Positions 1 through 64,000 of a stretch of 64,000 nt of DNA are shown here, in pieces; positions within the stretch are counted from its first letter, which is position 1, and the number at the start of each line of letters is the position of its first letter. Source of the DNA: Desulfobacterales bacterium (lineage in GTDB: Bacteria; Desulfobacterota; Desulfobacteria; Desulfobacterales; SpSt-501); assembly GCA_041736435.1 (NCBI GenBank), contig JBGSTS010000282.1, positions 10,321 to 74,320 of the forward strand. The letters run 5' to 3'. A model generated the notes under the pieces. The model had not been told where the DNA came from. It did not search any database and saw only the letters and a list, made by a program, of their open reading frames with translations. Made by a program: the position numbers and the translations under genes.

Positions 1-1100
1 ATCGTGAGCGCCGTCACGATCTCCGCGGCCGAGAGGTTCATGTAGATCGCCGCCAGCGCCGCGACCAGCGGGATGGACTCCGAAAAACAACTGCCCGGGT
101 TGAAATCGGTGGCCAGCGCGACCGCACAGCCGGCATCGATCATGAAGCGGCCCCGGGCATACGGTTCCCTGAGGCTGAAAGCGGTCACCGGAAGAAGTGT
201 CGCTATCACTCCGGCCACGGACATGGCGTTCAGGCCCGCGTCCGATGCCTGCAGGAGGTGGTCGGCCGACACCGCCCCGATCTCGGCCGCGAGTTCGGCT
301 CCCCCGAGAGACACGATCTCATCGGCATGGAGCTTCGATTTCAAACCCGATTCGGCGGCCGCTGTCAACAACCGCCGGGACTGCTCGACAGAGAAGACGT
401 TTTTCTCGCAGAAGACATCGCAGAAGTGGGCAAGGCGCCGGGATGCGACCTCGGGCACCACCTCTTCCAGCAAAAAATCGATGTAGGCATCCTCCCGGCC
501 CTTGTGAGTGGGCGGGACCGCATGCGCACCCATGAAAGTGGGCACGACATCCAGGGGGTGCAGTCGATTGAGGTCGGCCATGACCTCCAACTGCTTGATC
601 TCGGTCTTGCGGTCCAGGCCGTAGCCGCTTTTGCCCTCCACCGTGGTGACACCGAAGGCGAGCATGGAGTCGAGCCGCTTCAACCCCAGTGCCGTCAGCT
701 CCTCCCGGGAGGCACTGTGCGTGGCGGCCACGGTGCTGAGAATGCCGCCGCCGCGCTGCAAGATATCCATGTAGCTGTCGCCATTGAGCCTCCAGCCATA
801 CTCCTCCGCGCGGTAGCCGCCGAAGACCAGGTGGGTGTGGGAGTCGACGAAGCCGGGCAGCACGGCTTTGCCCGAAGCGTCGATCGTATCGAAGGCCGCA
901 AGTTTTTCGCCCGATGTCGTGAGCGCCTTCAGGATCTCGGCCGTTGTGCCGGCCCTGGAAATCCGCCCCTGCTCGATCACCACCGCCCCGTCGGGGATGA
1001 TGCCGAGCTCCGACATCTGTGCGCCCCGCTTCGCCGCAAACCCGCTGCAGGTAACGAGCTCGGCGGCATTCTTGATAAGGAGCTTGCCCATCATGCCCAT
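1..1100 (-). CDS. hutI: imidazolonepropionase (HutI); 3' end runs off the left edge of the window
   Basis: Absent from the ORF track because no stop lies inside the window. Hand translation of the reverse strand from ATG 1100-1098 gives MGMMGKLLIKNAAELVTC...PGFVDSHTHLVFGGYRAEEY...KLHADE...ATDFNPGS. The HxH metal site and overall pattern fit amidohydrolase-type HutI. It lies directly downstream of hutU and the formiminotransferase gene on the same strand. Confidence 0.85.
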   Translation of the reverse strand, partial: MGMMGKLLIKNAAELVTCSGFAAKRGAQMSELGIIPDGAVVIEQGRISRAGTTAEILKALTTSGEKLAAFDTIDASGKAVLPGFVDSHTHLVFGGYRAEEYGWRLNGDSYMDILQRGGGILSTVAATHSASREELTALGLKRLDSMLAFGVTTVEGKSGYGLDRKTEIKQLEVMADLNRLHPLDVVPTFMGAHAVPPTHKGREDAYIDFLLEEVVPEVASRRLAHFCDVFCEKNVFSVEQSRRLLTAAAESGLKSKLHADEIVSLGGAELAAEIGAVSADHLLQASDAGLNAMSVAGVIATLLPVTAFSLREPYARGRFMIDAGCAVALATDFNPGSCFSESIPLVAALAAIYMNLSAAEIVTALT

Positions 1101-1110
1101 CCCTTAACTA

Positions 1111-1136
1111 TCCAGAATCTATTCATAGATTCTGGA
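1111..1136. repeat. perfect 12-nt inverted repeat (TCCAGAATCTAT tc ATAGATTCTGGA) across the formiminotransferase stop codon
   Basis: Read directly. The arms are 1111-1122 and 1125-1136. On the minus-strand mRNA the hairpin ends about 10 nt before the AAGGGA SD-like element of hutI. Confidence 0.6.
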
Positions 1137-2015
1137 TTCAAGGACCTGCTCCGGCGCAAAGTGTTCAAGCCCGAGGTAGTAGGCGGCGGTGTCGACCAGA
1201 GCCGCCAAGGGAACCAACCCCACTATTTCGCTGCCGACCACCGGCACCCCCCAGCGCCGGGCCTCCACCCGCACCAACTCAAAGGCGCGGTAAACTGCGG
1301 TGCGTGTGAAGTCGGTCAGATTCATCGATACCTGCACCATGCCGCGCTGTCTCAGCTCGACCCCGATCGCCTTGCAGTAGCGCAAGCCGCCGCTCAGGTG
1401 GCGCACGTTGCGGGCGATGTCCTCAGCGATGTCCAGGCGGGAAGTTCCAAGGTTGACATTGTAGGCGACCAAGGCCATGCGAGCACCGACCGCCGTGATA
1501 CCGGCGGACGGGTGAACTTCCGGCGGTCCGAAATCAGGCTTCCACTCCGGCTCCTTGAGCTTGGCCGGCATGCCTTCGAACTGGCCCTTGCGGATCTCCG
1601 CCAGGTTCCTGCGGTGTGGGGCCGATGCCGACTCCTCATATAAAAAAACAGGAAGCTTCAATTTTTCCGCTACGACGGCGGCGACCTCCCGTGACAGCTC
1701 GACGGCTTCTCCCATCGTCACGTTCCGGATCGGAATGAACGGCACCACATCCACCGCCCCCATGCGCGGGTGCTGGCCGCGGTGTTCCCGCAGGTCGATC
1801 ACCGCCACCGCCGCAGTCATGGCCTCGAGGAGGGCGGCCTTGAGGGCTTCCGGCTCTCCCACCACCGTCACCACCAGCCGGTTATGGTCCTCATCGCGGT
1901 GATAGTCGAGCAGCTTGACGCCCTGTCTGCCCCGAAAGGGCTGGACGATTTTTTCGATACGATCCGAATGACGACCTTCGCTGAAGTTGGGTACGCACTC
2001 GAGGATCTGCTTCAT
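1119..2015 (-). CDS. glutamate formiminotransferase (FT domain only, no cyclodeaminase domain)
   Basis: The 298-aa ORF starts MKQILECVPNFSEGR, the typical N-terminus of formiminotransferases. Its ATG overlaps the hutU stop (ATGA at 2012-2015). Confidence 0.85.
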   Translation of the reverse strand: MKQILECVPNFSEGRHSDRIEKIVQPFRGRQGVKLLDYHRDEDHNRLVVTVVGEPEALKAALLEAMTAAVAVIDLREHRGQHPRMGAVDVVPFIPIRNVTMGEAVELSREVAAVVAEKLKLPVFLYEESASAPHRRNLAEIRKGQFEGMPAKLKEPEWKPDFGPPEVHPSAGITAVGARMALVAYNVNLGTSRLDIAEDIARNVRHLSGGLRYCKAIGVELRQRGMVQVSMNLTDFTRTAVYRAFELVRVEARRWGVPVVGSEIVGLVPLAALVDTAAYYLGLEHFAPEQVLESRIYE

Positions 2016-4063
2016 CTGCTCTTCTCCATTCTGTCAAATCCTTCTGCGACCAGCTGTTCCACCCTGCCCGTGTCGGTCAGATACGGCAGGCTGATGTGGT
2101 CCGAACCCGGCCGCGACGCGTTGTACTGGATGCAGGTCTCGAGAGCGTGCTCGTTGCGGGCCCAGGCGCGGCGGGCGACCCCGCCCATCACGTCCCAGGG
2201 GATGGCACGGCGGATGATCGCATCGACCCGCTCGCTGCCATCCAGCACCAAACCAAAGCCCCCGTTGACGGCCTTGCCGATGCCGACCCCGCCGCCGTTG
2301 TGCAGCGCCACCAGGCTCATACCGCGGGCGGCGTTCCCGGCGAAGCACTGCACGGCCATGTCGGCCATGATGTTGCTGCCGTCGCGGATGTTGGCGGTCT
2401 CGCGGAACGGCGAATCCGTGCCGCCGGTGTCGTGGTGGTCGCGGCCGAGCATCACCGGGCCGATCTCTTCGGTGCGCACCATCTCGTTGAATTTGAGGGC
2501 GATTTTCATCCGGCCCACGGCGTCCTGATAAAGGATGCGGGCCCGCGTGCCGACCACGAGCTTGTTTTTGGCGGCGTCCCGGATCCAGATGAAATTGTCG
2601 CGGTCCTGGAAGCGACGCTCGGGGTCGATGCACGCCATGGCCGCCCGGTCGGTCCGGTCCAGATCCTCGTCCCGGCCGCTCAGGCAAACCCAGCGGAACG
2701 GTCCGTAGCCGTAGTCAAAGAGGAGCGGCCCCATGATGTCCTCGACATACGACTGGAAGATGAAACCGTCGAGCGGGTTCTCGCCGTTCTTGCAGATCTC
2801 CTTGACGCCGGCATCGTAAACCGCGTTGAGAAAACTGTTGCCGTAATCGAAGAAATAGGCTCCGCGCTCGGAGAGGGTTTTGACGAGCGCGCAGTGACGA
2901 CGCAGGCTTGCGTCCACCCGTTTTCTGAAGCTGGGGTCCCCGGTGCGCAGCATCTCCGTGCGCTCCGCAAAGCTGACCCCCTGGGGGCAGTAGCCGCCCT
3001 CGTAAACGGCGTGGCACGAGGTCTGGTCCGAAAGCAGGTCGATCGCGGCATCATGGCGGACCGCATACTCCAACAGGTCGACCACATTGCCATGGAAAGC
3101 GATGGCCCTGCTCCGGCGTTGGCGCTGGCAGTCGGCCGCAGCGCTGAAGGCCTCAGCCGGGTTGTCCGTCATTTGATCGATCCAACCCTGGTCCAGTCGG
3201 GTTTTGATGCGCGAGGTGTCCACCTCGGCGATGATGCCCACCCCGTTGGCGATAACCACGGCCTTGCCCTGGGCCCCGCTCATGCCGCCCAGGCCCGAGG
3301 TCACGAACAGCCGCCCAGCAAGGTCCTGGTCCGCCGGGATCCCGAGTTTGGCGCGGCCGGCGTTCAGGAGAGTGCTGTAGGTGCCGTGGACGATGCCCTG
3401 GGGTCCGATGTACATCCAACCGCCGGCGGTCATCTGCCCGTAGTTGGCAACCCCCAGGGCCATGGCGCGGTGCCAGTTGTCCTGATCGTCGAAACAGCCC
3501 ACCATCATGGCGTTGGTGATGATCACCCGCGGCGCCTCCGGCGAGGAGGCAAAGAGCCCCAGCGGGTGGCCCGAGGCCACCACCAGCGTCTGCTCCCGGG
3601 TGAGCACTTCGAGGTAGCGCTGGATCAACCGGTACTGCATCCAGTTCTGACAGACCTGTCCTGTTTCGCCGTAAGTGACCAGCTCATAGGGATAGAGCGC
3701 CACGTCGAAGTCCAGGTTGTTGTCGATCATCACCTGGAACGCCTTGCCCTCGATGCAGCGGCCCTCGTAAGTGTCTATGGGGCGGCCCTTGATCGGCCCC
3801 GGCGGCCGAAACCGATACCCATAAACACGACCGGTGGTCATCAACTCCTCGAGAAACTCCGGGGCCAATTGCGGATGCCACTTTTCGGGAATGTAGCGCA
3901 GGGCATTCTTCAGCGCGAGCTCGGTGTCTTTCCGGGACAAGTCGAAATGCCGCGCAGGCGCGCGGCGAACGCCGGCAACGAAAGGTGTCAAGAGGGGAAG
4001 CTCCGGGAGAATGGCGTCCAGGCAAATCCGGTTGGATCCGGAAATATCCGCATTTGTGATCAT
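2012..4063 (-). CDS. hutU: urocanate hydratase (long form)
   Basis: ORF 2012..4102 carries urocanase-type motifs (GLGGMSGAQGKA, TSCHAVYEGGY). I prefer the start at ATG 4063 (MITNADISG), which is preceded by AGAGG. The 4102 start would add 13 residues. Confidence 0.9.
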   Translation of the reverse strand: MITNADISGSNRICLDAILPELPLLTPFVAGVRRAPARHFDLSRKDTELALKNALRYIPEKWHPQLAPEFLEELMTTGRVYGYRFRPPGPIKGRPIDTYEGRCIEGKAFQVMIDNNLDFDVALYPYELVTYGETGQVCQNWMQYRLIQRYLEVLTREQTLVVASGHPLGLFASSPEAPRVIITNAMMVGCFDDQDNWHRAMALGVANYGQMTAGGWMYIGPQGIVHGTYSTLLNAGRAKLGIPADQDLAGRLFVTSGLGGMSGAQGKAVVIANGVGIIAEVDTSRIKTRLDQGWIDQMTDNPAEAFSAAADCQRQRRSRAIAFHGNVVDLLEYAVRHDAAIDLLSDQTSCHAVYEGGYCPQGVSFAERTEMLRTGDPSFRKRVDASLRRHCALVKTLSERGAYFFDYGNSFLNAVYDAGVKEICKNGENPLDGFIFQSYVEDIMGPLLFDYGYGPFRWVCLSGRDEDLDRTDRAAMACIDPERRFQDRDNFIWIRDAAKNKLVVGTRARILYQDAVGRMKIALKFNEMVRTEEIGPVMLGRDHHDTGGTDSPFRETANIRDGSNIMADMAVQCFAGNAARGMSLVALHNGGGVGIGKAVNGGFGLVLDGSERVDAIIRRAIPWDVMGGVARRAWARNEHALETCIQYNASRPGSDHISLPYLTDTGRVEQLVAEGFDRMEKSR

Positions 4064-4162
4064 GCTGCACCTCTGACCCGTCGTGTCCGATGGAATCCGC
4101 AATTCAAGGTAAGACCGACGCCCTGTGGCGTGATTTTGATCGAATGGCTAAGGATGAACCAT

Positions 4163-4212
4163 AAACAAAAAAAGGGAGAACCTCAAGCCGATCATCGGCC
4201 CTGGCCCTCCCT
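4163..4212 (-). terminator. intrinsic terminator downstream of the small lysine-rich gene
   Basis: On the minus strand, AGGGAGGGCC...GGTTCTCCCT forms an outer stem (6 WC + 2 GU + 2 WC pairs). An inner 5-bp stem is GCCGA/TCGGC. The hairpin is followed by TTTTTTTGTTT (complement of 4163-4173). Confidence 0.55.
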
Positions 4213-4245
4213 TGTTGCGGGGTCGCCGCAAAAAACAGCAGGACG

Positions 4246-4413
4246 CTATTTTTTCTTGGCGGCTGTCTTTTTGGCAGCTGGCTTTTTGGCGGCGGGTTTT
4301 TTTGCGGCCGCCTTCTTGACAGTGGCCTTCGCCTTGGGGGCAGCCTTTTTCACAGCCTTTTTCACAGCCACTTTTTTCGTGGTCTTTTTCACAGCCTTTT
4401 TTACCGTTGCCAT
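4246..4413 (-). CDS. 55-aa lysine/alanine-rich basic protein (histone H1-like / Hc-like nucleoid protein candidate)
   Basis: Below the ORF-track size cutoff; hand translation gives MATVKKAVKKTTKKVAVKKAVKKAAPKAKATVKKAAAKKPAAKKPAAKKTAAKKK*. It has 23 Lys, 17 Ala and no acidic residue. SD GAGGAGG sits 5 nt upstream of the ATG (4419-4425) and a terminator follows at 4163-4212. Confidence 0.6.
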   Translation of the reverse strand: MATVKKAVKKTTKKVAVKKAVKKAAPKAKATVKKAAAKKPAAKKPAAKKTAAKKK

Positions 4414-4520
4414 CGCGTCCTCCTCTTTTTGGGATTGGGCGGCAAAACCTTTGATCTCGTCAAAAGGCTCGTCCGCCTGTTGGTTGTATTAGAAAATACT
4501 ATACCCTACTACATATAGAG

Positions 4521-4550
4521 ATGCAAATGTTTTTTTGCAAATTTGCAAAT
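4521..4550. promoter_or_regulatory. candidate operator: ATGCAAAT-N6-TTGCAAAT-TTGCAAAT in the divergent hut control region
   Basis: Read directly. The tandem octamers are at 4535-4542 and 4543-4550, with a third near-copy at 4521-4528. ATTTGCAAAT (4541-4550) is a perfect 10-bp palindrome. The site is AT-rich, about 145 nt upstream of hutH and about 110 nt upstream of the small basic gene. Confidence 0.35.
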
Positions 4551-4694
4551 TGATGATCCGACCCGGATGAGACCGGCCCTGGACTTTTCCAAAGTGGCGG
4601 CACCCGGTTCCCGGTTGGATACGACTTTACTTCCCGACACGGGGATTCTAAGATCCGATCAACCAACACTTGCGGTCAAAGGAGACATCGGCCC

Positions 4695-6224
4695 ATGCGA
4701 ACCATACTCCTCGACGCCGACGGGCTGACCATTGAAGAACTTGCGATGGTAGCGCGCGAGAATGCAACGCTCCGGTTGAGCGATTCAGCCCGGGCCCGAA
4801 TTGAAGCAGCGCGCTCGCTTGTCGACCGGTGGGTGCGGGAGGAGCGGCGGATCTACGGAGTCACCACCGGATTCGGCGCCTTGAGCGATGTCGCCATCTC
4901 GGGCAAAGACACCCGGCGTCTTCAGGAAAATATTCTCATGAGCCATGCTGCCGGCGTGGGGCGTCCTTTGGACCCCGAAATTGTGCGGGCCACCATGACC
5001 CTGCGGGTCAAGGATTTCGCTCGGGGTCACTCCGGCATCCGCCTGGAAACCGCCCAGCAGCTCATCGAACTTCTGAACCGCGGCGTCGTTCCGGTCATTC
5101 CGGAGAAAGGTTCCGTCGGTGCCAGTGGTGACTTGGCGCCGCTGGCCCACTTGGCGCTGGTGCTTTTGGGAAAAGGCGAAGCCAATTTCAACGGACAAAA
5201 AATGAGCGGAGCCGAAGCGTTGCAGGCCTGTGACCTCGAGCCGATTCAGCTGCAATCGGCCGAGGGGCTCGCACTGGTCAACGGCACCCAGGTCATGACA
5301 GCCATCGGCGCCTTGGCGGTCCATGACGCCCGGCGCCTTTGCCGGCTGACCGACATTGCGGCGGCTATGACGCTCGAGGTCTTGATGGGCAGCCGCACCG
5401 AGTTCAACCCCAAAATCCACCAGGTGCGGCCGCACCCCGGACAGATGGCCGCCGCCGCCAATATGGAACGCATCACCCACGCCAGCGAGATCATCTCCTC
5501 TCACAGCGACTGCTCCCGCATTCAGGACGCCTACACCTTGCGCTGTTCTCCCCAAGTGCACGGGGCCACCAAGGACGCCGTTGCCTATTGCCGGCAAGTC
5601 GTCGAAACTGAAATGAACGCCGCCACCAACAACCCGCTGATTTTCGCGGAATCCGAAGAGTTCCTGCTGGGCGGAAATTTCCACGGCCAACCCGTTGCGC
5701 TCGCCCTTGACTTTCTCGGCATGGCCGCGGCCGAGTTGGCCAACATCTCCGAGCGCAGGATCGAACGTCTGGTCAACCCGATGCTAAGCGGGCTGCCTGC
5801 TTTTTTGGTGAGCGACGGCGGGCTCAACTCGGGGTTCATGATCGCCCAGTACACGGCGGCCTCTCTGGTTTCCGAAAACAAAGTCCTGGCCCACCCGGCC
5901 AGTGTCGACTCGATCCCGACGTCCGCCAACAAGGAGGATCACGTCTCCATGGGCACCATCGCCGCTCGCAAGTGTCGGGAGATCGTGGCCAACACCGAAA
6001 ACGTGATCGCCATCGAGCTGCTCTGTGCGGCCCAGGCCCTGGACCTCTTCACCAACCTGAAACCCGGCGAGGGCACGCTGGCCGCCTACCAGGCCATCCG
6101 CCGGGTGATACCTCACCTCGACGTCGACCGGTTCCTTGCAGCCGATATTGCCGCGATGAGAGCTCTCCTGCGCGAGGGAACCATCTTGGCTGCGGTGGAA
6201 TCAAAAGTGGGGGAGTTGTTCTAA
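4695..6224 (+). CDS. hutH: histidine ammonia-lyase
   Basis: The 509-aa ORF contains GSVGASGDLAPLAH, the Ala-Ser-Gly triad that forms the MIO cofactor in HAL/PAL enzymes. Confidence 0.95.
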   Translation: MRTILLDADGLTIEELAMVARENATLRLSDSARARIEAARSLVDRWVREERRIYGVTTGFGALSDVAISGKDTRRLQENILMSHAAGVGRPLDPEIVRATMTLRVKDFARGHSGIRLETAQQLIELLNRGVVPVIPEKGSVGASGDLAPLAHLALVLLGKGEANFNGQKMSGAEALQACDLEPIQLQSAEGLALVNGTQVMTAIGALAVHDARRLCRLTDIAAAMTLEVLMGSRTEFNPKIHQVRPHPGQMAAAANMERITHASEIISSHSDCSRIQDAYTLRCSPQVHGATKDAVAYCRQVVETEMNAATNNPLIFAESEEFLLGGNFHGQPVALALDFLGMAAAELANISERRIERLVNPMLSGLPAFLVSDGGLNSGFMIAQYTAASLVSENKVLAHPASVDSIPTSANKEDHVSMGTIAARKCREIVANTENVIAIELLCAAQALDLFTNLKPGEGTLAAYQAIRRVIPHLDVDRFLAADIAAMRALLREGTILAAVESKVGELF

Positions 6225-6505
6225 TCGGAACCCGCACCTCCCACCACGCTCCGTAAAAACTCTGGAAAAGGTTGACACACTCCACTGATATCGTTTACAC
6301 ATAGGTGTGCATTCGCATTCTCAAGTTGTTTCCGTGCAAGGCCCGGTAAATCAGGCCAACCCTTCAAGAAATCACTGAAACTCGACAAACCGCTTCAGAG
6401 TGCACACTTTTTGCTTGTAATCAGTTGAAAACTTGGCCGCGAGATGTCGTTCAACGCCGTCGACCCAGGGGGTGGGGCGGGGGTGTTATAAAGGAGGTAA
6501 ACGTT

Positions 6506-7171
6506 ATGTCCTACATAGAGGATGAGCCGCCCTGGAGAGGGCGGCTGAAAAAATTGATGAGGTTGCTCTTTGCTGTGGCGCTGGGAGTAATGGTCTCCAT
6601 TGCCGATATCAGGCTGTCGGCAGAAAACGACGAGAAGGAGGGCGATGCCGCTAAAATACAACTGCCGGGGCAAACCGCCGCTTTCGCCAGCTTTTTAAAA
6701 TCAACAGAAGACCATGCCCGATCCGCAGATCTTTCCAACACCTTTTTTGTGCCCTCAGGAGAACCGGATGTCGACCCCTATCATCTGCTCATCCACGAGG
6801 CTGCCGGCCGTTACGACGTGGAGTACGACCTGATCCGGGCGGTCATCATGGTGGAATCCGAGTTCAATCCTCGCGCGGTGTCCCGTCGGGGCGCGCGCGG
6901 GCTGATGCAGCTCATGCCCGTCACCGCTAGCGAACTTGATGTCAAGAATCTCTACGACCCGGTCGAAAACATCGACGCGGGGGTCCGCTATATCAAATTG
7001 CTTCTGGATCGTTTTGACGGCGACGTGGAACTGGCTCTGGCCGCGTACAACGCTGGTCCCGGCAACGTTTTGCGCTACGACGGGATCCCCCCTTACAAGG
7101 AGACGCAGGCATTTGTCGCCAAGGTTCTGAGGTTTTACGGGGCGATTCGAGCTGATTCCGTAGAGTTCTGA
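6506..7171 (+). CDS. lytic murein transglycosylase (SLT domain), membrane anchored
   Basis: SLT motifs [23 protein letters not shown] and AYNAGPGNV are present. I prefer ATG 6506, preceded by AGGAGG (6492-6497), over the track's TTG 6425. Confidence 0.85.
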
Positions 7172-7218
7172 GGTGCAGACCTGCGGCCGGTGTAAAACAG
7201 CAACGGCACACTTTATCC

Positions 7219-7248
7219 AGAGCGTCCCGGCGGGGACGCTCTTTTTTT
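7219..7248 (+). terminator. intrinsic terminator after the transglycosylase gene
   Basis: AGAGCGTCCC (7219-7228), loop GGCG, GGGACGCTCT (7233-7242), then TTTTTT. This is a perfect 10-bp stem. Confidence 0.8.
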
Positions 7249-7256
7249 GCCATCCG

Positions 7257-8207
7257 CTATTCAACCACTACGCGACTGTTGCGGACCAGATGCCGCCCGC
7301 CGATTTTTAGCGCCAGAGGGTCCGCCGACAGGAAGTCCGCACCGGGCTTTTTCCGTTGCGCGTGGATGTGCAGGTGCGGCTCGGTTGAATAACCCGAATT
7401 CCCGACCTTTCCCACGAACTGCCCCTGGCGCAGACGATCCCCAGGCGCCACCACAACGCTGAACTGCATGAGATGCGCCAGCAATATCCCCGCATCGCTG
7501 CACTCCAGGTAGACAAAATTACCGGCCGGGCTCTGCCGATCGACCTGCGGCGGTGTGACGTCGGGTCGGCTGTTTTCGGTGAAGAGCACCTGCCCTTCAC
7601 ATGGCGAGTAGACGGGAGCACCGAAAATCTCGTACCGCCACAACTCCTGGGGCCAAAGCCCACGGGAACGAAGCCCGAAGGAGTTGAGTTTGACGATATC
7701 GAGCGCGTAGCTCTGGCTGCGGTACGCGCGCAGGCTTCCGCGTAAATGGGTCTTCATGTGAGGGTTGATCAAAATCGAATATCCGCCGTTGACCACATAA
7801 AACACGCCGGACTTCATTGGGAACCCAACCTCGGCGGCTCCCCCTGGGGGCGGGATATACCCTATGACGGCCCACGCCAGGCAGGTCGCACAGAATGCAA
7901 ACAGCGCGCCCGGCAACAACAAAGGGAACCGTTCCCGCAGATTTCCGGTGGTTTCCACCCCGGACGCCGTGCGGCGCCAGGCCGCAATGCCTGCTGGGGC
8001 CGCCAGCGCCGCCATCCCGTACAAGGCATACCAGGGCATCAGCAGCGCAATCCCGACCACCCCCATCAGAACAAGATAAGAGGCCAGGGCCAGGGTTTTG
8101 AACAACCACTCGCTGCGGCTTCGGCATCGCCCGCACCAGAGCCACCAGAGCAGGACCATCGGGAGGACAACCTGACCGATGATGGTGACCAGTGCAATGT
8201 CGATCAT
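7257..8207 (-). CDS. M23 (LytM-type) metallopeptidase with N-terminal transmembrane segments
   Basis: The C-terminus has GNSGYSTEPHLHIHAQ (the HxH of M23 peptidases). The N-terminal half is hydrophobic. Confidence 0.8.
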   Translation of the reverse strand: MIDIALVTIIGQVVLPMVLLWWLWCGRCRSRSEWLFKTLALASYLVLMGVVGIALLMPWYALYGMAALAAPAGIAAWRRTASGVETTGNLRERFPLLLPGALFAFCATCLAWAVIGYIPPPGGAAEVGFPMKSGVFYVVNGGYSILINPHMKTHLRGSLRAYRSQSYALDIVKLNSFGLRSRGLWPQELWRYEIFGAPVYSPCEGQVLFTENSRPDVTPPQVDRQSPAGNFVYLECSDAGILLAHLMQFSVVVAPGDRLRQGQFVGKVGNSGYSTEPHLHIHAQRKKPGADFLSADPLALKIGGRHLVRNSRVVVE

Positions 8208-8455
8208 TTTAAAACCCTGCGGCGTCGTTTACGAAGTATTTCTTTCCCGGTAAAGCAGAGACAGATTCGCGCCTCCACGGGTTTCTTTTAAACCTGGAAG
8301 GCGGCAAGGCGCAAGCTTTAGCGTGTGCCGGTTTCAGTCGGCCGCATCCGGTCCGAGCGTTAGCCACGCCGGCTGATCGGCAACTGTTTTTGCAGTGAAT
8401 CCCCTATCGTGCTATAGAGTGGGGCCCCCGAACATACGGGCTGAAAAGAACCGTT

Positions 8456-9421
8456 ATGAAACCTATCACGTGGATCGGCACAATGCGTGCGGCGACCGAC
8501 ATCGGCCTGCGCAAGGCATTTCGCAGCTACCTGTGGCTGCTTAAAATTCTCATCCCGATATCCTTTGCCACGGCCCTGCTCGATCACGCCGGCTGGATCC
8601 AAAATCTGGACTTCATTCTGGAGCCGGTTATGGGGCTGCTGAGCCTTCCGGCGGCGGCGGCGCTCCCGATTCTCATCGGCATGACGGCAGGCGTCTACGG
8701 CGCCATCGCGTCCATGGCTGTGCTGCCCTTGTCGGTCGACCACATGACCATCGTCACGGTCTTCGTGCTGATCGCCCACAATCTGCCGCAAGAGGGTGTC
8801 ATCCAGGCCCAGTCCGGCATCGGTTTCCTCAAGACGACATTGACGCGGATAGCCGCCGCCGTCCTCACCTGCCTCGCGGTCGCCTGGTGCCTGCAGCCCG
8901 CCGCAGAGATCAACTCGACGCCCTTCTCGACCAATGGGCACCTTTCCGTTGCCTTCGGCGCCTTCCTTCAGACCTGGCTCGGTGACATGCTGCAGCTTGC
9001 GACCAAAATCCTTGTAATCGTCATTGGCGTTATGCTCGCCATCGAAGGGATGAAGGCCTTCAACTTGATTGGGGTCTGTGTGCGCGTATTTGCACCATTT
9101 CTGAAGATGATGGGGCTTGACCACCGTGCAGGCGTGCTCTGGCTTACCGGGGTTCTTTTTGGGTTGGCCTACGGCGGCGCCGTTATTGTTGAAGAATCGC
9201 GCGAGTTGCGGCTGACTCCGGTGGAAGTCGAGAAGCTTCAGATCTCGATCGGCATCAACCATTCCATGATCGAGGACCCCCTGCTGTTTCTGCCCTTTGG
9301 GATCAACCCCCTATGGCTCTGGGTGCCGCGGCTGGCAGCTGCCGTTGCTGCGGTTTACCTGATTTCCGCATGGTTCGGTTTCAAAAAAGTTTTCGCACCC
9401 AAGACCGACTCCCCACGCTGA
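8456..9421 (+). CDS. polytopic membrane protein, probably nucleoside-recognition (Gate) domain family
   Basis: The 321-aa ORF is strongly hydrophobic. Its N-terminal pattern (LKILIPISFATALL...LLSLP...ALPILIGMTAGVYGA) resembles Gate-domain proteins. The family call is tentative. Confidence 0.55.
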   Translation: MKPITWIGTMRAATDIGLRKAFRSYLWLLKILIPISFATALLDHAGWIQNLDFILEPVMGLLSLPAAAALPILIGMTAGVYGAIASMAVLPLSVDHMTIVTVFVLIAHNLPQEGVIQAQSGIGFLKTTLTRIAAAVLTCLAVAWCLQPAAEINSTPFSTNGHLSVAFGAFLQTWLGDMLQLATKILVIVIGVMLAIEGMKAFNLIGVCVRVFAPFLKMMGLDHRAGVLWLTGVLFGLAYGGAVIVEESRELRLTPVEVEKLQISIGINHSMIEDPLLFLPFGINPLWLWVPRLAAAVAAVYLISAWFGFKKVFAPKTDSPR

Positions 9422-9634
9422 CGAAATTGATGTGGGCATCCGCCGGATGGGGCAACCCGTAGCAGAAGTGAGGAAAATGCCTATCCTACAACCATATTCT
9501 TTTTACCAACACGAGCGCTTTCAGGGAAGATTCGATGCTAAAAGAGAGGGCCAAGACGCACGGCTTCTGCCTGCCGTCGGCGGATAAGGACAAGGTTTGT
9601 TTGCAGGAGTTGGCGTCTTGAACCGGATGCGATT

Positions 9635-10396
9635 TTACCGCTTCAGGATGGATTGAAGCGGTTCGACGAGATCCATGAAGTCGAACCGTTTTTCACTTTC
9701 AAGATCTCGCGGCCGCCCTTCCGCATAGGAAATCCCGAAACGCAGGTTGATGGCGATGCCCCGTTCCCCGCAGAAGGAAGAGAGCGAGTGCTTGGTCATG
9801 CTGCCGATCGTGAATGCGCCCGCTTTTTGGCCCCACTCGAAGTGCGGCCCATCCCCGCCGCTGTCGCCCATGACGACGACCTTCGCTGCCGGGATCGCGA
9901 ATTTCTGAACGGCAGCCTGCGTGTTCTTGCCTTTGTCCGATGTCTTGGACAGTTCGAGGATTACTCCGGGATCGCTTGCCGCAGCAGGATATCGCAACAG
10001 CGCGTTGGCCGACAGGACCGGCACCTGCGGCAGCAGCTTCTTGGCGAACACCCGCTGGAAGTAGCCGATCATCGCGGTCGTGTTGATCATGAAGAGGATG
10101 CCGTGGCTTAAGCACCACTCGATCAGCCCCGGTACCCCCGGATAGGCCGCAAACGAACTGTCCAGGTAAGCGTCCATCATCTCCTGGCTCACCGGCGCCG
10201 GCAGAACTGCCTGGATCCGGAGGCAGGCCTCGCCCAGCGAGATCCGGTTCCCGGTGTAGCCGCGGAAGATCTCGCTGAGGGTGGGCGCAAGCTGAGGATA
10301 GCTGAATTCGATGAAGTCGAAGGGGCCGGAGGGTGACAGACACTCGCTCCAGTCGGTGGAAACAATGGCGTTGAACTGCCGAAATGGCTTTTCCAT
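9635..10396 (-). CDS. hypothetical protein, HAD-superfamily-like fold
   Basis: VVVMGDSGGDG resembles HAD motif IV and SDKGK resembles motif III. Motif I is atypical (STDWSE). Start taken at ATG 10396 (MEKPFRQ). Confidence 0.45.
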   Translation of the reverse strand: MEKPFRQFNAIVSTDWSECLSPSGPFDFIEFSYPQLAPTLSEIFRGYTGNRISLGEACLRIQAVLPAPVSQEMMDAYLDSSFAAYPGVPGLIEWCLSHGILFMINTTAMIGYFQRVFAKKLLPQVPVLSANALLRYPAAASDPGVILELSKTSDKGKNTQAAVQKFAIPAAKVVVMGDSGGDGPHFEWGQKAGAFTIGSMTKHSLSSFCGERGIAINLRFGISYAEGRPRDLESEKRFDFMDLVEPLQSILKR

Positions 10397-10593
10397 GCAG
10401 CACCTTGCCGGGTTCATAAGTTCCAGGCTCAGGGGAAGCCCTCCGCAGCCTGCCTTTCCGGTCATTCAGTATCCAAACGGCCCCGGCCTTTTGGATAGCA
10501 AGAATCGGGTGGCGGTGTTTTGGCAGGTGTGTATAATGTCTTCAACCAAATGGCAACAACCTCTCAAAAGACCTTCGTAAAAGGAAACTCGCT

Positions 10594-11457
10594 ATGAAAC
10601 GCGATGGCATCTCCCAGGCATGCCGCGACTACGAACGCATCGAAAAAGCGATTGCGTTCATCGAAGCCCGCTTCGACCGCCAACCCGATTTGAAGCAAAT
10701 CGCCGACCACATCGGCCTGAGCGAGTTTCACTTCCAGCGCCTTTTCAACAGCTGGGTCGGCATCAGCCCCAAGCGGTTTCTGCAGTTTTTGACCAAGGAG
10801 CACGTGAAGGGGGTTCTCGCTCAATCGTCCAATTTGCTGGAAGCCGCCTTCGACGTCGGGCTCTCGGGACCCGGCCGCCTGCACGATTTGTTTGTCGCCT
10901 GCGAAGCGGTGACGCCGGGCGAGTTCAAATCAAAAGGCAAAGGGCTAACCATCACCTACGGATTTCATGACACCCCCTTCGGCGAGTGCCTGATCGGCGT
11001 AACCGAGCGCGGGATCTGCTGGCTGGCATTCGTGAAAAGCGCGGGGCGCACCCCCCTGCTGGCCGAGCTTCAGGCCGCCTGGAAGAACGCCCTTCTGGTG
11101 GAGGGCCCGGCGGTCACCCGGCCTCTCTCCGTGCGTATTTTTGACCCGTCTCGGTGGCGCCGGTCGAACCCGATCCCGGTGACGGTCGCTGGGACGAATT
11201 TCCAGATCAAGGTCTGGGAGGCGCTCCTGCGGATTCCCGTGGGCACAGTCGTTGCCTACGAGGACATTGCGCTTTACATCGGCTTACCCACGGCCGTGCG
11301 CGCGGTGGGCAACGCCGTCGGTAACAATCCGGTTTCATTCGTTATCCCCTGCCACCGCGTGGTGCGAAAAACCGCCGAGTTCGGCAACTACGGCAGCGGC
11401 CCGGCCCGCAAGAAGGCCATGCTGGGATGGGAAGCCAGCCTGGCGGCCGGGGAGTAG
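10594..11457 (+). CDS. AraC-type HTH fused to methylated-DNA-protein-cysteine methyltransferase (Ada/Ogt-like)
   Basis: The C-terminal active-site motif IPCHRVV is present. The N-terminal HTH segment is IADHIGLSEFHFQRLF. Confidence 0.85.
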   Translation: MKRDGISQACRDYERIEKAIAFIEARFDRQPDLKQIADHIGLSEFHFQRLFNSWVGISPKRFLQFLTKEHVKGVLAQSSNLLEAAFDVGLSGPGRLHDLFVACEAVTPGEFKSKGKGLTITYGFHDTPFGECLIGVTERGICWLAFVKSAGRTPLLAELQAAWKNALLVEGPAVTRPLSVRIFDPSRWRRSNPIPVTVAGTNFQIKVWEALLRIPVGTVVAYEDIALYIGLPTAVRAVGNAVGNNPVSFVIPCHRVVRKTAEFGNYGSGPARKKAMLGWEASLAAGE

Positions 11458-11569
11458 AGGTGGATTCTGCTGCGCCAGGCCTTTCGAATTTTGCATTCCG
11501 CATCATCCGTGTGATCGGCCGGCGACCACCACGAACTGTGCGGCGCTGCAGCTGCAACTTATTCAAAGC

Positions 11570-11962
11570 CTATTTTATTTGCATAATTGCGGCGGAAGTT
11601 CCATCGCTGCCGATAAATTCATACTCGGTTTCACTGAGCTTGTAGATTTTTGAGCAGCTTTCTTCACCATTTCTCAACCTGCTCCAGGTGCTGCAGAATT
11701 CTTCTTTGTTGATCCGGAAGGTGCCCGTGTCGTTCCCGCTGCCCCAGTCGATTATCTGCCGCCCATCCGGAAAATAGTCGACAGTGGCGATTCCGCCTAA
11801 AACCGGGAACTCTGCGGTCCTTTCCGCATAAAAAAGACGTTCGAGCTCGCTCTGGCTGAGCATTTTCGCGCCGGAGAGCCTCAGTTGGAGTTCATGAGAA
11901 CTGCACCCCCAACATGAAACGAGAGCACCGAGTGCGAACATAACGAGCATATGCTTTTTCAT
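11570..11962 (-). CDS. hypothetical lipoprotein
   Basis: Signal peptide with lipobox (MKKHMLVMFALGALVSCWGCSS). No family recognised. Confidence 0.6.
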   Translation of the reverse strand: MKKHMLVMFALGALVSCWGCSSHELQLRLSGAKMLSQSELERLFYAERTAEFPVLGGIATVDYFPDGRQIIDWGSGNDTGTFRINKEEFCSTWSRLRNGEESCSKIYKLSETEYEFIGSDGTSAAIMQIK

Positions 11963-12053
11963 GGGGCGACTCCAATCTTATCAAGGCCGCACCGGAATGG
12001 ACCTTGATATGCTGATTTGCCGGAGTGACACGTCTTAAAACGTCATCCCGTGT

Positions 12054-13151
12054 CTATCGCTTGCGTTTTGCGAATTCCATCTCGAGCACATCCAGCGCCT
12101 GCTTTACAAGCCCCATGTCGGCCTGAGTGCCCATGTGACCTAATCGAAAGACCTTTCCGGCGATCGGCCCGTAGCTGCCCCCCGCCACCAGCCCGCGGGC
12201 GCGCAGGCGCTTGTCGAGCTCGCTCCATGCAAGCCCGTTGGGAACATTGACCGCTGTGACAGTGGGGGCCGGCACCGCACCGGGCGCGGGATAGAGGCGG
12301 TAGCCGATTTCGACCAGCCGCTTGCGGCAGAAAGCCGCCACCTCGGTGTGTCGCCTGAAACAGGCTTCGAGCCCCTCTGTCAGGATAGCCTCGGCCCCGG
12401 CGTTGAGGCCGGCTGTGGCCTGCCAGCCCGGCGTGTAGGGAAAGTAGTGCTTCTCCACCGCCGTCCGGAAGGCCTTGATGGCGTCGTAGCCCACGTAGTT
12501 CACCGCGTCGATGACCTCCCAGGCCGTATCGCTGACGGCAATAAAACAGGTGTCGGGCAGAGCTGAAAGGCACTTCTGGGCTCCACCCAGGCACAGATCG
12601 ATATGCCACTCGTCCGGCAGCACCGGCGCCCCGCCGATGCTCGAGACCGCATCCACGTAAAGCAGCGGCACCCCCATCGCCTGCTTCAACCGTCCCAATT
12701 CCTCGATCGGGTTGAGGGTGCCGGAGGGAGTCTCACAGTGCACGACCGTGATCATCTTGGGCTTGAACTCAGCGATGGTTTTTTCCACCGCGGAGAGGTC
12801 AGCGAGCGTCTCGTTGTAAGGCAGACCTACCGTCAGCACCTCGGCGCCAACAGCCGCCGCCATTTCCCCGATCCCGTAACCATAAACGCCGGTTCCGATC
12901 GCGAGCACCCTGTCACCTGGCAGAAGCGTGCTCTTGAGGGCACCCCACAGCGCCATCATGCCCTCGCCCAGAAATATGACCACGGATCTCTTGGTTTGAA
13001 GGATGGCCTTGAGGTTTTGCTCGGTGCGGGTGTAAAGTTCGAGATACTCGGCTTCTATATCCGCCGAACCGTAGTCGACACGATAGGCCTCCAAAACGGC
13101 CGGGTGTGCCCTGACCGGCCCCGGGACCATGGGGATTGGATAGGTGTTCAT
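12054..13151 (-). CDS. class V pyridoxal-phosphate aminotransferase (AGXT/PhnW-like)
   Basis: The 365-aa ORF has the GGAQKCL PLP-lysine motif and a class V layout. Confidence 0.85.
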   Translation of the reverse strand: MNTYPIPMVPGPVRAHPAVLEAYRVDYGSADIEAEYLELYTRTEQNLKAILQTKRSVVIFLGEGMMALWGALKSTLLPGDRVLAIGTGVYGYGIGEMAAAVGAEVLTVGLPYNETLADLSAVEKTIAEFKPKMITVVHCETPSGTLNPIEELGRLKQAMGVPLLYVDAVSSIGGAPVLPDEWHIDLCLGGAQKCLSALPDTCFIAVSDTAWEVIDAVNYVGYDAIKAFRTAVEKHYFPYTPGWQATAGLNAGAEAILTEGLEACFRRHTEVAAFCRKRLVEIGYRLYPAPGAVPAPTVTAVNVPNGLAWSELDKRLRARGLVAGGSYGPIAGKVFRLGHMGTQADMGLVKQALDVLEMEFAKRKR

Positions 13152-14761
13152 GGCAGCCTCCTACATATAAGGAACTTAACCGCTTTGAGCCGGACGGTCA
13201 ATTGAGCCCCAGCGCCAGCGCCGCAGCCGCCGGGGCAATTTCACCTCGGCGCCGAAAACTGGTCATCTCAGCCTCCCTGCTGGCCCTGTTTTTGGGCGCG
13301 CTGGATGCCCTGGTGATGTCCGCCGCCATGCCGACCGTGGTGGCCGACCTCGGCGGTCTCGAGCTTTTCAGCTGGGTCTACTCCGCCTACCTTCTCGCGC
13401 GCACGGTCGCACTGCCCATTTTCGGCAAGCTGGCCGACATCTATCGCGCCAAAACCCTTTACCTGGCGGCGATCATCGTCTTCATCGCAGCCTCCCTGGC
13501 AGCCGGGTTCGCCACGGGCATGACGTTTTTGATCGTCTGCCGCGCGCTTCAAGGCATCGGGGCTGGCGGCACCTTTGCGCTGGTCTACATCGTGCTGACG
13601 GAACTATCGGCACCCGAAGAGCGCGGAAAAACACTGTCTCTCGGCAGCTTCGTCTGGGGCCTGGCCAGTGTGCTGGGCCCGACCCTGGGTGGATTCATCG
13701 TAGCCTATTTTTCCTGGCGCTGGATCTTCTTCATCAATGTGCCGCTTGGATTTTTATCGCTGGCCGGCATCGCCAAGCACCTGGTCGAGATTCGTAAAAA
13801 GCGAGATCATGTCACTATCGACCTGGCCGGGGCGATCACCCTTTCGGCAACCGTCCTGTGCCTGCTGTTTGTCTTCCTCCTCGGCGGCCAGACCTATGCC
13901 TGGGCATCGCCTCAAATTATCGCCTTGGCGACCGGCTCCATCCTCTTCGGAGCGGCTTTTTACCTTATTGAAAACCGTGCCCAGGACCCCATTCTTCCCC
14001 TTTCGTTTTTCAGAATCCGCGGGTTCAGCGCCGGCAACGCCGCTGTCTTCATGAGCAGCTTTGCCATTTTTGCCTTTTTCGGGTTTGCGCCCCTGTTCAT
14101 CCAGGGGACCCTCGGCAAAAACCCGATGGAGGTCGGCATGACCGTGCTTGCCTTGAGCCTGGGCTGGTCGATCGGATCCTTGATTCTGGGCCGGGGGATC
14201 AACCGCCTGGGAACCCGGGCCGCGTCATTGACCGGGGCCGTGTTTCTCGCCGCAGGCTGTGCACTGACGCTCTCGTTTTCAATGGCCACATCGACCCTCA
14301 CCTGCTTTCTGGTGTTCGGGGTGGTGGGAATCGGCATGGGCTTCGTGGCTCTGGCGACGGTCTTGGTCGTTCAGGACAGCGTCGAGCCATCCGATCTGGG
14401 GGTCGCTACCGCCTCGCACCAGTTTGCACGCAACTTGGGCGGTACGGTTGGCGTGGGCATCTGCGGCAGCATTTTCACCATGCGTTTTTCCCGAGCCATC
14501 GAATCGGTTTTTGCTGAGCGCACCGCGGATGAGCTTCCGCTTGAAATGGCCGAGCACCTTCGGGGACACGTCGACAGCCTTTTCCGCCCCGAAATCCAGG
14601 CTCAAATCCCGGCCGCCCTCCTGCCCGAATTCCAAAAAGCCATCGGGGAAGCGGTCATCGCCGTCTTCTGGTGCACCGTTGTCGCCGCCCTGGTCTGCGT
14701 GGTCTTTTGCCATCTTCTGCCAAAAGATGCGGTACGAAAGAAGACAAACGGTCATAATTAG
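13136..14761 (+). CDS. MFS transporter, 14-TMS DHA2 (EmrB/QacA-like) type
   Basis: LGALDALVMSAAMPTVVADLGG and LQGIGAGG are typical of DHA2 transporters. The start is uncertain: TTG 13136 overlaps the divergent gene, and TTG 13202 is an alternative. Confidence 0.85.
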   Translation: MDRCSWQPPTYKELNRFEPDGQLSPSASAAAAGAISPRRRKLVISASLLALFLGALDALVMSAAMPTVVADLGGLELFSWVYSAYLLARTVALPIFGKLADIYRAKTLYLAAIIVFIAASLAAGFATGMTFLIVCRALQGIGAGGTFALVYIVLTELSAPEERGKTLSLGSFVWGLASVLGPTLGGFIVAYFSWRWIFFINVPLGFLSLAGIAKHLVEIRKKRDHVTIDLAGAITLSATVLCLLFVFLLGGQTYAWASPQIIALATGSILFGAAFYLIENRAQDPILPLSFFRIRGFSAGNAAVFMSSFAIFAFFGFAPLFIQGTLGKNPMEVGMTVLALSLGWSIGSLILGRGINRLGTRAASLTGAVFLAAGCALTLSFSMATSTLTCFLVFGVVGIGMGFVALATVLVVQDSVEPSDLGVATASHQFARNLGGTVGVGICGSIFTMRFSRAIESVFAERTADELPLEMAEHLRGHVDSLFRPEIQAQIPAALLPEFQKAIGEAVIAVFWCTVVAALVCVVFCHLLPKDAVRKKTNGHN

Positions 14762-15208
14762 CGATCGTCTACCGATCTGAAAGGCAAACGCGTCTGTGTC
14801 GGCCCACTGGGCAGCGGCACCGAGCAGAATGCCATGCAGATCCTCGAGGCCTACGGCATGAAGTTCGAGGACTTCGCCAAGGTCGAACGTTTGACGGCGA
14901 CTGAGTCCTCGGACTACATGAAAGACGGCCGCATCGATGCGGCGTTTTACTCCGTGGGTGTGGGTGCAGCCGGCCTGGTGGACACGGCCATCACCGTCGA
15001 CTGCGTTATCGTGCCCGTTGACGGCAGCCAGCGCGATGCGCTGATGAAAAAGTACCCCTTCTTTACCAAGGCCGTGGTTCCCAAAGGTGCTTACAAGGGC
15101 ATCGAACAGGATGTTCCCACCGTAGCGGTCATGGCGATCCTGGCGGCCTTCGCCCTGGTCGGCCTGACGCTCATTCCGGTGAGGACGCTCGAAAAGGAAA
15201 GACCATGA
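14762..15208 (+). pseudogene. remnant of a TAXI-family TRAP solute-binding protein gene (N-terminal part missing, C-terminus aberrant)
   Basis: The frame opens right after the MFS stop and reads ..DLKGKRVCVGPLGSGTEQNAMQILEAYGM...KKYPFFTKAVVPKGAYKGIEQDVPTVAV. This matches the central part of TAXI receptors. There is no signal peptide or N-terminal domain, and only about 148 codons remain. Confidence 0.7.
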
Positions 15209-15662
15209 GCATGGAAGTCAAAATTGAACGTAACGAGGACTTGTTCAAGAAGGCGGAGGCGCTCATCGAGAAGGCCGAATTCGGCGAGAGACGGCTTTCC
15301 GGCGCATCGTGGACACCCTCTACCTGACCGGCGAGGGCATCTTCGGCATACCGCTGTGGGTGTCCTCGACCTTCGTGTTCGCCTTCGTGCTCTTCGGCGC
15401 CATCTTCGAGCGGACCGGCGCCGGGGAATACCTGATGCGCCTGGCCATGTCCCTGGTGGGGCACACCCGCGGCGGTCCGGCCAAGGTGGCCGTCATCGCC
15501 AGCGCCTTTATGGGCACCATCTCCGGCAGCGGGGTGGCCAACACGGCCACCATCGGGACCCTGACCATCCCGCTTATGAAAAAGGTGGGCTTCCGGGCCG
15601 AACTCGCGGGCGGTATCGACACGGTAGCCGGCGGCAACGGTCAGATCATGCCGCCGGCCTGA
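15205..15662 (+). pseudogene. remnant of the fused TRAP (TAXI-type) permease gene; internal deletion with frameshift, and 3' truncation
   Basis: Frame A (15205-15327) reads MSMEVKIERNEDLFKKAEALIEKAEFGERRLSGA and then stops. Frame B (15309-15662) reads VDTLYLTGEGIFGIPL...GGPAKVAVIASAFMGTISGSGVANTATIGTLTIPLMKKVGF...GGNGQIMPPA*. Both match segments of the large fused permease. By my recollection several hundred residues of a full-length permease are missing; needs alignment. Confidence 0.7.
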
Positions 15663-15826
15663 AGACCGCCGCTGCTCGCTGAAATCGACGGTGAACAAAA
15701 TATCATTGACAAAATTTGAAAAACGCATTTTTATCCAAATCTTATTTCCTAGCTAGAATTTTCGGATTGATCTTTTTTTGGGCAGTGACACCCATTCCTC
15801 ATTGAACACAAAGAGATAAAACCATC

Positions 15827-17107
15827 ATGAATTCAGGCAGATTACGCGGGGGCATTCAGTTCTCCTGTCCACTAACCGGTCTATCCAGCCCGTTTGAAGG
15901 CATCCCCTCTCCGCCGAAGGTAATTGTTCCTCTCCAGCAGGATCAGGGAGGCGTTTGCACACCACGGGTCAAGAAGCATGACGTAGTCCTCGTTGGTCAA
16001 CTCATCGGCGAAAGCCCAAACCAAAACGGGGCCTCGATTCATGCCCCTTTATCCGGCAAGGTCACGGAGGTCATCAAAGCCTTTCAAGACATTCACGGAC
16101 GAGCCATCCCGGCCGTTGCCATTGAGTCGGATGGGCAGTCACAACGCTTCGAGGCCCAAGCGGGTGCCGAACCATTTGCGGCCTTGCAGGGCGCGGGGGT
16201 TGTCGATTTTGACCGCATGACCGTTCCGCTGGCTGCCAAACTAGAAGAAGCCAGGGCGCGCAAGGTCAACACGTTGATTGTCAATGCGCTGGACATTGAA
16301 CCGCTGCTCTCCAGCCGAGGCCGGCTGCTGCTGGAAGAGGTTCAGGCAATTGCCGCAGGAATCGATGCCGTCAGAAAGACACTTGACGTCAACCGCGTCC
16401 TCCTGGCGGCTGACGCCGACGCGAATGAGGCCATCGCCGCAGCCACGAAGACATTCGGCGGTTCAGTCCAAATCCTGCCGCTGCGCAACAAATATCCTCA
16501 AGCGGTGGACTACCTGATCGCCAAGAGGGCCCTGAACGTGGAGGTCCCTTTTGCGCACGGCGTCCGCATAGCCGATATCGGGGCCCTCGTGGTCGGTGTC
16601 GAAGCCATGACGGCCGTCGGCCGGAACCAACCGGTGGTGGAACGCTTCATCAGTGTGGCGAACGGCAAGGGCCATATCAAGAATCTCCGGGTGCCCATCG
16701 GCACGCCTATTGGAACGGTCCTGGAACACTGCCGCATCACGCCGGAGCCTGGCGGAAAAATCCTGGCCGGCGGGCCGATGACGGGACCGGCCGTGGCCGG
16801 CTTGGACCAGCCGGTCACCAAAGAGTTCTTGGGCATCTACGTTCAAGGCCGCCGCGAGGTGGTGAAACCGGCGGAGGCGGTCTGCATTAAATGCGGTTTG
16901 TGCGTGGAGGCATGCCCCATGCGCCTGATGCCCTTTCTAATTTCAGGCTTTGCAGAAAAAGGGATGCTTGCCGAAACACAAAATTACGACATTTTCACCT
17001 GCATCGAATGCGGATGCTGTGCATATATCTGCCCGGTCCGGATTCCCATGGTTCAATTCATCACGTTCGCAAAGAAGCAGATCATGGATCAAAGGAAAGA
17101 CGCATGA
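15827..17107 (+). CDS. rnfC: Rnf complex subunit C (divergent central domain)
   Basis: N-terminal barrel motif IHAPLSGKVTEV. C-terminal 2x[4Fe-4S] motifs CIKCGLCVEACP and CIECGCCAYICP. First gene of an rnfCDGEAB arrangement. I could not find the GGAGFPT-type motif (see findings). Confidence 0.85.
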   Translation: MNSGRLRGGIQFSCPLTGLSSPFEGIPSPPKVIVPLQQDQGGVCTPRVKKHDVVLVGQLIGESPNQNGASIHAPLSGKVTEVIKAFQDIHGRAIPAVAIESDGQSQRFEAQAGAEPFAALQGAGVVDFDRMTVPLAAKLEEARARKVNTLIVNALDIEPLLSSRGRLLLEEVQAIAAGIDAVRKTLDVNRVLLAADADANEAIAAATKTFGGSVQILPLRNKYPQAVDYLIAKRALNVEVPFAHGVRIADIGALVVGVEAMTAVGRNQPVVERFISVANGKGHIKNLRVPIGTPIGTVLEHCRITPEPGGKILAGGPMTGPAVAGLDQPVTKEFLGIYVQGRREVVKPAEAVCIKCGLCVEACPMRLMPFLISGFAEKGMLAETQNYDIFTCIECGCCAYICPVRIPMVQFITFAKKQIMDQRKDA

Positions 17108-18090
17108 AACAACCCGAATTCGTCGTATCGGCTTGGCCGCATATTCACAGCGGCAATTCCGTGCGGAACATGATGCTCCACCTGATCATTGCGTTGCTTC
17201 CCGCCGTAGCCGCGGCGTTTTTCGTCTTCGGCGTGGACACGCTCAGAGTCGTAACGATAGCCATCATTTCGGCAGTTTTTTGGGATGCGGTTCTGCAAAA
17301 AATATTCAAACGAAGCCTGTCGATCGGGGATTTGAACGCAGCCGCCAGCGGCCTGATGTTTGCCATGCTGATGCCGGCAACCGTCCCCTGGTGGGTTCTT
17401 GTTGTGGGCACCCTGGTGATGCTGCTGTTGGGAAAACACGTTTACGGCGGGCTGGGGTGCAACCCGTTCAACGGGGTGCTCATCGCCTACGTGGCGCTGC
17501 TGCTCTCCTACCCAGGGCTCGTGGGCGATACGCCTGTGCCGACCTCGGACATGATGATGACCCAGAACCCACCCCTCATGGAACTCAAAGAAAAAGGCGC
17601 AGAGTTCCTGGACGAGACGTTTCCGCTGCAGGATCTTTTTTTGGGCTCTACCCTGATCACGGGGACCATCGGCGAAATCTCCAAATTGGCATTGTTGGTC
17701 GGCGGCCTGTTTCTGATCCTGCGAAGAAAGATCTCCTGGATCATCCCCACCGGTTTCCTAATCGGCCTGGCCGGCGTTGCGACCATTTTTTGGCTGATCG
17801 ACCCGGAGACCTACGCCAGCCCCCTGTTTCATCTTCTGGCCGGAGGCAGCCTGCTGGCGGCATTCTTCCTGGCAACCGATTGGACGACCTCGCCGGTGAC
17901 AAAAACCGGGATGGCGCTTTTCGCACTGGTTTGCGGGGTGATGACCATGGCGATCCGATTATGGTCCCAATGGCCGGAAGGCGCCTATTTTGCCGTTTTC
18001 ATGGTCAGCATGCTGACACCGTTCTTCGACAAACTTCGCCCCAAGATTTTTGGGTCAAAATTCAACCACCAGAGGCAGGCACAATCTTAG
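17104..18090 (+). CDS. rnfD: Rnf complex subunit D
   Basis: ATG 17104 overlaps the rnfC stop (ATGA). MKQPEFVVSAWPHIHSG... polytopic membrane protein with GGLGCNPFN and GTIGEISKLALLVGG. The track ORF (16891) has a spurious N-terminal extension. Confidence 0.9.
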   Translation: MKQPEFVVSAWPHIHSGNSVRNMMLHLIIALLPAVAAAFFVFGVDTLRVVTIAIISAVFWDAVLQKIFKRSLSIGDLNAAASGLMFAMLMPATVPWWVLVVGTLVMLLLGKHVYGGLGCNPFNGVLIAYVALLLSYPGLVGDTPVPTSDMMMTQNPPLMELKEKGAEFLDETFPLQDLFLGSTLITGTIGEISKLALLVGGLFLILRRKISWIIPTGFLIGLAGVATIFWLIDPETYASPLFHLLAGGSLLAAFFLATDWTTSPVTKTGMALFALVCGVMTMAIRLWSQWPEGAYFAVFMVSMLTPFFDKLRPKIFGSKFNHQRQAQS

Positions 18091-18192
18091 CCGGGAGAAC
18101 AATGCGTTCAAGCACCGCGGGCACCTGCGGCTGTTGTCTGGGGTTGATGCCCGCTCCGCTCATCATCAACGTCAACAGGAGGAGAGATACCG

Positions 18193-18789
18193 GTGTCGCT
18201 GCGTGAACTCATTCAAATGGTGCTGGTATTGACGATCGTGACATCGGTCTGCGCCGGCGGGTTGGCCGCTGTCAAGCTGGTCACAAAGGAGCAGATCGAC
18301 TATCAGCAGATCAAGTTCATCAAGGAGCCGGCGCTGAAAAAGATCCTCACGGATTATGATAACGACCCCATATCCGACCGCCTTCAGATCGTGACGGGCA
18401 AGGATGCACGCGGGCGCGATGTAAAAACGACCTTCTTCCTGGCTAAAAAAGGCGGCGACGTGACGAGCCTGGCCTTTGAAGCGGGCGGCAGCGGCTACGG
18501 CGGACCGATCGGTGTGATGATCGCCATCGACCCGAAGGGTGGCATCGTACAAGCCGTTGCCGTCACCACCCAGTCGGAGACGCCGGGGCTGGGATCAAAA
18601 ATAGTGGATGACCCTGATTTCCCTTCCCAATTTTCAAAGAAACCGGTAAGTGCGAACTTCAACCTGGCCGCCGCCGGGGGGGAGATTCAGGCTATCTCCG
18701 GAGCCACGGTTTCCTCCAGCGGGGTGAGCACGGCCGTTAGCAGGGGGGTTGAACTGTATCAAAACGTCAAGTCTCAGCTTGGGTTATAG
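18193..18789 (+). CDS. rnfG: Rnf complex subunit G (FMN-binding)
   Basis: GTG start after AGGAGG. N-terminal TM helix. Flavinylation motif ISGATVSS is present. Confidence 0.9.
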   Translation: MSLRELIQMVLVLTIVTSVCAGGLAAVKLVTKEQIDYQQIKFIKEPALKKILTDYDNDPISDRLQIVTGKDARGRDVKTTFFLAKKGGDVTSLAFEAGGSGYGGPIGVMIAIDPKGGIVQAVAVTTQSETPGLGSKIVDDPDFPSQFSKKPVSANFNLAAAGGEIQAISGATVSSSGVSTAVSRGVELYQNVKSQLGL

Positions 18790-18807
18790 AAGAGGAGGCC
18801 CGGCACC

Positions 18808-19419
18808 ATGGCCGCTCGCATCGTAAACGAGTTTACCAAAGGCTTCTGGAAAGAGATCGCCCCGTTGCGCTTTGCATTAGGCATCTGCCCGTCCCTGGCC
18901 GTGTCCACGAAAGTGGAAAGCGCCCTGGGCATGGGCTTTGCCGTGGTCTTCGTGCTTTGCATGAGCAACGTCCTGATCTCCGCCGTACGCAACCTGGTTC
19001 CGGACAAGGTGCGCATCGCCGTGTTCATCAGCATCATCGCCACCGGCGTGGTCATCGTTGAATTGGTGATGCAGGCCTATTTTTATCCGCTGTTTCTCGT
19101 CCTGGGCATCTGGATCCCGCTGATCGTGGTGAATTGTATCGTTCTGGGCCGCGCGGAGGCCTTTGCTCGAAAGAATACGATACCGCTCTCGCTTTCCGAC
19201 GGCATGGGTATGGGGTTGGGGTTTACCCTCTCCCTGGTGGTAATCTCCAGCATCCGCGAGATCCTGGGCAGCGGGACCTGGCTCGGCATGCTGGTCATGC
19301 CCGAAGCCTATCCGGGGTTCGGGTTTTTGCTCCGGCCACCGGGGGCCTTTGTCATTTTCGGTTTGATTCTGGGAATTATGAACGTCATCTCGGCCCGGAT
19401 CGAAAAAAAGACGGCTTAA
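18808..19419 (+). CDS. rnfE: Rnf complex subunit E
   Basis: LGICPSLAVSTKVESALGMG and IPLIVVNCIVLGRAEAFA are typical of RnfE/NqrD. Confidence 0.9.
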   Translation: MAARIVNEFTKGFWKEIAPLRFALGICPSLAVSTKVESALGMGFAVVFVLCMSNVLISAVRNLVPDKVRIAVFISIIATGVVIVELVMQAYFYPLFLVLGIWIPLIVVNCIVLGRAEAFARKNTIPLSLSDGMGMGLGFTLSLVVISSIREILGSGTWLGMLVMPEAYPGFGFLLRPPGAFVIFGLILGIMNVISARIEKKTA

Positions 19420-19454
19420 TCACCCGATAGCTGCTGACATTCGAGGAAACCGCC

Positions 19455-20033
19455 ATGCAAGACTACCTGTTGATGATTGTGGCCGCGATGTTCATCAACA
19501 ACATCGTGCTGATCCGTTTCATGGGCAACTGCCCGGTGGTGGGCGTCACCAGTTCGTATGAAAGTGCGGTGGGCATGGGGGCTGCAGTAATTTTCGTGGC
19601 AACCATGGCCGGGACCACCTGCTGGATCATTCAAAAAACCATACTGGAAGTGTTGGGGATCGAATACCTGCAGACCTTGGTTTTTATTTTGGTCATAGCG
19701 GCCCTGGTTCAGTTTGTGGAAATCCTGATGCAAAAAGTGGCCCCACCCCTCTACCGGGCGCTGGGCATCTTCCTGCCACTGATCACCACCAATTGCATGG
19801 TTTTCGGTGTCTCTGTCCTGAACATCAAGGAAGAGCACAGCTTCATGCAAACCCTGATCTTTTCCTTGGCCTCTGCGGTCGGATTCGCCCTGGTGCTGCT
19901 CTTCATGGCCGGCTTGCGGGAGCGAATGGATGCCACCGGGCGCGTCCCCAGCCTGCTGCGGGGCGTACCCATCACCCTGATCACCGCCGGGATGATGGGG
20001 CTTAGTTTTGCCGGGCTTCTGGGCATGGCTTAA
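19455..20033 (+). CDS. rnfA: Rnf complex subunit A
   Basis: NNIVLIRFMGNCPVVGV and LPLITTNCMVFGV are typical of RnfA/NqrE. Confidence 0.9.
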   Translation: MQDYLLMIVAAMFINNIVLIRFMGNCPVVGVTSSYESAVGMGAAVIFVATMAGTTCWIIQKTILEVLGIEYLQTLVFILVIAALVQFVEILMQKVAPPLYRALGIFLPLITTNCMVFGVSVLNIKEEHSFMQTLIFSLASAVGFALVLLFMAGLRERMDATGRVPSLLRGVPITLITAGMMGLSFAGLLGMA

Positions 20034-20052
20034 AACCGCGAGGGCGCAAAAA

Positions 20053-20877
20053 ATGGAACCTGTCCTTACCGCAATTCTTACCGTGGGCGCCATCGGCATG
20101 CTGGCCGGCCTCATCCTGGGCGTGACGGCAAAGATTTTCTACGTCCATGTCGACCCGCGCATCGGACACGTGGCGGACATTCTGCCCGGCGCCAACTGCG
20201 GGGGATGCGGCTACGCCGGGTGCACGGACCTGGCCGCGGCCATCGTCCAGGGCAATGCCCCGGCCAATGCCTGCAAGGCCGCCAGCGACGAGCTGGCCCA
20301 GAAAATCGCCTCCATGCTGGGCATCTCCGTCGATCAGCAGGAGCGGCAGGTGGCCCAGATCTTCTGCCATGGCGATGCCGCCCATGCGCAGCGCAAATTC
20401 GTCTACTTGGGCATCCAGGACTGCCGGGCCGCCCAGTTGGTTTCCGGCGGCGACAAGGCCTGTACTTATGGCTGTCTCGGTCTGGGCACTTGCGTTCAGG
20501 GTTGTTTCTTCGGTGCCCTGCATATGGGCCCAAACGGTCTGCCCGTGGTGGACACGGAGTTGTGCACGGGCTGCGGGAGCTGCACCAAAATCTGCCCCCG
20601 GCATATCCCCAAGCTGATTCCGGTTTCTCAGAAGGCCGCCGCCTTTTGCTCCTCGCATGACGCGGGCAAGGTGGTCAAAGAGATCTGCGAGGTGGGCTGC
20701 ATCGGATGCGGGCTGTGTAAAAAGGTCTGCCCCGAAAATGCAGTTGAGATCGATAAATTTCTTTCCGTGGTGGATCCCGCAAAATGCACCGGTTGCGGGA
20801 AATGCTTTGAAAAATGCCCCACCGGCATTATCCAGTCGGTGGTGCTGACCCGGGACTTGAAAAAAAAGGCGGCGTAG
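20053..20877 (+). CDS. rnfB: Rnf complex subunit B (polyferredoxin)
   Basis: Start at ATG 20053 (MEPVLTAIL). TM helix, then the CGGCGYAGC cluster, then several CxxCxxCxxxCP ferredoxin motifs. Confidence 0.9.
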   Translation: MEPVLTAILTVGAIGMLAGLILGVTAKIFYVHVDPRIGHVADILPGANCGGCGYAGCTDLAAAIVQGNAPANACKAASDELAQKIASMLGISVDQQERQVAQIFCHGDAAHAQRKFVYLGIQDCRAAQLVSGGDKACTYGCLGLGTCVQGCFFGALHMGPNGLPVVDTELCTGCGSCTKICPRHIPKLIPVSQKAAAFCSSHDAGKVVKEICEVGCIGCGLCKKVCPENAVEIDKFLSVVDPAKCTGCGKCFEKCPTGIIQSVVLTRDLKKKAA

Positions 20878-20893
20878 TGGTTGCCGGCAACCC

Positions 20894-21403
20894 ATGAGCC
20901 AGGAGCGCAAAGAGGTAGGCGAAATAGTGGCCGTCACAGGCCGCACAGCTCAGGTGAAAATGACGCGCAGCTCGCAATGCTCCTCCTGTTCCTGCGCCGG
21001 GTTCTGCAACCCTTTCGGCACGGATTGGATGGTAGTCACTGCCGACAACGCACTGGGAGCGGCCGCCGGTCAGAAGGTGCGCATCACCTATCACGTGGAC
21101 GGGGAGGTGAAAGCCTCCTTCATTCTTTACATCGTCCCCGTGCTCGCCCTGTTGCTCGGTGCCATGATCGGGGCCGCCATCCGCCTTTTCGGCAACGAGG
21201 ATTTTTCGGCGGTTGTGGTAGGCCTGTCGTTCATGGCGGTTTCGTTTCTGCTGATTAGAACCTATGCTGCCTGGAAATACGGCCGGAAACGATCCTATCA
21301 CCCCATCATCACCGGCGTGCTGAGCGAACAGGAAAAAATGGGTTGGGGAGTCAACCGCCCCGCGCCGTCGAAAGAATCCTCGGCGCAAAGTGACACTTAC
21401 TAA
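20894..21403 (+). CDS. rseC: RseC/MucC-family (SoxR-reducing system) membrane protein
   Basis: N-terminal Cys cluster (CSSCSCAGFC) followed by two TM helices. Positioned after rnfB, as in many rnf/rsx loci. Confidence 0.7.
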   Translation: MSQERKEVGEIVAVTGRTAQVKMTRSSQCSSCSCAGFCNPFGTDWMVVTADNALGAAAGQKVRITYHVDGEVKASFILYIVPVLALLLGAMIGAAIRLFGNEDFSAVVVGLSFMAVSFLLIRTYAAWKYGRKRSYHPIITGVLSEQEKMGWGVNRPAPSKESSAQSDTY

Positions 21404-21545
21404 GCTTCTCGAAATAGTACTGACATAAAGTGGCTATTCGCCCCAATTCTATCAACGAGTATAAGGGGGAAAGGCATAAAAGAGGGTGTCCGTGTCAATA
21501 CAAATACGCAAACCTTAGTAAAATGATTTTAGGGAGGAAGAACCG

Positions 21546-21905
21546 ATGAACGACAATGTGCTGGTCATGCTGTCCTGCGGCACAGACGACCCCAACCGTG
21601 CGACCCGCGCCTTGTTTTTCGCCGTGGTGGCTCAGAAGAAAGGCAAAAAGGTGGTGGTTTTCCTTCTGGACGAGGGCGTTTACCTGGCCAAAAAAGGGCT
21701 CATCCAGCACTTGCGAGCTGCCACCGGGGACTCGGCCGACGACCACCTGGCCTTTTTGCAGGAGTGGGAGGTGCCGATCCTGGTGTGCACCCCGTGCGCC
21801 CTCACCCGGCAGATCACCGAGGCCGACCTGGTCAGAGGGGCCCGCATGGCCAAGGGCGAGGAGATGATCGATCTGGCCTGCAACAGCACCGTGCTGAGCT
21901 TTTAG
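21546..21905 (+). CDS. DsrE/DsrF-like sulfur-relay family protein
   Basis: 119 aa, starting MNDNVLVMLSCGTDDPNRATRALFFA, with VCTPCAL. The size and pattern fit DsrE-family proteins. Confidence 0.65.
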   Translation: MNDNVLVMLSCGTDDPNRATRALFFAVVAQKKGKKVVVFLLDEGVYLAKKGLIQHLRAATGDSADDHLAFLQEWEVPILVCTPCALTRQITEADLVRGARMAKGEEMIDLACNSTVLSF

Positions 21906-22048
21906 CCGGCTATGGACTCGGTCCGCCGCTTACGGTTCCCTCTCCCCCATGAATGCGGGCAGCGGGCACCAGCACGGTCCAGACCATCCCGAAAATATTT
22001 CCAAGAGCCCGGGCCGCGGGCAGACAGGCCGTTGCTGCCGGACGCTTC

Positions 22049-23428
22049 TCAGAGCGGATCAAAAACCGCCGTAAAGTGGCGCAGCAGCGGCGGCTCCAGG
22101 ACGATGCGCATCCCCTTAATTTTATCCCGCTGGGAAAACAGCGCTCCGATGCACTCGACCACATAGTCCATGTGGCTCTGGGTGTAGACTCGCCGCGGGA
22201 TGGCAAGCCGCACCAGCTCCATCGGCGCCGGTTGGAATTGCCCGGTCGCCGGGTCCGTTTTGCCGAACATGACGCTGCCGATCTCGCAAGCGCGGACCCC
22301 GCCCTCCAGGTACAGGGCGCAGGCGAGCGCCTGGCCGGGAAACTGATGCGGCGGGATATTGGGCAGAAACGCGGCCGCATCCAGGTAGACTGCATGCCCG
22401 CCGGCCGGTTTAAACACCGGCACCCCTATGGCGTCGAGTTTGTCCACCACGTAAGCCACCGAACGGATGCGGTACTTCAGGTACTCCTCGTCCAGGACCT
22501 CGTCGAGTCCCTGGGCAAAGGCCTCCAGGTCCCGGCCGGCCAGGCCGCCGTAAGTCGGGAACCCCTCGGTGACGATCAGGATGTTGCGGGCCTTTTGGGC
22601 CAGCTCGTCGTCATTCACGGCCAGAAACCCGCCGATGTTGACCAACCCGTCCTTCTTGCCGCTCATGGTGCAGCCGTCGGCATAGGAAAACATCTCCTGG
22701 GCCAGCTGCTTCACGGAACGGCCCTTGCATCCCGGCTCACGGGTCTTGATAAACCAGGCGTTTTCGGCGAAGCGGCAGGCATCGATGAAAAATGGTATCC
22801 GGTAGGAGCGGCACAGCTCCGACACCCGGCGGATGCAGCCCATGGAGACCGGCTGGCCGGCGCAGGAGTTGTTGGTGACCGTCATCATCACCAGGGGGAT
22901 CTGCTCCCGGCCCTTCTGCTTGAGCAAGCGTTCCAGTGCGGCGATGTTCATGTTGCCCTTGAAGTCCTGGACCAGAGAGGGGGTGAGCGCTTCTTTGACC
23001 GGCAGGTCCACGGCCTCGGCGCCGCTCACCTCGATGTTGGCCCGGGTGGTGTCGAAATGGCTGTTGCTGGGAATGGTCTTGCCCGCGCCGCCCATGATTT
23101 CGAAGAGAATCTTTTCGGCGGCCCGCCCCTGGTGGGTGGGGATGATGTGCTTGAACCCGGTCAGCTCTTTCACCACCCGCTCGAAGCGGTAGAAGCTGCG
23201 GGCGCCGGCGTAAGACTCGTCCCCGTCGATAATCCCGGCCCACTGGGTTGCGCTCATGGCGCAGGTGCCGCTGTCGGTCAGCAGGTCGATGAGCACATGC
23301 TCCGCCCGAACGCCGAAGAGATTGTAGCCCGCCTGTTTGAGAACGTCCTGGCGCTCCGCGCGTGTTGTCATCCGCAGAGGCTCAACGGTCTTGATTTTGA
23401 ACGGCTCGATGATGGTCTTGATCGTCAT
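22049..23428 (-). CDS. tnaA: tryptophanase-family beta-eliminating lyase (tryptophanase-like; tyrosine phenol-lyase not excluded)
   Basis: DLLTDSGT, IPTHQGRAAE, RFAENAWFIK, the PLP lysine in MSGKKDGLVNIGG, and EGFPTYGGL. From memory, RFAEN and FPTYGG resemble TnaA more than TPL. Confidence 0.85.
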   Translation of the reverse strand: MTIKTIIEPFKIKTVEPLRMTTRAERQDVLKQAGYNLFGVRAEHVLIDLLTDSGTCAMSATQWAGIIDGDESYAGARSFYRFERVVKELTGFKHIIPTHQGRAAEKILFEIMGGAGKTIPSNSHFDTTRANIEVSGAEAVDLPVKEALTPSLVQDFKGNMNIAALERLLKQKGREQIPLVMMTVTNNSCAGQPVSMGCIRRVSELCRSYRIPFFIDACRFAENAWFIKTREPGCKGRSVKQLAQEMFSYADGCTMSGKKDGLVNIGGFLAVNDDELAQKARNILIVTEGFPTYGGLAGRDLEAFAQGLDEVLDEEYLKYRIRSVAYVVDKLDAIGVPVFKPAGGHAVYLDAAAFLPNIPPHQFPGQALACALYLEGGVRACEIGSVMFGKTDPATGQFQPAPMELVRLAIPRRVYTQSHMDYVVECIGALFSQRDKIKGMRIVLEPPLLRHFTAVFDPL

Positions 23429-23550
23429 GGGATATCCGCGTGTTGGGGAAGTTTGACTTTAATAGGTCGCACCTGTAGTCTGTCGGTCGGGTGCGCACGC
23501 TTCTGGAATTTCGAATGGTTCTCAGCCGCACAGCAAGTGGTGGCCGAACG

Positions 23551-24015
23551 ATGAACAAACAACACGAATTCGGTGACATTCTGAGCATCGTTCATGAAGT
23601 CACCGAAAAAATCCCCTTCAACCAGGTTCTGGGGCTCACGGTCGAGTCGCTGGACCTCGACCAGCCGACCGTGCGCCTGACCATGCAGGAACAGCTGATC
23701 GGGAATTTCATCCGCGGCTCGCTGCATGGAGGGGTCATATCGAGCACGTTGGACTTCATGGGCGGGCTGGTCGCCTTTCTGGGTGTGCTGAAGACCCTGC
23801 AGGGCCAGCCGCTGCAGGTAATGGCCGAACGGTTCGCCCGGATCGGCACCATCGACCTGCGGGTGGACTACCTCAGGCCGGGGATCGGCACGCATTTTAT
23901 CGCCACGGGCTATGTCCTGCGCACCGGGAAAAAGGTCTCCGTGACCCGCATGGAACTCCACAACGACGAGCGACAGCTGATCGCCGTGGGTACCGGGGCT
24001 TACACCGTGGCGTAG
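23551..24015 (+). CDS. hotdog-fold thioesterase (PaaI/YigI-like)
   Basis: GSLHGGVISSTLD core motif. Start chosen at ATG 23551 (MNKQHEF). Confidence 0.7.
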   Translation: MNKQHEFGDILSIVHEVTEKIPFNQVLGLTVESLDLDQPTVRLTMQEQLIGNFIRGSLHGGVISSTLDFMGGLVAFLGVLKTLQGQPLQVMAERFARIGTIDLRVDYLRPGIGTHFIATGYVLRTGKKVSVTRMELHNDERQLIAVGTGAYTVA

Positions 24016-24105
24016 ACCGGGGGAGCGCAGCCCGGGGATGCTTGCCGGGCCGCTGAGGTTTGGCGCGTCGGTCTGATGCTGAAAAATTCGAATGAAACGT
24101 TCGGG

Positions 24106-24591
24106 TTAACGGCCCTCCGGCAGATGGCACCCGTTGCAGGTGGTCGGTGGCAGCTTGGCAAGCTGGGCTTTGCCGCCCTTGCCTGCCCGGCGCAACTCCC
24201 ACGTTTTCGCCCGGACCTCCTTGTGACAGCCCAGCCAGCAGGTTTTGTGGAAGGCGGTTTTAAAGTACATATTGTCGTCCCAGGCATCGGATTTGCCGGA
24301 CTCGATGGTGGGCTCGGTTTCATCGTGGCAGCCGGAAACACTGCAGCCCATCGGCGGCTCGGAGCCGTCAAAGGTGTGGTGACAGTTGACGCAGGCGAAG
24401 TCGAAGTGCGAAAAATGCTTGAAAGAAACCGGAGCCCGTTTGGCCTCCACACCCTCGGGCGCCGAGAGCAGATAGGTCTCTTCTCCGAAGCAGGAATCGC
24501 CGTTTTGGGCCTGGCTCGAAAAACCGTGCATCACCCCCAGCAGGACGAATCCCGCCACCAGCACACTCAGCAAGACGACTCGGTTGCGCAT
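24106..24591 (-). CDS. periplasmic tetraheme cytochrome c3-type protein
   Basis: Four heme-binding sites are read directly: CVNCH, CSVSGCH (CX4CH), CWLGCH, CNGCH. A signal peptide is present. Start at ATG 24591, preceded by AAGGAG. Confidence 0.85.
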   Translation of the reverse strand: MRNRVVLLSVLVAGFVLLGVMHGFSSQAQNGDSCFGEETYLLSAPEGVEAKRAPVSFKHFSHFDFACVNCHHTFDGSEPPMGCSVSGCHDETEPTIESGKSDAWDDNMYFKTAFHKTCWLGCHKEVRAKTWELRRAGKGGKAQLAKLPPTTCNGCHLPEGR

Positions 24592-24687
24592 GGACCCCAC
24601 TCCTTTCACGTACAGTTACTTGATATCCGCGTTCGTATCCCCTTAACAGAAAATCACGGTGAAGAAAAGCCTCTCTGAGCGCCGCTC

Positions 24688-25836
24688 TCAGGGCAGCCGG
24701 TTTTCAGCGGCCGCCCGCAGGATTTCGACGATCAATCGAAGGTTGGGCTCCACGCTCTCCAGGATCAGGTATTCCTCCTCGCTGTGCGCACGCCCCCCCT
24801 GGGGACCCATGGCGTCGATGGTGGGGATCCCCATGGCCGCCGTGAAATTGCCGTCGGACCCGCCGCCGGTGCTGATCAGTTTCATCTCCAGACCCAGCGC
24901 TTCGCCGATGACGGCGATCCGCTTCCAGAGCCTCAGGGTTGCCGCGGTGGGAACCATGGGCATTCGGTTGATCTCACCCTGCACCTCCACGCGTACCCCG
25001 CTGGCGGGGCTGCCGGCGGCAATGGCGCGAAAGCTCTCAGAGATTCGCCGGGCCTCCGCCGCCGTAACGACGCGCACATCAAAGCCCGCCTTGGCGAAAT
25101 CCGGAATCACGTTTCCGGCCGTACCACCGCAAATGGTGGTCACGTTGACAGTGGTTCCTTCCTCGGGTCTGGCGAAACCGCTCACTGCCAGGACCTGATG
25201 CACCAGTTCTAAAATGGCGTTGGCGCCCTTGTCGGGCTCGACACCGGCATGGGCCGAGCGACCGTGGCAAATCACTTCGTAATCGGCCACGCCCTTGCGC
25301 TGCAGGACCCGATGGCCCGTCGCACGGCAGGGCTCAAAAACCAACACTCGTTTGCTTTTCGCCGCCAAGCCCTCGAACCATTGGCGCGAGCCGTTGGAAC
25401 CCACCTCCTCGTCGCTGTTGAAGGCCATGCAAAGCGAGAGCTTTCGGGCAACCCCGACCTGCTCGGCCGCTTCCGCCGCGTGCAGCATGGTCACCAGCCC
25501 GGCCTTCATGTCGCACACCCCGGGCCCAAAGGCGCGGCCGTCGCGGATGCGGAACGGCCGGCGCGCCGCCGTCCCACTATGGAAGACGGTGTCCATGTGG
25601 CCGAGAAAAAGGAAATCGAACCGTTCGGTCTCCGCGCGGTTCCGGCGGTTGGTCACCTCCAGGCAGGGAACGGCACCGGCGTCGAACTCGAGGCGGCGGG
25701 TCCGCCACCCCAGGCGATCGAAGCGTTCCTGAAAAAACGAGGCCACCATCGAGAGCCCCGGCTCATGGCCGCTGCCGCTGTCCACGTTGACGATAGCCTC
25801 GAGGTCCTTTAAAAATTGATCGTTGCCTGTTGCCAT
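24688..25836 (-). CDS. M20-family metallopeptidase (carboxypeptidase G2 / ArgE-DapE like)
   Basis: LGHMDTV, GPGVCDMKAG and NSDEEVGS are the M20 metal-ligand motifs. Confidence 0.85.
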   Translation of the reverse strand: MATGNDQFLKDLEAIVNVDSGSGHEPGLSMVASFFQERFDRLGWRTRRLEFDAGAVPCLEVTNRRNRAETERFDFLFLGHMDTVFHSGTAARRPFRIRDGRAFGPGVCDMKAGLVTMLHAAEAAEQVGVARKLSLCMAFNSDEEVGSNGSRQWFEGLAAKSKRVLVFEPCRATGHRVLQRKGVADYEVICHGRSAHAGVEPDKGANAILELVHQVLAVSGFARPEEGTTVNVTTICGGTAGNVIPDFAKAGFDVRVVTAAEARRISESFRAIAAGSPASGVRVEVQGEINRMPMVPTAATLRLWKRIAVIGEALGLEMKLISTGGGSDGNFTAAMGIPTIDAMGPQGGRAHSEEEYLILESVEPNLRLIVEILRAAAENRLP

Positions 25837-25860
25837 GTGTCTTCCTTCTCCGCTGGGCTC

Positions 25861-26868
25861 TCAGGCGGATGCCGCCGATGCCTGTTCCAGGAAACGCCCG
25901 CCGGCTCTCACCGGGCAGGCCGCGTAATGACCGCCGCCGACGTCTAAAAATTCGGGTTCGAATCGCTCGCAGTCGGAACGACGATACGTGCAGCGGGTAT
26001 GAAACCGGCACCCCGAGGGCGGGTTGATGGGGCTGGGGACGTCGCCCTGCAGAATGCGGCGCTTTTTCTCAAGCCGCGGGTTGGGGATGGGGATGGCCGA
26101 GAGCAGCGCCTCCGTGTAAGGATGCCTGGGGTGGCTGTATAGCGCCGCGCCCGGGGCCATCTCCACGATCTTGCCCAGATACATCACCGCCACCCGGTCG
26201 CTCATGTATTCCACCACACTCAGGTCGTGGGCGATGATGATATAGGATAGCTGGAATTCGCTCTTGAGGTCCTGGAGCAGATTGATGACCTGGGCCTGGA
26301 TGGAGACATCCAACGCCGAAACCGGTTCATCGGCGATGATCAGTTTGGGGTTGAGGGCCAGGGCGCGTGCGATGCCGATCCGCTGGCGCTGGCCGCCGCT
26401 GAATTCATGCGGATACCGGCGCAGGTGCTCGCTGTGGAGGCCGACCCGTTTCAGCAGTTCCACCGTCCGGTCTTCGATCTCGGCTCCGTCGGCCACGCCG
26501 TGGATCTTGAACGCCTCGCTCACGATCCCGCCCACCGTCAGGCGCGGGTTCAACGAGGCGAAGGGGTCCTGGAAGATCAGCTGCATGTCCCGGCGGACGG
26601 CCTTCATCCGGCGGCGGTCGAGGCGGCTGATATCCTGGCCGTTGAAACGAATCTCGCCACTCGTGGGTTTGATGAGTCGCAATATCAACCGACCGGTGGT
26701 CGATTTGCCGCACCCGCTCTCCCCCACCAACCCGATGGTCTCGCCCGCATCGAGGAAAAAGCTCACCCCATCCACCGCGTGCACATACCCGACGGCCCGC
26801 TGCAGAAAGCCGCCCTTGATCACAAAGTACTTCTTGAGCTGATGGACGTCGAGCAGTCGCTCTGTCAT
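25861..26868 (-). CDS. peptide/nickel-type ABC transporter ATP-binding protein (OppF/DppF-like)
   Basis: Walker [10 protein letters not shown], signature FSGGQRQR, and a C-terminal oligopeptide-transporter extension with Cys residues. Confidence 0.9.
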
Positions 26869-26942
26869 GTCATTTCCTGCCTGAATCGAACGCTAAGCCC
26901 CGGTCCTGTCGCGTCGGGGCCAGACGATGCGCAGGGCCGCTT

Positions 26943-27929
26943 TCACGCGTGCAGCCAGCAACGCACCTGATGACCGTCGCCCACGGTCTTGAGTTCGGGC
27001 GCCTCGTGCGAACATCGTTTCATCACCTGCGGGCAGCGGGGGTGAAACGCACACCCGGGCGGGAGACGGGATGGGATGGGAACCACCCCCGTGATTTCTT
27101 TCAGCCGCTCTTTTTGCGTTTTGCGCTGATCGATCCGGGGGATCGACGCCAGCAGCCCGGCGGTGTAGGGGTGCAGCGGGCTTTCGAATATGGGAATAAC
27201 CCCCGCCTCTTCGACCACCTTGCCGGCATACATCACTACCACCCGGGCGGCGCTTTCCGCAATCACCCCCAGATCGTGGGTGATCAGAATGATCGCCGTG
27301 TTGAGCTCGGTTTTGAGGTCCCCCATCAGGTCCAGGATTTGGGCCTGAATGGTGACGTCGAGGGCGGTGGTCGGCTCATCGGCGATGAGCAGGCCAGGGT
27401 TGCAGGAGAGGGCCATGGCGATCATGGCCCTCTGGCGCATCCCGCCGGAGAGCTGATGCGGGTATTCGCGCACCCGGCGCTCCGGCGCGGGGATGCCCAC
27501 CCGCTTGAGCATTTCCAGAGCGCGCACGAGCGCATCCTGAGCGCAGAGATGCTGGTGCAGTTTGAGAGCCTCGGAGATCTGGTCGCCGATCGAATAAACG
27601 GGGTTCAGGGAGGTCATCGGCTCCTGAAAGATCATCGAGATGCGGTTGCCCCGGATCCTGCGCATTTCATCGGCGGAGAGCTCCAGCAGGTTCCGGCCTT
27701 CGAAGAGGATCCGGCCCGCAACGATCCGGCCGGGCGGGTCCGGGATCAACCGCATGATGGAGAGCGCCGTGACGCTCTTGCCGCAGCCGGACTCCCCCAC
27801 CACGCCCAGGGTCTCGCCCCGGCGCACATGGAAATCAACCCCGTCGACGGCCGGCGACACTCCGTCGTCCGAGAAAAAGTGCGTTTTCAGACCGTTGACG
27901 TCCAGCAGCAGGTCTTGGGTGTGGTCCAC
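26943..27929 (-). CDS. peptide/nickel-type ABC transporter ATP-binding protein (OppD/DppD-like)
   Basis: Walker [10 protein letters not shown], signature LSGGMRQR, Walker [10 protein letters not shown]. Confidence 0.9.
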
Positions 27930-28175
27930 CAGAGCTCCCCTCTGGGCCTGCGAAGATCCGGGCCAATGCCGCGTACGACCATACGCGGACTATCGTTATT
28001 TGCTAAGCCTGTCAAGACGCCGCCCGGGGTGCCGATAGGCAGGCAGGGAGACGACCCTTGACTCAGTTGCGGAATTCTGCTTTGAACGGGTTGCTGCTCA
28101 CACCCGGAGGTGGTCTTCGTCCTTTCAGCTCCTGTTTAACCCCATACACGGCCCCAGCGGCCCAGGGAGGTGGTT

Positions 28176-29837
28176 ATGATCAAAAAGGGATGTGCACTGC
28201 TGCTGCTTTTCGCCCTCGTCGCCTTCAGCTTCAATCCCGCCGCCAGCGCCGAAAAGACCCTCACGCTCGGCGTCTACCAGGAACCCGAAAACCTCAACAC
28301 CTACATCGGCGTCCAGACCGTCATCACCTACGTTCACAAGCCCTTTGCCGAGTACCTGATCGACGTCAACGAAAAGGGGGAATATTTCCCGGTGCTCGCG
28401 GCCGAGGTGCCCAGCGTTGAAAACGGCGGGGTCTCCAAAGACGGGCTGACCATCACCTACAAGCTGCGCAAGGGCGTGAAATGGAGCGATGGGGCGCCGT
28501 TCACCTCTGCCGACGTCAAGTTCACCTGGGAGGCCATCGTCAACCCGAAGAATCTGGTCAAGAGCAAATCGGGCTATGATCTGATCCAGGCGGTGGAGAC
28601 CCCCGACGAGCACACCGCGGTCGTCAAGTACAAGGAATTCTACGCGCCGTTCCTGACCCGGTTTGCGCCGGTCCTGCCCCAGCACATCCTGGGCAAGCTC
28701 GACAACATGAACGATGCGCCCTACAACCGCATGCCGGTCGGCACGGGGCCTTTCATGGTGAGCGAGTGGGCCTCGGGCAACTACATCGCCATGGTCAAGA
28801 ACCCGCATTACCGCGATGCGAGCAAAGTTAAAATCGACAAGCTCTTCTTCAAGTTCATCCCCAGCCGCGAAGTGGGCATCGCCCAGCTGCAGGCGGGCGA
28901 CATCGACGGGGTCTGGGACCTGATCGAAGCCCAGATCCCGATGATGGAGAACAACCCGGCCCTGGCCCTCGACCTGTCCACCTCGCTCACCTCCGAGCGA
29001 CTGATCCTCAACCACAGCATCCCGACGCCGCCCAACAACGGCAACCCGGATTTTCCGCACCCGATCCTGGGCGATCTCAAGGTGCGCCAGGCCCTCGACT
29101 GCGCCATCGACCGCAAGGCCATCGTCGACAAGCTCCTCTTCGGAAAGGCGCAGGCTGGGGCCTCCGAAATCGCCCACGGCTGGGCGGCCAACCGCGACCT
29201 CAAGCCGGTTGCCTACGACCCGGAAAAGGCCAAAAAGCTCCTCGACGATGCCGGCTGGAAGCCCGGCGCCGACGGCATCCGCCAGAAGGATGGCAAACGC
29301 TTGCGGCTGAAAATCACAACGACCACCGGCAATAAGCTGCGGGAGATGGTGCAGCAGGTGCTGGTGGACCAGATGAAGAAGGTCGGGGTCGAGTTCTACA
29401 TCGAGAACGTCCCTTCATCGGTGCTGTTTGGCTCCTGGGCCAACGACGCGGACCGTAAAAAGGGCCGCTACGACATCATGATGTACACCACCGGACCGGG
29501 CATCGATCCGCACCAGCAGTTCGAAGGCTACTTCCACTCGAAAAACATCCCGACCGAGGCCAACGGCGGCAGCGGCTACAACTACACCCGCCACCGCGAC
29601 GCCGAGCTCGACAAATGGATCGACGCCGGCGGCAAGTCCATCAGCATGGCCGACCGTGCCAACGCCTACCGCATGGCCCAGAAGCGGATCTACGAGATCG
29701 TGCCCCACATCTATCTTTATCAGCGGCTGACCGTCCACGGCTTCCGCAGCCACGTGAAAGGCTACATCTCCAACGGCAACGGCATCATCGACGCGGTCGA
29801 AACCTGGAACATCGCCGACTGGGATATTCAGAAGTAA
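28176..29837 (+). CDS. ABC transporter substrate-binding protein, family 5 (peptide/nickel type)
   Basis: Signal peptide MIKKGCALLLLFALVAFSFNPAASA. Its size and internal motifs fit SBP_bac_5. ATG 28176 follows GGGAGG. Confidence 0.9.
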   Translation: MIKKGCALLLLFALVAFSFNPAASAEKTLTLGVYQEPENLNTYIGVQTVITYVHKPFAEYLIDVNEKGEYFPVLAAEVPSVENGGVSKDGLTITYKLRKGVKWSDGAPFTSADVKFTWEAIVNPKNLVKSKSGYDLIQAVETPDEHTAVVKYKEFYAPFLTRFAPVLPQHILGKLDNMNDAPYNRMPVGTGPFMVSEWASGNYIAMVKNPHYRDASKVKIDKLFFKFIPSREVGIAQLQAGDIDGVWDLIEAQIPMMENNPALALDLSTSLTSERLILNHSIPTPPNNGNPDFPHPILGDLKVRQALDCAIDRKAIVDKLLFGKAQAGASEIAHGWAANRDLKPVAYDPEKAKKLLDDAGWKPGADGIRQKDGKRLRLKITTTTGNKLREMVQQVLVDQMKKVGVEFYIENVPSSVLFGSWANDADRKKGRYDIMMYTTGPGIDPHQQFEGYFHSKNIPTEANGGSGYNYTRHRDAELDKWIDAGGKSISMADRANAYRMAQKRIYEIVPHIYLYQRLTVHGFRSHVKGYISNGNGIIDAVETWNIADWDIQK

Positions 29838-29907
29838 CCGGTCCTGCGCGAATGAAGCGGACGGCGCCCCCGGCATGGGGCGCCGCCCGTCGGCTCACGG
29901 TCTCCGC

Positions 29908-30864
29908 ATGAAATACACCTTCATTCTGCGCCGCCTGCTGTCGGTGGTCCCGGTGCTTCTCATCATCACCTTCGCCACCTTCGCCCTCATGCAGCTTTTG
30001 CCGGGCGGCCCGCTGGCGGCCTATGAAAACAACCCTGAAATTTCGCAGAAAGACATCGAGCGCCTGCGCCACGAAATGGGCCTGGACCAACCGATTCATA
30101 TGCAATATTGGGCCTGGCTCAAGAATTTCGCGCAGGGGGACTGGGGCTACTCCTTCACCACCAAGCGGCCGGTCCTGGTCGAGATCTGGGACCGGCTGCC
30201 CAACACCCTCTACCTGACCGGCATCTCCCTGATCGTGGCGCTGATCATCGCCATCCCGGCGGGCATCCTCTCGGCCACCCGGCAGTACTCGCTCTTCGAC
30301 CATATCACGACCACCCTCGCCTACGTCGGCCGGTCCATGCCGGTGTTTTACTCCGGGCTGCTCTTGATCATCATTTTCAGCATCTGGCTTCGCTGGCTGC
30401 CGAGCGGCGGCATGCACACGCTGGGCAAGGAGTTTTCGCTGATCGACAGCCTGCGCCACCTGTTCCTGCCGGTGTTAAGCCTATCGACCTTGATTGCGGC
30501 CAAATACGTGCGCTTTCTGCGCACCAGCATGCTCGAGGTGATCCACCTGGACTATATCCGCACCGCGGCGGCAAAGGGGCTGAGCGAGCGCGTGATCATC
30601 TACAAGCACGCCTTCCGCAATGCCGCCATCCCGCTTGTCACGGTCGTGGCCATCGACCTGCCCGTGCTCTTTGCCGGGGCGCTGTTCACCGAAACCATCT
30701 ACTCCTGGCCGGGCATGGGACGGCTCTTCGTCGACGCCGCCACCCGCTTCGACTACTCGGTCGTCATGGGGATCGTGGCCGCCATCGCGTTTCTGGTGGT
30801 GGTCTCCAACCTGCTGGCGGACATTGTCTACGCGATCCTGGACCCGCGGATCACCTACTCGTAG
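29908..30864 (+). CDS. ABC transporter permease (DppB/OppB-like)
   Basis: MKYTFILRRLLSVVPVLLIITFATFALM is a typical N-terminus. The EAA-type loop is IRTAAAKGLSERVIIYKHAFRNA. Confidence 0.9.
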   Translation: MKYTFILRRLLSVVPVLLIITFATFALMQLLPGGPLAAYENNPEISQKDIERLRHEMGLDQPIHMQYWAWLKNFAQGDWGYSFTTKRPVLVEIWDRLPNTLYLTGISLIVALIIAIPAGILSATRQYSLFDHITTTLAYVGRSMPVFYSGLLLIIIFSIWLRWLPSGGMHTLGKEFSLIDSLRHLFLPVLSLSTLIAAKYVRFLRTSMLEVIHLDYIRTAAAKGLSERVIIYKHAFRNAAIPLVTVVAIDLPVLFAGALFTETIYSWPGMGRLFVDAATRFDYSVVMGIVAAIAFLVVVSNLLADIVYAILDPRITYS

Positions 30865-30874
30865 CGGAGAGGCG

Positions 30875-31804
30875 ATGGCCGGCGGACGCTTTCACGAAAA
30901 ACACAAGAACCAGCTCTGGTATCTGACGCTGCGGCAGTTTCTGCGCCACCGCATGGCGGTCTTCGGCATGCTCATGATGACCGCGATCGTTTTCGCCGTG
31001 GTGTTCGTGGACCAGATCTCGCCCTACGACCCGGAGACACCGGATCTGTCCAACATGCTCGCCCCGCCGAGCTTGGTTCATCCGCTGGGCACCGACGAGC
31101 TCGGCCGGGATATGCTCACCCGCTCGCTTTACGGGGGCCGGGTCTCTCTGATCGTCGGGGTCTTCGCCATGCTGGTTGCGGTCACGCTGGGGACCCTGGT
31201 CGGCGCCGTGGCCGGCTATTTCGGGGGGGTGGTGGACAACCTGCTCATGCGCTTTACCGACTTTGCCCTGGCCTTTCCGCGGATCTTCGTCCTGATCCTC
31301 TTCGCCATCATCTTCATGCGCCCACCCTTCAGCGACAACCCGCTCATCGTCCTGGTTTTCGACGCCCTTTACAAAATGCCCGTTGCCCGCGTGGTCTTCG
31401 TCATCGGCATCCTCGGCTGGATGGACGTCGCCCGCCTGGTGCGGGGCTCCTTTCTGGAGATCAGGAACCTGGAATATGTCGAATCGGCCCGGGTCCTGGG
31501 CGCCGGAACCCCCCGGATCATGATCCGCCACATCCTGCCGAACGCGCTCGGCCCCATCATCGTGGCCGCCAGCCTGGGGGTGGCCGACGCCATCATCTCC
31601 GAGTCGGGCCTGAGTTTCCTGGGGCTGGGCATCCAGCCGCCCACCGCCACCTGGGGCAACATGCTCAAAAACGCGCTGGACCAGATTTTCGCCGCTCCCT
31701 GGACCGCCATCGTTCCGGGGTTCATGATCTTTCTGACCGTCTTGAGCATTAACTACATCGGCGACGGCCTGCGCGACGCCTTCGACCCCCGTAAAATCAA
31801 GTAG
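30875..31804 (+). CDS. ABC transporter permease (DppC/OppC-like)
   Basis: Start at ATG 30875. HPLGTDELGRDMLTR motif and the EAA loop ESARVLGAGTPRIMIRHILPNA. Confidence 0.9.
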   Translation: MAGGRFHEKHKNQLWYLTLRQFLRHRMAVFGMLMMTAIVFAVVFVDQISPYDPETPDLSNMLAPPSLVHPLGTDELGRDMLTRSLYGGRVSLIVGVFAMLVAVTLGTLVGAVAGYFGGVVDNLLMRFTDFALAFPRIFVLILFAIIFMRPPFSDNPLIVLVFDALYKMPVARVVFVIGILGWMDVARLVRGSFLEIRNLEYVESARVLGAGTPRIMIRHILPNALGPIIVAASLGVADAIISESGLSFLGLGIQPPTATWGNMLKNALDQIFAAPWTAIVPGFMIFLTVLSINYIGDGLRDAFDPRKIK

Positions 31805-31814
31805 AGGAGCAGCC

Positions 31815-32648
31815 ATGATTGCCATCACCTGCGTGGTCAACAACGAGGTCGCGTTCGGCACCCGATTTTGGGGCGAACACGGGCTTGCGTTTTTTATTCA
31901 AACGCCGGATGCGGCCGTGCTATTCGACAGCGGACAATCACCGCAGGTTCTCGCTCACAACCTGAAGGAGGCCCAGATCCGCCTGGAGCAGGTGACCCAC
32001 GTGGTGCTCAGCCACGGCCACTACGACCACACCGGCGGCCTGCCCCACGTCCTGGAGCATTTGCAGCGGCCGGTGGTGACGGCCTCCCCGTCGGTTTTCG
32101 AGAAAAAACTGAGCGCCCGGCACGATCCGCCGAATTCGATCGGGATGCCGCTCACGCGCCAGGAATTGGAGTTGAAAGCACAGCTGAAGCTCCAGGAACG
32201 GCCCGCCCCCATCGGCGACCATGTCACCGTCACCGGCCCCATCCCCCGCGAAACCGATTTCGAGTCGGTGGATCCCAAGCTGCTGCACGAGCGCGAAGGC
32301 CGGATCGAGCCCGACCCCCTGCACGACGACCAGTCTCTCATCCTGGAGGCCGCGCAAGGCCTGGTGGTGGTGCTCGGCTGCTGCCATGCGGGGCTAATCA
32401 ACACCCTGCGGCAGGTGCGCCGCCTCTCGCCGCGGCCGATCATCGCCGTGTTGGGCGGAAGCCACCTGCAGCCAGCCGGCCCGGCCCAGATCGCGGCGAC
32501 GATCCACACCCTGCGCCGGGAGTTTGCCTGCATCGAATCCTTCCGCCTGAACCACTGCACGGGATGGCCCGCGCTGACGGCCCTGCGGGACGCCTTCGGG
32601 GCGAGAGTGGCGCCGCTCGCCGCCGGCGAACGCATCGAGTTCGATTAA
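31815..32648 (+). CDS. MBL-fold metallo-hydrolase
   Basis: HVVLSHGHYDHTGG (HxHxDH motif). Confidence 0.8.
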   Translation: MIAITCVVNNEVAFGTRFWGEHGLAFFIQTPDAAVLFDSGQSPQVLAHNLKEAQIRLEQVTHVVLSHGHYDHTGGLPHVLEHLQRPVVTASPSVFEKKLSARHDPPNSIGMPLTRQELELKAQLKLQERPAPIGDHVTVTGPIPRETDFESVDPKLLHEREGRIEPDPLHDDQSLILEAAQGLVVVLGCCHAGLINTLRQVRRLSPRPIIAVLGGSHLQPAGPAQIAATIHTLRREFACIESFRLNHCTGWPALTALRDAFGARVAPLAAGERIEFD

Positions 32649-32782
32649 GGCCCGATACCAATCCCCGGCTTCCCTAAGGCCCCTCTTTGACTTTCCAGCC
32701 TTCCATCGGGCCGACCCTTTTTTGCAGGGATGGGGAATGCCGATGCACGGCTCATTTTCCGCCTGCGGAATCAACGCGTTCG

Positions 32783-33961
32783 CTAATTGCTGAAGCCGGG
32801 GTGCAGGTCTACGCGCCGGTTGAGGGCCCGCCCCTCCAGTGTATCATTTGTGGCGGCCGGGCGGGTCTCGCCGAATGCTACGGCCCGGAACCGCTCAGGT
32901 AAAATGCCCTGCTGGATGAAATAATCACCCACGGCCCTGGCCCTTGCTTCCGATAGCTTCTGATTGTATTCCGCTGCAGCCGTGCTGTCTGCGTGGCCAT
33001 GGATCTCCACCCTGAGCGCGGGATTGGCCTTCATGACGGCCACCGCCTCATCCAGGCTGCCGGTGTTCTTGATGACTGCCAGGTTGCTGTCGAAATAAAG
33101 GCCGCTCAATTCCCAGCAACCGTCGGCATTGACCCTTGCGCCGTTGGGCGTCTTCGGGCACTTGTCGCGGTTGTCGGGAACCCCGTCGCCGTCAGAATCC
33201 GGCACGCCTTCAGCCGGCCTCGCCGCAAGAGGGCTATCGGCCGTCTCGAGGAAAATTTCTTTCACGTAGCGCGCCATATCATCCGGCGTGCTGATGTCAT
33301 CGGCGTTGACGGCAAACCCGCATCCGCTGATATTGACAATCTGGTCCATTACCCTGCGAGCGTCGTGATCCCGGTTCATTAAAATCGGGTAGACGCACAA
33401 CCGGTCGCCGAGTGTTCCGCTCAGTTTCTGCACGGTTCTATACGCCCGGCCATGCAGAATGTTCTCGGAGTCGGAGACAACAATCAAGGCGATCCGGCCG
33501 GGGTTCCCCTGCTGGATGTAGCGGCTGGCAGCGTTGCCGCCGCCTAATGCAACAAGGCGCTTGGCTTCTTCCGGGGTTGAATAGCTGGCCAAGCCGGCGG
33601 CAAACTCGTCGCGATGATACGGCGCCGGCCCATAGAGCACCAGCGCGTCCTCGCAACTCATGCAGCTGCCCGCGTCGAAGGCCAAAAGCCCCGCCCGATA
33701 CGCCAGCGGCGGAATCATTCGGTTCATGCGAGCAACGGTCTCTTGCGCCCGGTCCGCTTCAAGACGTTTCCGGTAGGTGGTCTCCATCGAAGAGGCCGTG
33801 TCCAACACCACAATGAACGTATCAACCTTCTTGGAATACATCTCAGGACCCGGCTGCACCGGCGTGAAGGATTCCGGCGGGAACTTGTGTTTAGCAGCGC
33901 AGCCCGCCAGCGAACCGACCAAAACCAATGCCAGCACGACGATACGAAAATAGGTGTTCAT
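32783..33961 (-). CDS. OmpA-family lipoprotein with vWA-like N-domain and thrombospondin type-3 repeat
   Basis: Lipobox LAGCAA. DSDGDGVPDNRDKCP (TSP3 repeat). The C-terminal OmpA-like domain reads HGHADSTAAAEYNQKLSEARARAV...NRRVDL. Confidence 0.85.
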   Translation of the reverse strand: MNTYFRIVVLALVLVGSLAGCAAKHKFPPESFTPVQPGPEMYSKKVDTFIVVLDTASSMETTYRKRLEADRAQETVARMNRMIPPLAYRAGLLAFDAGSCMSCEDALVLYGPAPYHRDEFAAGLASYSTPEEAKRLVALGGGNAASRYIQQGNPGRIALIVVSDSENILHGRAYRTVQKLSGTLGDRLCVYPILMNRDHDARRVMDQIVNISGCGFAVNADDISTPDDMARYVKEIFLETADSPLAARPAEGVPDSDGDGVPDNRDKCPKTPNGARVNADGCWELSGLYFDSNLAVIKNTGSLDEAVAVMKANPALRVEIHGHADSTAAAEYNQKLSEARARAVGDYFIQQGILPERFRAVAFGETRPAATNDTLEGRALNRRVDLHPGFSN

Positions 33962-33991
33962 TTTTCCGACCTTTCTTTTTCATCCAGTGGT

Positions 33992-34750
33992 TCAAACCGA
34001 CCGCATGATCAGCAACTCGTTGCAGATGAGCCCGTCGACACCTAAGGCGAGCAGTTCTTCGGCCTCCTTGCGGGTGTTGATGGTCCATGGAAAAACTTTC
34101 AGACCGGCAGCGTGCAGCTGCTCCAACTGGCCGCGGTCGAGGGACGTGAAGCGCGGATGATAGGAGAACGCTTTGATCGCCAGCAAAAAATCGAGAACGC
34201 CCGAATCCAGCGGGTGCTCCGAGATGAAGGCCAGCGGGGGCGGGGCCTCGATGGCGGCGATGCGCTTTAAGATGCGCGGGTCGAAGCTCGAAACGATGAC
34301 CCGGTCCATGGCGCCGGTGGCTTCTACAAGTGCTGCTACCTGGCGTTCGATGGCGTCCGCTGGATAGTCCGCATCGAAGGCGCTGGTCTTGATCTCGATG
34401 TTCACCCGGCAGCGGCCTGCTGTCAGCGCCGTCACCTCGGAGAGCTCCGGCACCCGCTGCCCCGCGAAGCGGTCGTCGAACCAGCTGCCGGCGTCGAGCC
34501 GCTTGATCTCATCCAGCGTGTGATCCCGCACAAGACCCCTGCCGTTCGTGGTGCGGTCGAGGGTGTCGTCGTGGATCACGACGACCCTGCGGTCTTTCGT
34601 CAGGGTGACATCCAGCTCGATCATGTCGCAGCCGGACTGAATGGCCCCTTCGAAGGCGGCGAGAGTGTTTTCGGGAAACCGGGCCGGGTAGCCGCGGTGG
34701 CCGATGAGAAGCGGGTGGTCGAAGCGACTCAGATCGATTGCAGGGGGCAT
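33992..34750 (-). CDS. ugpQ: cytoplasmic glycerophosphodiester phosphodiesterase
   Basis: IGHRGYPARFPENTLAAF...ELDVTLTKD (GDPD motifs). It is the last gene of a ugpBAECQ-ordered cluster. Confidence 0.85.
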   Translation of the reverse strand: MPPAIDLSRFDHPLLIGHRGYPARFPENTLAAFEGAIQSGCDMIELDVTLTKDRRVVVIHDDTLDRTTNGRGLVRDHTLDEIKRLDAGSWFDDRFAGQRVPELSEVTALTAGRCRVNIEIKTSAFDADYPADAIERQVAALVEATGAMDRVIVSSFDPRILKRIAAIEAPPPLAFISEHPLDSGVLDFLLAIKAFSYHPRFTSLDRGQLEQLHAAGLKVFPWTINTRKEAEELLALGVDGLICNELLIMRSV

Positions 34751-34842
34751 GATGTAAAAATCTTTTAGGGTTCAGGGCCAGCTTGTAGCCGTTAAGCGCT
34801 GGCGTTCAAAGTTGCCAAACACCAAACACTAAATACCATAAA

Positions 34843-35925
34843 CTACTTTCCTATCCGCTTCTTTGTATTCGGGTCGAAGAGGTGGAGCTTGCCCGGCGGA
34901 ACCGAAACGGAAATAACGCTGTTTTTACTCAGGTCCCGGATCCCGCCCAGACGAACCGTGACGGCCGTCCCGTCGGAACCGAGATGCCCGTAGACCAGGG
35001 TATCGGCGCCCAGGAGCTCCACGTGGTCGACGGTGAGCGGGATATCGCCTGCCGGCCCAGAGGACGGCGTGAGATGCTCCGGCCGCAGCCCGACAGTGAC
35101 CTCGCCTCCTTTGAATGACATCAATTCTGCGTTTTCTACGGCCACGGTATGCCTGCCGGGGAGCACCACCGCCCGGCCGTCCCCGGACACGCTTGCCTTG
35201 AGAAAATTCATGGCCGGGGAGCCGATGAATCCGGCCACGAAGAGGTTGGCCGGGCGCTCGTAGACTTCGAGCGGCGAGCCGATCTGGGCGGCGCAGCCGT
35301 TGTCCATAACCACCAGCCGGTCCCCCAGGGTCATGGCCTCTACCTGGTCGTGAGTGACATAGATGCTGGTGATTTTGAGATCTTCGTGGAGTTTGCGGAT
35401 CTCCAGGCGCATCTGGACCCGCAGCTTGGCATCCAGGTTGGAGAGCGGCTCGTCGAACAGGAACACCTTGGGCTCGCGCACGATGCAACGGCCCATGGCC
35501 ACCCGCTGGCGCTGGCCTCCGGAGAGCTGTCGCGGCTTGCGATCGAGCAGGTCGGTCAGCTCCAGGATGCGGGCTGCGTTTCGCACCCGCCGGTCGGTCT
35601 CATCCTTGGGCGTGCCGCGCATCCTAAGCCCGTAAGCCATGTTGCGGTAAACGGTCATGTGCGGGTAAAGCGCGTAGTTCTGGAATACCATGGCAATGTC
35701 GCGCTGAGCCGGCTCCAGGCGGTTGACTACGCGGCCGTCGATGGCGATCTCGCCGCTGGTGATCTCCTCGAGCCCGGCGATCAGGCGCAGCAGGGTGGAC
35801 TTTCCACAGCCGGAGGGCCCCAGGATAACGATGAACTCGCCTTCGCGGATGTCGCAGCTGACCCCGTGGATGATTTCGGCTTTGCCGAAGCTCTTGGTCA
35901 CATTGCGGATGCTGACGGCTGCCAT
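34843..35925 (-). CDS. ugpC: sn-glycerol-3-phosphate ABC transporter ATP-binding protein
   Basis: Walker [23 protein letters not shown], and a MalK/UgpC-type C-terminal regulatory domain. Confidence 0.9.
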
Positions 35926-36036
35926 GGTCTGGGCCTGAATAATTGTGTTTAGTAGTTATGGTTTGGTGTTTGGGTATTCAGATGTTTAGACGGTTGTTTG
36001 CTAAACACCAAAACACTAAATACCCAACACCCATTT

Positions 36037-36882
36037 TTACTTCTCCGTCTCCGTCATTCCCCTCACAAACTGCTTCTGCATGAAAATCACCACCAGCACC
36101 GGCGGCAGCATGGCCAGAATAGTAGCTGCCATGATGATGTGCCACTCGGCCTGACCCTCGCCCACATCCAACATGCGTTTGATGCCGATCAGGAGCGTGT
36201 AATACTTTTCGTCGCTTGTGATCAGCAGCGGCCACAGGTACTGGTTCCAGCCGTAGATGAACAGGATTACGAACAGCGCCGCAATGGAGGTACGCGACAT
36301 CGGCAGCAGGATGTCGAAGAAGAAGCGCATGGGCCCGCCGCCGTCGATGCGGTGGGCTTCGCAGAGCTCGTCGGGCACGGTCACGAAGAACTGGCGGAAC
36401 AGGAAGGTGGCCGTGGCCGAGGCGATCAGCGGAAAGATGAGCCCGCCGTAGGAGTCGAGCAGTTTGAGGTCGGCGGCTACCTTGTAGGTCGGCAGGATAC
36501 GGACCTCCACCGGCAGCATGAGGGTGATGAAAATCATCCAGAAAAAAACCATGCGCAGCCGGAAGCGAAAGTAGACGATGGCAAAAGCGGCCAAGAGCGA
36601 GATGAAAATTTTCCCGAAAGTGATCCCCAGGGCCATGATCAGACTGTTCAGCATCATGGTGCCCACGGTGGCGCCTACGTCCCGGGGCCCCACGGTGAGG
36701 GCGCGCAGATAGTTTTCCAGGAGGTGGCCCCCGGGCAGTAAGGGAAAAGATTTGGTAATCGCTTCGATGGTGTGGGTCGAGGCGATAAAAGTGACGTAGA
36801 TAGGGAAAACGAGAACCAAGGCCCCCAGGATCAGAACGGCGTGGGTGATCCCTGTCAGAAACGAACGGTGTTCGACCATCAT
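36037..36882 (-). CDS. ugpE: sn-glycerol-3-phosphate ABC transporter permease
   Basis: The ATG at 36882 shares 1 nt with the ugpA stop (TGATG). MalG/UgpE-type permease with CEAHRIDGGGPMRFFFDILLP. The track ORF extension to 37170 is spurious. Confidence 0.9.
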   Translation of the reverse strand: MMVEHRSFLTGITHAVLILGALVLVFPIYVTFIASTHTIEAITKSFPLLPGGHLLENYLRALTVGPRDVGATVGTMMLNSLIMALGITFGKIFISLLAAFAIVYFRFRLRMVFFWMIFITLMLPVEVRILPTYKVAADLKLLDSYGGLIFPLIASATATFLFRQFFVTVPDELCEAHRIDGGGPMRFFFDILLPMSRTSIAALFVILFIYGWNQYLWPLLITSDEKYYTLLIGIKRMLDVGEGQAEWHIIMAATILAMLPPVLVVIFMQKQFVRGMTETEK

Positions 36883-37763
36883 CAGTAGTGCACCTTGCGT
36901 TCGATGAACCGGAACTGGACGACGGTGAGAGCGATCACCACGATCATCAGGACCACCGACTGGGCCGCCGAACCACCTAAATCGAGGTTGATGAAGCCGT
37001 CGTTGAAGACCTTGTAGACCAGGATGTTCGTGGCGTAGTTGGGCCCGCCCCGGGTGATGGCGTGGATGACGCCGAACGTGTCGAAAAAGGCATAGACGAT
37101 GTTGACCACGATCAAGAAAAAAGCCGTGGGCGACAGCAGGGGGAACGCGATGCTCCAGAAGCGTTTCCACGGCCCGGCGCCGTCGATGGCCGCCGCCTCG
37201 ATGAACGAGCCGGGAATGGCCTGCAACCCCGCCAGGAAAAAGAGGAAATTATACGAGATCTCGCGCCAGGCGGCGGCGATGACCACCAGGGTCATCGCTT
37301 GGCCTCCGTTCAGGGTGTGGTTCCATTCGACTCCGAATGTTTTCAGAAAAAAAGCCACCATGCCCACGGTGGGGTTGAACAGGAAAAACCACAGGACACC
37401 CGCCACCACCGGGGCCACCGCGTAAGGCCAGATGATGAGGGTCTTGTAGACGGTTGCCCCCCGCAGGGCGCGGTCGGCCATAACCGCCAGCAGCAGCGCC
37501 ACGGAGAGCCCGATGGCTGCCACAGCGAAACTGAAGAAAAGCGTCACGCGAAAAGATCCGAGGTATTCCTCGCTGGTGAAGATTTCGATGAAGTTGTCCA
37601 CCCAGACGAAGGCGGAAGAGGTCCCGAAGGCGTCCTCCAGCAGGAAGGACTGGACCAGCGCCTGGGAGGCGGGCCAGATGAAGAATACCAGGGTGATGAA
37701 AATCTGGGGTGCGACCAGAAGATAGGGTAGGACCTTGTTCCGGAAAACGACGCGCTTTTCCAT
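36882..37763 (-). CDS. ugpA: sn-glycerol-3-phosphate ABC transporter permease
   Basis: MalF/UgpA-type permease with the EAA loop [22 protein letters not shown]. Confidence 0.9.
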
Positions 37764-37797
37764 AGGCCGAGTTGAGGCTGCGCTATCGGCGGCTTTA

Positions 37798-37844
37798 CCC
37801 CCGCCCCTGTCCCCTCCCTTTGCGGGAAGGGACAGGGGCGGGGG
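37798..37844 (-). promoter_or_regulatory. very GC-rich intercistronic stem-loop between ugpB and ugpA
   Basis: Read directly. 37798-37813 pairs with 37829-37844 (16 bp). After one C/A mismatch there is an inner 4-bp stem (37815-18 / 37824-27) with loop TTTGC. No U tract follows on the mRNA strand. Confidence 0.7.
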
Positions 37845-37870
37845 GGCCGGGTAGGCGTGTATAGAAATCT

Positions 37871-39196
37871 CTATTTGTTGGCTTTCTCAAATTTCCGCAA
37901 CAGGTCGTTACCCGCCTTCACGGCATCATCCAGTCCCTGCTTGGCGGTTTTTTTGCCGGCAAAAATGGCCTCGAACTCGTTGTCCATGATGTCGCGGGTC
38001 TTGGCGTGGTCGCCGAAACGCAGGCCCTTGGAGTTATCGGTCGGTTTGTTCAGGGTCATCTGTTTCAATGCAGTCTCGGTGCCGGGGTTCTTTTCGTAGA
38101 AGCCCTGCTTCTTGGTCAGTTCATAGGCGGCCAAGGTGATGGGCAGATATCCCGTACCCTGATGCCACTCGGCCTGCACCTCGGGTCTCGAGAGGTAATT
38201 GAAGAAAGCGGCAACCCCTTTGTACTCATCCGGCTTGTGGCCCTTGAGAACCCAGAGGCTCGCGCCGCCGATAATGGTGTTCTGGGGGGCGCCCTTCACG
38301 TCCGGCCAGTAGGGGAGCATCGAGGTCCGGAACTCGAACTGGCAGGTCTTTTTGAACCCGGCATAGCCGGCGGAGGATTCAGTGTACATGGCCACTTCCC
38401 CGGATGAAAACTTGGCGTTGCCGATGTTGGTCCGGCCGCCATAGACGAACACATTGTCCTTTTGCCAGTCGGCCAGCTGCTGGATGTGCTTCACCTGGAC
38501 CGGCCCGTTGAAGGTGTAAGCGGCATCCAGGCCACCGAAGCCGTTGGCCTTGGTGCCGATGGGCACATTGTGCCAGGCGCTCAGATTTTCAATCTGAATC
38601 CAGCCGTTCCAGGCGGAGGAGAACCCGGCTTTGGATACGCCGCTCCCGACCAGTCTTTTGGCAATGGTGCCCATGGTCAACCAGGTCAACGGCGGTTTTT
38701 CAGGATCCATCCCCGCTTTTTTGAACATGTCGACGTTGTAGTAGAGTACCGGAGTCGAGCTGTTGAAAGGCATGGAGATCATCCGGCCGTCGGTAGTGGT
38801 GTAGTAGCCGGTGACGGTCGGCAGGTAGATTTTTGGGTCGAACGGCAGGCCGGATTCCTTCATGACTTCGTACACCGGCTTGACCGCCCCCTTGGCCGCC
38901 ATCATGGTCGCCGTGCCGACTTCAAAGACCTGCAAGATGTGGGGCGGGGCCTTGGCGCGAAAAGCCGCGATCCCGGCGTTCATGGTGTCCGAGTAGTTTC
39001 CTTTGTAAGTCGCCACCACCTGATACTTGTCCTGGCTTTTGTTGAAGCCCTCGGCGATGGCGTTGACCCGCTCACCGAGAGCGCCGCCGTGGGCGTGCCA
39101 CCAGTTGACCGTAACCGGCGCCGCCAGCGCGAGCGCCGGCACCACCAGCATTACTAACGCCACAAGTGTTATCCTCAAATTTCGCGCATGTTTCAT
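37871..39196 (-). CDS. ugpB: sn-glycerol-3-phosphate-binding periplasmic protein
   Basis: 441 aa with a signal peptide. Family-1 SBP at the head of the ugp cluster. Confidence 0.9.
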
Positions 39197-39334
39197 GGGT
39201 TCCTCCTTTTCGCTGAGTTAGGTTGACTGCAGGTGACATCCCCGTTGGAGCAGTTGTTGCGATGGAAACCCGAAGCGTGTTAGAAAATGACTAAACAGCA
39301 GTTAGAGATTTGTCCTCAAGAAGGAAAATATTCC

Positions 39335-40357
39335 ATGATCGGGAGCTTAGTCAAACGAAATCTCGTGGCACCCACCGTAATGACAGTGTTGGCGCTTCTG
39401 TTGTTGATCGCTTCCGCGATGGCCCAGGCGCCTCCCGAACCAGGCGCTGCCAAACCACCGGTAAAACCGCTTGTGGTCGGTCATCGCGGGGCCGCCGGCC
39501 TGCTGCCGGAAAACACCCTGGCTGCGTTTAAACACGGCTGTGAACTTGGCATCGACGCCATCGAGCTCGATGTCCTGGTGTCGGCCGACGGGCAGTTGGT
39601 GGTCCATCACGATTTCAAGCTGAAACCGGAAATCGCGCGCACGGCGGAGGGGGCATGGATCAGCTCAGGCTCGCCGCCGGCCATAAGAGACCTGAGCCTG
39701 GCCCAGATCAAGACCTACGACATCGGCCGCCTGCAGCCCAAAACCGCTTACGCAACGCGATATCCGGAGCAGACCCCGGTGGACGGCGAACGCATCCCAG
39801 CGCTCAAGGAAGTAATCGATCTGTTCAAGAAATCGTGCAGCCCCCCGACCCGGCTCTTCGTTGAGATCAAAACCTCGCCCGAGGAGCCGAACCTGACGCC
39901 CCCGCCCGAAGCGGTGTCGGAGCAGGTCGTCACCATGCTGAGAGAGGCGGGGATTGCCGAACGCGCCTGGATCCTCTCCTTCGACTGGCGCAACCTTGCG
40001 CACATCCAGAAAACGGCACCGGAGCTGGCAACGGTCTACCTCACCATCGTCAGCCCGGGCTTGAACACCCTCAAGTCGGGTCAGCCCGGGGCATCGCCCT
40101 GGCTGGCCGGGTTGGATATCGACGACTTCAGCGGCTTCGCGCCCCGGGCGGTGAAAGCGGCCGGCGGCCAGGTCTGGTCTCCGCATTTCAGGAACCTGAC
40201 CCCGGAGACGCTGGCGGAGGCCCGCCAGCTGGGGTTGCTGGTTTCGGTCTGGACCCCCGACGCCCCCGAAGACTTTAAAAAGCTGATCGAGATGAAAGTG
40301 GACGCCATCACCACCAACCGGCCCGATGTGTTGAAGAGGCTGCTGGAGGGGCGGTGA
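39335..40357 (+). CDS. exported glycerophosphodiester phosphodiesterase (GlpQ-like)
   Basis: Signal peptide (MIGSLVKRNLVAPTVMTVLALLLLIASAMA), then GHRGAAGLLPENTLAAF...ELDVLVSADG. Confidence 0.85.
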   Translation: MIGSLVKRNLVAPTVMTVLALLLLIASAMAQAPPEPGAAKPPVKPLVVGHRGAAGLLPENTLAAFKHGCELGIDAIELDVLVSADGQLVVHHDFKLKPEIARTAEGAWISSGSPPAIRDLSLAQIKTYDIGRLQPKTAYATRYPEQTPVDGERIPALKEVIDLFKKSCSPPTRLFVEIKTSPEEPNLTPPPEAVSEQVVTMLREAGIAERAWILSFDWRNLAHIQKTAPELATVYLTIVSPGLNTLKSGQPGASPWLAGLDIDDFSGFAPRAVKAAGGQVWSPHFRNLTPETLAEARQLGLLVSVWTPDAPEDFKKLIEMKVDAITTNRPDVLKRLLEGR

Positions 40358-40370
40358 CGGGAGGGGGCGC

Positions 40371-41597
40371 TCAGCGGCTGCGGGTAAAGATGTAGAGCCC
40401 CCCGATCGCCGCCTGGCAGACAAGGCAGATCAAAAGCGCCGTGCCGAACGCCTCCGGGCCGCGGGAGGCCTCCGGGTAGAGCCCCTGCATGGCGACGCCG
40501 AGGCCCTGCAGAAACACGGCCGGGCCCATCATGGTGAAGAAGTTGGTGCCGCTCATGGCCGCGCCCGCCATCTCTTTGGGGACAAGCGCCTTGATGTGGG
40601 CATAGACGTGCATGCCGCTGGCCGAGGCAAGGCCGAAGGCGAAAAAGACAGCCCCCGCGGCCGGCTGGCTGGTCCCCGGCGGCAGCTCCCGCAGCACCAA
40701 GGTGGTCATGGCCAGCAGGAGCAGGCCGCCGACAATGACCCATTTAGGGGTCTGGAGCCGGTCGGAAACCGCGCCCCACAAGGGCCCGCCCAGGATCAAC
40801 CCGAGGTTCATCACCAGCAGAATGTTGCCCGCCTGCACGGGTGAAAACGCCAGGACCTCCATCAGCAGGGGACCGGCCCACAGGGTTTGCAGCGCCGCGT
40901 GGGTGCCGTAGCGCACAAACGTCCCGGCCGAGATGATCCAGTAGTCCTTGTTAGCCATCAGGGTCCCCAGGTTGCCGAGGAGGGGCCCGGCCCGCGGCCG
41001 CGCACCGGATGGTTCTGGATTGAGATAAGTGTCCTCAGGCCGGTCGCGCACGACCCAGAACAACGCGAGGGTGATCAGGATGTGGAAGGCGATGATCGCC
41101 TGAAGGCTCAGGCGCCAACCGAGATGCTCGACCATCAAAACCAACGGCGTGGCGGACACCATGTTGCCGAGGGTCCCGATCGCGTAAAGCAGGCCCGAGA
41201 GCGTCGCAAAGAGTCGTGGGGTAAACCATTCCGTCAGGAGCTTCAAGGGCCCCATCATATTGCAGGCCATCCCCACCCCGATCAAAAGGCGGCCGGCCAG
41301 GCCCTGTCCAAGCCCGTGCGCCATCGAAAACATCAGAGCACCGACCACCCCGACAAAAGAGAGGGCGATCATAATGCGCTTGGCACCGATCTTGTCGAGG
41401 AAAATGCTGATCGGTATCTGGGTCAGGGCGAACGCGTAGAAAAACCCCGCGGAGAGCAGCCCCAAACCCTCTGTATCGAGATTCAGGTCCGCAACCAGCC
41501 AAGGGGCCAGGACGGCGTTGGTCGTCCGGTAGAGTTGGGAGATGAAGAGGTGCAGGGAGCACAGAATGAAGATGAGCCAGGCGCGGGTCATACCCAA
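40371..41597 (-). CDS. MFS transporter (12 TMS)
   Basis: 408 aa and hydrophobic throughout. The MFS loop motif is LDKIGAKRIM. Confidence 0.85.
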   Translation of the reverse strand: MGMTRAWLIFILCSLHLFISQLYRTTNAVLAPWLVADLNLDTEGLGLLSAGFFYAFALTQIPISIFLDKIGAKRIMIALSFVGVVGALMFSMAHGLGQGLAGRLLIGVGMACNMMGPLKLLTEWFTPRLFATLSGLLYAIGTLGNMVSATPLVLMVEHLGWRLSLQAIIAFHILITLALFWVVRDRPEDTYLNPEPSGARPRAGPLLGNLGTLMANKDYWIISAGTFVRYGTHAALQTLWAGPLLMEVLAFSPVQAGNILLVMNLGLILGGPLWGAVSDRLQTPKWVIVGGLLLLAMTTLVLRELPPGTSQPAAGAVFFAFGLASASGMHVYAHIKALVPKEMAGAAMSGTNFFTMMGPAVFLQGLGVAMQGLYPEASRGPEAFGTALLICLVCQAAIGGLYIFTRSR

Positions 41598-41719
41598 ACA
41601 CCTTTCGGGATGCAGACAGCCGGCATCGAGAGTGAAATATGGGTTTGTGTCTATCCTCGCCCGGGGTGGATGTCAAAGCAAATACGGCCATCCCTTCCAG
41701 CCTTTGCTCAATCCTTTTA

Positions 41720-41746
41720 TTGACACCCCGCAGCCTCTTTTATAGT
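41720..41746 (+). promoter_or_regulatory. candidate sigma70-type promoter for the aminotransferase/oxidase genes
   Basis: TTGACA (41720-25), a 15-nt spacer, then TATAGT (41741-46), about 78 nt upstream of ATG 41824. The spacer is shorter than optimal. Confidence 0.35.
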
Positions 41747-41823
41747 CTCGGCAAGCTCCTGGTTCAGCTCCGACCGGAATGCGACGACCACCCAGCGACC
41801 CCAACAAGGAGGGAGATGCCAGC

Positions 41824-43014
41824 ATGACACAGATCGATCCCAAGGAATTCCGAGACATCAACCCCGGCGAACGCCTTCTGATGGGCCCGGGCCCCAGCGA
41901 TGTGCCGGCGCGGGTGCTCCAGGCATTAGCGGCGCCCTGCATCGGCCACTTGGACCCCTATTTCCTGGCAATCATGAATGAGACCCAGCAGCTGCTGCGT
42001 CACCTTTTCCAAACAGGCAACGCCTTGACCATGCCCGTCTCGGCCACCGGCAGCGCAGGTATGGAGGCCTGTCTGGCGAACCTGGTGGAGTGCGGGGAGG
42101 AGGTGGTGGTGGCTGTGAACGGGGTCTTCGGCACCCGCATGTGCGACATCGTCACCCGTATCGGCGGCAAACTGGTCCGGGTGGACGGCGAATGGGGCCG
42201 GGCCGTCGACCCGGCATCGGTCGAAAAAGCCGTCAAGAGCTGCCACCCCAAACTCGTCGCTGTGGTGCACGCCGAAACCTCGACCGGAGCCTGCACCCCG
42301 CTGGAAGACATTTCCCGGATCGCCCATGCCGCCGGGGCCCTCTTCGTGGTGGACTGCGTCACATCGCTCGGGGGCATGAAGGTCCCCATCGACGCTTTGA
42401 AAGTCGACGCGGCTTACAGCGGCACCCAGAAATGCCTCTCCTGCCCCCCGGGCCTTTCGCCCGTTACCTTCAGCCCCAACGCCATCAAAGCCCTCGAGCA
42501 GCGCAAACACCCGGTGGTGAGCTGGTATTTGGATCTGGGAATGGTGCGCGACTACTGGGGCAACGAGCGCAAGTATCACCACACCGCGCCGATCAACATG
42601 GTGTACGCCATCCGCGAGGCCCTGCGCATCATCGCCGAGGAAGGACTCGAGGCACGCTTTGCGCGGCATCGCCTGAACCACCGCGCCCTGGTCGCCGGGC
42701 TGGAGGCGATGGGGCTTTCGATGCTCGTACCCGAAAAGGAGCGGCTGCCCATGCTGAACGCGGTCCGAATTCCGGAAGACGTCAACGACGCCAAGGTGCG
42801 CAAGGCCCTGCTGACCGACTTTGCCATCGAAATCGGCGGAGGCCTGGGCCAGTTCGCCGGCAAGGTGTGGCGGGTGGGCCTGATGGGGCACTCCTGCCGC
42901 CGCAGAAACGTCGTCCTGTTCCTCTCCGCCCTGGAGACGGTGCTCAAGGCCGAGGGGTTCAACGCCCGGCCGGGCGCCGTGGAGGCGGCCACGGCGGTCT
43001 ACGCGGCTATTTAG
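41824..43014 (+). CDS. class V aminotransferase (alanine/serine-glyoxylate/pyruvate aminotransferase type)
   Basis: ATG 41824 follows [17 protein letters not shown] at the N-terminus and the SGTQKCL PLP-lysine motif. Confidence 0.85.
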
Positions 43015-43145
43015 TCCACCCATAAACGGCGTCCTTCGGCCCATGCCGGCGTTTTTGCTCTTCGCACTCCTCGGCGTAGATCTGCTATGCCTCCGGTTGT
43101 GAAATCGCTGCGGCCTTGGCCTGAACCGAAATTCACCATTTCTAT

Positions 43146-45755
43146 GTGAACACTCGGTGGACACTCGTTAGGAATGTGATACCGAAAGCGCTCATCAAGG
43201 AACTCAAGCGGATCGTCGGCGAGCGGCACGTGTCCGAGTCCCGTGCCGCCGCTGAACTCTACTCTTACGACGGTTCGCTCGCCCGGGGTGCACCGGGTGT
43301 GGCGGTGTTTCCCGCCGATGCGCACGAAACCAGCCGGGTTGTCGCGGCCGCTTCCCGGGTCGGTGTGCCTTTGGTTGCGCGGGGCTTCGGGACGAATCTC
43401 TCCGGCGGCACGGTTCTGTCCCGGCCTGGTCTCACCGTCTGTCTCTCGCGGATGAACCGCATATTAGGCATCTCTCCCTTCAGCCGCACCGCCGTGGTTC
43501 AGCCCGGCGTCACCAACCTGGAGCTCCAGAACGCGCTTTCCCCGCTGGGTTTTTTCTACGCGCCGGACCCCGCCAGCCAGAAGGTGTCCACCCTGGGGGG
43601 CAACGTCGGCGAGAACTCCGGTGGCCCGCGCTGTTTGAAGTACGGCGTCACCTCCAACCATGTTCTCGGGCTGGAGGTCGCCCTGCCCTGCGGAGAACTG
43701 CTACGGACGGGCGGGGCGGCCTGCGACCCTCCCGGATACGACCTGCGAGGGCTGCTCATCGGCAGCGAGGGCACCCTGGCCGTTGTGACCGAAGCCACGC
43801 TGCGCATCCTGCCCAAACCGGAAAAGGTGATCACCCAGCTTGTGGTCTACGACGAGATCGCCGCCGCCGCCCGGTCGGTTGCCGGCATCATCGCGGCCGG
43901 CATCGTGCCGGCCACCCTTGAGATGATGGACGCGCCGATCCTTCGCGCGGTGGAGGAGAGCCTCGCCTGCGGATATCCGCGGGATGCGGCGGCGGTGCTG
44001 ATCATCGAGGTGGAAGGCCCTGAAGCCGGGCTGGAAACCCAGGCGCAGCGCATTCGCGCCATCTGCATGGCCAACCGCTGCCGGGAGGTTCGGGACGCCG
44101 CAACGGCCGAGGAACGCAACCGGCTCTGGGAGGGCCGGCGCGGGGCCTTCGGCGCCGTAGCGCGCCTGGCCCCGAACTACCTTGTCAACGACTGCACCGT
44201 TCCCCGCACCCTGCTGCCCGAGGCCCTGGCGCGGGTGGCCGATATCACCGGACGCTACGGCTTCGAGCACGGCAACGTGTTCCACGCCGGGGACGGAAAC
44301 CTCCACCCCCTTATCCTGTTCGACTCTCGCGACCCGGGCCAGCTCGACCGGGTGCACGCGGCAGGCTGGGAGATCATGCTGGCCTGCGTGGCCCTGGGCG
44401 GTACGATCTCGGGCGAGCACGGGATCGGTCTCGAAAAAATGGAAGCCATGCGCCTGGTCTTCTCGGACGAGGAGATCGATTCCCAGCGCTCGCTTCAGGA
44501 TGCCTTCGATCCGGACCGCATCCTGAATCCCGGAAAAATGTTCCCGGACACGAGCAAGCCCTTTGCGTTCCGTGATCAGGCGGCCTGGCCCAGGCCCCCT
44601 AACCCGCTGACCGCCGTCGAGAACAACCTCGCGAAGCGCGTACGAAAGGCCTGTGCGGCCGGGCAGGCGCTGCGGCCGATCGGCAGCGATTCCACAAGGG
44701 GTTTTGGAAACCTGCTGCTTGGCCCGTGGCAGAGCATCTCAACGGATGCGTTGAACTCGGTCGTCGAACTCGACCCGTCCAACCAGGTGGTGACCGTAGG
44801 CGCCGGCATGCGTCTAGCCGCCATTCAAGCTGCGTTGGCCCCCCACAACCAGTGGCTGCCCTTGCGGCCCGCCTTTTGCCTGACGCAACGCAGCATCGGC
44901 GGTATCACGGCAACCAATGCCTGCGGCCCGGAACGGGTTGCTTATGGTTCTCCGCGCAAGCTCTTGTTGGGGCTGCGATTCATCGACGGCCGCGGCCGCC
45001 CGATCACCACCGGCGGCAAGGTCGTGAAGAACGTCGCCGGTTACGATCTGACCCGTCTGCTGACCGGGTCGGCCGGGACCCTGGGGCTCATCACACGGGT
45101 GACCCTAAGGACCGCCACCCGGCCGGAACGCTGCGCCTCGATCTCGGCTTCCGGAAGTCCGGAGGCCTGCGGCGAACTGGCAGCGGCGGTGCTCGGCTCC
45201 AGGATAGGGGCGGTCTTGACGGCAGCCGTGCCCGAGGAGCAGACCGGCCGCTGGCGGTTCGAAATCGGTTTCGAGGGGTTCGGGGAAACCGTTGCCGCCC
45301 AGCTGGCACGCGCCGGTATGCTTTTTGAGCAAGCCGGCTTCAGCTCCGTCCGGGTCGCGGACTACGACGTGCTCACCGGGCCTTTTGCCGGGCTTTACGA
45401 GCGCATCGCAGGCTGCCCCTTTGCGATGCGGGCCGCGGTATCACTAGACCGAACCGGTCAGGCCGCAGCCCTTCTGGGACGGCAGTTCCAGGCGAAGTCG
45501 ATGCTGGTCGATTTCGGCTGCGGGCGAATCCTGACCGGAGGCGGCGAGCTGTGCGAGGACTCCTGGCGCGAGGTCGTGCGGCAAATGGGCAGCCTGGGCG
45601 GGCACGCCGTACTGGAGACTGCACCGGATGAATTCAAGCGCGGCAACGACATATTCGGAGCACCGCGCCCCGATTGGAATCTCATGCACCGGGTCAAGAG
45701 CGTGCTCGACCCCAGGCTCATTTTTTCGCGCGGAGCCATGCCCGGCCGGGTTTGA
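43146..45755 (+). CDS. glcD: FAD-linked oxidase, GlcD-like and GlcE-like modules fused in one 869-aa polypeptide
   Basis: The first half has FGTNLSGG, GYDLRGLLIGSEGTLAVVTEATLRI and GEHGIGLEK. The second half has a second PCMH-type FAD module, KNVAGYDLTRLLTGSAGTLGLITRVTLR. It is one continuous ORF. Confidence 0.8.
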   Translation: MNTRWTLVRNVIPKALIKELKRIVGERHVSESRAAAELYSYDGSLARGAPGVAVFPADAHETSRVVAAASRVGVPLVARGFGTNLSGGTVLSRPGLTVCLSRMNRILGISPFSRTAVVQPGVTNLELQNALSPLGFFYAPDPASQKVSTLGGNVGENSGGPRCLKYGVTSNHVLGLEVALPCGELLRTGGAACDPPGYDLRGLLIGSEGTLAVVTEATLRILPKPEKVITQLVVYDEIAAAARSVAGIIAAGIVPATLEMMDAPILRAVEESLACGYPRDAAAVLIIEVEGPEAGLETQAQRIRAICMANRCREVRDAATAEERNRLWEGRRGAFGAVARLAPNYLVNDCTVPRTLLPEALARVADITGRYGFEHGNVFHAGDGNLHPLILFDSRDPGQLDRVHAAGWEIMLACVALGGTISGEHGIGLEKMEAMRLVFSDEEIDSQRSLQDAFDPDRILNPGKMFPDTSKPFAFRDQAAWPRPPNPLTAVENNLAKRVRKACAAGQALRPIGSDSTRGFGNLLLGPWQSISTDALNSVVELDPSNQVVTVGAGMRLAAIQAALAPHNQWLPLRPAFCLTQRSIGGITATNACGPERVAYGSPRKLLLGLRFIDGRGRPITTGGKVVKNVAGYDLTRLLTGSAGTLGLITRVTLRTATRPERCASISASGSPEACGELAAAVLGSRIGAVLTAAVPEEQTGRWRFEIGFEGFGETVAAQLARAGMLFEQAGFSSVRVADYDVLTGPFAGLYERIAGCPFAMRAAVSLDRTGQAAALLGRQFQAKSMLVDFGCGRILTGGGELCEDSWREVVRQMGSLGGHAVLETAPDEFKRGNDIFGAPRPDWNLMHRVKSVLDPRLIFSRGAMPGRV

Positions 45756-45820
45756 AAATGTAGTGGACCTGACCCGAGACCCCGGGCCGTCCTGTTTCAG
45801 GATCACGAGATACGTATCCG

Positions 45821-47059
45821 ATGGCCATCGTCGACCATTACGAGGATATTGCCCACTGCAACCGCTGCGGCTTCTGCCAGGTGGCCTGCCCGGTCTTCCG
45901 GTCCACGGGGCACGAGGGGGGCGTGGCCCGGGGGCGCCTGGCCTTGCTGAGGGCGCTGATCGAAAACCGGATCCCGTGGAACGCAGAGCTTGAAGAGCCG
46001 CTCTACGACTGCCTGCTGTGCGGTGCCTGCACGAGCAACTGCTTCCCGGCCATACCGACCTCGGAGATCGTCATCCGCGCGCGTGCGGAGTACCTGCAGA
46101 AGGTCGGGCGCACATCGACCCACCGGCTGCTGTTCGAAAAACTCCTGCCGTATCCGCGGCGGCTGCATGTGGCCGCTCGCGCCGTGGCTCTTGGCAAGAA
46201 CAGCGGCATGAGCCGGTTGGCACAGGCCCTGGGGTTGCTGCGCATCTTCGGCCGCGATTTCGCCCGGGCCGAGGCCATCGTCACCCGCCTGCCCACCCAA
46301 CCGCTCCGGGCGCGCCTCAAACCGGGAATCTACCCGGGGCAGGGGCCCCGGATGCGGGTGGCCTATTATATCGGCTGCGGGGTGGACATCGTCACCCAGG
46401 CGGCCGGAGAGGCCTCTTTTGCGCTGCTGCGGCAGACCGCCAGGGAGGTCTGCCTCCTCGCAACCAACTGCTGCGGCCTGCCGGCCTGGGGGTATGGGGA
46501 TTTGGAGGCGGCGCGAAACCTGGCTGCCAAAAACCTGGCGCTCGTCGGCAGCGGCGGATTCGACGCCATCGTCACGGACTGCTCGAGCTGCGCATCCTTT
46601 ATCAAGCACTACCCGGCCCTGTTTTCAGCGGATGACCCCCGTCGGGAAACGGCACGGGACACCGCAGCCCGGGTCCGCGACATCTGCGAATGGATTGCCT
46701 CGGAGACGCAACCCGCCTCGACAAGCCTGCGGGGCCGGCGGGTGACCTTCCACGACCCCTGCCACCTCTCGCGCGGCCAGGGGCTGGCAAAGCTCCCGCG
46801 CGAGATCCTGCGCCGCATTCCGGAAACCGAGTTTGTCGAGCTGCCCGAAGCCGACTGGTGCTGCGGCGGGGCCGGCGCCTATGCGCTGTCCCACTACGAG
46901 CTGGCAATGCAGGTCTTGGACCGCAAGATGGTGAACCTGAAAAGGACCGGGGCGGAGGTGCTCGTGACGACCTGCCCGGCGTGCATCATCCAGCTCTCCC
47001 ACGGCGTGCGCCGGCACGGGCTCCACGTCGACGTCAAACACCTTACCGAAATCCTATAG
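45821..47059 (+). CDS. glcF: Fe-S subunit of glycolate/D-lactate oxidase type (GlcF-like, CCG domains)
   Basis: CNRCGFCQVACP and CLLCGACTSNCF ferredoxin motifs, plus C-terminal cysteine-rich CCG-type repeats (DCSSCA, WCCGGAG). Confidence 0.85.
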   Translation: MAIVDHYEDIAHCNRCGFCQVACPVFRSTGHEGGVARGRLALLRALIENRIPWNAELEEPLYDCLLCGACTSNCFPAIPTSEIVIRARAEYLQKVGRTSTHRLLFEKLLPYPRRLHVAARAVALGKNSGMSRLAQALGLLRIFGRDFARAEAIVTRLPTQPLRARLKPGIYPGQGPRMRVAYYIGCGVDIVTQAAGEASFALLRQTAREVCLLATNCCGLPAWGYGDLEAARNLAAKNLALVGSGGFDAIVTDCSSCASFIKHYPALFSADDPRRETARDTAARVRDICEWIASETQPASTSLRGRRVTFHDPCHLSRGQGLAKLPREILRRIPETEFVELPEADWCCGGAGAYALSHYELAMQVLDRKMVNLKRTGAEVLVTTCPACIIQLSHGVRRHGLHVDVKHLTEIL

Positions 47060-47100
47060 AATTTTTACACCCCCGAAAAAACCGGGGGTGTAAAAATTCT
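47058..47100. terminator. bidirectional hairpin terminator between convergent genes
   Basis: AGAATTTTTACACCCCC (47058-74) pairs perfectly with GGGGGTGTAAAAATTCT (47084-100), plus one extra G-C pair. The loop is A-rich. T/A runs at both stem bases supply U tracts on both strands. Confidence 0.75.
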
Positions 47101-47917
47101 AAACGGGTTTTTTTAAAACTGCATGTCTGCCGGTGGGCCATGCACCGAGTTTTGCTTTCTTTAGGACATTCTTTAAAATGCCGATCCCGTCGATCTCAAC
47201 TTCGACCACATCCCCCGGCGTGAGGGCGCTCGTCGTGCCAGGGGTTCCGGTGTAGATCACGTCCCCCGGCAAAAGCGTCACGCAGCGGCTGGCATGGCTC
47301 ACCACCGTGGCCGCGTCGAAGAGCAGATCGCTCAGCAGTTGGGACTGCTTCACCTCTCCGTTGACGCGCGTCTGGAGGCGGGATGCCTTGTAGTCCAGGC
47401 CGACGGCGATTGCCGGACCCAGGGGTCCGAACGTGTCGGCCCCCTTGGCGCGCCACCACTGCAGGTCGCCCTTTTGCCAATCGCGCTCGCTCACATCGAT
47501 CCCGCAAGTATAACCAAAGATGCAGTCGGCGGCCTCTATCGGTGACACCGCTTTTGTTTTTCGTCCGATCACGACCACCAGCTCGCCCTCGTAATGCACA
47601 TTCGTCGCCCCCTCCGGGATCATGATCGTACCGCCCGGCTCCAGCAGGCAGGAGGTCGGCTTCCAGAAAAGTTCCGGTTTGGCCGGCGCCGGCCGGCCCC
47701 CCAGGTGGCTTTTGTAATTCAACCCGACGGCCATGATCTTGGTGGGCTCGCAGGGCCACAGCAGCCTGACGTCGCCGAGTGCGATGGTTTCACCGGTTTC
47801 GCGCCCCCCGTCAAATAGACCCCCTTTGATCCGTGAAACCCGGTCGCCCTCGAGAACCCCGTAAGAGAGCGCCCCGCGATGCTCATAGCGAACGACCTTC
47901 CTGACTGAATGCGACAT
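47099..47917 (-). CDS. fumarylacetoacetate hydrolase (FAH) family protein
   Basis: The 272-aa ORF reads VHYEGELVVVIGRK...GYTCGIDVSERDWQ...GTPGT, which fits the FAH-family pattern. Confidence 0.85.
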   Translation of the reverse strand: MSHSVRKVVRYEHRGALSYGVLEGDRVSRIKGGLFDGGRETGETIALGDVRLLWPCEPTKIMAVGLNYKSHLGGRPAPAKPELFWKPTSCLLEPGGTIMIPEGATNVHYEGELVVVIGRKTKAVSPIEAADCIFGYTCGIDVSERDWQKGDLQWWRAKGADTFGPLGPAIAVGLDYKASRLQTRVNGEVKQSQLLSDLLFDAATVVSHASRCVTLLPGDVIYTGTPGTTSALTPGDVVEVEIDGIGILKNVLKKAKLGAWPTGRHAVLKKPV

Positions 47918-48097
47918 GAACCCTCCTCGAATCGCAGAATGTCCGGCGCAAACGCTCTACACCGGCGGCGCGACTATACACCCGGGCAGCCGCGATGGCA
48001 AAAAAACCAACGCCCAGATGGTGACATGCGCGAGCGAATGCGCTATAAGGATGTGACATCGATGTTGCCAAGGAATACACACCACGGGAGCCACGCC

Positions 48098-48991
48098 ATG
48101 AAACCCACCGATCTGAATGGAATCTTCCCTCCCATTCCGACCCCGTTCGTCGATGGAAAACTGGCCTGCGACAAGCTGGCCGACAACATTGCCGCGTGGA
48201 ACAAGACCGGCCTTACGGGCTATGTGACCTTCGGCTCGAACGGCGAGGCCGTCTTTCTGAGCGATGAAGAAAAACTCGAGGTGGTCAAGACCGTGGTCCA
48301 GTCCGCAGCCCCGGGCATGAAGGTCATCGCCGGGACCGGCTGCGAGTCCACCTGGCAGACCATCGCATTGACCAACCGCTGCGCCCGGCTGGGCGCCCAT
48401 GCGGCCCTGGTGGTGACCCCCTTCTACTACGGTGGGCGCATGAACGAGACCGCCCTGCGGCAGCACTTCATGAGCGTGGCGGACCAGACCGAAATCCCCA
48501 TCCTGATCTACAACGTCACCAAGTTCACCCACATCAGCGTCAGCGTAAACCTGGTGGCCGCGCTCTCGCAGCACCCCAACATCATCGGGATCAAAGACAG
48601 CAACGGCAACGTTTCCTCACTGGGGGAGATGGTCAGCCGCGCCGCCGAGGATTTCAGCGTTCTGGTCGGCACGGCCGGTGCGCTGTTCGGCGCACTCACC
48701 CTGGGCTGCGTGGGTGGGATCGTGGCACTGGCCAATGTGGCGCCGCGGGCCTGTGTCCGTATTTGCAGCCTGCTGAAAAAGGGGGAACTCGAGGCCGCGA
48801 GCAAACTGCAGATCAAGATGCTCCCGGTCAACACCGCCCTCACGGCCACTTACGGCGTTCCCGGCCTGAAGGCGGCCTTGGACATGCTCGGCTACTACGG
48901 CGGCGCCCCCCGGCTCCCGCTGCTGCCGGCCGCAGACAGGGAAAAAACCGAGATTCGAGATATCTTGAAAACCGCCGATTTGCTTTCATGA
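48098..48991 (+). CDS. dihydrodipicolinate synthase/N-acetylneuraminate lyase family aldolase
   Basis: Start at ATG 48098 (MKPTDLNGIFPPIPTPF). GSNGEA, TPFYY and the Schiff-base lysine context IIGIKDSNG. Confidence 0.85.
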   Translation: MKPTDLNGIFPPIPTPFVDGKLACDKLADNIAAWNKTGLTGYVTFGSNGEAVFLSDEEKLEVVKTVVQSAAPGMKVIAGTGCESTWQTIALTNRCARLGAHAALVVTPFYYGGRMNETALRQHFMSVADQTEIPILIYNVTKFTHISVSVNLVAALSQHPNIIGIKDSNGNVSSLGEMVSRAAEDFSVLVGTAGALFGALTLGCVGGIVALANVAPRACVRICSLLKKGELEAASKLQIKMLPVNTALTATYGVPGLKAALDMLGYYGGAPRLPLLPAADREKTEIRDILKTADLLS

Positions 48992-50025
48992 CGGCAACCG
49001 CTTTTCGGGCCGCGCGGTGGTTGAGAGCAGCGAAGGGAAACCTCATGCCGAACACTTTTTTCATCTTAGCATCGATCCTGGTCTTCCTGGCCGGCGGGTG
49101 TTCAGCGCCCCAGATCAAGCTGTTTCCCAGCCAGGCGGACCCTCTCCAGGAATCCACCCTGGAGGGCAGCGCGGAGCAGAAAATTCTGGTCATCCCCGTG
49201 CGCGGCGTCATCTCGAACAACCCCGATGAGGGGCTGATCCGCACCCGGCCGAGCGTGGTGCAGGAGGTGGTCTCGCACCTGCGCAAGGCTGCGCAGGACA
49301 AGGAAATCCGCGCCGTGGTGCTGCAGATCAACTCCCCCGGAGGTTCCGTGACCGGCAGCGACATCATCTACCACGAAATCCTGCGGTTCAAGGAAGAGCG
49401 CGGGATCCCCGTGGTCGCAGCCATGCTGGACGTGGCCGCATCCGGGGCCTATTACATTGCGCTGCCCGCCGATCACATCGTGGCCCACCCCACCACCGTA
49501 ACCGGATCGGTCGGGGTGATTTTTATCCGGCCAAAAGTGACCGCGCTGATGGAGAAAATCGGGGTAGGGGTCGAAGTCAGCAAATCCGGGGTGAACAAGG
49601 ATATCGGTTCCCCTTTCCGGCCCACGACCCCGGAAGAGGAAAAAATGCTTGCGGCCATGACGGGCCAGCTCGGCAAACGCTTCGTCGACCTGGTGGCACG
49701 GCACCGCAAGACGGACCCGGCGGCGCTGGCGGAGGTGGCCACCGCCCGGGTGTTCCTGGCAGACCGGGCGCTTTCCCTTGGGCTGTTGGACTCGATCGGC
49801 TACATGCCCGATGCCCTCCAGGAGGCCCGCCAACGCGCCGGCCTGCCGGAGATCGCACGGGTCGTGGTCTACCGCCGCAGCGAGAATCCAAACGACAACA
49901 TTTACAACCCGGTGACCTCGCAGGACGGCAGCCACCCGACTACGCTGCTGGACGTCGGGCTGCCGCGTCTGCTGCCCACAGGACAGGCCGGTTTTTACTA
50001 TCTGTGGACTACGGCGGCGGATTAG
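48988..50025 (+). CDS. sppA: signal peptide peptidase SppA (36K type)
   Basis: INSPGGSVTGSD and AASGAYYIA motifs. ATG 48988 overlaps the upstream stop (ATGA). The alternative start is ATG 49045 (MPNTFFILASILVFLAGGC). Confidence 0.85.
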   Translation: MTATAFRAARWLRAAKGNLMPNTFFILASILVFLAGGCSAPQIKLFPSQADPLQESTLEGSAEQKILVIPVRGVISNNPDEGLIRTRPSVVQEVVSHLRKAAQDKEIRAVVLQINSPGGSVTGSDIIYHEILRFKEERGIPVVAAMLDVAASGAYYIALPADHIVAHPTTVTGSVGVIFIRPKVTALMEKIGVGVEVSKSGVNKDIGSPFRPTTPEEEKMLAAMTGQLGKRFVDLVARHRKTDPAALAEVATARVFLADRALSLGLLDSIGYMPDALQEARQRAGLPEIARVVVYRRSENPNDNIYNPVTSQDGSHPTTLLDVGLPRLLPTGQAGFYYLWTTAAD

Positions 50026-50093
50026 ATTCAACGCTGCTAAAAAAAGCAGCGCTGAAGGCTGTGATCCGGCGTTGTGCGGCTTTTTTTAACCAC

Positions 50094-50756
50094 TTATTCG
50101 TCTTTAGGAGCGACGATTTTTCCCAGAAGCGTTTGGGGTGGATGGCCGTTGCCGCCGATGATGGCCTGGATTTTCTGCGTCAGCTGAATGCGTTCGACCA
50201 CGCGTGCGAGCACCTCGACGCTTTTGCGCAGCCGCTTTCCGCTCGACGTCATTTCCAGAAACCGTTGTTTTTCCCTCGGGGTGATCTCGTCGAGAGCGGC
50301 GATTGCAAAGGATAGCCGTCGCGGATCCGACAGGTCGGGCCACTCTGCGATGCCGGTCGGGAACCCGGTGTCGGCAAGCTCCCGCAGCAGGGTGAGCCCG
50401 TTTTCGGTAACGGCTGCCAGGTCGTGGCCTTCTACTTCCGGGTCGTCCTCGAAATACTCGACCCGCGCCTCCATGTAAGGCTTACGTTCGATCACCTCCT
50501 GCAGGATGAAACGCTGCTCGCCGCGCGTAAGAATATCCATGCGCCCGTCCTCGTATCGGTGCAGCACTTGACTTACGCGAGCCGTGCACCCCGCCGCCCG
50601 CATGGACTTGCCGTCGAACAGCACGATCCCGAAAACCGTGTTCGCGGCCATGCATTCTGAAATCATCAGCTTGTAGCGCTCCTCGAAAATGTGCAGCTGC
50701 AGCGGCATCCCGGGCAGCAGGACCAATCCCAGAGGGAAAAGCGGAATGGTGGGCAT
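50094..50756 (-). CDS. stand-alone Lon N-terminal (substrate-binding) domain protein
   Basis: IPLFPLGLVLLPGMPLQLHIFEERYK is the LON N-domain signature. No AAA+ or protease domain is present. Confidence 0.8.
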   Translation of the reverse strand: MPTIPLFPLGLVLLPGMPLQLHIFEERYKLMISECMAANTVFGIVLFDGKSMRAAGCTARVSQVLHRYEDGRMDILTRGEQRFILQEVIERKPYMEARVEYFEDDPEVEGHDLAAVTENGLTLLRELADTGFPTGIAEWPDLSDPRRLSFAIAALDEITPREKQRFLEMTSSGKRLRKSVEVLARVVERIQLTQKIQAIIGGNGHPPQTLLGKIVAPKDE

Positions 50757-50786
50757 GCGAAATTCCTTTCTTACTGATCATTCCCA

Positions 50787-50826
50787 AAATGCGCCATCCC
50801 GACTTTTCGGGATGGCGCATTTTTTT
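50787..50826 (-). terminator. hairpin terminator downstream of atoE
   Basis: AAATGCGCCATCCCGA (50787-802) pairs perfectly with TCGGGATGGCGCATTT (50807-22), loop CTTT. A/T runs flank both sides. Only the minus-strand gene (atoE) reads into it. Confidence 0.65.
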
Positions 50827-50918
50827 GCCTGACATACCCTTTGAATCGCACGGCGTTCACTCGCCGGCGGAGGCCGCCAAGTAAACGCTCCGCTGCCTGT
50901 TGACGGTGACGCCCTGAC

Positions 50919-52274
50919 CTACAGGACCCCGAAGCCAACCAGCAGGGCACAGGCGGTCAAGATCGCACCCGCCCAGAGCAGGGCCATGGTGGTGTAGCCC
51001 ATGACATCGCGGGCGGAGAGCCCCGCGAGCCCCAGAAGCGGCAGGGCCCAGAAGGGCTGGATCATGTTCGTCCACTGGTCGCCCCAAGCCACCATCATGG
51101 CAGAGCGCACCATGTCGATCCCCATGGTCTTGGCCGCCTCGATCGTGATCGGCCCCTGGACGGCCCACTGCCCGCCGCCGGAGGGAACGAAAAAGTTGAT
51201 GATGCCGCCGGCCCAGAACTGGAACATGTAGAAGGTTTCGGGCACGGATATGGCAACGAACCATCCGGCAATCACCTTCGCCAGCCCCGTGCCGATCATG
51301 ATGCCCTGGATCCCTCCGTAGAGCGGGAACTGCAGGGCGATGGCGCCGGCGCCTTTGATGGCGGTGGCGATGGCGTTGATGTAGTTCACGGGTTTGCCGT
51401 GGAGGAGCACGCCGCTGATGAAGAAGATGAAAATGACGATGTTGAGGTTGAGGTCGAACCCTTTGGTGCTGAAGTGATTGTAAAGGTAAATCACCCCCAT
51501 CAACCCGAAGATGATATTGATGATGTAACTGTGGTCGATACGCTGCGCCAGCGTCGCCTGCGCGGGAAAGGGGACGTTTACGGTGATGCTCTCGACCTCT
51601 TTGAGCTTCTCGGGCGAGATGCGCTTGACCTCATCGGCCTTGGGGTGGATCAGAGCGTAGAGTAGTGGCATGGTGAAGACGATCACGAAAAGAGGCACGA
51701 GGTTAAAGGCCTGAAAGATGCTGTCCGAGACCGGGACCACGGCGCCGGTGGCCTTTTCGATGAAGTTCTGGGCGCTCTTGGCGGTGGCGCATACCAGCGG
51801 GATCGAACCCGAGAGCCCCATGTGCCAGACCACGAAGCCGCTGTAGCCGGCGGCAACGAGGTAGGGGAAATCGACCTCCCGGTTGCGCTTGGCGATCTCA
51901 ACCGCCAGCAGGCCGCTCACGATCAACCCGAAGCCCCAGTTGATCCACGAACAGACGCCGCCGACGAAGGCGACGATCATCCCCGCCCTGACCGGGGTGC
52001 TCCCGATGGAGGCGATGGCCATAAGGATCCGATTCACCACCGGCGTCAAAGCGAGGGCATGGCCGGTGATCAAGATCAAGATCATCTGGAAAGCGAAAGC
52101 GATGATGCCGTAGATCCCGCCGCCCCATGTAGTGATGACTTTCATGAACCCGGCATCGGTGACAATCAGGGCCAGGATGGCGGACAAAAAGGTCAACAGA
52201 ATGGCAAACAGGTAGGCGTCCGGAAGATAGTTGTGCATGATGTGGGTGAAGAACGAAGCCAAGCGCCTGAGCAT
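50919..52274 (-). CDS. atoE: short-chain fatty acid transporter (AtoE family)
   Basis: The 451-aa polytopic protein starts MLRRLASFFTHIMHNYLPDAYLFAILLT, a typical AtoE N-terminus. Confidence 0.8.
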   Translation of the reverse strand: MLRRLASFFTHIMHNYLPDAYLFAILLTFLSAILALIVTDAGFMKVITTWGGGIYGIIAFAFQMILILITGHALALTPVVNRILMAIASIGSTPVRAGMIVAFVGGVCSWINWGFGLIVSGLLAVEIAKRNREVDFPYLVAAGYSGFVVWHMGLSGSIPLVCATAKSAQNFIEKATGAVVPVSDSIFQAFNLVPLFVIVFTMPLLYALIHPKADEVKRISPEKLKEVESITVNVPFPAQATLAQRIDHSYIINIIFGLMGVIYLYNHFSTKGFDLNLNIVIFIFFISGVLLHGKPVNYINAIATAIKGAGAIALQFPLYGGIQGIMIGTGLAKVIAGWFVAISVPETFYMFQFWAGGIINFFVPSGGGQWAVQGPITIEAAKTMGIDMVRSAMMVAWGDQWTNMIQPFWALPLLGLAGLSARDVMGYTTMALLWAGAILTACALLVGFGVL

Positions 52275-52549
52275 GGTGAATCCTCCTTCCTATTGAGAGG
52301 TTGAAGATGCCCGCCGCCTTTCCACGAGGCCGGGGCGGCGGGTCCATATCGAGATCAAGGAAGAAAAAAGGGTTCTCACTCAGAAGGGGCGGCACCAGGC
52401 AACCTGCAGCCGTCCCCGCAACTCGTTCGTTCGCTTAACCCGTTGCGTTCATCCGTAGCAAGTCGTTCAGGTGCCCTATATCCGGTTTTTCTCCTTTTGG
52501 CTAAGGTTTTTATTGGAAGTGGTTGCGGCCACACGCTTACCGGCGGCGA

Positions 52550-55051
52550 TTACGAATACGGGTTGCCATTCGCGCCTGGCGCGGATGGGGAATCGCCTGC
52601 GAGCCAGGGTTTGGCGAAGGCCATTTCCACATTCGTTCCCGCGCCGAAGGCAACGTCCAACGCCTCGTCGATGCGCTCCACCAAGACGAACCGCAGCTCA
52701 TCGCGAACCTCCTGCGGCAGGTCGTCGAGATCCTTCTCATTGCGTTTGGGAAGGATCACAGTGGTCAATCCGGCCCGGTGAGCGGCCAACACTTTCATCT
52801 TGACCCCGCCCACCGGAAGCACCCGGCCGCGCAAGGTAACCTCCCCGGTCATGCCCACATCCCCCCGCACGGTGCGTCCACTGAAAAGACTCGCCATGGC
52901 CATGGCCATGGCGACCCCGGCCGAGGGGCCGTCCTTGGGGATGGCTCCGGCGGGCACATGCAGGTGGACATCGGTGGACTCGAACACGTCGGCAGCAATT
53001 CCGAGCTGATGGGCCTTGGACCGGACGAAGCTGTGCGCGATTTGGGCGCTCTCGCGCATGACATCGCCCAACTGGCCGGTCAAGGTGAGGTTGCCCTTGC
53101 CCTTCATGCGGGTGGCCTCGATGAAAAGGATGTCGCCACCCACCGCCGTCACCGCAAGCCCGGTGGCAATACCCGGGATCTCGATCTGCTCGGAGCGTTC
53201 GGCCTCGAATTTCTCCTTCTTGAGCTGCTCGCGCACCAACTCCTCGGTCACCACCACGTGGGACCACTGGTGGCCGACGATGCACACGACGCTCTTGCGG
53301 CAGATCGCCCCGATCTGCCGCTCCAGGTTGCGCACGCCGGCCTCGCGGGTGTAGTCCTGAATGAGCTTGCGCACCGCGTCGTCGGTCAAGGTGATCTCGT
53401 CGTCCTTTAGCCCATGCGCCCGAATCTGGCGCGGGATCAGGTGACGCTTGGCAATCTGGAGCTTTTCGTATTCGGTGTAGCCGTCCAGAGCAATGATCTC
53501 CATCCGATCCCGCAGCGGCGCCGGAATGGTTTCGAGCTGATTGGCGGTGGTGATGAAAATCACATCGCTGAGGTCGAAATCAACGTCCAGGTAGTGGTCG
53601 CGGAAGGCGTGGTTCTGGGCCGGGTCGAGCACCTCGAGCAGTGCGCTGCTCGGGTCTCCGCGCCAATCCATGCCGACCTTGTCCACTTCGTCCAGCATGA
53701 AGACCGGATTTCGGGTTCCGGCGCGTTTGACGGCCTGAATGATACGCCCCGGCATGGCCCCGATATAAGTACGCCGATGCCCGCGGATCTCTGCCTCGTC
53801 CCTCACCCCGCCTAAACTCATGCGGGTGAAGCTGCGCCCCAAGGCCCGGGCGATGCTTTTGCCCAGACTGGTTTTTCCCACGCCCGGAGGGCCGGCGAAG
53901 CACAGGATAGCCCCCATGGCCTCGGACATCTTTCCGGACCCCTCCGTGGCCTTGACGCCGCGCTCGGCGACGAGCTTGCGCACGGCGAGGTACTCGACAA
54001 TGCGCTCTTTCACGTCCTGCAGGCCGTAGTGGTCCTCGTCGAGCACCGTTCGCGCGTGGTCGATGTCGGTCCGGTCCTCGCTGGTCTTATTCCAGGGCAA
54101 GTCCACCAGCCAATCCAGATACGTTTTGATGATGGAGGCCTCCGGGGCATGCGGCGACATGCCTTCCAAACGCTTGAGTTCGCGCTGGGCCTCCTTGCGG
54201 GCCTCGGCGGGCAGATCGGCCTTTTCGATTTTCTCGGCATACCCGACGGACTCGGATTCGGCCTCTTCAGGCTCCCCCAGCTCTTTCTGGATGGCCTTCA
54301 GCTGCTGGCGCAGGAAGTAGTCTTTCTGCGCTTTTTCCATACCTTCCCGCGCCTCGCTCTGGATCTTGCGGCCGAGCGAAAGCACCTCCTTCTCCCGGCT
54401 GAGATGTGCAATCAGGGCGCGCAGCTTTTCTTTGATGTCATCCACCTCCAGGATGGTTTGGGCCTTAGCCATTTCCATGCCGGCATAGTTGGCCACGAGA
54501 TAGATCAGATAGCGCGGATCCTTGACTTGGGCCAGGAACTCTCCCGCCTCCTTGGGGTAGTTGGCTGAGAGGGCGACAACCTCCTGGGCCGCCTCGAGCA
54601 GACTGCGCTGCAGCGCATCGGTTTCCAAATCGGCAGAAACGATGTCCGGTGTCACGTGGATGTTGGCCCGCAGGTAGGGCTTGTCGGCAATCCAGACGTC
54701 GACCTTGAACCGCTCAAGGCATTGTACGATCACGTTGAGCGTGTTGTCCGCGCTCTTTGCCACGCGCTCGATTCGCGCAATCGTCCCCGTTTCGTAGACC
54801 TGACCCGGGAGGGGCTCGTCGATCTCCGGGAATTTCATGGCCACCAGGCCGATCAAATGATTGCCGTGCTGAGCGTCTTCGACGAGTTTGACCGAGCGCT
54901 CGACGCCGACGGACAGGGGCAGGATAGTGAACGGAAAGGCTACCGTATTGCGCAACGGCAAGATCGGCAGCTCAGCCGGGAATTCGATCTTGCTCAGCTT
55001 CGAACCGGCCTCGGGGTCGGCCGGAATGATGATCTTGTGGGCATTGCTCAT
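52550..55051 (-). CDS. lon: ATP-dependent Lon protease
   Basis: Contains an N-domain, Walker [16 protein letters not shown], and the catalytic Ser in [11 protein letters not shown]. Confidence 0.95.
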
Positions 55052-55170
55052 GAGTGTCGCTCCATAGAGGATGTGGGTTTGAAATTACATTACTTTCGTC
55101 TTTGTTGGTTTCAAGGTAATTCCGGACGGAAGATTGTAAAGCCGATGCGACTCGGTATATAGGTAGAGCC

Positions 55171-56376
55171 ATGGGAACCCTGCTGCGTTATGTGGTTACA
55201 AGTCTGTTGATCTGCGCGTCTCTCGGCTGCGGGAGATCCGTTCCCGGGGTCCCGATCGACCCGGTGCCCGCGAATGTGCCCGAGGGCTACCGCCCGCTTT
55301 ACCGGGAGCTGGAGTTTGAACTCTCGCTCCTGAACCCTGTCTTCAATACCCTCGCAAGCCGCAAGACCGAAGCGACCATTTTCGGAGTCGAACTGCCCGC
55401 AGCTTCCGTACACCGGGTCCAACGCCTGCCCGACGATGACCAGCTCACATCGGCAGCCCTGACCCTGGACCGGTTGCAAACGCTCGGCGTCAGAATCATC
55501 TGCCTGAACGTCCTCTATCCCGTTCTGACGCAGGATTTTCCCCAGACCCCCTTGTACCGCAATTTTTACCGCAGCATCGGTGGCGAAATCCGCCGGCGGG
55601 GGTTTCTGCTGGTGGTCACCATGGGGGTCATGCCCCGCGAGCCGGAGTTGAGCCCGCTGCCTGCGGGCGCTGCCGGGCTGGACCGCACCCGCTTCAACTC
55701 CGGCTTGAGAGAAATGGCCGAAACCATCCTCACGGACCTGCAGCCGGACTACCTGACCATACTCTCCGAGCCGGACACGGTCGCTCAAAACGCTGGGCTG
55801 CCCTTCTCCCCCAAGGAGTTCGCCGCGACCATACAGCACGTGGTCCAGGGGCTCGACGCGGGCACTGTGAAATTGGGTGCCGGGACCGGCACCTGGGCCG
55901 CCTCGGAGTACCTCAAGGCCCTGGGGGCCATATCCGAGCTGCACTACCTCGACCTGCACATCCATCCGGTTCGCTATGGTTTCACTTCCGATCGGGTCAC
56001 CCAGGCGGCTGAGGTCGCCCGGAGCCGCGGCAAAAAAATTTCGATCGGCGCCGCCTGGCTGCAAAAGGAGTCCAGGCGTGAGTTTGGACAGCTGAGCCGC
56101 CCGGAGTCCCTTGCGCGGGAGGTGTTCTCTTTCTGGCATCCGCTCGACCGGCGCTTCGTGGAAATGGTGGTGGGGATCGCGCACAGCCTCAAGGCGGAGT
56201 TTTGCGTCTTCTCCCGGACCGAATATCTCTTCGCCGCCATTGAATATTCAGAGGAATCGGGCCGCCTGCCGCCGACCCAACTCCTGCAGATGATCGACGC
56301 CCAGGCGGCCGCCCGCAGTGCCGCCGGAAGGCTCACCCCCGCCGGCGAGAGGTTCAAGGATCTGACGGCCGACTGA
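55171..56376 (+). CDS. hypothetical lipoprotein (possibly TIM-barrel glycosidase-like)
   Basis: Lipobox LICASLGCG. LTILSEPD faintly recalls the GH5 NEP motif. No firm family assignment. The antisense 357-aa ORF looks like a GC-shadow. Confidence 0.55.
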   Translation: MGTLLRYVVTSLLICASLGCGRSVPGVPIDPVPANVPEGYRPLYRELEFELSLLNPVFNTLASRKTEATIFGVELPAASVHRVQRLPDDDQLTSAALTLDRLQTLGVRIICLNVLYPVLTQDFPQTPLYRNFYRSIGGEIRRRGFLLVVTMGVMPREPELSPLPAGAAGLDRTRFNSGLREMAETILTDLQPDYLTILSEPDTVAQNAGLPFSPKEFAATIQHVVQGLDAGTVKLGAGTGTWAASEYLKALGAISELHYLDLHIHPVRYGFTSDRVTQAAEVARSRGKKISIGAAWLQKESRREFGQLSRPESLAREVFSFWHPLDRRFVEMVVGIAHSLKAEFCVFSRTEYLFAAIEYSEESGRLPPTQLLQMIDAQAAARSAAGRLTPAGERFKDLTAD

Positions 56377-56461
56377 GCTTCGGAATTCCTTCTTGACAGC
56401 GGCGCGCAAACACCGTAAGAGCACGACCTATATTCTACAACATCTCAATTTGTTTGAGCTT

Positions 56462-56515
56462 ATGGGACGCTTCTCTCGCTTTTGGTGGTTTAGAAGCGTC
56501 CATCCGGGTCGGTAG
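56462..56515 (+). CDS. candidate Phe/Trp-rich leader peptide MGRFSRFWWFRSVHPGR
   Basis: Hand-read 17-codon ORF plus TAG. 5 of its 17 residues are Phe or Trp, in a FWWF run. It is followed by alternative helices and a terminator, upstream of an aromatic-amino-acid biosynthesis gene. The SD is weak (GAG). Confidence 0.55.
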   Translation: MGRFSRFWWFRSVHPGR

Positions 56516-56578
56516 CAACCCCCCTGCAACCATCACCCCGGATGGACCGGAATCGGTCTGTTCGGGGTCAGGTCTATG

Positions 56579-56615
56579 AGGCCCCGAGACGAAATGCTCG
56601 GGGCCTTTGCTTTGG
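56579..56615 (+). terminator. attenuator terminator in the aro/phe leader
   Basis: AGGCCCCGAG (56579-88), loop ACGAAATG, CTCGGGGCCT (56597-606), then TTGCTTTGG. It lies 150 nt upstream of the structural gene's ATG. Confidence 0.65.
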
Positions 56616-56756
56616 TGGCACCGGCAACATCACCCGACACCGCACGGTTGGAGGCGTCAGGGGGTGGCCGGGACGAACTGGTTGCGGAGGGGACCGGCTC
56701 AGTGGCCCGACGGACGGATGAAGGCTCAGGATGTCCCGCATAAGAAGGAGAAAGTC

Positions 56757-58628
56757 ATGATCGTTGAACTGGAGAAGGAACTGGCACCGGAAGCCAAAAT
56801 CGACCTGGTTTTGAAGTTGAAGGCCTCCCGCTGCGATTGTAGGGACCTGCCGGCGACGGACTGCGAGCGGATCGGGATTTTAGGCAAGCCCGGCTGCAGC
56901 AGCGAGGAGATCGGCCGCATCCCCGGCGTGGCGCGCGTAATCCGAGTGAAAACCCCCTACAAGCTGGTCGGCCGCGAGATGCACCCCCAGGACACCTGCG
57001 TACGCGTGGGGGACGTGGTGGTCGGCGGTGAGAACATCTCGGTCATCGCCGGCCCCTGCGCCGTCGAGAGTCTGGAACAGGCGCTGACGATCGCGCGCGA
57101 GGTCCAGCGCGCCGGGGCCTCCCTGTTTCGCGGCGGTGCCTTCAAACCGCGCACCTCCCCTTACTCCTTCCAGGGACTGGAGGAACAGGGCTTGCGAATC
57201 CTGGCCGAGGTGCGTGAAACCCTGGGCATCGGGGTAGTGACCGAGATGACCTCCCCGTCCCAGGCCGACCTGATGATGAAGTACATCGACGTGGTCCAGG
57301 TCGGCGCCCGCAATATGCAGAACTTCGAACTGCTCAAGTGCGTGGGGCGCATGGGCAAGCCGGTCCTGCTTAAACGCGGCCTGGCGGGAACTCTCGAGGA
57401 GTGGCTCATGTCCGCCGAGTACATCCTCGCCGAGGGCAACTGCCAGGTCATCCTCTGCGAACGCGGCATCCGGACCTTCGAGCCTTACACGCGCAATACC
57501 CTGGACCTGTCCGCCATCCCGGTCCTCAAAAAGCTCACCCACCTGCCCATCGTCGTCGACCCGAGCCACGCCACCGGCATGCGTGAGAAGGTCAGCCCCA
57601 TGGCGCGCTCCGCCGTGGCCGCCGGTGCGGACGGCCTCATGATCGAGGTGCACCACGACCCGGATCACGCCATGTCCGACGGCGCCCAGAGCCTCTACCC
57701 CCACCAGTTCCGGCAGCTCATGCGGGACATCTACGTCATCGCGCCGGTCGTCGGCAAGCAGCTGGACTTTTCGCACCTGGAGCGCATTAGGGTGATCGGC
57801 CGCAAACGCAAAAGCGGGGGCACACGCCAGCGTGCCGGGTTTATGGGTCGGATCGGCACCTTCAGCCACAAAGCCTGCCTGCAGTATTTCGGGGAAGCCG
57901 CCGATGCCGTGCCGCTGCCGACCTTTCAATCCATCTTCGAGGCGGTCAAGGCGGATGGCATCGACTATGGGATCGTCCCCCTGGAGAACTCGCTTTCCGG
58001 AAGCATCCATGAAAACTACGACCTGCTGCGCGATTACGACCTGCGTATCATCGGTGAGGTGCAGATCCGCATCACCCAGAACCTGCTGGCCAAACCCGGC
58101 ACAGAGCTGCCCCAGATCCGGCGGGTGCTCTCTCATCCTCAGGGCATCGAGCAGTGCCGCCAGTTCCTATCCCAGCATAATTGGGAGCTCGTCTCCGTGA
58201 GCGACACGGCCGGGGCCGCCGAGCGGGTCGGCCGGGCAACGGGCAACGGGGACGCTGCCATCGCCGGCCTGATCACAGCCGAGATCTACGGCCTGGCGGT
58301 CATCGCGGAGGGCATCGAAACCAACCCGCGCAACTACACGCGCTTCGTCGTCATCGGCAAAGCTCCGATCGAAGCCCGCAAGGCCACCAAGACCTCGCTC
58401 ATCCTCTCGGCCAAAAACGAGCCGGGCGCTCTATTTTCAATTCTTCAGGTGTTTGCCGAACAGAAGATCAACATGACCAAGCTCGAGTCCCGCCCCATCC
58501 CTGGAGAACCCTGGCGCTATAATTTTTACATCGACATCGAGGCGGACCTCGAGTCTGAAGCGCTCGCCGAGGTGCAGGCGGCGCTGACGGAAAAGAGCGA
58601 CTACCTGAAAATTTTAGGCTGCTACTGA
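56757..58628 (+). CDS. fusion protein: type I-beta DAHP synthase (with N-terminal ferredoxin-like regulatory domain) + prephenate dehydratase with ACT domain
   Basis: ATG 56757 follows AAGGAG. The DAHPS part has VIAGPCAVES, GAFKPRTSPYSFQG and VDPSHATG. The PDT part has LENSLSGSI, NYTRFVVIG and TKLESRPI. It is one uninterrupted frame. Confidence 0.85.
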   Translation: MIVELEKELAPEAKIDLVLKLKASRCDCRDLPATDCERIGILGKPGCSSEEIGRIPGVARVIRVKTPYKLVGREMHPQDTCVRVGDVVVGGENISVIAGPCAVESLEQALTIAREVQRAGASLFRGGAFKPRTSPYSFQGLEEQGLRILAEVRETLGIGVVTEMTSPSQADLMMKYIDVVQVGARNMQNFELLKCVGRMGKPVLLKRGLAGTLEEWLMSAEYILAEGNCQVILCERGIRTFEPYTRNTLDLSAIPVLKKLTHLPIVVDPSHATGMREKVSPMARSAVAAGADGLMIEVHHDPDHAMSDGAQSLYPHQFRQLMRDIYVIAPVVGKQLDFSHLERIRVIGRKRKSGGTRQRAGFMGRIGTFSHKACLQYFGEAADAVPLPTFQSIFEAVKADGIDYGIVPLENSLSGSIHENYDLLRDYDLRIIGEVQIRITQNLLAKPGTELPQIRRVLSHPQGIEQCRQFLSQHNWELVSVSDTAGAAERVGRATGNGDAAIAGLITAEIYGLAVIAEGIETNPRNYTRFVVIGKAPIEARKATKTSLILSAKNEPGALFSILQVFAEQKINMTKLESRPIPGEPWRYNFYIDIEADLESEALAEVQAALTEKSDYLKILGCY

Positions 58629-58821
58629 AGCGGCCGGGAGACCGCTGGATCTGCTCGGCTGAGCATCGCCCCCGGCAGGTGGGACCCACCGCCGAGTGGA
58701 AGCGACGTTTAGAATCAAATTTGATCTTGCATCTTCCTTTCACCGTGAATAGGGTTAAAGGCCAGGCCCATACCGGTCCATTTCAAACAAAAAATCCACT
58801 TCCCCGAACAAGGAGCACATC

Positions 58822-59232
58822 ATGGAGGTCGTTAATTGGAAGGACGTCGATGACGTCAAGATCGCCACATTCCCCTACCGGGGCAAACCCTACAAAGTAA
58901 GGGGAATCAGCGTGCGCTGGCTGTCCAGGTTCGGAGACGACGGCCATGGTAACCCCGAGTACGGCCTACGTCTGTTTACCGCCCAGCCCGGTGGCGAAAT
59001 CCCGATCCACAACCACTTCTACCTCCAGACCATGTACATTCTCACCGGCAGCTTCGAGTGCCATGAATACGACCCGCAGACCGAACGCCGGGTCACAGCG
59101 ACGGTCTGCGGCCCCGGCTCCGCCGTGGTCATCCCCAGCATGCAGCCCCACGGCATGCGCAACCTGAGCGACACCGAGCCCGCTACATTCTTGTGCTGCA
59201 TCTGCAATGTGTACGAAAAGGAGGCCATGTGA
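58822..59232 (+). CDS. cupin-domain protein
   Basis: 136 aa. GGEIPIHNH...PHGMRN matches the two cupin motifs. Confidence 0.75.
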   Translation: MEVVNWKDVDDVKIATFPYRGKPYKVRGISVRWLSRFGDDGHGNPEYGLRLFTAQPGGEIPIHNHFYLQTMYILTGSFECHEYDPQTERRVTATVCGPGSAVVIPSMQPHGMRNLSDTEPATFLCCICNVYEKEAM

Positions 59233-59421
59233 CGAAGGCTGAGCAAGCGGAAGACCGACCGTCTCATGAATTCCAATTCCGTTTTCTCATCAACCGCACC
59301 AGGCTCGGGATGGTGATCCACGCCACGGCTCAGGACTACGAGGCGGCATAGTCCATGGAAGTCAACGTCAATTTGATCTGCATGGCTGACTTTGCCATCG
59401 AATCGATGCCGGGCGATGCAG

Positions 59422-59439
59422 AACGCCTATTTAGGCGTT
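59422..59439. repeat. perfect palindrome AACGCCTA tt TAGGCGTT
   Basis: Read directly: 8-nt arms with a 2-nt centre. Confidence 0.6.
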
Positions 59440-59442
59440 GCC

Positions 59443-59477
59443 TAAAATGTTGGCCCAAGGTCTGGGCCAACATTTTA
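59443..59477 (+). terminator. strong hairpin, a possible terminator of the cupin transcript or a regulatory RNA element
   Basis: TAAAATGTTGGCCCA (59443-57) pairs perfectly with TGGGCCAACATTTTA (59463-77), loop AGGTC. The 3' arm ends in UUUUA but no long U tract follows. Confidence 0.4.
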
Positions 59478-59540
59478 AAGAAGTGGTGTTAATGGTAAGA
59501 CTGCAACCATGAGGTCAAACCATTTTTCCTGGAGAACGTG

Positions 59541-60473
59541 ATGAACAAAATCGAACGAGTGGATCGCGTCTTGCGAGGCGACGAGGTGGACACCCCTCCC
59601 ATTTCACTCTGGTACCACTTTGGGGTGCAGCATGCAGACGGCGAGCAGTTCGCACGCATCACGCTGCAGTACTTCCGTCACTATGATTTCGATTTTTTAA
59701 AAGTCATGAGCGATTATTATTACCCGGCACCGGCCGACCTCGACACGGTGCGCACCCGGCAGGACCTCGAGCGGTTCACGCGGTTCGACGTCGAGCGCAC
59801 CGAGTGGCGCGAACAGTTCAAGGCGCTCTCGATCATCACCCGGGAGATCAAGGGCCGGGCCCACTTCATCGACACGGTGTTCGACCCCTGGCAAAGCATT
59901 CGGCGCACCGTTGCGGGCGAGACGATGACGCACCTTGTTCAAAACGAACCCCAGGCCCTGCACGATGCCTTGGACCGGGTGGCCGACAACCTGATCGCTT
60001 ACGCCCAAAAAGCCCTGAGCATCGGGGCCTCCGGTATTTTCATGTCGGTGCCGGCCGCGAAGGAAATCGTCAGCCGCGAGGTCTTTTTGACCTTCGTCAA
60101 ACCCTATGCTACGAAGGTTTTCAAGGCGGTCTCCGGTCTGGGCCCCATGAACACCGCCCACATTCACGGCGACGATCTATACTTCGACGACGTGCTGGAT
60201 TTCCCTGTGGATGTCTTCAGCTGGTGGGACCGTGGGCCCCACGGGCCGTCTCTGGAACACGTCCAACAACGTATCGGCGGCTGCGTCATGGGCGGCATCG
60301 ACCAGACCTTGCTTACCCGCCGCTCGCCGGCCTTCCTGAAGGCCCACGTGCGCGAGGGGGTCGGTCTCGGCGGGGACCGGCGCTTTTTCTTGGCCAACGG
60401 ATGCAGCATCGACACCTGGGTGAGCCCTGCCATCCTTCGGGCGGTCGTTGCCGCAGCACGCGAGGCTGGATGA
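59541..60473 (+). CDS. uroporphyrinogen decarboxylase (URO-D) family protein
   Basis: The N-terminus reads MNKIERVDRVLRGDEVDTPPISLWYHFG, and the length fits URO-D/MtaA-like proteins. The function is not inferable. ATG 59541 follows GGAG. Confidence 0.65.
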   Translation: MNKIERVDRVLRGDEVDTPPISLWYHFGVQHADGEQFARITLQYFRHYDFDFLKVMSDYYYPAPADLDTVRTRQDLERFTRFDVERTEWREQFKALSIITREIKGRAHFIDTVFDPWQSIRRTVAGETMTHLVQNEPQALHDALDRVADNLIAYAQKALSIGASGIFMSVPAAKEIVSREVFLTFVKPYATKVFKAVSGLGPMNTAHIHGDDLYFDDVLDFPVDVFSWWDRGPHGPSLEHVQQRIGGCVMGGIDQTLLTRRSPAFLKAHVREGVGLGGDRRFFLANGCSIDTWVSPAILRAVVAAAREAG

Positions 60474-60824
60474 CACGCGCAGGTTGAATTTCGGGACTTG
60501 AGCGCTATTGGCTATGGAGCTATAAGAACGCATCGGCCGGGGAGACCCGTTCTGCAACCTCAAGATTTTTGGAGGGACGGACCTCGTCATCCTGCTCGCC
60601 GCCTCGCTGGCGGAATCGGAGCAGCGGGTGCGTCTTGCGGACAGCCCCGCGTGTGAACGTCGGCACCAGCCTCGAACAGGACCTTACGAAAATCTGGTCG
60701 GAATCGGCCGAAACCACCCGCCGGGCAGCCGGCCGGATTCATTCCACCGAGGGCAAAGGGGTGGACGAGGTCGGAAACGAGTTGAAACCCGTGCTGCGCG
60801 ATTTGCCGGGAAGTTACATCGCCC

Positions 60825-61607
60825 ATGGCAACTGCCTGCCTCACTGAACAAGGCTCCTACCGGTCGCCCGATCGGCCGGCGGTCTGGTTTGCCCGACACT
60901 ACCCCGCCCTGATTTTCTATGCCAAAATTGCGGCCGTGGTATGGAGCGCCTCCCGCCTGGCGCAACAGGGACGGTACGACGGAGCCGCCTGGATCCGGAG
61001 CAGCCTCACATCGGTCCAGGCGCTCGAATCCGTCGGGGGGAGCTTTGACCTCCAAAACCTGAACGTCATCCAAAAGCTGACCGCTCCCTGCGTTTTCATC
61101 GGAAACCACATGAGCATCCTCGAAACCTTCATCCTGCCCTGCCTGATCCAACCGCATCGCAACGTAACCTTTGTCGTCAAGCGGAGCCTCATGTCCTATC
61201 CTTGGTTCGGGCATATTTTGCGCAGCCGCAACCCGGTGGTGGTGGGGCGTGAAAACCCACGGGAGGATTTCAGGACGGTGCTGAAAGAGGGACAACGGCG
61301 ACTGGAGGCGGGTGTGTCCGTGATCATTTTCCCCCAGACCACCCGCAGCGTGGATTTCGACCCGCAGAAGTTCAACAGCCTGGGGGTCAAGCTGGCCAAG
61401 CACTGTCGCGTGCCGATCGTGCCAGTTGCCCTCAAGACCGACGCCTGGGGCCTCGGGAAACGGCTCAAGGATATTGGCCGGATCAGCCCCGGCAAGCGGG
61501 TTTACATCTGCTTTGGCGAACCGTTGACCGTCGACGGCTCGGGCAAGGACGAGCACGACCACATCATGGAGTTTATTGCCTCGCACCTCAACGCCTGGCA
61601 ACGCTGA
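60825..61607 (+). CDS. plsC: lysophospholipid (1-acyl-sn-glycerol-3-phosphate) acyltransferase family
   Basis: GNHMSILE (NHxxxxD/E block) and IIFPQTTR (FPEGTR-like block). Confidence 0.75.
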   Translation: MATACLTEQGSYRSPDRPAVWFARHYPALIFYAKIAAVVWSASRLAQQGRYDGAAWIRSSLTSVQALESVGGSFDLQNLNVIQKLTAPCVFIGNHMSILETFILPCLIQPHRNVTFVVKRSLMSYPWFGHILRSRNPVVVGRENPREDFRTVLKEGQRRLEAGVSVIIFPQTTRSVDFDPQKFNSLGVKLAKHCRVPIVPVALKTDAWGLGKRLKDIGRISPGKRVYICFGEPLTVDGSGKDEHDHIMEFIASHLNAWQR

Positions 61608-61638
61608 CAACCCCTGGGGCAAATTCCTGCGAAGGACA

Positions 61639-62868
61639 TCAACGTCGGGCCAGCAGGGCCACTAGCCGGTCGAGGACGGCTTCGGCCACAGCCTGCTTGG
61701 ACATCAGGGGAAGAGATTCTGCTCCGCCGCCGGCGTCGACAAGGGTCACGCGGTTGGTGTCCACTGCAAACCCGCTGTCGGCGGCCAAAACATCGTTGGC
61801 CACGATCAAATCCAGCCCCTTTCGGTTAAGCTTCTCCCTGGCATTTTCAAGCACATTGCGGGTTTCGGCGGCAAAACCGATGACGACGCGGGGCGAGCCG
61901 CTTTTTCCTCGGCGCTTCGCGACCGCCGCCAGGATGTCCGGCGTCCGGACCAGCTCGAGTGCCATCTCGTCCTGGGTTTTCTTGATCTTGTGCTCCTCCG
62001 CTGCCTTAGGCCGATAGTCTGCCACGGCGGCCGCCATAATGATCGCAGCGGCATCGACCACGGCGTCCAAAACGGCCGCCTGCATCTCCTCGGCGGATTC
62101 CACGGCCACCCCCCGGACTCCATGCGGCACCGACCGGGCCACTGGTCCATGGACCAGAGTGACCTCGGCGCCACGGTCCCGGGCGGCATACGCCAGGGCA
62201 AACCCCATTTTGCCGCTGCTGTGGTTGCCGACGAAGCGCACCGGATCGATCGCCTCGCGGGTACCGCCTGCCGTCACCACCACCTTTTCGCCCGATAGCG
62301 GCCCCTTGCAGCCGAGTACCCAACGGGCGGCGTCCAGGATGGCATCGGGCTCTGACATCCTCCCGACCCCTTCCGCGCCGGAGGCCAGCCTGCCGGACTC
62401 CGGCCCCACGCTGAAATACCCCCGCCGGCCCAAAACTTCCATGTTGGCGACCGTGGCCGGGTTGGCCCACATGCCGGATTCCATGGCCGGAGCCAGCAAT
62501 ATCGGCCCCCGGCAGGCCAGGGCCGTAGTGGCAAGCATGTTGTCCGCCAGGCCGTGAGCGAGCTTGGCCAGCGTGCTGGCGGTGGCCGGGGCAATGACCA
62601 TCAGATCCGCACGTTTGCCCAGGCTCACGTGGCCGATCTCGGTTTCCTGCCAGAGCGAGAACATTTTTAGGGCCACCGGCCGGTGCACAAGCGCCTGGAA
62701 GGTGAGCGGCCGGACAAACTCGGCCGCCGCCGGCGTCATCACCACGTCCACCTGCGCCCCGGCCTTGACCAGCCGGCTGGTGAGATCAGCCGCCTTGTAG
62801 GCCGCGATCCCCCCGCTTACCCCGACCACAACCTTGCATCCCTTCAGAATCGGGATCTCGATATCCAT
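61639..62868 (-). CDS. coaBC: bifunctional phosphopantothenoylcysteine decarboxylase / phosphopantothenate-cysteine ligase
   Basis: VVVGVSGGIAAYKAADL at the N-terminus (flavoprotein domain) and FVGNHSSGKMG in the ligase domain. Confidence 0.95.
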   Translation of the reverse strand: MDIEIPILKGCKVVVGVSGGIAAYKAADLTSRLVKAGAQVDVVMTPAAAEFVRPLTFQALVHRPVALKMFSLWQETEIGHVSLGKRADLMVIAPATASTLAKLAHGLADNMLATTALACRGPILLAPAMESGMWANPATVANMEVLGRRGYFSVGPESGRLASGAEGVGRMSEPDAILDAARWVLGCKGPLSGEKVVVTAGGTREAIDPVRFVGNHSSGKMGFALAYAARDRGAEVTLVHGPVARSVPHGVRGVAVESAEEMQAAVLDAVVDAAAIIMAAAVADYRPKAAEEHKIKKTQDEMALELVRTPDILAAVAKRRGKSGSPRVVIGFAAETRNVLENAREKLNRKGLDLIVANDVLAADSGFAVDTNRVTLVDAGGGAESLPLMSKQAVAEAVLDRLVALLARR

Positions 62869-62871
62869 CGG

Positions 62872-63642
62872 CTACTCCTGCCGGTTGAGGTGATAGATCA
62901 GACGCAGCCCTTCGAGCGTAATCATGGGGTCGACGGTTTCGATCACATCGGTCATCCCGGCCAGAATGTGGGCCATGCCGCCGGTGGCGATGACCTTGAC
63001 CTTTCCCCCCAGTTCGGTCCCGATGCGTCTGACCAGGGTCTCGATGAGGCCCAGGTAGCCCAGGACCAGGCCGGATTGCATGGCATGGACGGTGTTTTTC
63101 CCGATAGCCGCCGGCGGTGCCGTAAGCTCGATGCGCGGCAGCTTGGCCGTCCGGCTGAAGAGCGCCTCCGCGGCGATGCCCAGACCCGGCGCGATGGCCC
63201 CGCCCACATAGTCCCCGTCCTTCGAGATGGCGTCGAAGGTGGTCGCCGTGCCGAAGTCGACCACAATGCAGGGGCCACCGTAAAAGGTTTTGGCGCCGAG
63301 CGCATTCAGGATGCGGTCGGCGCCGATTTCAGCCGGGTAGTCGATGAGGATCCGGACACCGGTCTTGCTGGCGCTGGAGACGATCAGCGGGTCGTGGTTG
63401 AGATAGCGGCGGCTCATGTCGGCAAACACCGGGGTGAGCGGCGGCACTACGCTGGCGATGGCCACCCCTGAAACCGTGGACCAGCTGAGATGAGCGTAAT
63501 CGAACAGGCTGCGCAGCACCATGGCATACTCGTCGGGCTGCTTGGCCCGGTCGGTGGCGATGCGCCAATGGGCAACCCACCGGTCTTCGTGGTGCAGACC
63601 GAACATGGTGTTGGTGTTGTTCACGTTGATTGCAAACAGCAT
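62872..63642 (-). CDS. coaX: type III pantothenate kinase
   Basis: MLFAINVNNTNTMFGL at the N-terminus and VVDFGTATTFD are typical of CoaX. It lies directly upstream of coaBC. Confidence 0.9.
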   Translation of the reverse strand: MLFAINVNNTNTMFGLHHEDRWVAHWRIATDRAKQPDEYAMVLRSLFDYAHLSWSTVSGVAIASVVPPLTPVFADMSRRYLNHDPLIVSSASKTGVRILIDYPAEIGADRILNALGAKTFYGGPCIVVDFGTATTFDAISKDGDYVGGAIAPGLGIAAEALFSRTAKLPRIELTAPPAAIGKNTVHAMQSGLVLGYLGLIETLVRRIGTELGGKVKVIATGGMAHILAGMTDVIETVDPMITLEGLRLIYHLNRQE

Positions 63643-63797
63643 GGCGTAGTCCTCCAGGCTGCAGGTGGCTGGACGGCATCATGGGGATGGTTGCTGTACG
63701 GGAGCGTAAGCCGCCCACCTCGTGAAGAGAATTGTATCAGATGGCAAGGGGAATTTGAAAATGATTTTTTGTGCGAGGAGAAAGGACTTTGAATGCA

Positions 63798-63828
63798 TGA
63801 GGGGGCGGCGCCACCCACCGCCCCCTCA
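63798..63828 (-). terminator. GC-rich hairpin downstream of the outer-membrane protein gene
   Basis: TGAGGGGGCGG (63798-808) pairs perfectly with CCGCCCCCTCA (63818-28). It lies 14 nt past the stop of the minus-strand gene. The downstream tract is only moderately U-rich. Confidence 0.45.
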
Positions 63829-63841
63829 CGTTCAAGAAAGG

Positions 63842-64000
63842 TTAGAAGAAGCGGTACTGAACGCCGAACGAGAGACCCCACACATCCTTGTCGTACTCGG
63901 TGCCGGCCGGCGCACGGCCGGAGGCGGTCGAGTCTGAACCCGTTTTCTCAGACTCGTACCAGACTCGACAAGCGCCCAAGGTCAGGTCCAGTCTTTCGAG
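63842..64000 (-). CDS. 3' end of an outer-membrane beta-barrel protein (porin-like) gene; 5' part lies outside the window
   Basis: Hand translation gives ...GTEYDKDVWGLSFGVQYRFF*. The alternating pattern and terminal aromatic Phe are typical of OMP C-terminal strands. All 53 codons are open to the window edge. Confidence 0.5.
   Translation of the reverse strand, partial: LERLDLTLGACRVWYESEKTGSDSTASGRAPAGTEYDKDVWGLSFGVQYRFF

Follow-up and report, generated by a model that had tools for sequence, protein, structure and literature searches.

The window, i.e., the whole stretch of 64,000 nucleotides analysed, contains a complete rnfCDGEAB-rseC operon on the forward strand; all seven reading frames are intact and closely spaced, with intergenic gaps of -4, 102, 18, 35, -26, and 16 nt along the operon. 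The seven products were assigned to RnfC, D, G, E, A, B, and RseC with Pfam and NCBIfam models, in agreement with the initial annotation, which had described six intact, tightly packed rnf genes. The first gene, rnfC (15827..17107, +), encodes a protein of 426 aa detected by PF13375, PF01512, and Fer4 families, with a TIGR01945 score of 295.5 bits (cutoff 245.95). It is followed by rnfD (17104..18090, +; 328 aa; PF03116, E = 9.5e-90; TIGR01946, 269 bits), whose start had been placed further upstream and was corrected to 17104, where its ATG shares nucleotides with the stop codon of rnfC (ATGA). Next come rnfG (18193..18789, +; 198 aa; PF04205), whose product, a DVU2794-type subunit, binds FMN on the periplasmic side, then rnfE (18808..19419, +; 203 aa; PF02508 and NF009070), and rnfA (19455..20033, +; 192 aa; PF02508; TIGR01943, 235.8 bits).

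As for rnfB (20008..20877, +), the polyferredoxin input subunit with its 24 Cys (PF04060 FeS and several Fer4 families; NF005503, 259 bits vs a cutoff of 252), its reading frame opens with the TTG codon at 20008; because the match to the family models begins only at residue 16-19, the ATG at 20053 is the likely start, giving a protein of 274 aa. The final gene of the operon is rseC-like (20894..21403, +; 169 aa; PF04246, E = 6.2e-27), and its product has a four-Cys cluster at the N-terminus (CSSCSCAGFC); rseC lies directly 3' of rnfB in most related loci with the same RnfC variant (L003-L007, L009-L011, L013), and it also follows rnfB in canonical Bacteroidota loci. The rnf cluster lacks apbE, as previously noted, and a Pfam scan of 27 window proteins found none.

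RnfC consists of an N-terminal barrel, a NuoF-like domain lacking the FMN/NADH motifs, and a C-terminal ferredoxin domain with two CxxCxxCxxxCP motifs for two [4Fe-4S] clusters (16883..17035, +; residues 353-364 and 392-403). The glycine-rich FMN/NADH loop, (I/V)VG(L/M)GGAxFP(T/A), is replaced by VVDFDRMTVPL (16199..16231, +; residues 125-135), NGxECEPYLT by NALDIEPLLS (16283..16312, +; residues 153-162), and YPQGAEKQ by YPQAVDYL (16493..16516, +; residues 223-230). The protein was aligned over its full length to 8ahx_C, 7zc6_C, and 9eri_C, by phmmer against solved structures, and to E. coli RsxC, by MAFFT; these alignments pair GLGGAxFP with DFDRMTVP, NGAECEPY with NALDIEPL, and YPQGAEK with YPQAVDY, so that the acidic D127 sits at the position of the phosphate-binding glycines. 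The strings GG.GFP, G.GG, and EC[ED]P do not occur anywhere in the 426 residues. The AlphaFold2 model (pLDDT 80.7) has RnfC chains as best fold matches (TM 0.76), followed by NqrA. The initial annotation had quoted the three variant strings and the lack of GGxGFP, had compared them with the canonical motifs, and had reported that the barrel and both 4Fe-4S motifs are kept; the strings were found at residues 125, 153, and 223, the correspondence holds against three cryo-EM structures and RsxC, and the retained parts are evident from the family matches and residue positions.

In RnfD, the flavinylation motif D-x-x-[ST]-x-A-T-P-L is replaced by SDMMMTQNPPLMELK (17545..17589, +; residues 148-162), and the flavin-linked Thr (T153 in C. 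tetanomorphum, T156 in A. woodii) aligns with N/P, the references being 9eri_D, 7zc6_D, and 8ahx_D (phmmer), and E. coli RsxD (MAFFT). No GA[TS] tripeptide occurs in the 328 residues, hence the residue search and the alignment both confirm that RnfD is devoid of GAT/GAS and of the flavinylation motif, as first reported. The riboflavin ligands are retained, namely the Asn/Asp equivalent to C. tetanomorphum N124/D248. RnfG keeps its covalent-FMN motif, ISGATVSS, with the flavin-carrying Thr (18694..18717, +; residues 168-175), as had been recognized before; at -6, Gln takes the place of the Asp found in the transferase motif, and this upstream Asp, part of the flavin-transferase recognition motif, is absent from RnfG in the window's own subclade. 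This RnfG scores 204.8 bits with NF045876 (RnfG_DVU2794; cutoff 205) vs 115.4 with TIGR01947. RnfE and RnfA each keep two Cys (C27 and C110, and C26 and C114, respectively), the pairs that ligate the membrane [2Fe-2S] cluster (PMC9588780, PMC11889175).

The initial annotation had raised the question of whether RnfC proteins with degenerate motifs form a clade, and this is the case: a single split divides a tree of 202 homologues into 94 motif-less and 108 canonical sequences, with zero exceptions. The motif score, i.e., the identity at 13 key RnfC motif positions, is bimodal over these homologues: canonical sequences, which come from many phyla, have 10-13/13 (13/13 in 101 of the 108), the others have 7/13 at most, and no sequence scores 8 or 9; for this reason, the replacement of the motifs is not due to chance. 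The entropy of the NAD/FMN columns is 0.46 bit in canonical RnfC vs 1.72 bit for all columns, and 1.96 vs 1.93 bit in the motif-less proteins, in which the selective constraint on these columns is gone. The eight Fe-S Cys are instead 100% conserved in both groups, and the Fe-S columns of motif-less RnfC are still constrained, even more than in the canonical ones; new clade-wide residues occupy the former pocket (D127, P134-L135, N153, D156, and P224-Q225). The proposal that RnfC is incapable of canonical NAD(H) or FMN binding is thus supported by the alignment, the clade-wide loss, and the lost constraint. Literature searches found no paper describing the loss of the Rnf NAD/FMN sites.

The losses in RnfC and RnfD coincide at every locus examined (64 canonical and 16 motif-less). 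At the canonical loci, the A-T of the RnfD motif is found in 64/64 and the upstream Asp in 63/64; at the motif-less loci, RnfD departs from the flavinylation motif in all 16, and bulky hydrophobic residues fill the FMN pocket (R130 to W/Y in 16/16, S284 to Y/F in 15/16, N90 to L/I in 16/16), while N124 and D248 are retained in 16/16.

The canonical Rnf complexes of A. woodii (9eri), C. tetanomorphum (7zc6), and A. vinelandii (8ahx) have the same six subunits and folds, and the clostridial order rnfCDGEAB; they share with the window the RnfB Fe-S chain, the RnfA/E Cys, the flavin-bearing Thr of RnfG, the residues of RnfD that bind riboflavin, and both [4Fe-4S] sites of RnfC. The differences are the FMN/NADH motifs missing from RnfC, and the covalent-FMN Thr and pocket residues missing from RnfD; therefore, the electron route to NAD+ described by the structures cannot exist as such. 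Judging from the sequences, the outward path, from ferredoxin to the RnfB Fe-S chain, the RnfA/RnfE [2Fe-2S] cluster, and the RnfG FMN, is intact, and the return path, from the RnfD flavin to the RnfC flavin and NAD+, is cut twice, at the Thr and pocket of the RnfD FMN and at the RnfC motifs.

With a probability of roughly one half, the operon encodes a variant of the ion-translocating Rnf complex that is functional, does not depend on NAD, and would end at RnfG and periplasmic cytochromes. The RnfG FMN, facing the periplasm, would be the point where electrons exit, or enter in the reverse direction, with soluble c3-type cytochromes as acceptors or donors, along a route like that proposed for the Rnf-MmcA system of Methanosarcina acetivorans, and the RnfA/E cluster would still drive ion translocation. 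Work on A. woodii places the pumping site at RnfA/E, with RnfD merely returning electrons (PMC11889175), therefore a complex truncated at RnfG could still pump. For the return to the cytoplasm, the sulfate reducer would use different transmembrane complexes, bypassing RnfD and RnfC; the latter would be mainly an NqrA-like scaffold, with its Fe-S clusters off the main path or engaged in some side reaction. NqrA is an RnfC homologue without NAD and FMN sites and with a scaffold role (PMC4014512, PMC9588780), and the membrane core of Na+-NQR (NqrA-F) is homologous to that of Rnf. However, NqrA also lacks the Fe-S Cys, all of which are kept in the window RnfC; in addition, Na+-NQR retains the covalent FMN of NqrB (SGAT), the site lost in the window RnfD, has NqrF in place of RnfB, and reduces ubiquinone.

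The Rnf of M. acetivorans provides a precedent: it does not use NAD(P), and its RnfG FMN, on the outer face, is the proposed electron donor to a c-type cytochrome (PMC4023990, PMC11024163). The gene order rnfCDGEAB, followed by a gene for a small membrane protein, is also common to both. The Methanosarcina operon, however, starts with mmcA, for the multihaem cytochrome MmcA of the ferredoxin:methanophenazine route, whereas that of the window has no cytochrome gene, and the window proteins fall far below the cutoffs of the Methanosarcina-specific models (RnfC 192.6 vs 650, RnfD 179.7 vs 400, RnfG 86 vs 230). Moreover, according to a preprint (10.1101/2022.07.20.500911), M. acetivorans has conserved the known cofactor sites, two of which are lost in the window.

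As for the Desulfovibrio-type Rnf (dhcA-rnfCDGEAB-rnfF/apbE), after whose DVU2794 the RnfG family NF045876 is named, sequences were compared for the cultured Desulfohalovibrio reitneri (Desulfovibrionaceae), a member of the motif-less clade, and D. vulgaris and D. alaskensis were considered by description only. The D. reitneri RnfC lies on the same side of the tree split as that of the window, the sites missing from the two proteins of the window are also missing from the D. reitneri RnfC and RnfD, and RnfG is of the same type (247 bits with NF045876, and 204.8 for the window). The window differs in having neither the upstream decahaem cytochrome gene, the first of the D. reitneri operon, nor the downstream apbE, with rseC instead; also, the D. 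reitneri RnfC (395 aa) matches Fer4 families only, and the D. reitneri RnfB carries a GltD-like domain as a fusion. In three sister loci, RnfB, which forms the input side, has such a fused NAD(P)H flavoprotein domain, which makes NAD+ an unlikely output for the motif-less clade. In D. alaskensis, the decahaem cytochrome is co-transcribed with rnf (PMC4841214), in favor of a cytochrome partner; it was dispensable under conditions that required Rnf (PMC4215793), which speaks against one. In the window, the candidate periplasmic partner is a class III (c3-type) cytochrome c (24106..24609, -; 167 aa, four haem motifs; PF02085, E = 8e-13), encoded outside the operon, 2.7 kb away, by the only window ORF that has two or more CxxCH motifs; this position is common to one close relative only (L003), and most members of the rnfCDGEAB-rseC subclade have no cytochrome gene within 10 kb.

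Against the NAD-independent reading, a cytoplasmic arm without electron flow does not easily account for the perfect conservation of the RnfC Cys and riboflavin ligands; the lack of a cytochrome gene in the operon (and within 10 kb in most of the subclade), of the RnfG transferase Asp in the subclade, and of apbE among the scanned window proteins also weighs against it. The same conservation, with Fe-S columns tighter than in canonical RnfC, favors a less probable alternative, in which the cytoplasmic arm works with a new end: electrons would pass from the RnfG FMN to the RnfD riboflavin, directly or via the aromatics filling the former FMN pocket, then to the RnfC [4Fe-4S] clusters and to a cytoplasmic protein docked in the vacated NAD cleft, such as another ferredoxin or flavodoxin, DsrC, or an Hdr/Flox-type module. 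In this case, Rnf would act as a ferredoxin:X oxidoreductase whose two substrates are both cytoplasmic, consistent with the purifying selection on the NuoF-like domain and with the few clade-wide residues of the former pocket. However, the loss of the RnfD FMN removes the relay between the RnfG FMN and riboflavin; this flavin is flanked by gaps of <5 Å and 7.7 Å in the C. tetanomorphum structure (PMC9588780), and bridging them without it is probably beyond efficient tunnelling distance. Further, the only candidate partner gene conserved beside the operon is rseC, which also accompanies canonical Rnf, and the former NAD/FMN columns vary like average ones, which speaks against a new binding site of precise shape.

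It is improbable that the complex is an ordinary ferredoxin:NAD+ oxidoreductase, in which RnfC would bind flavin and NAD(H) via non-canonical residues and RnfD its flavin non-covalently. Every subunit passes the general Rnf family models, RnfC is predicted to adopt the fold of its family, the phenotypes of D. alaskensis Rnf were interpreted as Fd:NADH activity (PMC4215793), and E. coli RsxD has Tyr at the R130 position yet keeps the Thr, so single substitutions are not decisive. Nonetheless, three RnfC motifs are replaced together, with an acidic residue where the phosphate-binding glycines were, their columns have no residual constraint, the RnfD flavin site is lost in the same clade, and canonical RnfC from many phyla is nearly invariant at the 13 key positions. 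A survey of Fd:NAD+ activity across bacteria does not mention Desulfovibrio (PMC4715464), and literature searches found no such measurement for the motif-less clade. Finally, a decaying or non-functional remnant, suggested by the adjoining upstream TRAP transporter genes, which are fragments (NMT1_3 profile positions 128-231 of 289, DctM positions 50-148 of 413), is very improbable, given the intact frames, the gene order and motifs conserved among relatives of 31-80% identity, the perfectly conserved remaining cofactor ligands, and the purifying selection on rnfC (dN/dS ~0.2, and 0.24-0.26 for the NuoF-like domain vs the three closest relatives), a gene that is thus not decaying.

In conclusion, since the parts that hand electrons to NAD+ are lost, this sulfate-reducer-type complex probably connects ferredoxin with a different partner, periplasmic cytochromes being the most likely one; the different partner or flavin complement proposed at first is thus supported, and the identity of that partner is what we infer. 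The trait is not confined to this operon: it is a property of one whole clade, which extends to a Desulfovibrio-type operon.

The rnf operon, at window positions 15827-21403, consists of seven intact genes on the plus strand (rnfC, rnfD, rnfG, rnfE, rnfA, rnfB and an rseC-like gene), with intergenic gaps of -4 to 102 nt; the start of rnfD, at 17104, overlaps the stop codon of rnfC in an ATGA, and rnfB likely starts at the ATG at 20053 and not at the TTG that opens the reading frame, because the family models align only from residue 16-19. All the products were assigned to their own Rnf families above the general cutoffs of Pfam and NCBIfam (TIGR01945, TIGR01946, TIGR01947, TIGR01948, TIGR01943 and TIGR01944 each exceeded theirs), and homologues of RnfC, D, G, E, A and B, the subunits of the RnfABCDGE type, are encoded together. 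RnfB is a polyferredoxin with an N-terminal anchor, the FeS domain PF04060 and Fer4 families; it has 24 cysteines, with three CxxCxxCxxxC motifs and CGGCGYAGC. The four cysteines that hold the membrane [2Fe-2S] cluster in characterized complexes (PMC9588780, PMC11889175) are all present, namely C27 and C110 of RnfE and C26 and C114 of RnfA, in conserved GxCP and NC contexts. The window has a G+C content of ∼60%, and the closest relatives of its RnfC and RnfG are from uncultured "Desulfobacterales bacterium" MAGs (74-80% identity) and a Desulfonatronum MAG (65%). Scanning the operon for promoters and terminators gave counts no higher than those in shuffles.

Regarding RnfC, the initial annotation had stated that the protein lacks the NuoF-type FMN/NADH motifs. 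The strings it quoted were all found in the window proteins where it had placed them, and the alignment behind them proved correct against three RnfC structures (phmmer search of all solved structures) and E. coli RsxC. The 426-residue protein aligned end to end with three solved RnfC chains, those of Azotobacter vinelandii (8ahx_C, E=9e-56), Clostridium tetanomorphum (7zc6_C) and Acetobacterium woodii (9eri_C), with DFDRMTVP opposite GLGGAxFP, NALDIEPL opposite NGxECEPY, and YPQAVDY opposite YPQGAEK; RsxC from the K-12 genome carries the canonical strings. Over the 13 key positions of the site (GxGGAxFP, NxxECEP, YPxGxE), window RnfC retains 5. Both [4Fe-4S] motifs (CxxCxxCxxxCP) are intact and read CIKCGLCVEACP and CIECGCCAYICP. 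The AlphaFold2 model, confident for residues 20-340 (mean pLDDT 80.7), matched RnfC chains best (TM 0.76), followed by NqrA (0.51-0.56) and then NuoF-type subunits; as modelled, RnfC retains its fold and the FMN/NADH ligands are gone.

As for RnfD, the FMN of the characterized complexes is carried by a threonine, T153 in C. tetanomorphum and T156 in A. woodii (PMC9588780, PMC11889175). In the alignment of the window protein with 9eri_D, 7zc6_D, 8ahx_D and NqrB, this residue falls opposite Asn/Pro of TQNPP; instead of the covalent-FMN motif D-x-x-[ST]-x-A-T the window sequence is SDMMMTQNPPL, and no GA[TS] occurs in RnfD, so that the flavinylation motif is absent as first claimed. Alignment with characterized homologues (8ahx, 7zc6, 9eri, E. 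coli RsxC and RsxD), which the initial annotation had proposed as a check, thus found the three RnfC motifs and the flavin-carrying threonine of RnfD replaced.

The two losses go together. Among 80 genome loci fetched around RnfC homologues, the 64 with canonical RnfC all had the A-T and the threonine in RnfD, and 63 had the upstream aspartate, and at every locus with motif-less RnfC (16/16) the RnfD motif departed from the canonical one; four motif-less loci of Desulfobacterales type have a threonine at the flavin position, yet their pocket residues are changed like those of the others. In the window and its 15 motif-less relatives, the residues of the FMN pocket (C. tetanomorphum numbering) are replaced by bulky hydrophobics: R130 by W or Y (16/16), S284 by Y or F (15/16) and N90 by L or I (16/16). 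The R130 substitution was rejected as a stand-alone marker, because E. coli RsxD has Tyr there with the threonine retained. The riboflavin ligands N124 and D248 (N123 and D249 in A. woodii) are present in the window and at 16/16 motif-less loci. From these sequences, RnfC and RnfD appear to have lost their flavin sites together.

RnfG has the covalent-FMN threonine motif [ST]GA[TS], as ISGATVSS at residue 168. Of the 73 RnfG homologues listed first, 70 share this motif, and SGAT or TGAT occurs throughout the motif-less clade. Comparison with the RnfG homologues P0199-P0237 shows that the subclade of the window strictly retains SGAT-x-SS but has Gln, Gly, Asn or His at -6, where the ApbE recognition motif, Dxx[st]gA[TS], has Asp; window RnfG reads GEIQAISGATVSS in the region of residues 168-175 (18694-18717), with Gln at -6. 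The aspartate is present in more distant clade members and in the cultured Desulfohalovibrio reitneri.

The replaced motifs of RnfC are common to the 58 top-ranked of 120 homologues (P0001-P0058) and to three of lower rank (P0066, P0088, P0113), and the rest are canonical, bar three outliers. In a set of 202 RnfC, including the three structural references and one cultured species, identity at the key positions was bimodal: 13/13 in 101 proteins, 10-12 in 7, at most 7 in 94, and 8 or 9 in none. A single split of the neighbour-joining tree separated 94 motif-less from 108 canonical proteins with zero exceptions; the survey suggested at the outset, of whether degenerate RnfC forms a clade, therefore had a clear outcome (94/202 on one side of the split), and the replacement is a clade trait, not an accident. 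The entropy of the 24 motif columns was 0.46 bit in canonical RnfC, against an average of 1.72 bit, and 1.96 bit in motif-less RnfC, against an average of 1.93 bit. Constraint on the Fe-S motif columns is seen in both groups (0.74 bit canonical, 0.46 bit motif-less), and all 8 RnfC cysteines are 100% conserved in both. Compared with its three closest relatives, window rnfC is under purifying selection, with an overall dN/dS of ∼0.2 and values by domain of 0.24-0.26 (NuoF-like), 0.10-0.13 (barrel) and 0.13-0.18 (ferredoxin).

When 1.84 billion representative proteins were searched with a profile, 2990 RnfC-like proteins were found at E≤1e-30; only the top 12 matches belong to the type of the window (593-375 bit, the next dropping to 365 bit), and this type is therefore rare. 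At most 8 of the 13 key positions were kept in 26 of the best 150 representatives, which include the type of the window and a dozen or so others with a degenerate glycine loop. All ten degenerate-loop representatives tested passed the general rnfC model, so the NAD site of RnfC may have been lost elsewhere too, several times. Outside the clade, both the glycine loop and ECEP are degenerate in P0313, P0323, P0332, P0337, P0359, P0364, P0373, P0399, P0424 and P0433; the eight scanned among these ten RnfC-like proteins pass TIGR01945.

Directly upstream of rnfC, on the plus strand, TRAP-transporter fragments occupy 14834-15208 and 15309-15662; they cover positions 128-231 of 289 of the solute-receptor family NMT1_3 and 50-148 of 413 of DctM, look like pseudogene remnants, and were also called on an independent Logan contig (L001). 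A DsrE/DsrF-like gene of 119 aa (21546-21905, plus strand) directly follows rseC, as it does in the close relatives L003 and L005 and not in more distant members; after it come a tryptophanase-like beta-eliminating lyase (22049-23428, minus strand) and a thioesterase (23491-24015). With TRAP fragments on one side and rseC and the DsrE-like gene on the other, the cluster is without apbE, as noted initially, and none occurred among the 27 window proteins scanned against Pfam. The operon was also examined for a cytochrome gene within it or next to it, and there is none. The nearest one lies 2.7 kb away on the other strand (24106-24609); its 167-aa product is a class III (c3-type) cytochrome c that has a signal-like N-terminus and four haem motifs, two of them CxxCH and two CxxxxCH. 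No other ORF in the 64 kb carries two or more CxxCH, and the position of this gene relative to rnf is common only to L003. At 43146-47059 (plus strand), the gene of a FAD-linked oxidase of 869 aa with two FAD_binding_4 stretches precedes that of an Fe-S protein of 412 aa, which has CCG domains; together they look like the glycolate or D-lactate dehydrogenase modules of a kind common in sulfate reducers.

Among the RnfG models, NF045876 (RnfG_DVU2794), named after a locus of Desulfovibrio vulgaris Hildenborough, was by far the best scoring for the window protein, with 204.8 bit at a cutoff of 205; the general RnfG model gave only 115 bit. RnfG from other motif-less loci scored 172-247 bit with NF045876 and RnfG from canonical loci 76-145 bit. 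The nearest cultured organism, reached through RnfG, is D. reitneri (Desulfovibrionaceae), whose operon contains a decahaem cytochrome gene, rnfC, D, G, E, A, an rnfB-GltD fusion and apbE. Its RnfC, of 395 aa, is matched by Fer4 families only, and its RnfC and RnfD likewise lack the flavin and NAD sites.

The fusion also occurs in two metagenome operon types (L085/L086 and L087), both with motif-less RnfC and RnfD; the fusion genes are at 11928-14060 in L082, 9833-11896 in L085 and L086, and 9510-11612 in L087, and encode proteins of 687-710 aa whose C-terminal GltD-like domain is an NAD(P)H flavoprotein (Fer4_20 and Pyr_redox_2). A 2024 paper reads this arrangement as the loss of rnfB with a separate FAD oxidoreductase (PMC11434368); the fusions found here, however, still include the FeS and Fer4 domains of RnfB. 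In L085, two genes for large multihaem cytochromes (569 aa and at least 598 aa; 13536-16582, minus strand) lie ∼1.6 kb downstream of rnfCDGEA-rnfB::gltD, on the opposite strand. The motif-less clade has at least three architectures: rnfCDGEAB-rseC, the cytochrome-led Desulfovibrio type, and the RnfB-GltD fusions. L083, a Desulfonatronovibrio MAG in this clade, has apbE (3620-4642) directly upstream of rnfC and a universal-stress-protein gene between rnfB and rseC, in the region 9995-10917. Some operons of the clade are thus accompanied by a flavin-transferase gene, even though RnfD offers the enzyme no site. No RnfC of D. vulgaris or D. alaskensis was among the homology-search matches, mostly MAG proteins; with D. 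reitneri as proxy, the loss of the sites may extend to DVU2792 and Dde_0581 of these species.

Its subunit composition, its fold and most of its cofactor ligands identify the window complex as an Rnf, but it fails two defining features of a ferredoxin:NAD+ enzyme. It would work most like the Rnf-MmcA of Methanosarcina, yet is not a member of that type. No ORF with at least two CxxCH is in or beside the operon, and scores stayed far below the Methanosarcina-specific NCBIfam cutoffs (RnfC 192.6/650, RnfD 179.7/400, RnfG 86/230, RnfE 184/350, RnfA 187.6/300, RnfB 273/445); none of ten motif-poor representatives scanned reached the cutoff of the Methanosarcina RnfC model. The Desulfovibrio type (DVU2791-2798) has dhcA upstream and apbE/rnfF downstream, both lacking in the window and both present in D. 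reitneri. Na+-NQR has NqrF (FAD, 2Fe-2S, NADH) in place of RnfB, whereas the window has RnfB and scores far below the cutoffs of the nqr models; NqrA has no Fe-S clusters, whereas window RnfC retains 8 cysteines. By these residues, RnfC is halfway to NqrA: it has lost its NAD and FMN sites and still has the Fe-S ones.

In the canonical path, electrons pass from ferredoxin through the clusters of RnfB, the [2Fe-2S] of RnfA/E, the FMN of RnfG, and the FMN and riboflavin of RnfD to the two [4Fe-4S] of RnfC, its FMN and NAD+ (PMC9588780, PMC11889175). The window complex keeps all the ligands up to RnfG-FMN, and the next cofactor and the last one are missing. Taken alone, the loss of two flavin sites and of the NAD site is very probable. 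The best explanation of the whole, to which we give a probability of about one half, is a complex independent of NAD, in which RnfG-FMN, on the periplasmic face, would be the point where electrons are passed to c3-type cytochromes or taken up from them; their return would be via other transmembrane complexes of the sulfate reducer. In A. woodii, ion translocation has been placed at the RnfA/E cluster, and RnfD was found only to return electrons (PMC11889175), so a complex ending at RnfG could still move ions. Periplasmic exit is supported by the cytochrome gene that leads the sister operons and is co-transcribed with rnf in D. alaskensis (PMC4841214), by the Rnf of M. acetivorans, which ignores NAD and whose RnfG is proposed to feed cytochrome c (PMC4023990), by the NAD(P)H module fused on the input side in sister lineages, and by the c3-type gene 2.7 kb from the window operon. 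Against it, the operons of the subclade of the window have no cytochrome gene, the RnfG of this subclade lacks the Asp of the flavin-transferase motif, and D. alaskensis could dispense with the decahaem cytochrome (PMC4215793).

Periplasmic exit also does not account for why the RnfC clusters and the riboflavin ligands are conserved. This would be explained if a modified cytoplasmic arm ended in a protein partner at RnfC, a less probable reading, in which electrons would have to bridge the space where the RnfD flavin is missing. That NAD binds to RnfC in a non-canonical way is still less probable, given the complete loss of constraint on the motif columns and the parallel loss in RnfD. A decaying operon or pseudogene was discarded as highly improbable, being contradicted by dN/dS, conservation and intact reading frames.

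Beyond the window, and tentatively, the Rnf of the whole sulfate-reducer branch (this Desulfobacterales-like MAG, Desulfonatronum, Desulfohalobiaceae and the Desulfovibrio type) may be "half-path" redox pumps and not ferredoxin:NAD+ oxidoreductases, an evolutionary intermediate between Rnf and Nqr. Such pumps, carrying ions at RnfA/E, would only lead electrons outward, to the periplasmic cytochrome c3 pool; the donor on the cytoplasmic side would be ferredoxin or, where RnfB bears the GltD-like domain, NAD(P)H. In reverse, electrons of periplasmic H2 or formate would flow inward to give reduced ferredoxin.

To our knowledge, Rnf is drawn as the ferredoxin:NAD+ coupling site in nearly every scheme of sulfate-reducer energy metabolism. 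It is treated as this oxidoreductase in PMC4215793, PMC4841214, PMC4287179, PMC10553843 and PMC11434368, and schemes drawn in this way include those of D. alaskensis genetics (PMC4215793, PMC4841214) and metagenomic reconstructions (PMC10553843); a 2025 review nowhere mentions Desulfovibrio (PMC12174285). In full-text literature searches, no statement was found that sulfate-reducer RnfC or RnfD lack these sites, although the loss may have been described before. In automatic annotation these proteins carry the name "Na+-translocating ferredoxin:NAD+ oxidoreductase subunit C", which is probably wrong for the motif-less clade.

In conclusion, the finding rests on sequence inference only and is of interest for anaerobic bioenergetics. 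If the clade cannot touch NAD, the current schemes give wrong redox partners and energetics, and if its complexes are indeed half-path pumps, those for energy conservation in Desulfovibrio need redrawing. Without NAD as partner, the phenotype of rnf mutants, which do not grow on H2, formate or ethanol, would need another explanation, a candidate being a ferredoxin link to the periplasmic cytochrome pool. Finally, the clade offers natural "cofactor knock-outs" of RnfD-FMN and RnfC-FMN, which bear directly on the current debate about the site of ion pumping in Rnf and Nqr, RnfA/E or RnfD.

Follow-up and report, generated by a model that had tools for sequence, protein, structure and literature searches.

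The control of amino acid operons by leader-peptide attenuation is established textbook material. In Gammaproteobacteria such as Escherichia coli, the pheL-pheA leader sets Phe codons in a row and alternative hairpins with an intrinsic terminator ahead of a prephenate dehydratase gene, and ribosome stalling in the leader signals shortage; that leader has four segments, and the enzyme is fused to chorismate mutase. The hisL leader of Salmonella and E. coli is a six-segment relay with the regulatory codons in the first hairpin, in which three hairpins (A:B, C:D, and E:F) form upon termination and two bridging hairpins (B:C and D:E) form upon read-through. Other leaders, such as thrL (Thr and Ile) and ilvL/ivbL (Leu, Val, and Ile), mix the codons of several end products, an arrangement that allows multivalent attenuation. 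Lopatovskaya et al., writing in 2010, reportedly may mention attenuators in Deltaproteobacteria.

Documented cases of leader-peptide attenuation come mainly from Gamma- and Alphaproteobacteria and Actinobacteria, with a few from Firmicutes (PMC2965389, PMC3766115, PMC3082878), and the 53 pheL genes that have been reported all belong to the gamma subdivision (PMC3082878). The closest published analogue of the element presented here, compared by description, is uORFC-13-1 (Brewer et al. 2021, PMC8632094), a candidate uORF with 24 representatives from Acholeplasma and environmental sequences only, in which a Phe-encoding U-run is immediately followed by an intrinsic terminator upstream of the DAHP synthase gene aroF. 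For Deltaproteobacteria and Desulfobacterota, our literature search found no description of the element or of its peptide motif.

Here, we analyzed a 64,000-nucleotide stretch of DNA (the window), for which an earlier note had proposed a Phe/Trp-rich leader peptide and a chain of competing helices upstream of an aromatic biosynthesis fusion gene. We put at roughly 0.85 the probability that the element attenuates transcription of the aroF-pheA fusion gene in a ribosome-mediated way, through its leader peptide, in an uncultured member of the Desulfobacterales. It represents a well-supported, uncatalogued family in Desulfobacterota: there are approximately 40 instances, each of the two conformations shows clear covariation, and the mix of sensing codons is evolving.

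Results

The regulated gene (56757-58628, on the plus strand like every part of the element) encodes a 623-aa protein that combines a type I-beta DAHP synthase carrying an N-terminal regulatory domain with a prephenate dehydratase and an ACT domain. It matches the NCBIfam families NF006421 and TIGR01361 (DAHP synthase) and NF008865 (prephenate dehydratase), from which the product is predicted to make DAHP, the common aromatic precursor, and to carry out the Phe-specific prephenate dehydratase step. Its Shine-Dalgarno sequence, AAGGAG (56745-56750), is kept in all orthologous loci. Between the terminator described below and this ribosome-binding site lies a GC-rich spacer (56616-56744) that is much longer than in the closest relatives, the distance from the leader stop to the ATG of the gene being 241 nt in the window versus 135 to 141 nt in those relatives. 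The region from 56616 to 56756 holds no significant structure (z = +1.27) and no second regulatory element was found in it. Among validly labelled relatives, the one nearest to the fusion protein (76% identical) is from a “Desulfobacterales bacterium” MAG, and the nearest labelled relative of the neighboring Lon protease (93% identical) bears that label too. Elsewhere in the window, a regex scan picked up an F-rich mini-ORF (33928-34008) as a possible second leader, which we consider coincidental because it straddles the junction of two minus-strand genes.

The leader ORF (56462-56515) encodes MGRFSRFWWFRSVHPGR in 17 sense codons, followed by a TAG at 56513-15. Read directly, the codons after the ATG (56462-64) are G R F S R F W W F R S V H P G R, and the 17 codons include three for Phe and two for Trp. 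The presumed regulatory codons are F7, W8, W9, and F10 (56480-56491), which sit in the loop of helix a, plus F4 at 56471-73. An ORF of 18 codons including the stop, with FWWF at codons 7 to 10, is exactly what the earlier note had reported. Only a weak Shine-Dalgarno sequence, GAG, stands 3 nt ahead of the leader ATG, and it varies among relatives.

Starting within this ORF, six segments can form five helices. Segment 1 (56465-56474, codons G-R-F-S) is the 5′ strand of helix a, which joins 56465-74 to 56492-501 (10 bp, −14.1 kcal/mol). Segment 2 (56492-56508, codons R-S-V-H-P-G) comprises the 3′ strand of helix a and the 5′ strand of helix b, in which 56498-508 pairs with 56537-47 (11 Watson-Crick bp, −19.2 kcal/mol). 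Segment 3 (56535-56549) supplies the 3′ strand of b and the 5′ strand of c, the latter pairing 56535-49 with 56554-68 (15 bp including three G-U, −24.5 kcal/mol), and segment 4 (56554-56569) supplies the 3′ strand of c and the 5′ strand of d, which pairs 56561-69 with 56580-88 (9 bp including two G-U, −13.8 kcal/mol). Segment 5 (56578-56588) is shared by the 3′ strand of d and the 5′ strand of the terminator helix e, which pairs 56578-88 with 56597-607 (11 bp, −22.2 kcal/mol). Segment 6 (56597-56615) is the 3′ strand of e together with the U-tract UUUGCUUUGG. All five helices lie where they had been paired by hand, and helix d is as it was drawn, with both of its G-U pairs; the others had been drawn too short. 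Helix a has 10 bp where 9 had been counted, the 9 bp given for b are its inner part, the 8 bp given for c are its outer part, and e gains one pair over the 10 reported (56579-88 with 56597-606). RNAfold folds the region 56440-56640 to −94.3 kcal/mol, whereas shuffles average −68.0 (z = −5.9) and none of 200 folds as well; the minimum-energy structure holds a, c, and e.

Upstream of the leader, a candidate −35 box, TTGACA (56393-56398), is followed after 17 nt by a candidate −10 box, TAAGAG (56416-56421), from which we infer a transcription start near 56428. Nearly every related locus has CTTGACA approximately 66 to 69 nt ahead of the leader ATG, and at the same 17- to 18-nt spacing the relatives have TAATGC, TAATAA, TAATAT, TAAATG, or TAAAGC. 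A promoter scan flagged TTGACA-18-TAATAT in one relative (L085); in the window, the scan did not call the TTGACA-17-TAAGAG site, which was too weak. Its conservation makes this site the likely promoter in the window. The TATATT hexamer at 56429-34, which had been suggested as a −10 element, is unlikely to act as one because it lies 30 nt from the only −35-like box; it falls at the putative transcription start.

The arrangement suggests how the element would work. A leader RNA transcribed from near 56428 would carry its Phe and Trp codons in the helix a loop. With ample charged tRNA-Phe and tRNA-Trp, a ribosome would reach the TAG at 56513 and lay its footprint over segment 2 (56498-508); with segment 2 masked, hairpin c would form, segment 5 would remain free to build terminator e with its U-tract, and polymerase would stop short of the gene. 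Under a shortage of Phe or Trp, the ribosome would stall at codons 7 to 9 with helix a melted and segment 2 exposed, the exposed segment 2 would pair with newly transcribed segment 3 as helix b, and segment 4 would be free to join segment 5 as helix d. Segment 6 would then have no partner, and polymerase would read into the gene. The decisive event would be whether a ribosome covers 56498-508 at the stop codon.

The stop codon and the regulatory codons are placed for masking of the antiterminator strand by a terminating ribosome and for its exposure by a stalled one, given footprint sizes from general knowledge: the TAG starts 5 nt past the end of segment 2, and codons 7 to 9 lie 7 to 18 nt upstream of that segment. 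A ribosome with the TAG in its A site would extend over approximately 56498-56527, all of segment 2, and one with W8 in its A site would extend over approximately 56465-56497 and leave segment 2 free. A stall at F10 would cover segment 2 in part.

Constraint folding that mimics the two ribosome positions, as proposed in the earlier note, agreed with this model at intermediate transcript lengths; at full length, the terminator always formed. In step-wise masked folding, a ribosome placed at W8 allows b to form when transcription has advanced to 56550, and at 56592 the state of lowest energy is b + d; a ribosome placed at the stop codon leaves c in place at all transcript lengths. For the ribosome-free transcript to 56592, the minimum-energy fold combines a and d with part of b. 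The overlap between helices a and b is just 4 nt, so their competition is expected to be weak and the untranslated default state is ambiguous. The full-length RNA has c + e as its minimum-energy fold under every mask, and the switch would therefore have to be kinetic, like that of classical attenuators, with read-through depending on d persisting while polymerase crosses the U-tract.

The fusion protein has relatives in the thousands; related loci were retrieved through one scan of genomes and one of metagenomes. Among the matches listed in the genome scan, which used protein alignment, most were distant DAHP synthases, and L001 to L004 were useful. Loci that carry the element, for which enough upstream sequence was required, come from Desulfobacterales and Syntrophobacteraceae MAGs and from metagenomes. 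Of the 44 loci with a fusion protein 56 to 91% identical to that of the window, 43 have the element immediately ahead of the orthologous gene for DAHP synthase-prephenate dehydratase. The single exception (L099) lacks the leader, and its sequence picks up again immediately ahead of the ribosome-binding site, as though the element had been deleted whole. The element is kept from 34% to 62% GC, across loci with proteins down to 56% identical.

A covariance model, R1, for which 36 distinct leaders were used, detects a single copy in the window (56456-56616, 116 bits) and one directly upstream of the gene in 43 loci, among which are one that was outside model building (L001) and one with a truncated copy (L124). 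It has no match in 76 distant loci with DAHP synthases or fusions from Acidobacteriota, Spirochaetes, Firmicutes, and other phyla. Upstream of fusion genes that are 44 to 48% identical, from Spirochaetes, Firmicutes, Terriglobia, Anaerolineae, and Thermotogae, no aromatic mini-ORF was found. Because these distant loci yield neither a model match nor a mini-ORF, the element is, by all indications from the loci compared, a lineage-specific family tied to the fusion gene and limited to a Desulfobacterota-type clade.

Rfam 15 does not hold a counterpart that matches. The earlier note had proposed a scan against leader and attenuator models, and at gathering thresholds the whole window gave no match to a leader (Phe_leader, Trp_leader, His_leader, Leu_leader, Thr_leader, or Leu/phe_leader), to a riboswitch, or to the T-box (RF00230). 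At E ≤ 10, the region 56350-56800 gave three spurious sRNA matches only, far below threshold. If uORFC-13-1 is included in Rfam 15, it too is without a match in the window and in 56350-56800.

Covariation was assessed in an alignment of 36 sequences (A2). The terminating set (a + c + e) has 96.6% of cells paired and 14 pairs changed on both sides (best slid control, 57%; 0 of 500 shuffles as good), and the read-through set (b + d) has 92.2% of cells paired and 6 compensatory pairs (best slid control, 63%); many of the sequences are closely related, and independent covariation events are therefore fewer than the cell counts suggest. By helix, pairing reaches 98.5% in a across the 36 sequences (compensatory changes at two pairs, both altering the peptide), 93.2% in b (three compensatory pairs), 95.5% in c (six), 91.0% in d (three), and 96.5% in e (six). 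A triple covariation, from C-G-C to U-A-U, occurs in L105, L106, L111, and L122, where segment 2 changes from CATCCGG to CATTCGG, segment 3 from CCGGATG to CCGAATG, and segment 4 from GTCCGG to ATTCGG, with b and c both intact. RNAalifold, unaided, recovers a, c, and e.

The putative antiterminator pairing, in which b and d share strands with c and e and so exclude them, is thus one that covariation backs, and both conformations appear to be under selection. The proposal in the earlier note that a stalled ribosome leads to b + d and read-through, and a ribosome at the stop codon to c + e and termination, finds comparative evidence on each side, since both helix sets stay paired across relatives through compensatory change.

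The mini-ORF itself is found upstream of the orthologous fusion genes, a point on which the earlier proposal depended for comparison, and its frame and stop position are kept in 35 of 36 distinct relatives. It takes the form ...GRFF[F/W/C/Y...]FRSVHPxx followed by a stop codon, upstream of the fusion gene in approximately 40 loci with proteins 56 to 91% identical. Relatives have four to seven consecutive aromatic codons, with runs such as FFFFWWF, FFCFWWF, FFCWWWF, FFWFWF, FFWFFWF, FSIFGWF, FLGFWRF, FFFYF, FFFSF, FFFFF, and FFIFF. In the close clade, the ATG is kept two to three codons before GRF. The helix a loop measures 16, 19, 22, 25, or 28 nt, that is, steps of 3, in 35 of 36 relatives, the sole exception (L121) having a 1-nt deletion within its T-run. 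Codons for F, W, or Y make up 186 of 394 (47%) in frame 0 versus 56 of 393 and 46 of 358 in the other frames (13 to 14%), synonymous TTT/TTC differences are common among the leaders, and in every relative a stop codon falls one to three codons past the HP codons, just beyond segment 2. Given the 3-nt loop steps, the enrichment in frame 0 only, the TTT/TTC changes, and the fixed stop position, the leader ORF bears the marks of evolving as translated sequence.

The conserved flanks of the peptide tell a different part of the story, because the peptide follows wherever helix a changes. GRF and RSV are the two strands of helix a, and HPG is the 5′ strand of helix b. In L094 and L096, GGACGATTCC pairs with GGAATCGTCC and the peptide has GIV in place of RSV; in L003, GGACGTTTC pairs with GGAACGTCC and the peptide has RNV at that place. 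Judging from these substitutions, GRF and RSV(HP) are by-products of RNA pairing in helices a and b, not of selection on the peptide. The aromatic run is the only part of the peptide without RNA constraint, yet it stays aromatic. Trp codons are confined to the window's own subclade, at 80% protein identity or more, apart from one in L094 and L096; members further away have Phe only, with occasional Tyr. Dual sensing of Phe and Trp would fit an enzyme that performs both the common first step and a Phe-specific step.

These data bear directly on the possibility that the relay is real and the mini-ORF incidental, the element being an attenuator that senses a ligand or a protein, as a riboswitch or a TRAP- or PyrR-like target would. 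Such a sensor could account for the weak leader Shine-Dalgarno sequence, for best-conserved residues (GRF and RSVHP) that pairing in a and b fully explains, and for full-length equilibrium folding that does not tell ribosome positions apart. It would leave without a reason the loop-length steps of 3 nt in 35 of 36 relatives, the aromatic codons and synonymous changes peculiar to one frame, the in-frame stop at a fixed short distance past segment 2, and the ATG held near GRF in the close clade. The sole freely varying part of the element is the F/W/Y run, the opposite of a conserved ligand pocket, and Rfam offers no riboswitch, T-box, or protein-binding leader match. We consider a sensor of this kind very improbable.

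Ribosome-mediated attenuation in cis, the reading preferred here, also has to be weighed against a role as mainly a stand-alone small transcript, whose RNA or aromatic-rich peptide acts in trans, with cis control secondary. The conserved promoter and the terminator do bound a unit of approximately 190 nt, and the trans action reported for rnTrpL and peTrpL of Sinorhizobium provides precedent (PMC7298713, PMC7968998). A search with R1 over the window and 146 loci nevertheless found no extra copies away from the fusion gene; the element occurs solely just upstream of that gene, and all copies are on the same strand. The covarying alternative helices b and d are explained by a switch alone, and the flanks of the peptide change whenever RNA pairing demands it. 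A role mainly in trans therefore seems very improbable, and a trans role of any kind would supplement cis attenuation, not replace it.

The notion that chance produced the pattern, from a short ORF in GC-rich intergenic DNA with palindromic CCGGGG/CCCCGG repeats and a hairpin e that merely terminates the upstream 401-aa gene, draws on self-complementary CCGG-type cores, from which alternative pairings arise easily, and on a scan that found no terminator between the stop of that gene (56376) and the leader, but it has practically no credibility left and is already refuted by the comparative data: the fold z-score of −5.9, retention of the element over the whole range of GC content and protein identity, compensatory changes at 14 and 6 pairs, a conserved promoter between the upstream gene and the leader, and the loss of the leader from L099 as if deleted as one unit.

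An intrinsic terminator evidently stands between the leader ORF and the regulated gene. In the window, six of the eight nucleotides of the U-tract UUUGCUUUGG are T, and hairpin e was missed by a simple terminator scan because the tract is interrupted. Among the 36 sequences, 35 have a U-rich stretch (5 or more T in 8 nt) after hairpin e, and in L085 and L105 the scan does flag this hairpin. A U-rich tail likewise follows hairpin c in 26 of the 36. Since c and e both carry U-tracts in AT-rich relatives, one relay probably controls two terminators in series there, and the window keeps the second only.

Discussion

The locus resembles pheL-pheA in its run of Phe codons, its alternative hairpins with an intrinsic terminator, its prephenate dehydratase gene, and the expected meaning of a stall as shortage. 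It differs in that Trp codons are mixed with the Phe codons, the dehydratase is fused to DAHP synthase instead of chorismate mutase, the host belongs to the Desulfobacterales, and no Rfam leader matches even at E up to 10. The architecture is also not the four-segment one. The earlier note had assigned the element to classical pheL/trpL logic; six segments, five helices, and a b/d relay place it closer to hisL, a likeness that rests on three terminating and two bridging hairpins and on regulatory codons in the first hairpin. Unlike hisL, it has regulatory codons for other amino acids, has no sequence relationship to that leader, and gives no match to His_leader. Its middle hairpin, c, has its own U-tract in most relatives, which suggests serial terminators and is not a hisL feature.

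With uORFC-13-1, the element shares a Phe-encoding run, a terminator close by, and a position upstream of a DAHP synthase gene. That candidate differs in taxon and, as far as its description allows comparison, in consensus, which consists of at least one Phe codon plus one further stem; the likeness, by this analogy, is probably convergence. The mixture of end-product codons recalls thrL and ilvL/ivbL, with the difference that here the mixture is Phe and Trp, with occasional Tyr, and that Trp codons are confined mainly to one subclade.

A broader reading, which we offer tentatively and rate at somewhat less than an even chance, is that one leader peptide drives a five-helix relay that gates two serial intrinsic terminators, with specificity retuned within the Desulfobacterales from Phe only (FFFSF, FFFFF, FFFYF) to Phe plus Trp (FWWF, CWWWF, FFWFWF). 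The window would then hold a derived form that has lost the U-tract of the first terminator. If this is true, the family would exemplify a two-stage leader-peptide attenuator in which the sensing codons evolve while the RNA switch stays fixed.

The family is worth documenting, and it leaves the understanding of attenuation unchanged. The seed alignment and covariance model are ready for an Rfam-type family, and they allow the conserved “hypothetical” intergenic stretch that precedes aroF-pheA in many MAGs to be annotated. For the organisms themselves, which have not yet been grown, the element indicates that the fused enzyme is likely to be under the control of Phe and, in one clade, of Trp as well.

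Possible tandem terminators and the leader-to-gene spacer

In 26 of 36 relatives, hairpin c, the middle hairpin of the Phe/Trp leader, has a tail rich in U (5 or more T in 8 nt) (columns 126 to 137 of A2, the alignment of 36 distinct leaders). At the related locus L105 (positions 2361 to 2404), this hairpin was itself flagged by the terminator scan, immediately upstream of terminator e. Judging from the tail and the L105 flag, AT-rich relatives seem to carry two terminators in series, c and then e. The tail of hairpin c in the window reads UCAGGUCU, and the U-rich feature is lost.

In the window, the GC-rich spacer that separates the terminator from the ribosome-binding site of the fusion gene (56616-56744) exceeds its counterpart in the closest relatives by ~100 nt. 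It matches no Rfam family and does not fold significantly (z = +1.27). Of the other relatives, L002, L089, L092, L097-L098, and L104 carry unrelated long spacers in this position.

Neighboring reading frames and taxon labels

Just upstream of the leader lies a plus-strand ORF of 401 aa (55171-56376), for which no NCBIfam or Pfam match was found and whose N-terminus resembles a lipoprotein signal (...LLICASLGCG). In the closest relatives, too, the sequence immediately 5' of the leader encodes its C-terminus (ERFKDL...), so the ORF is syntenic there. The minus strand carries an overlapping ORF of 357 aa (55111-56184), which is probably a high-GC artifact. Another Phe-rich mini-ORF on the plus strand (33928-34008; MPARRYENRCSFFRPFFFIQWFKPTA) straddles the junction between the minus-strand genes 32783-33961 and 33992-34750 and is thus simply the region between them, with its ribosome-binding site, read as the reverse complement; we rejected it as an attenuator and attribute it to coincidence.

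Two relatives, P0011 (fusion protein, 82% identity) and P0175 (Lon protease, 81%), are labeled “Hyphomicrobiales bacterium,” and all other labeled relatives are Desulfobacterales or Deltaproteobacteria. For both proteins the longest contig has a length of 16,561 bp, so they are presumably encoded on one NCBI MAG contig, which is probably misbinned or mislabeled.

Loci with a possibly disrupted or a missing leader

In L121 (positions 191 to 351), the T-run in the loop of helix a is short by 1 nt, which gives a loop of 27 nt versus 28; this deletion disrupts the mini-ORF and leaves every helix intact. Either the leader is dead or the homopolymer was misread in sequencing. Compared with L097, L098, and L119, L099 (positions 2080 to 2503) is missing the promoter and the entire leader: ...AATAATCCTT is joined directly to ...CGGTGAAAGGAAAAATGAGAAATG, two points between which its close relatives have the promoter, leader, and spacer, ~320 nt in all. 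The gap looks like a natural deletion. If so, the fusion gene at this locus would escape attenuation and be transcribed by read-through from the gene upstream.
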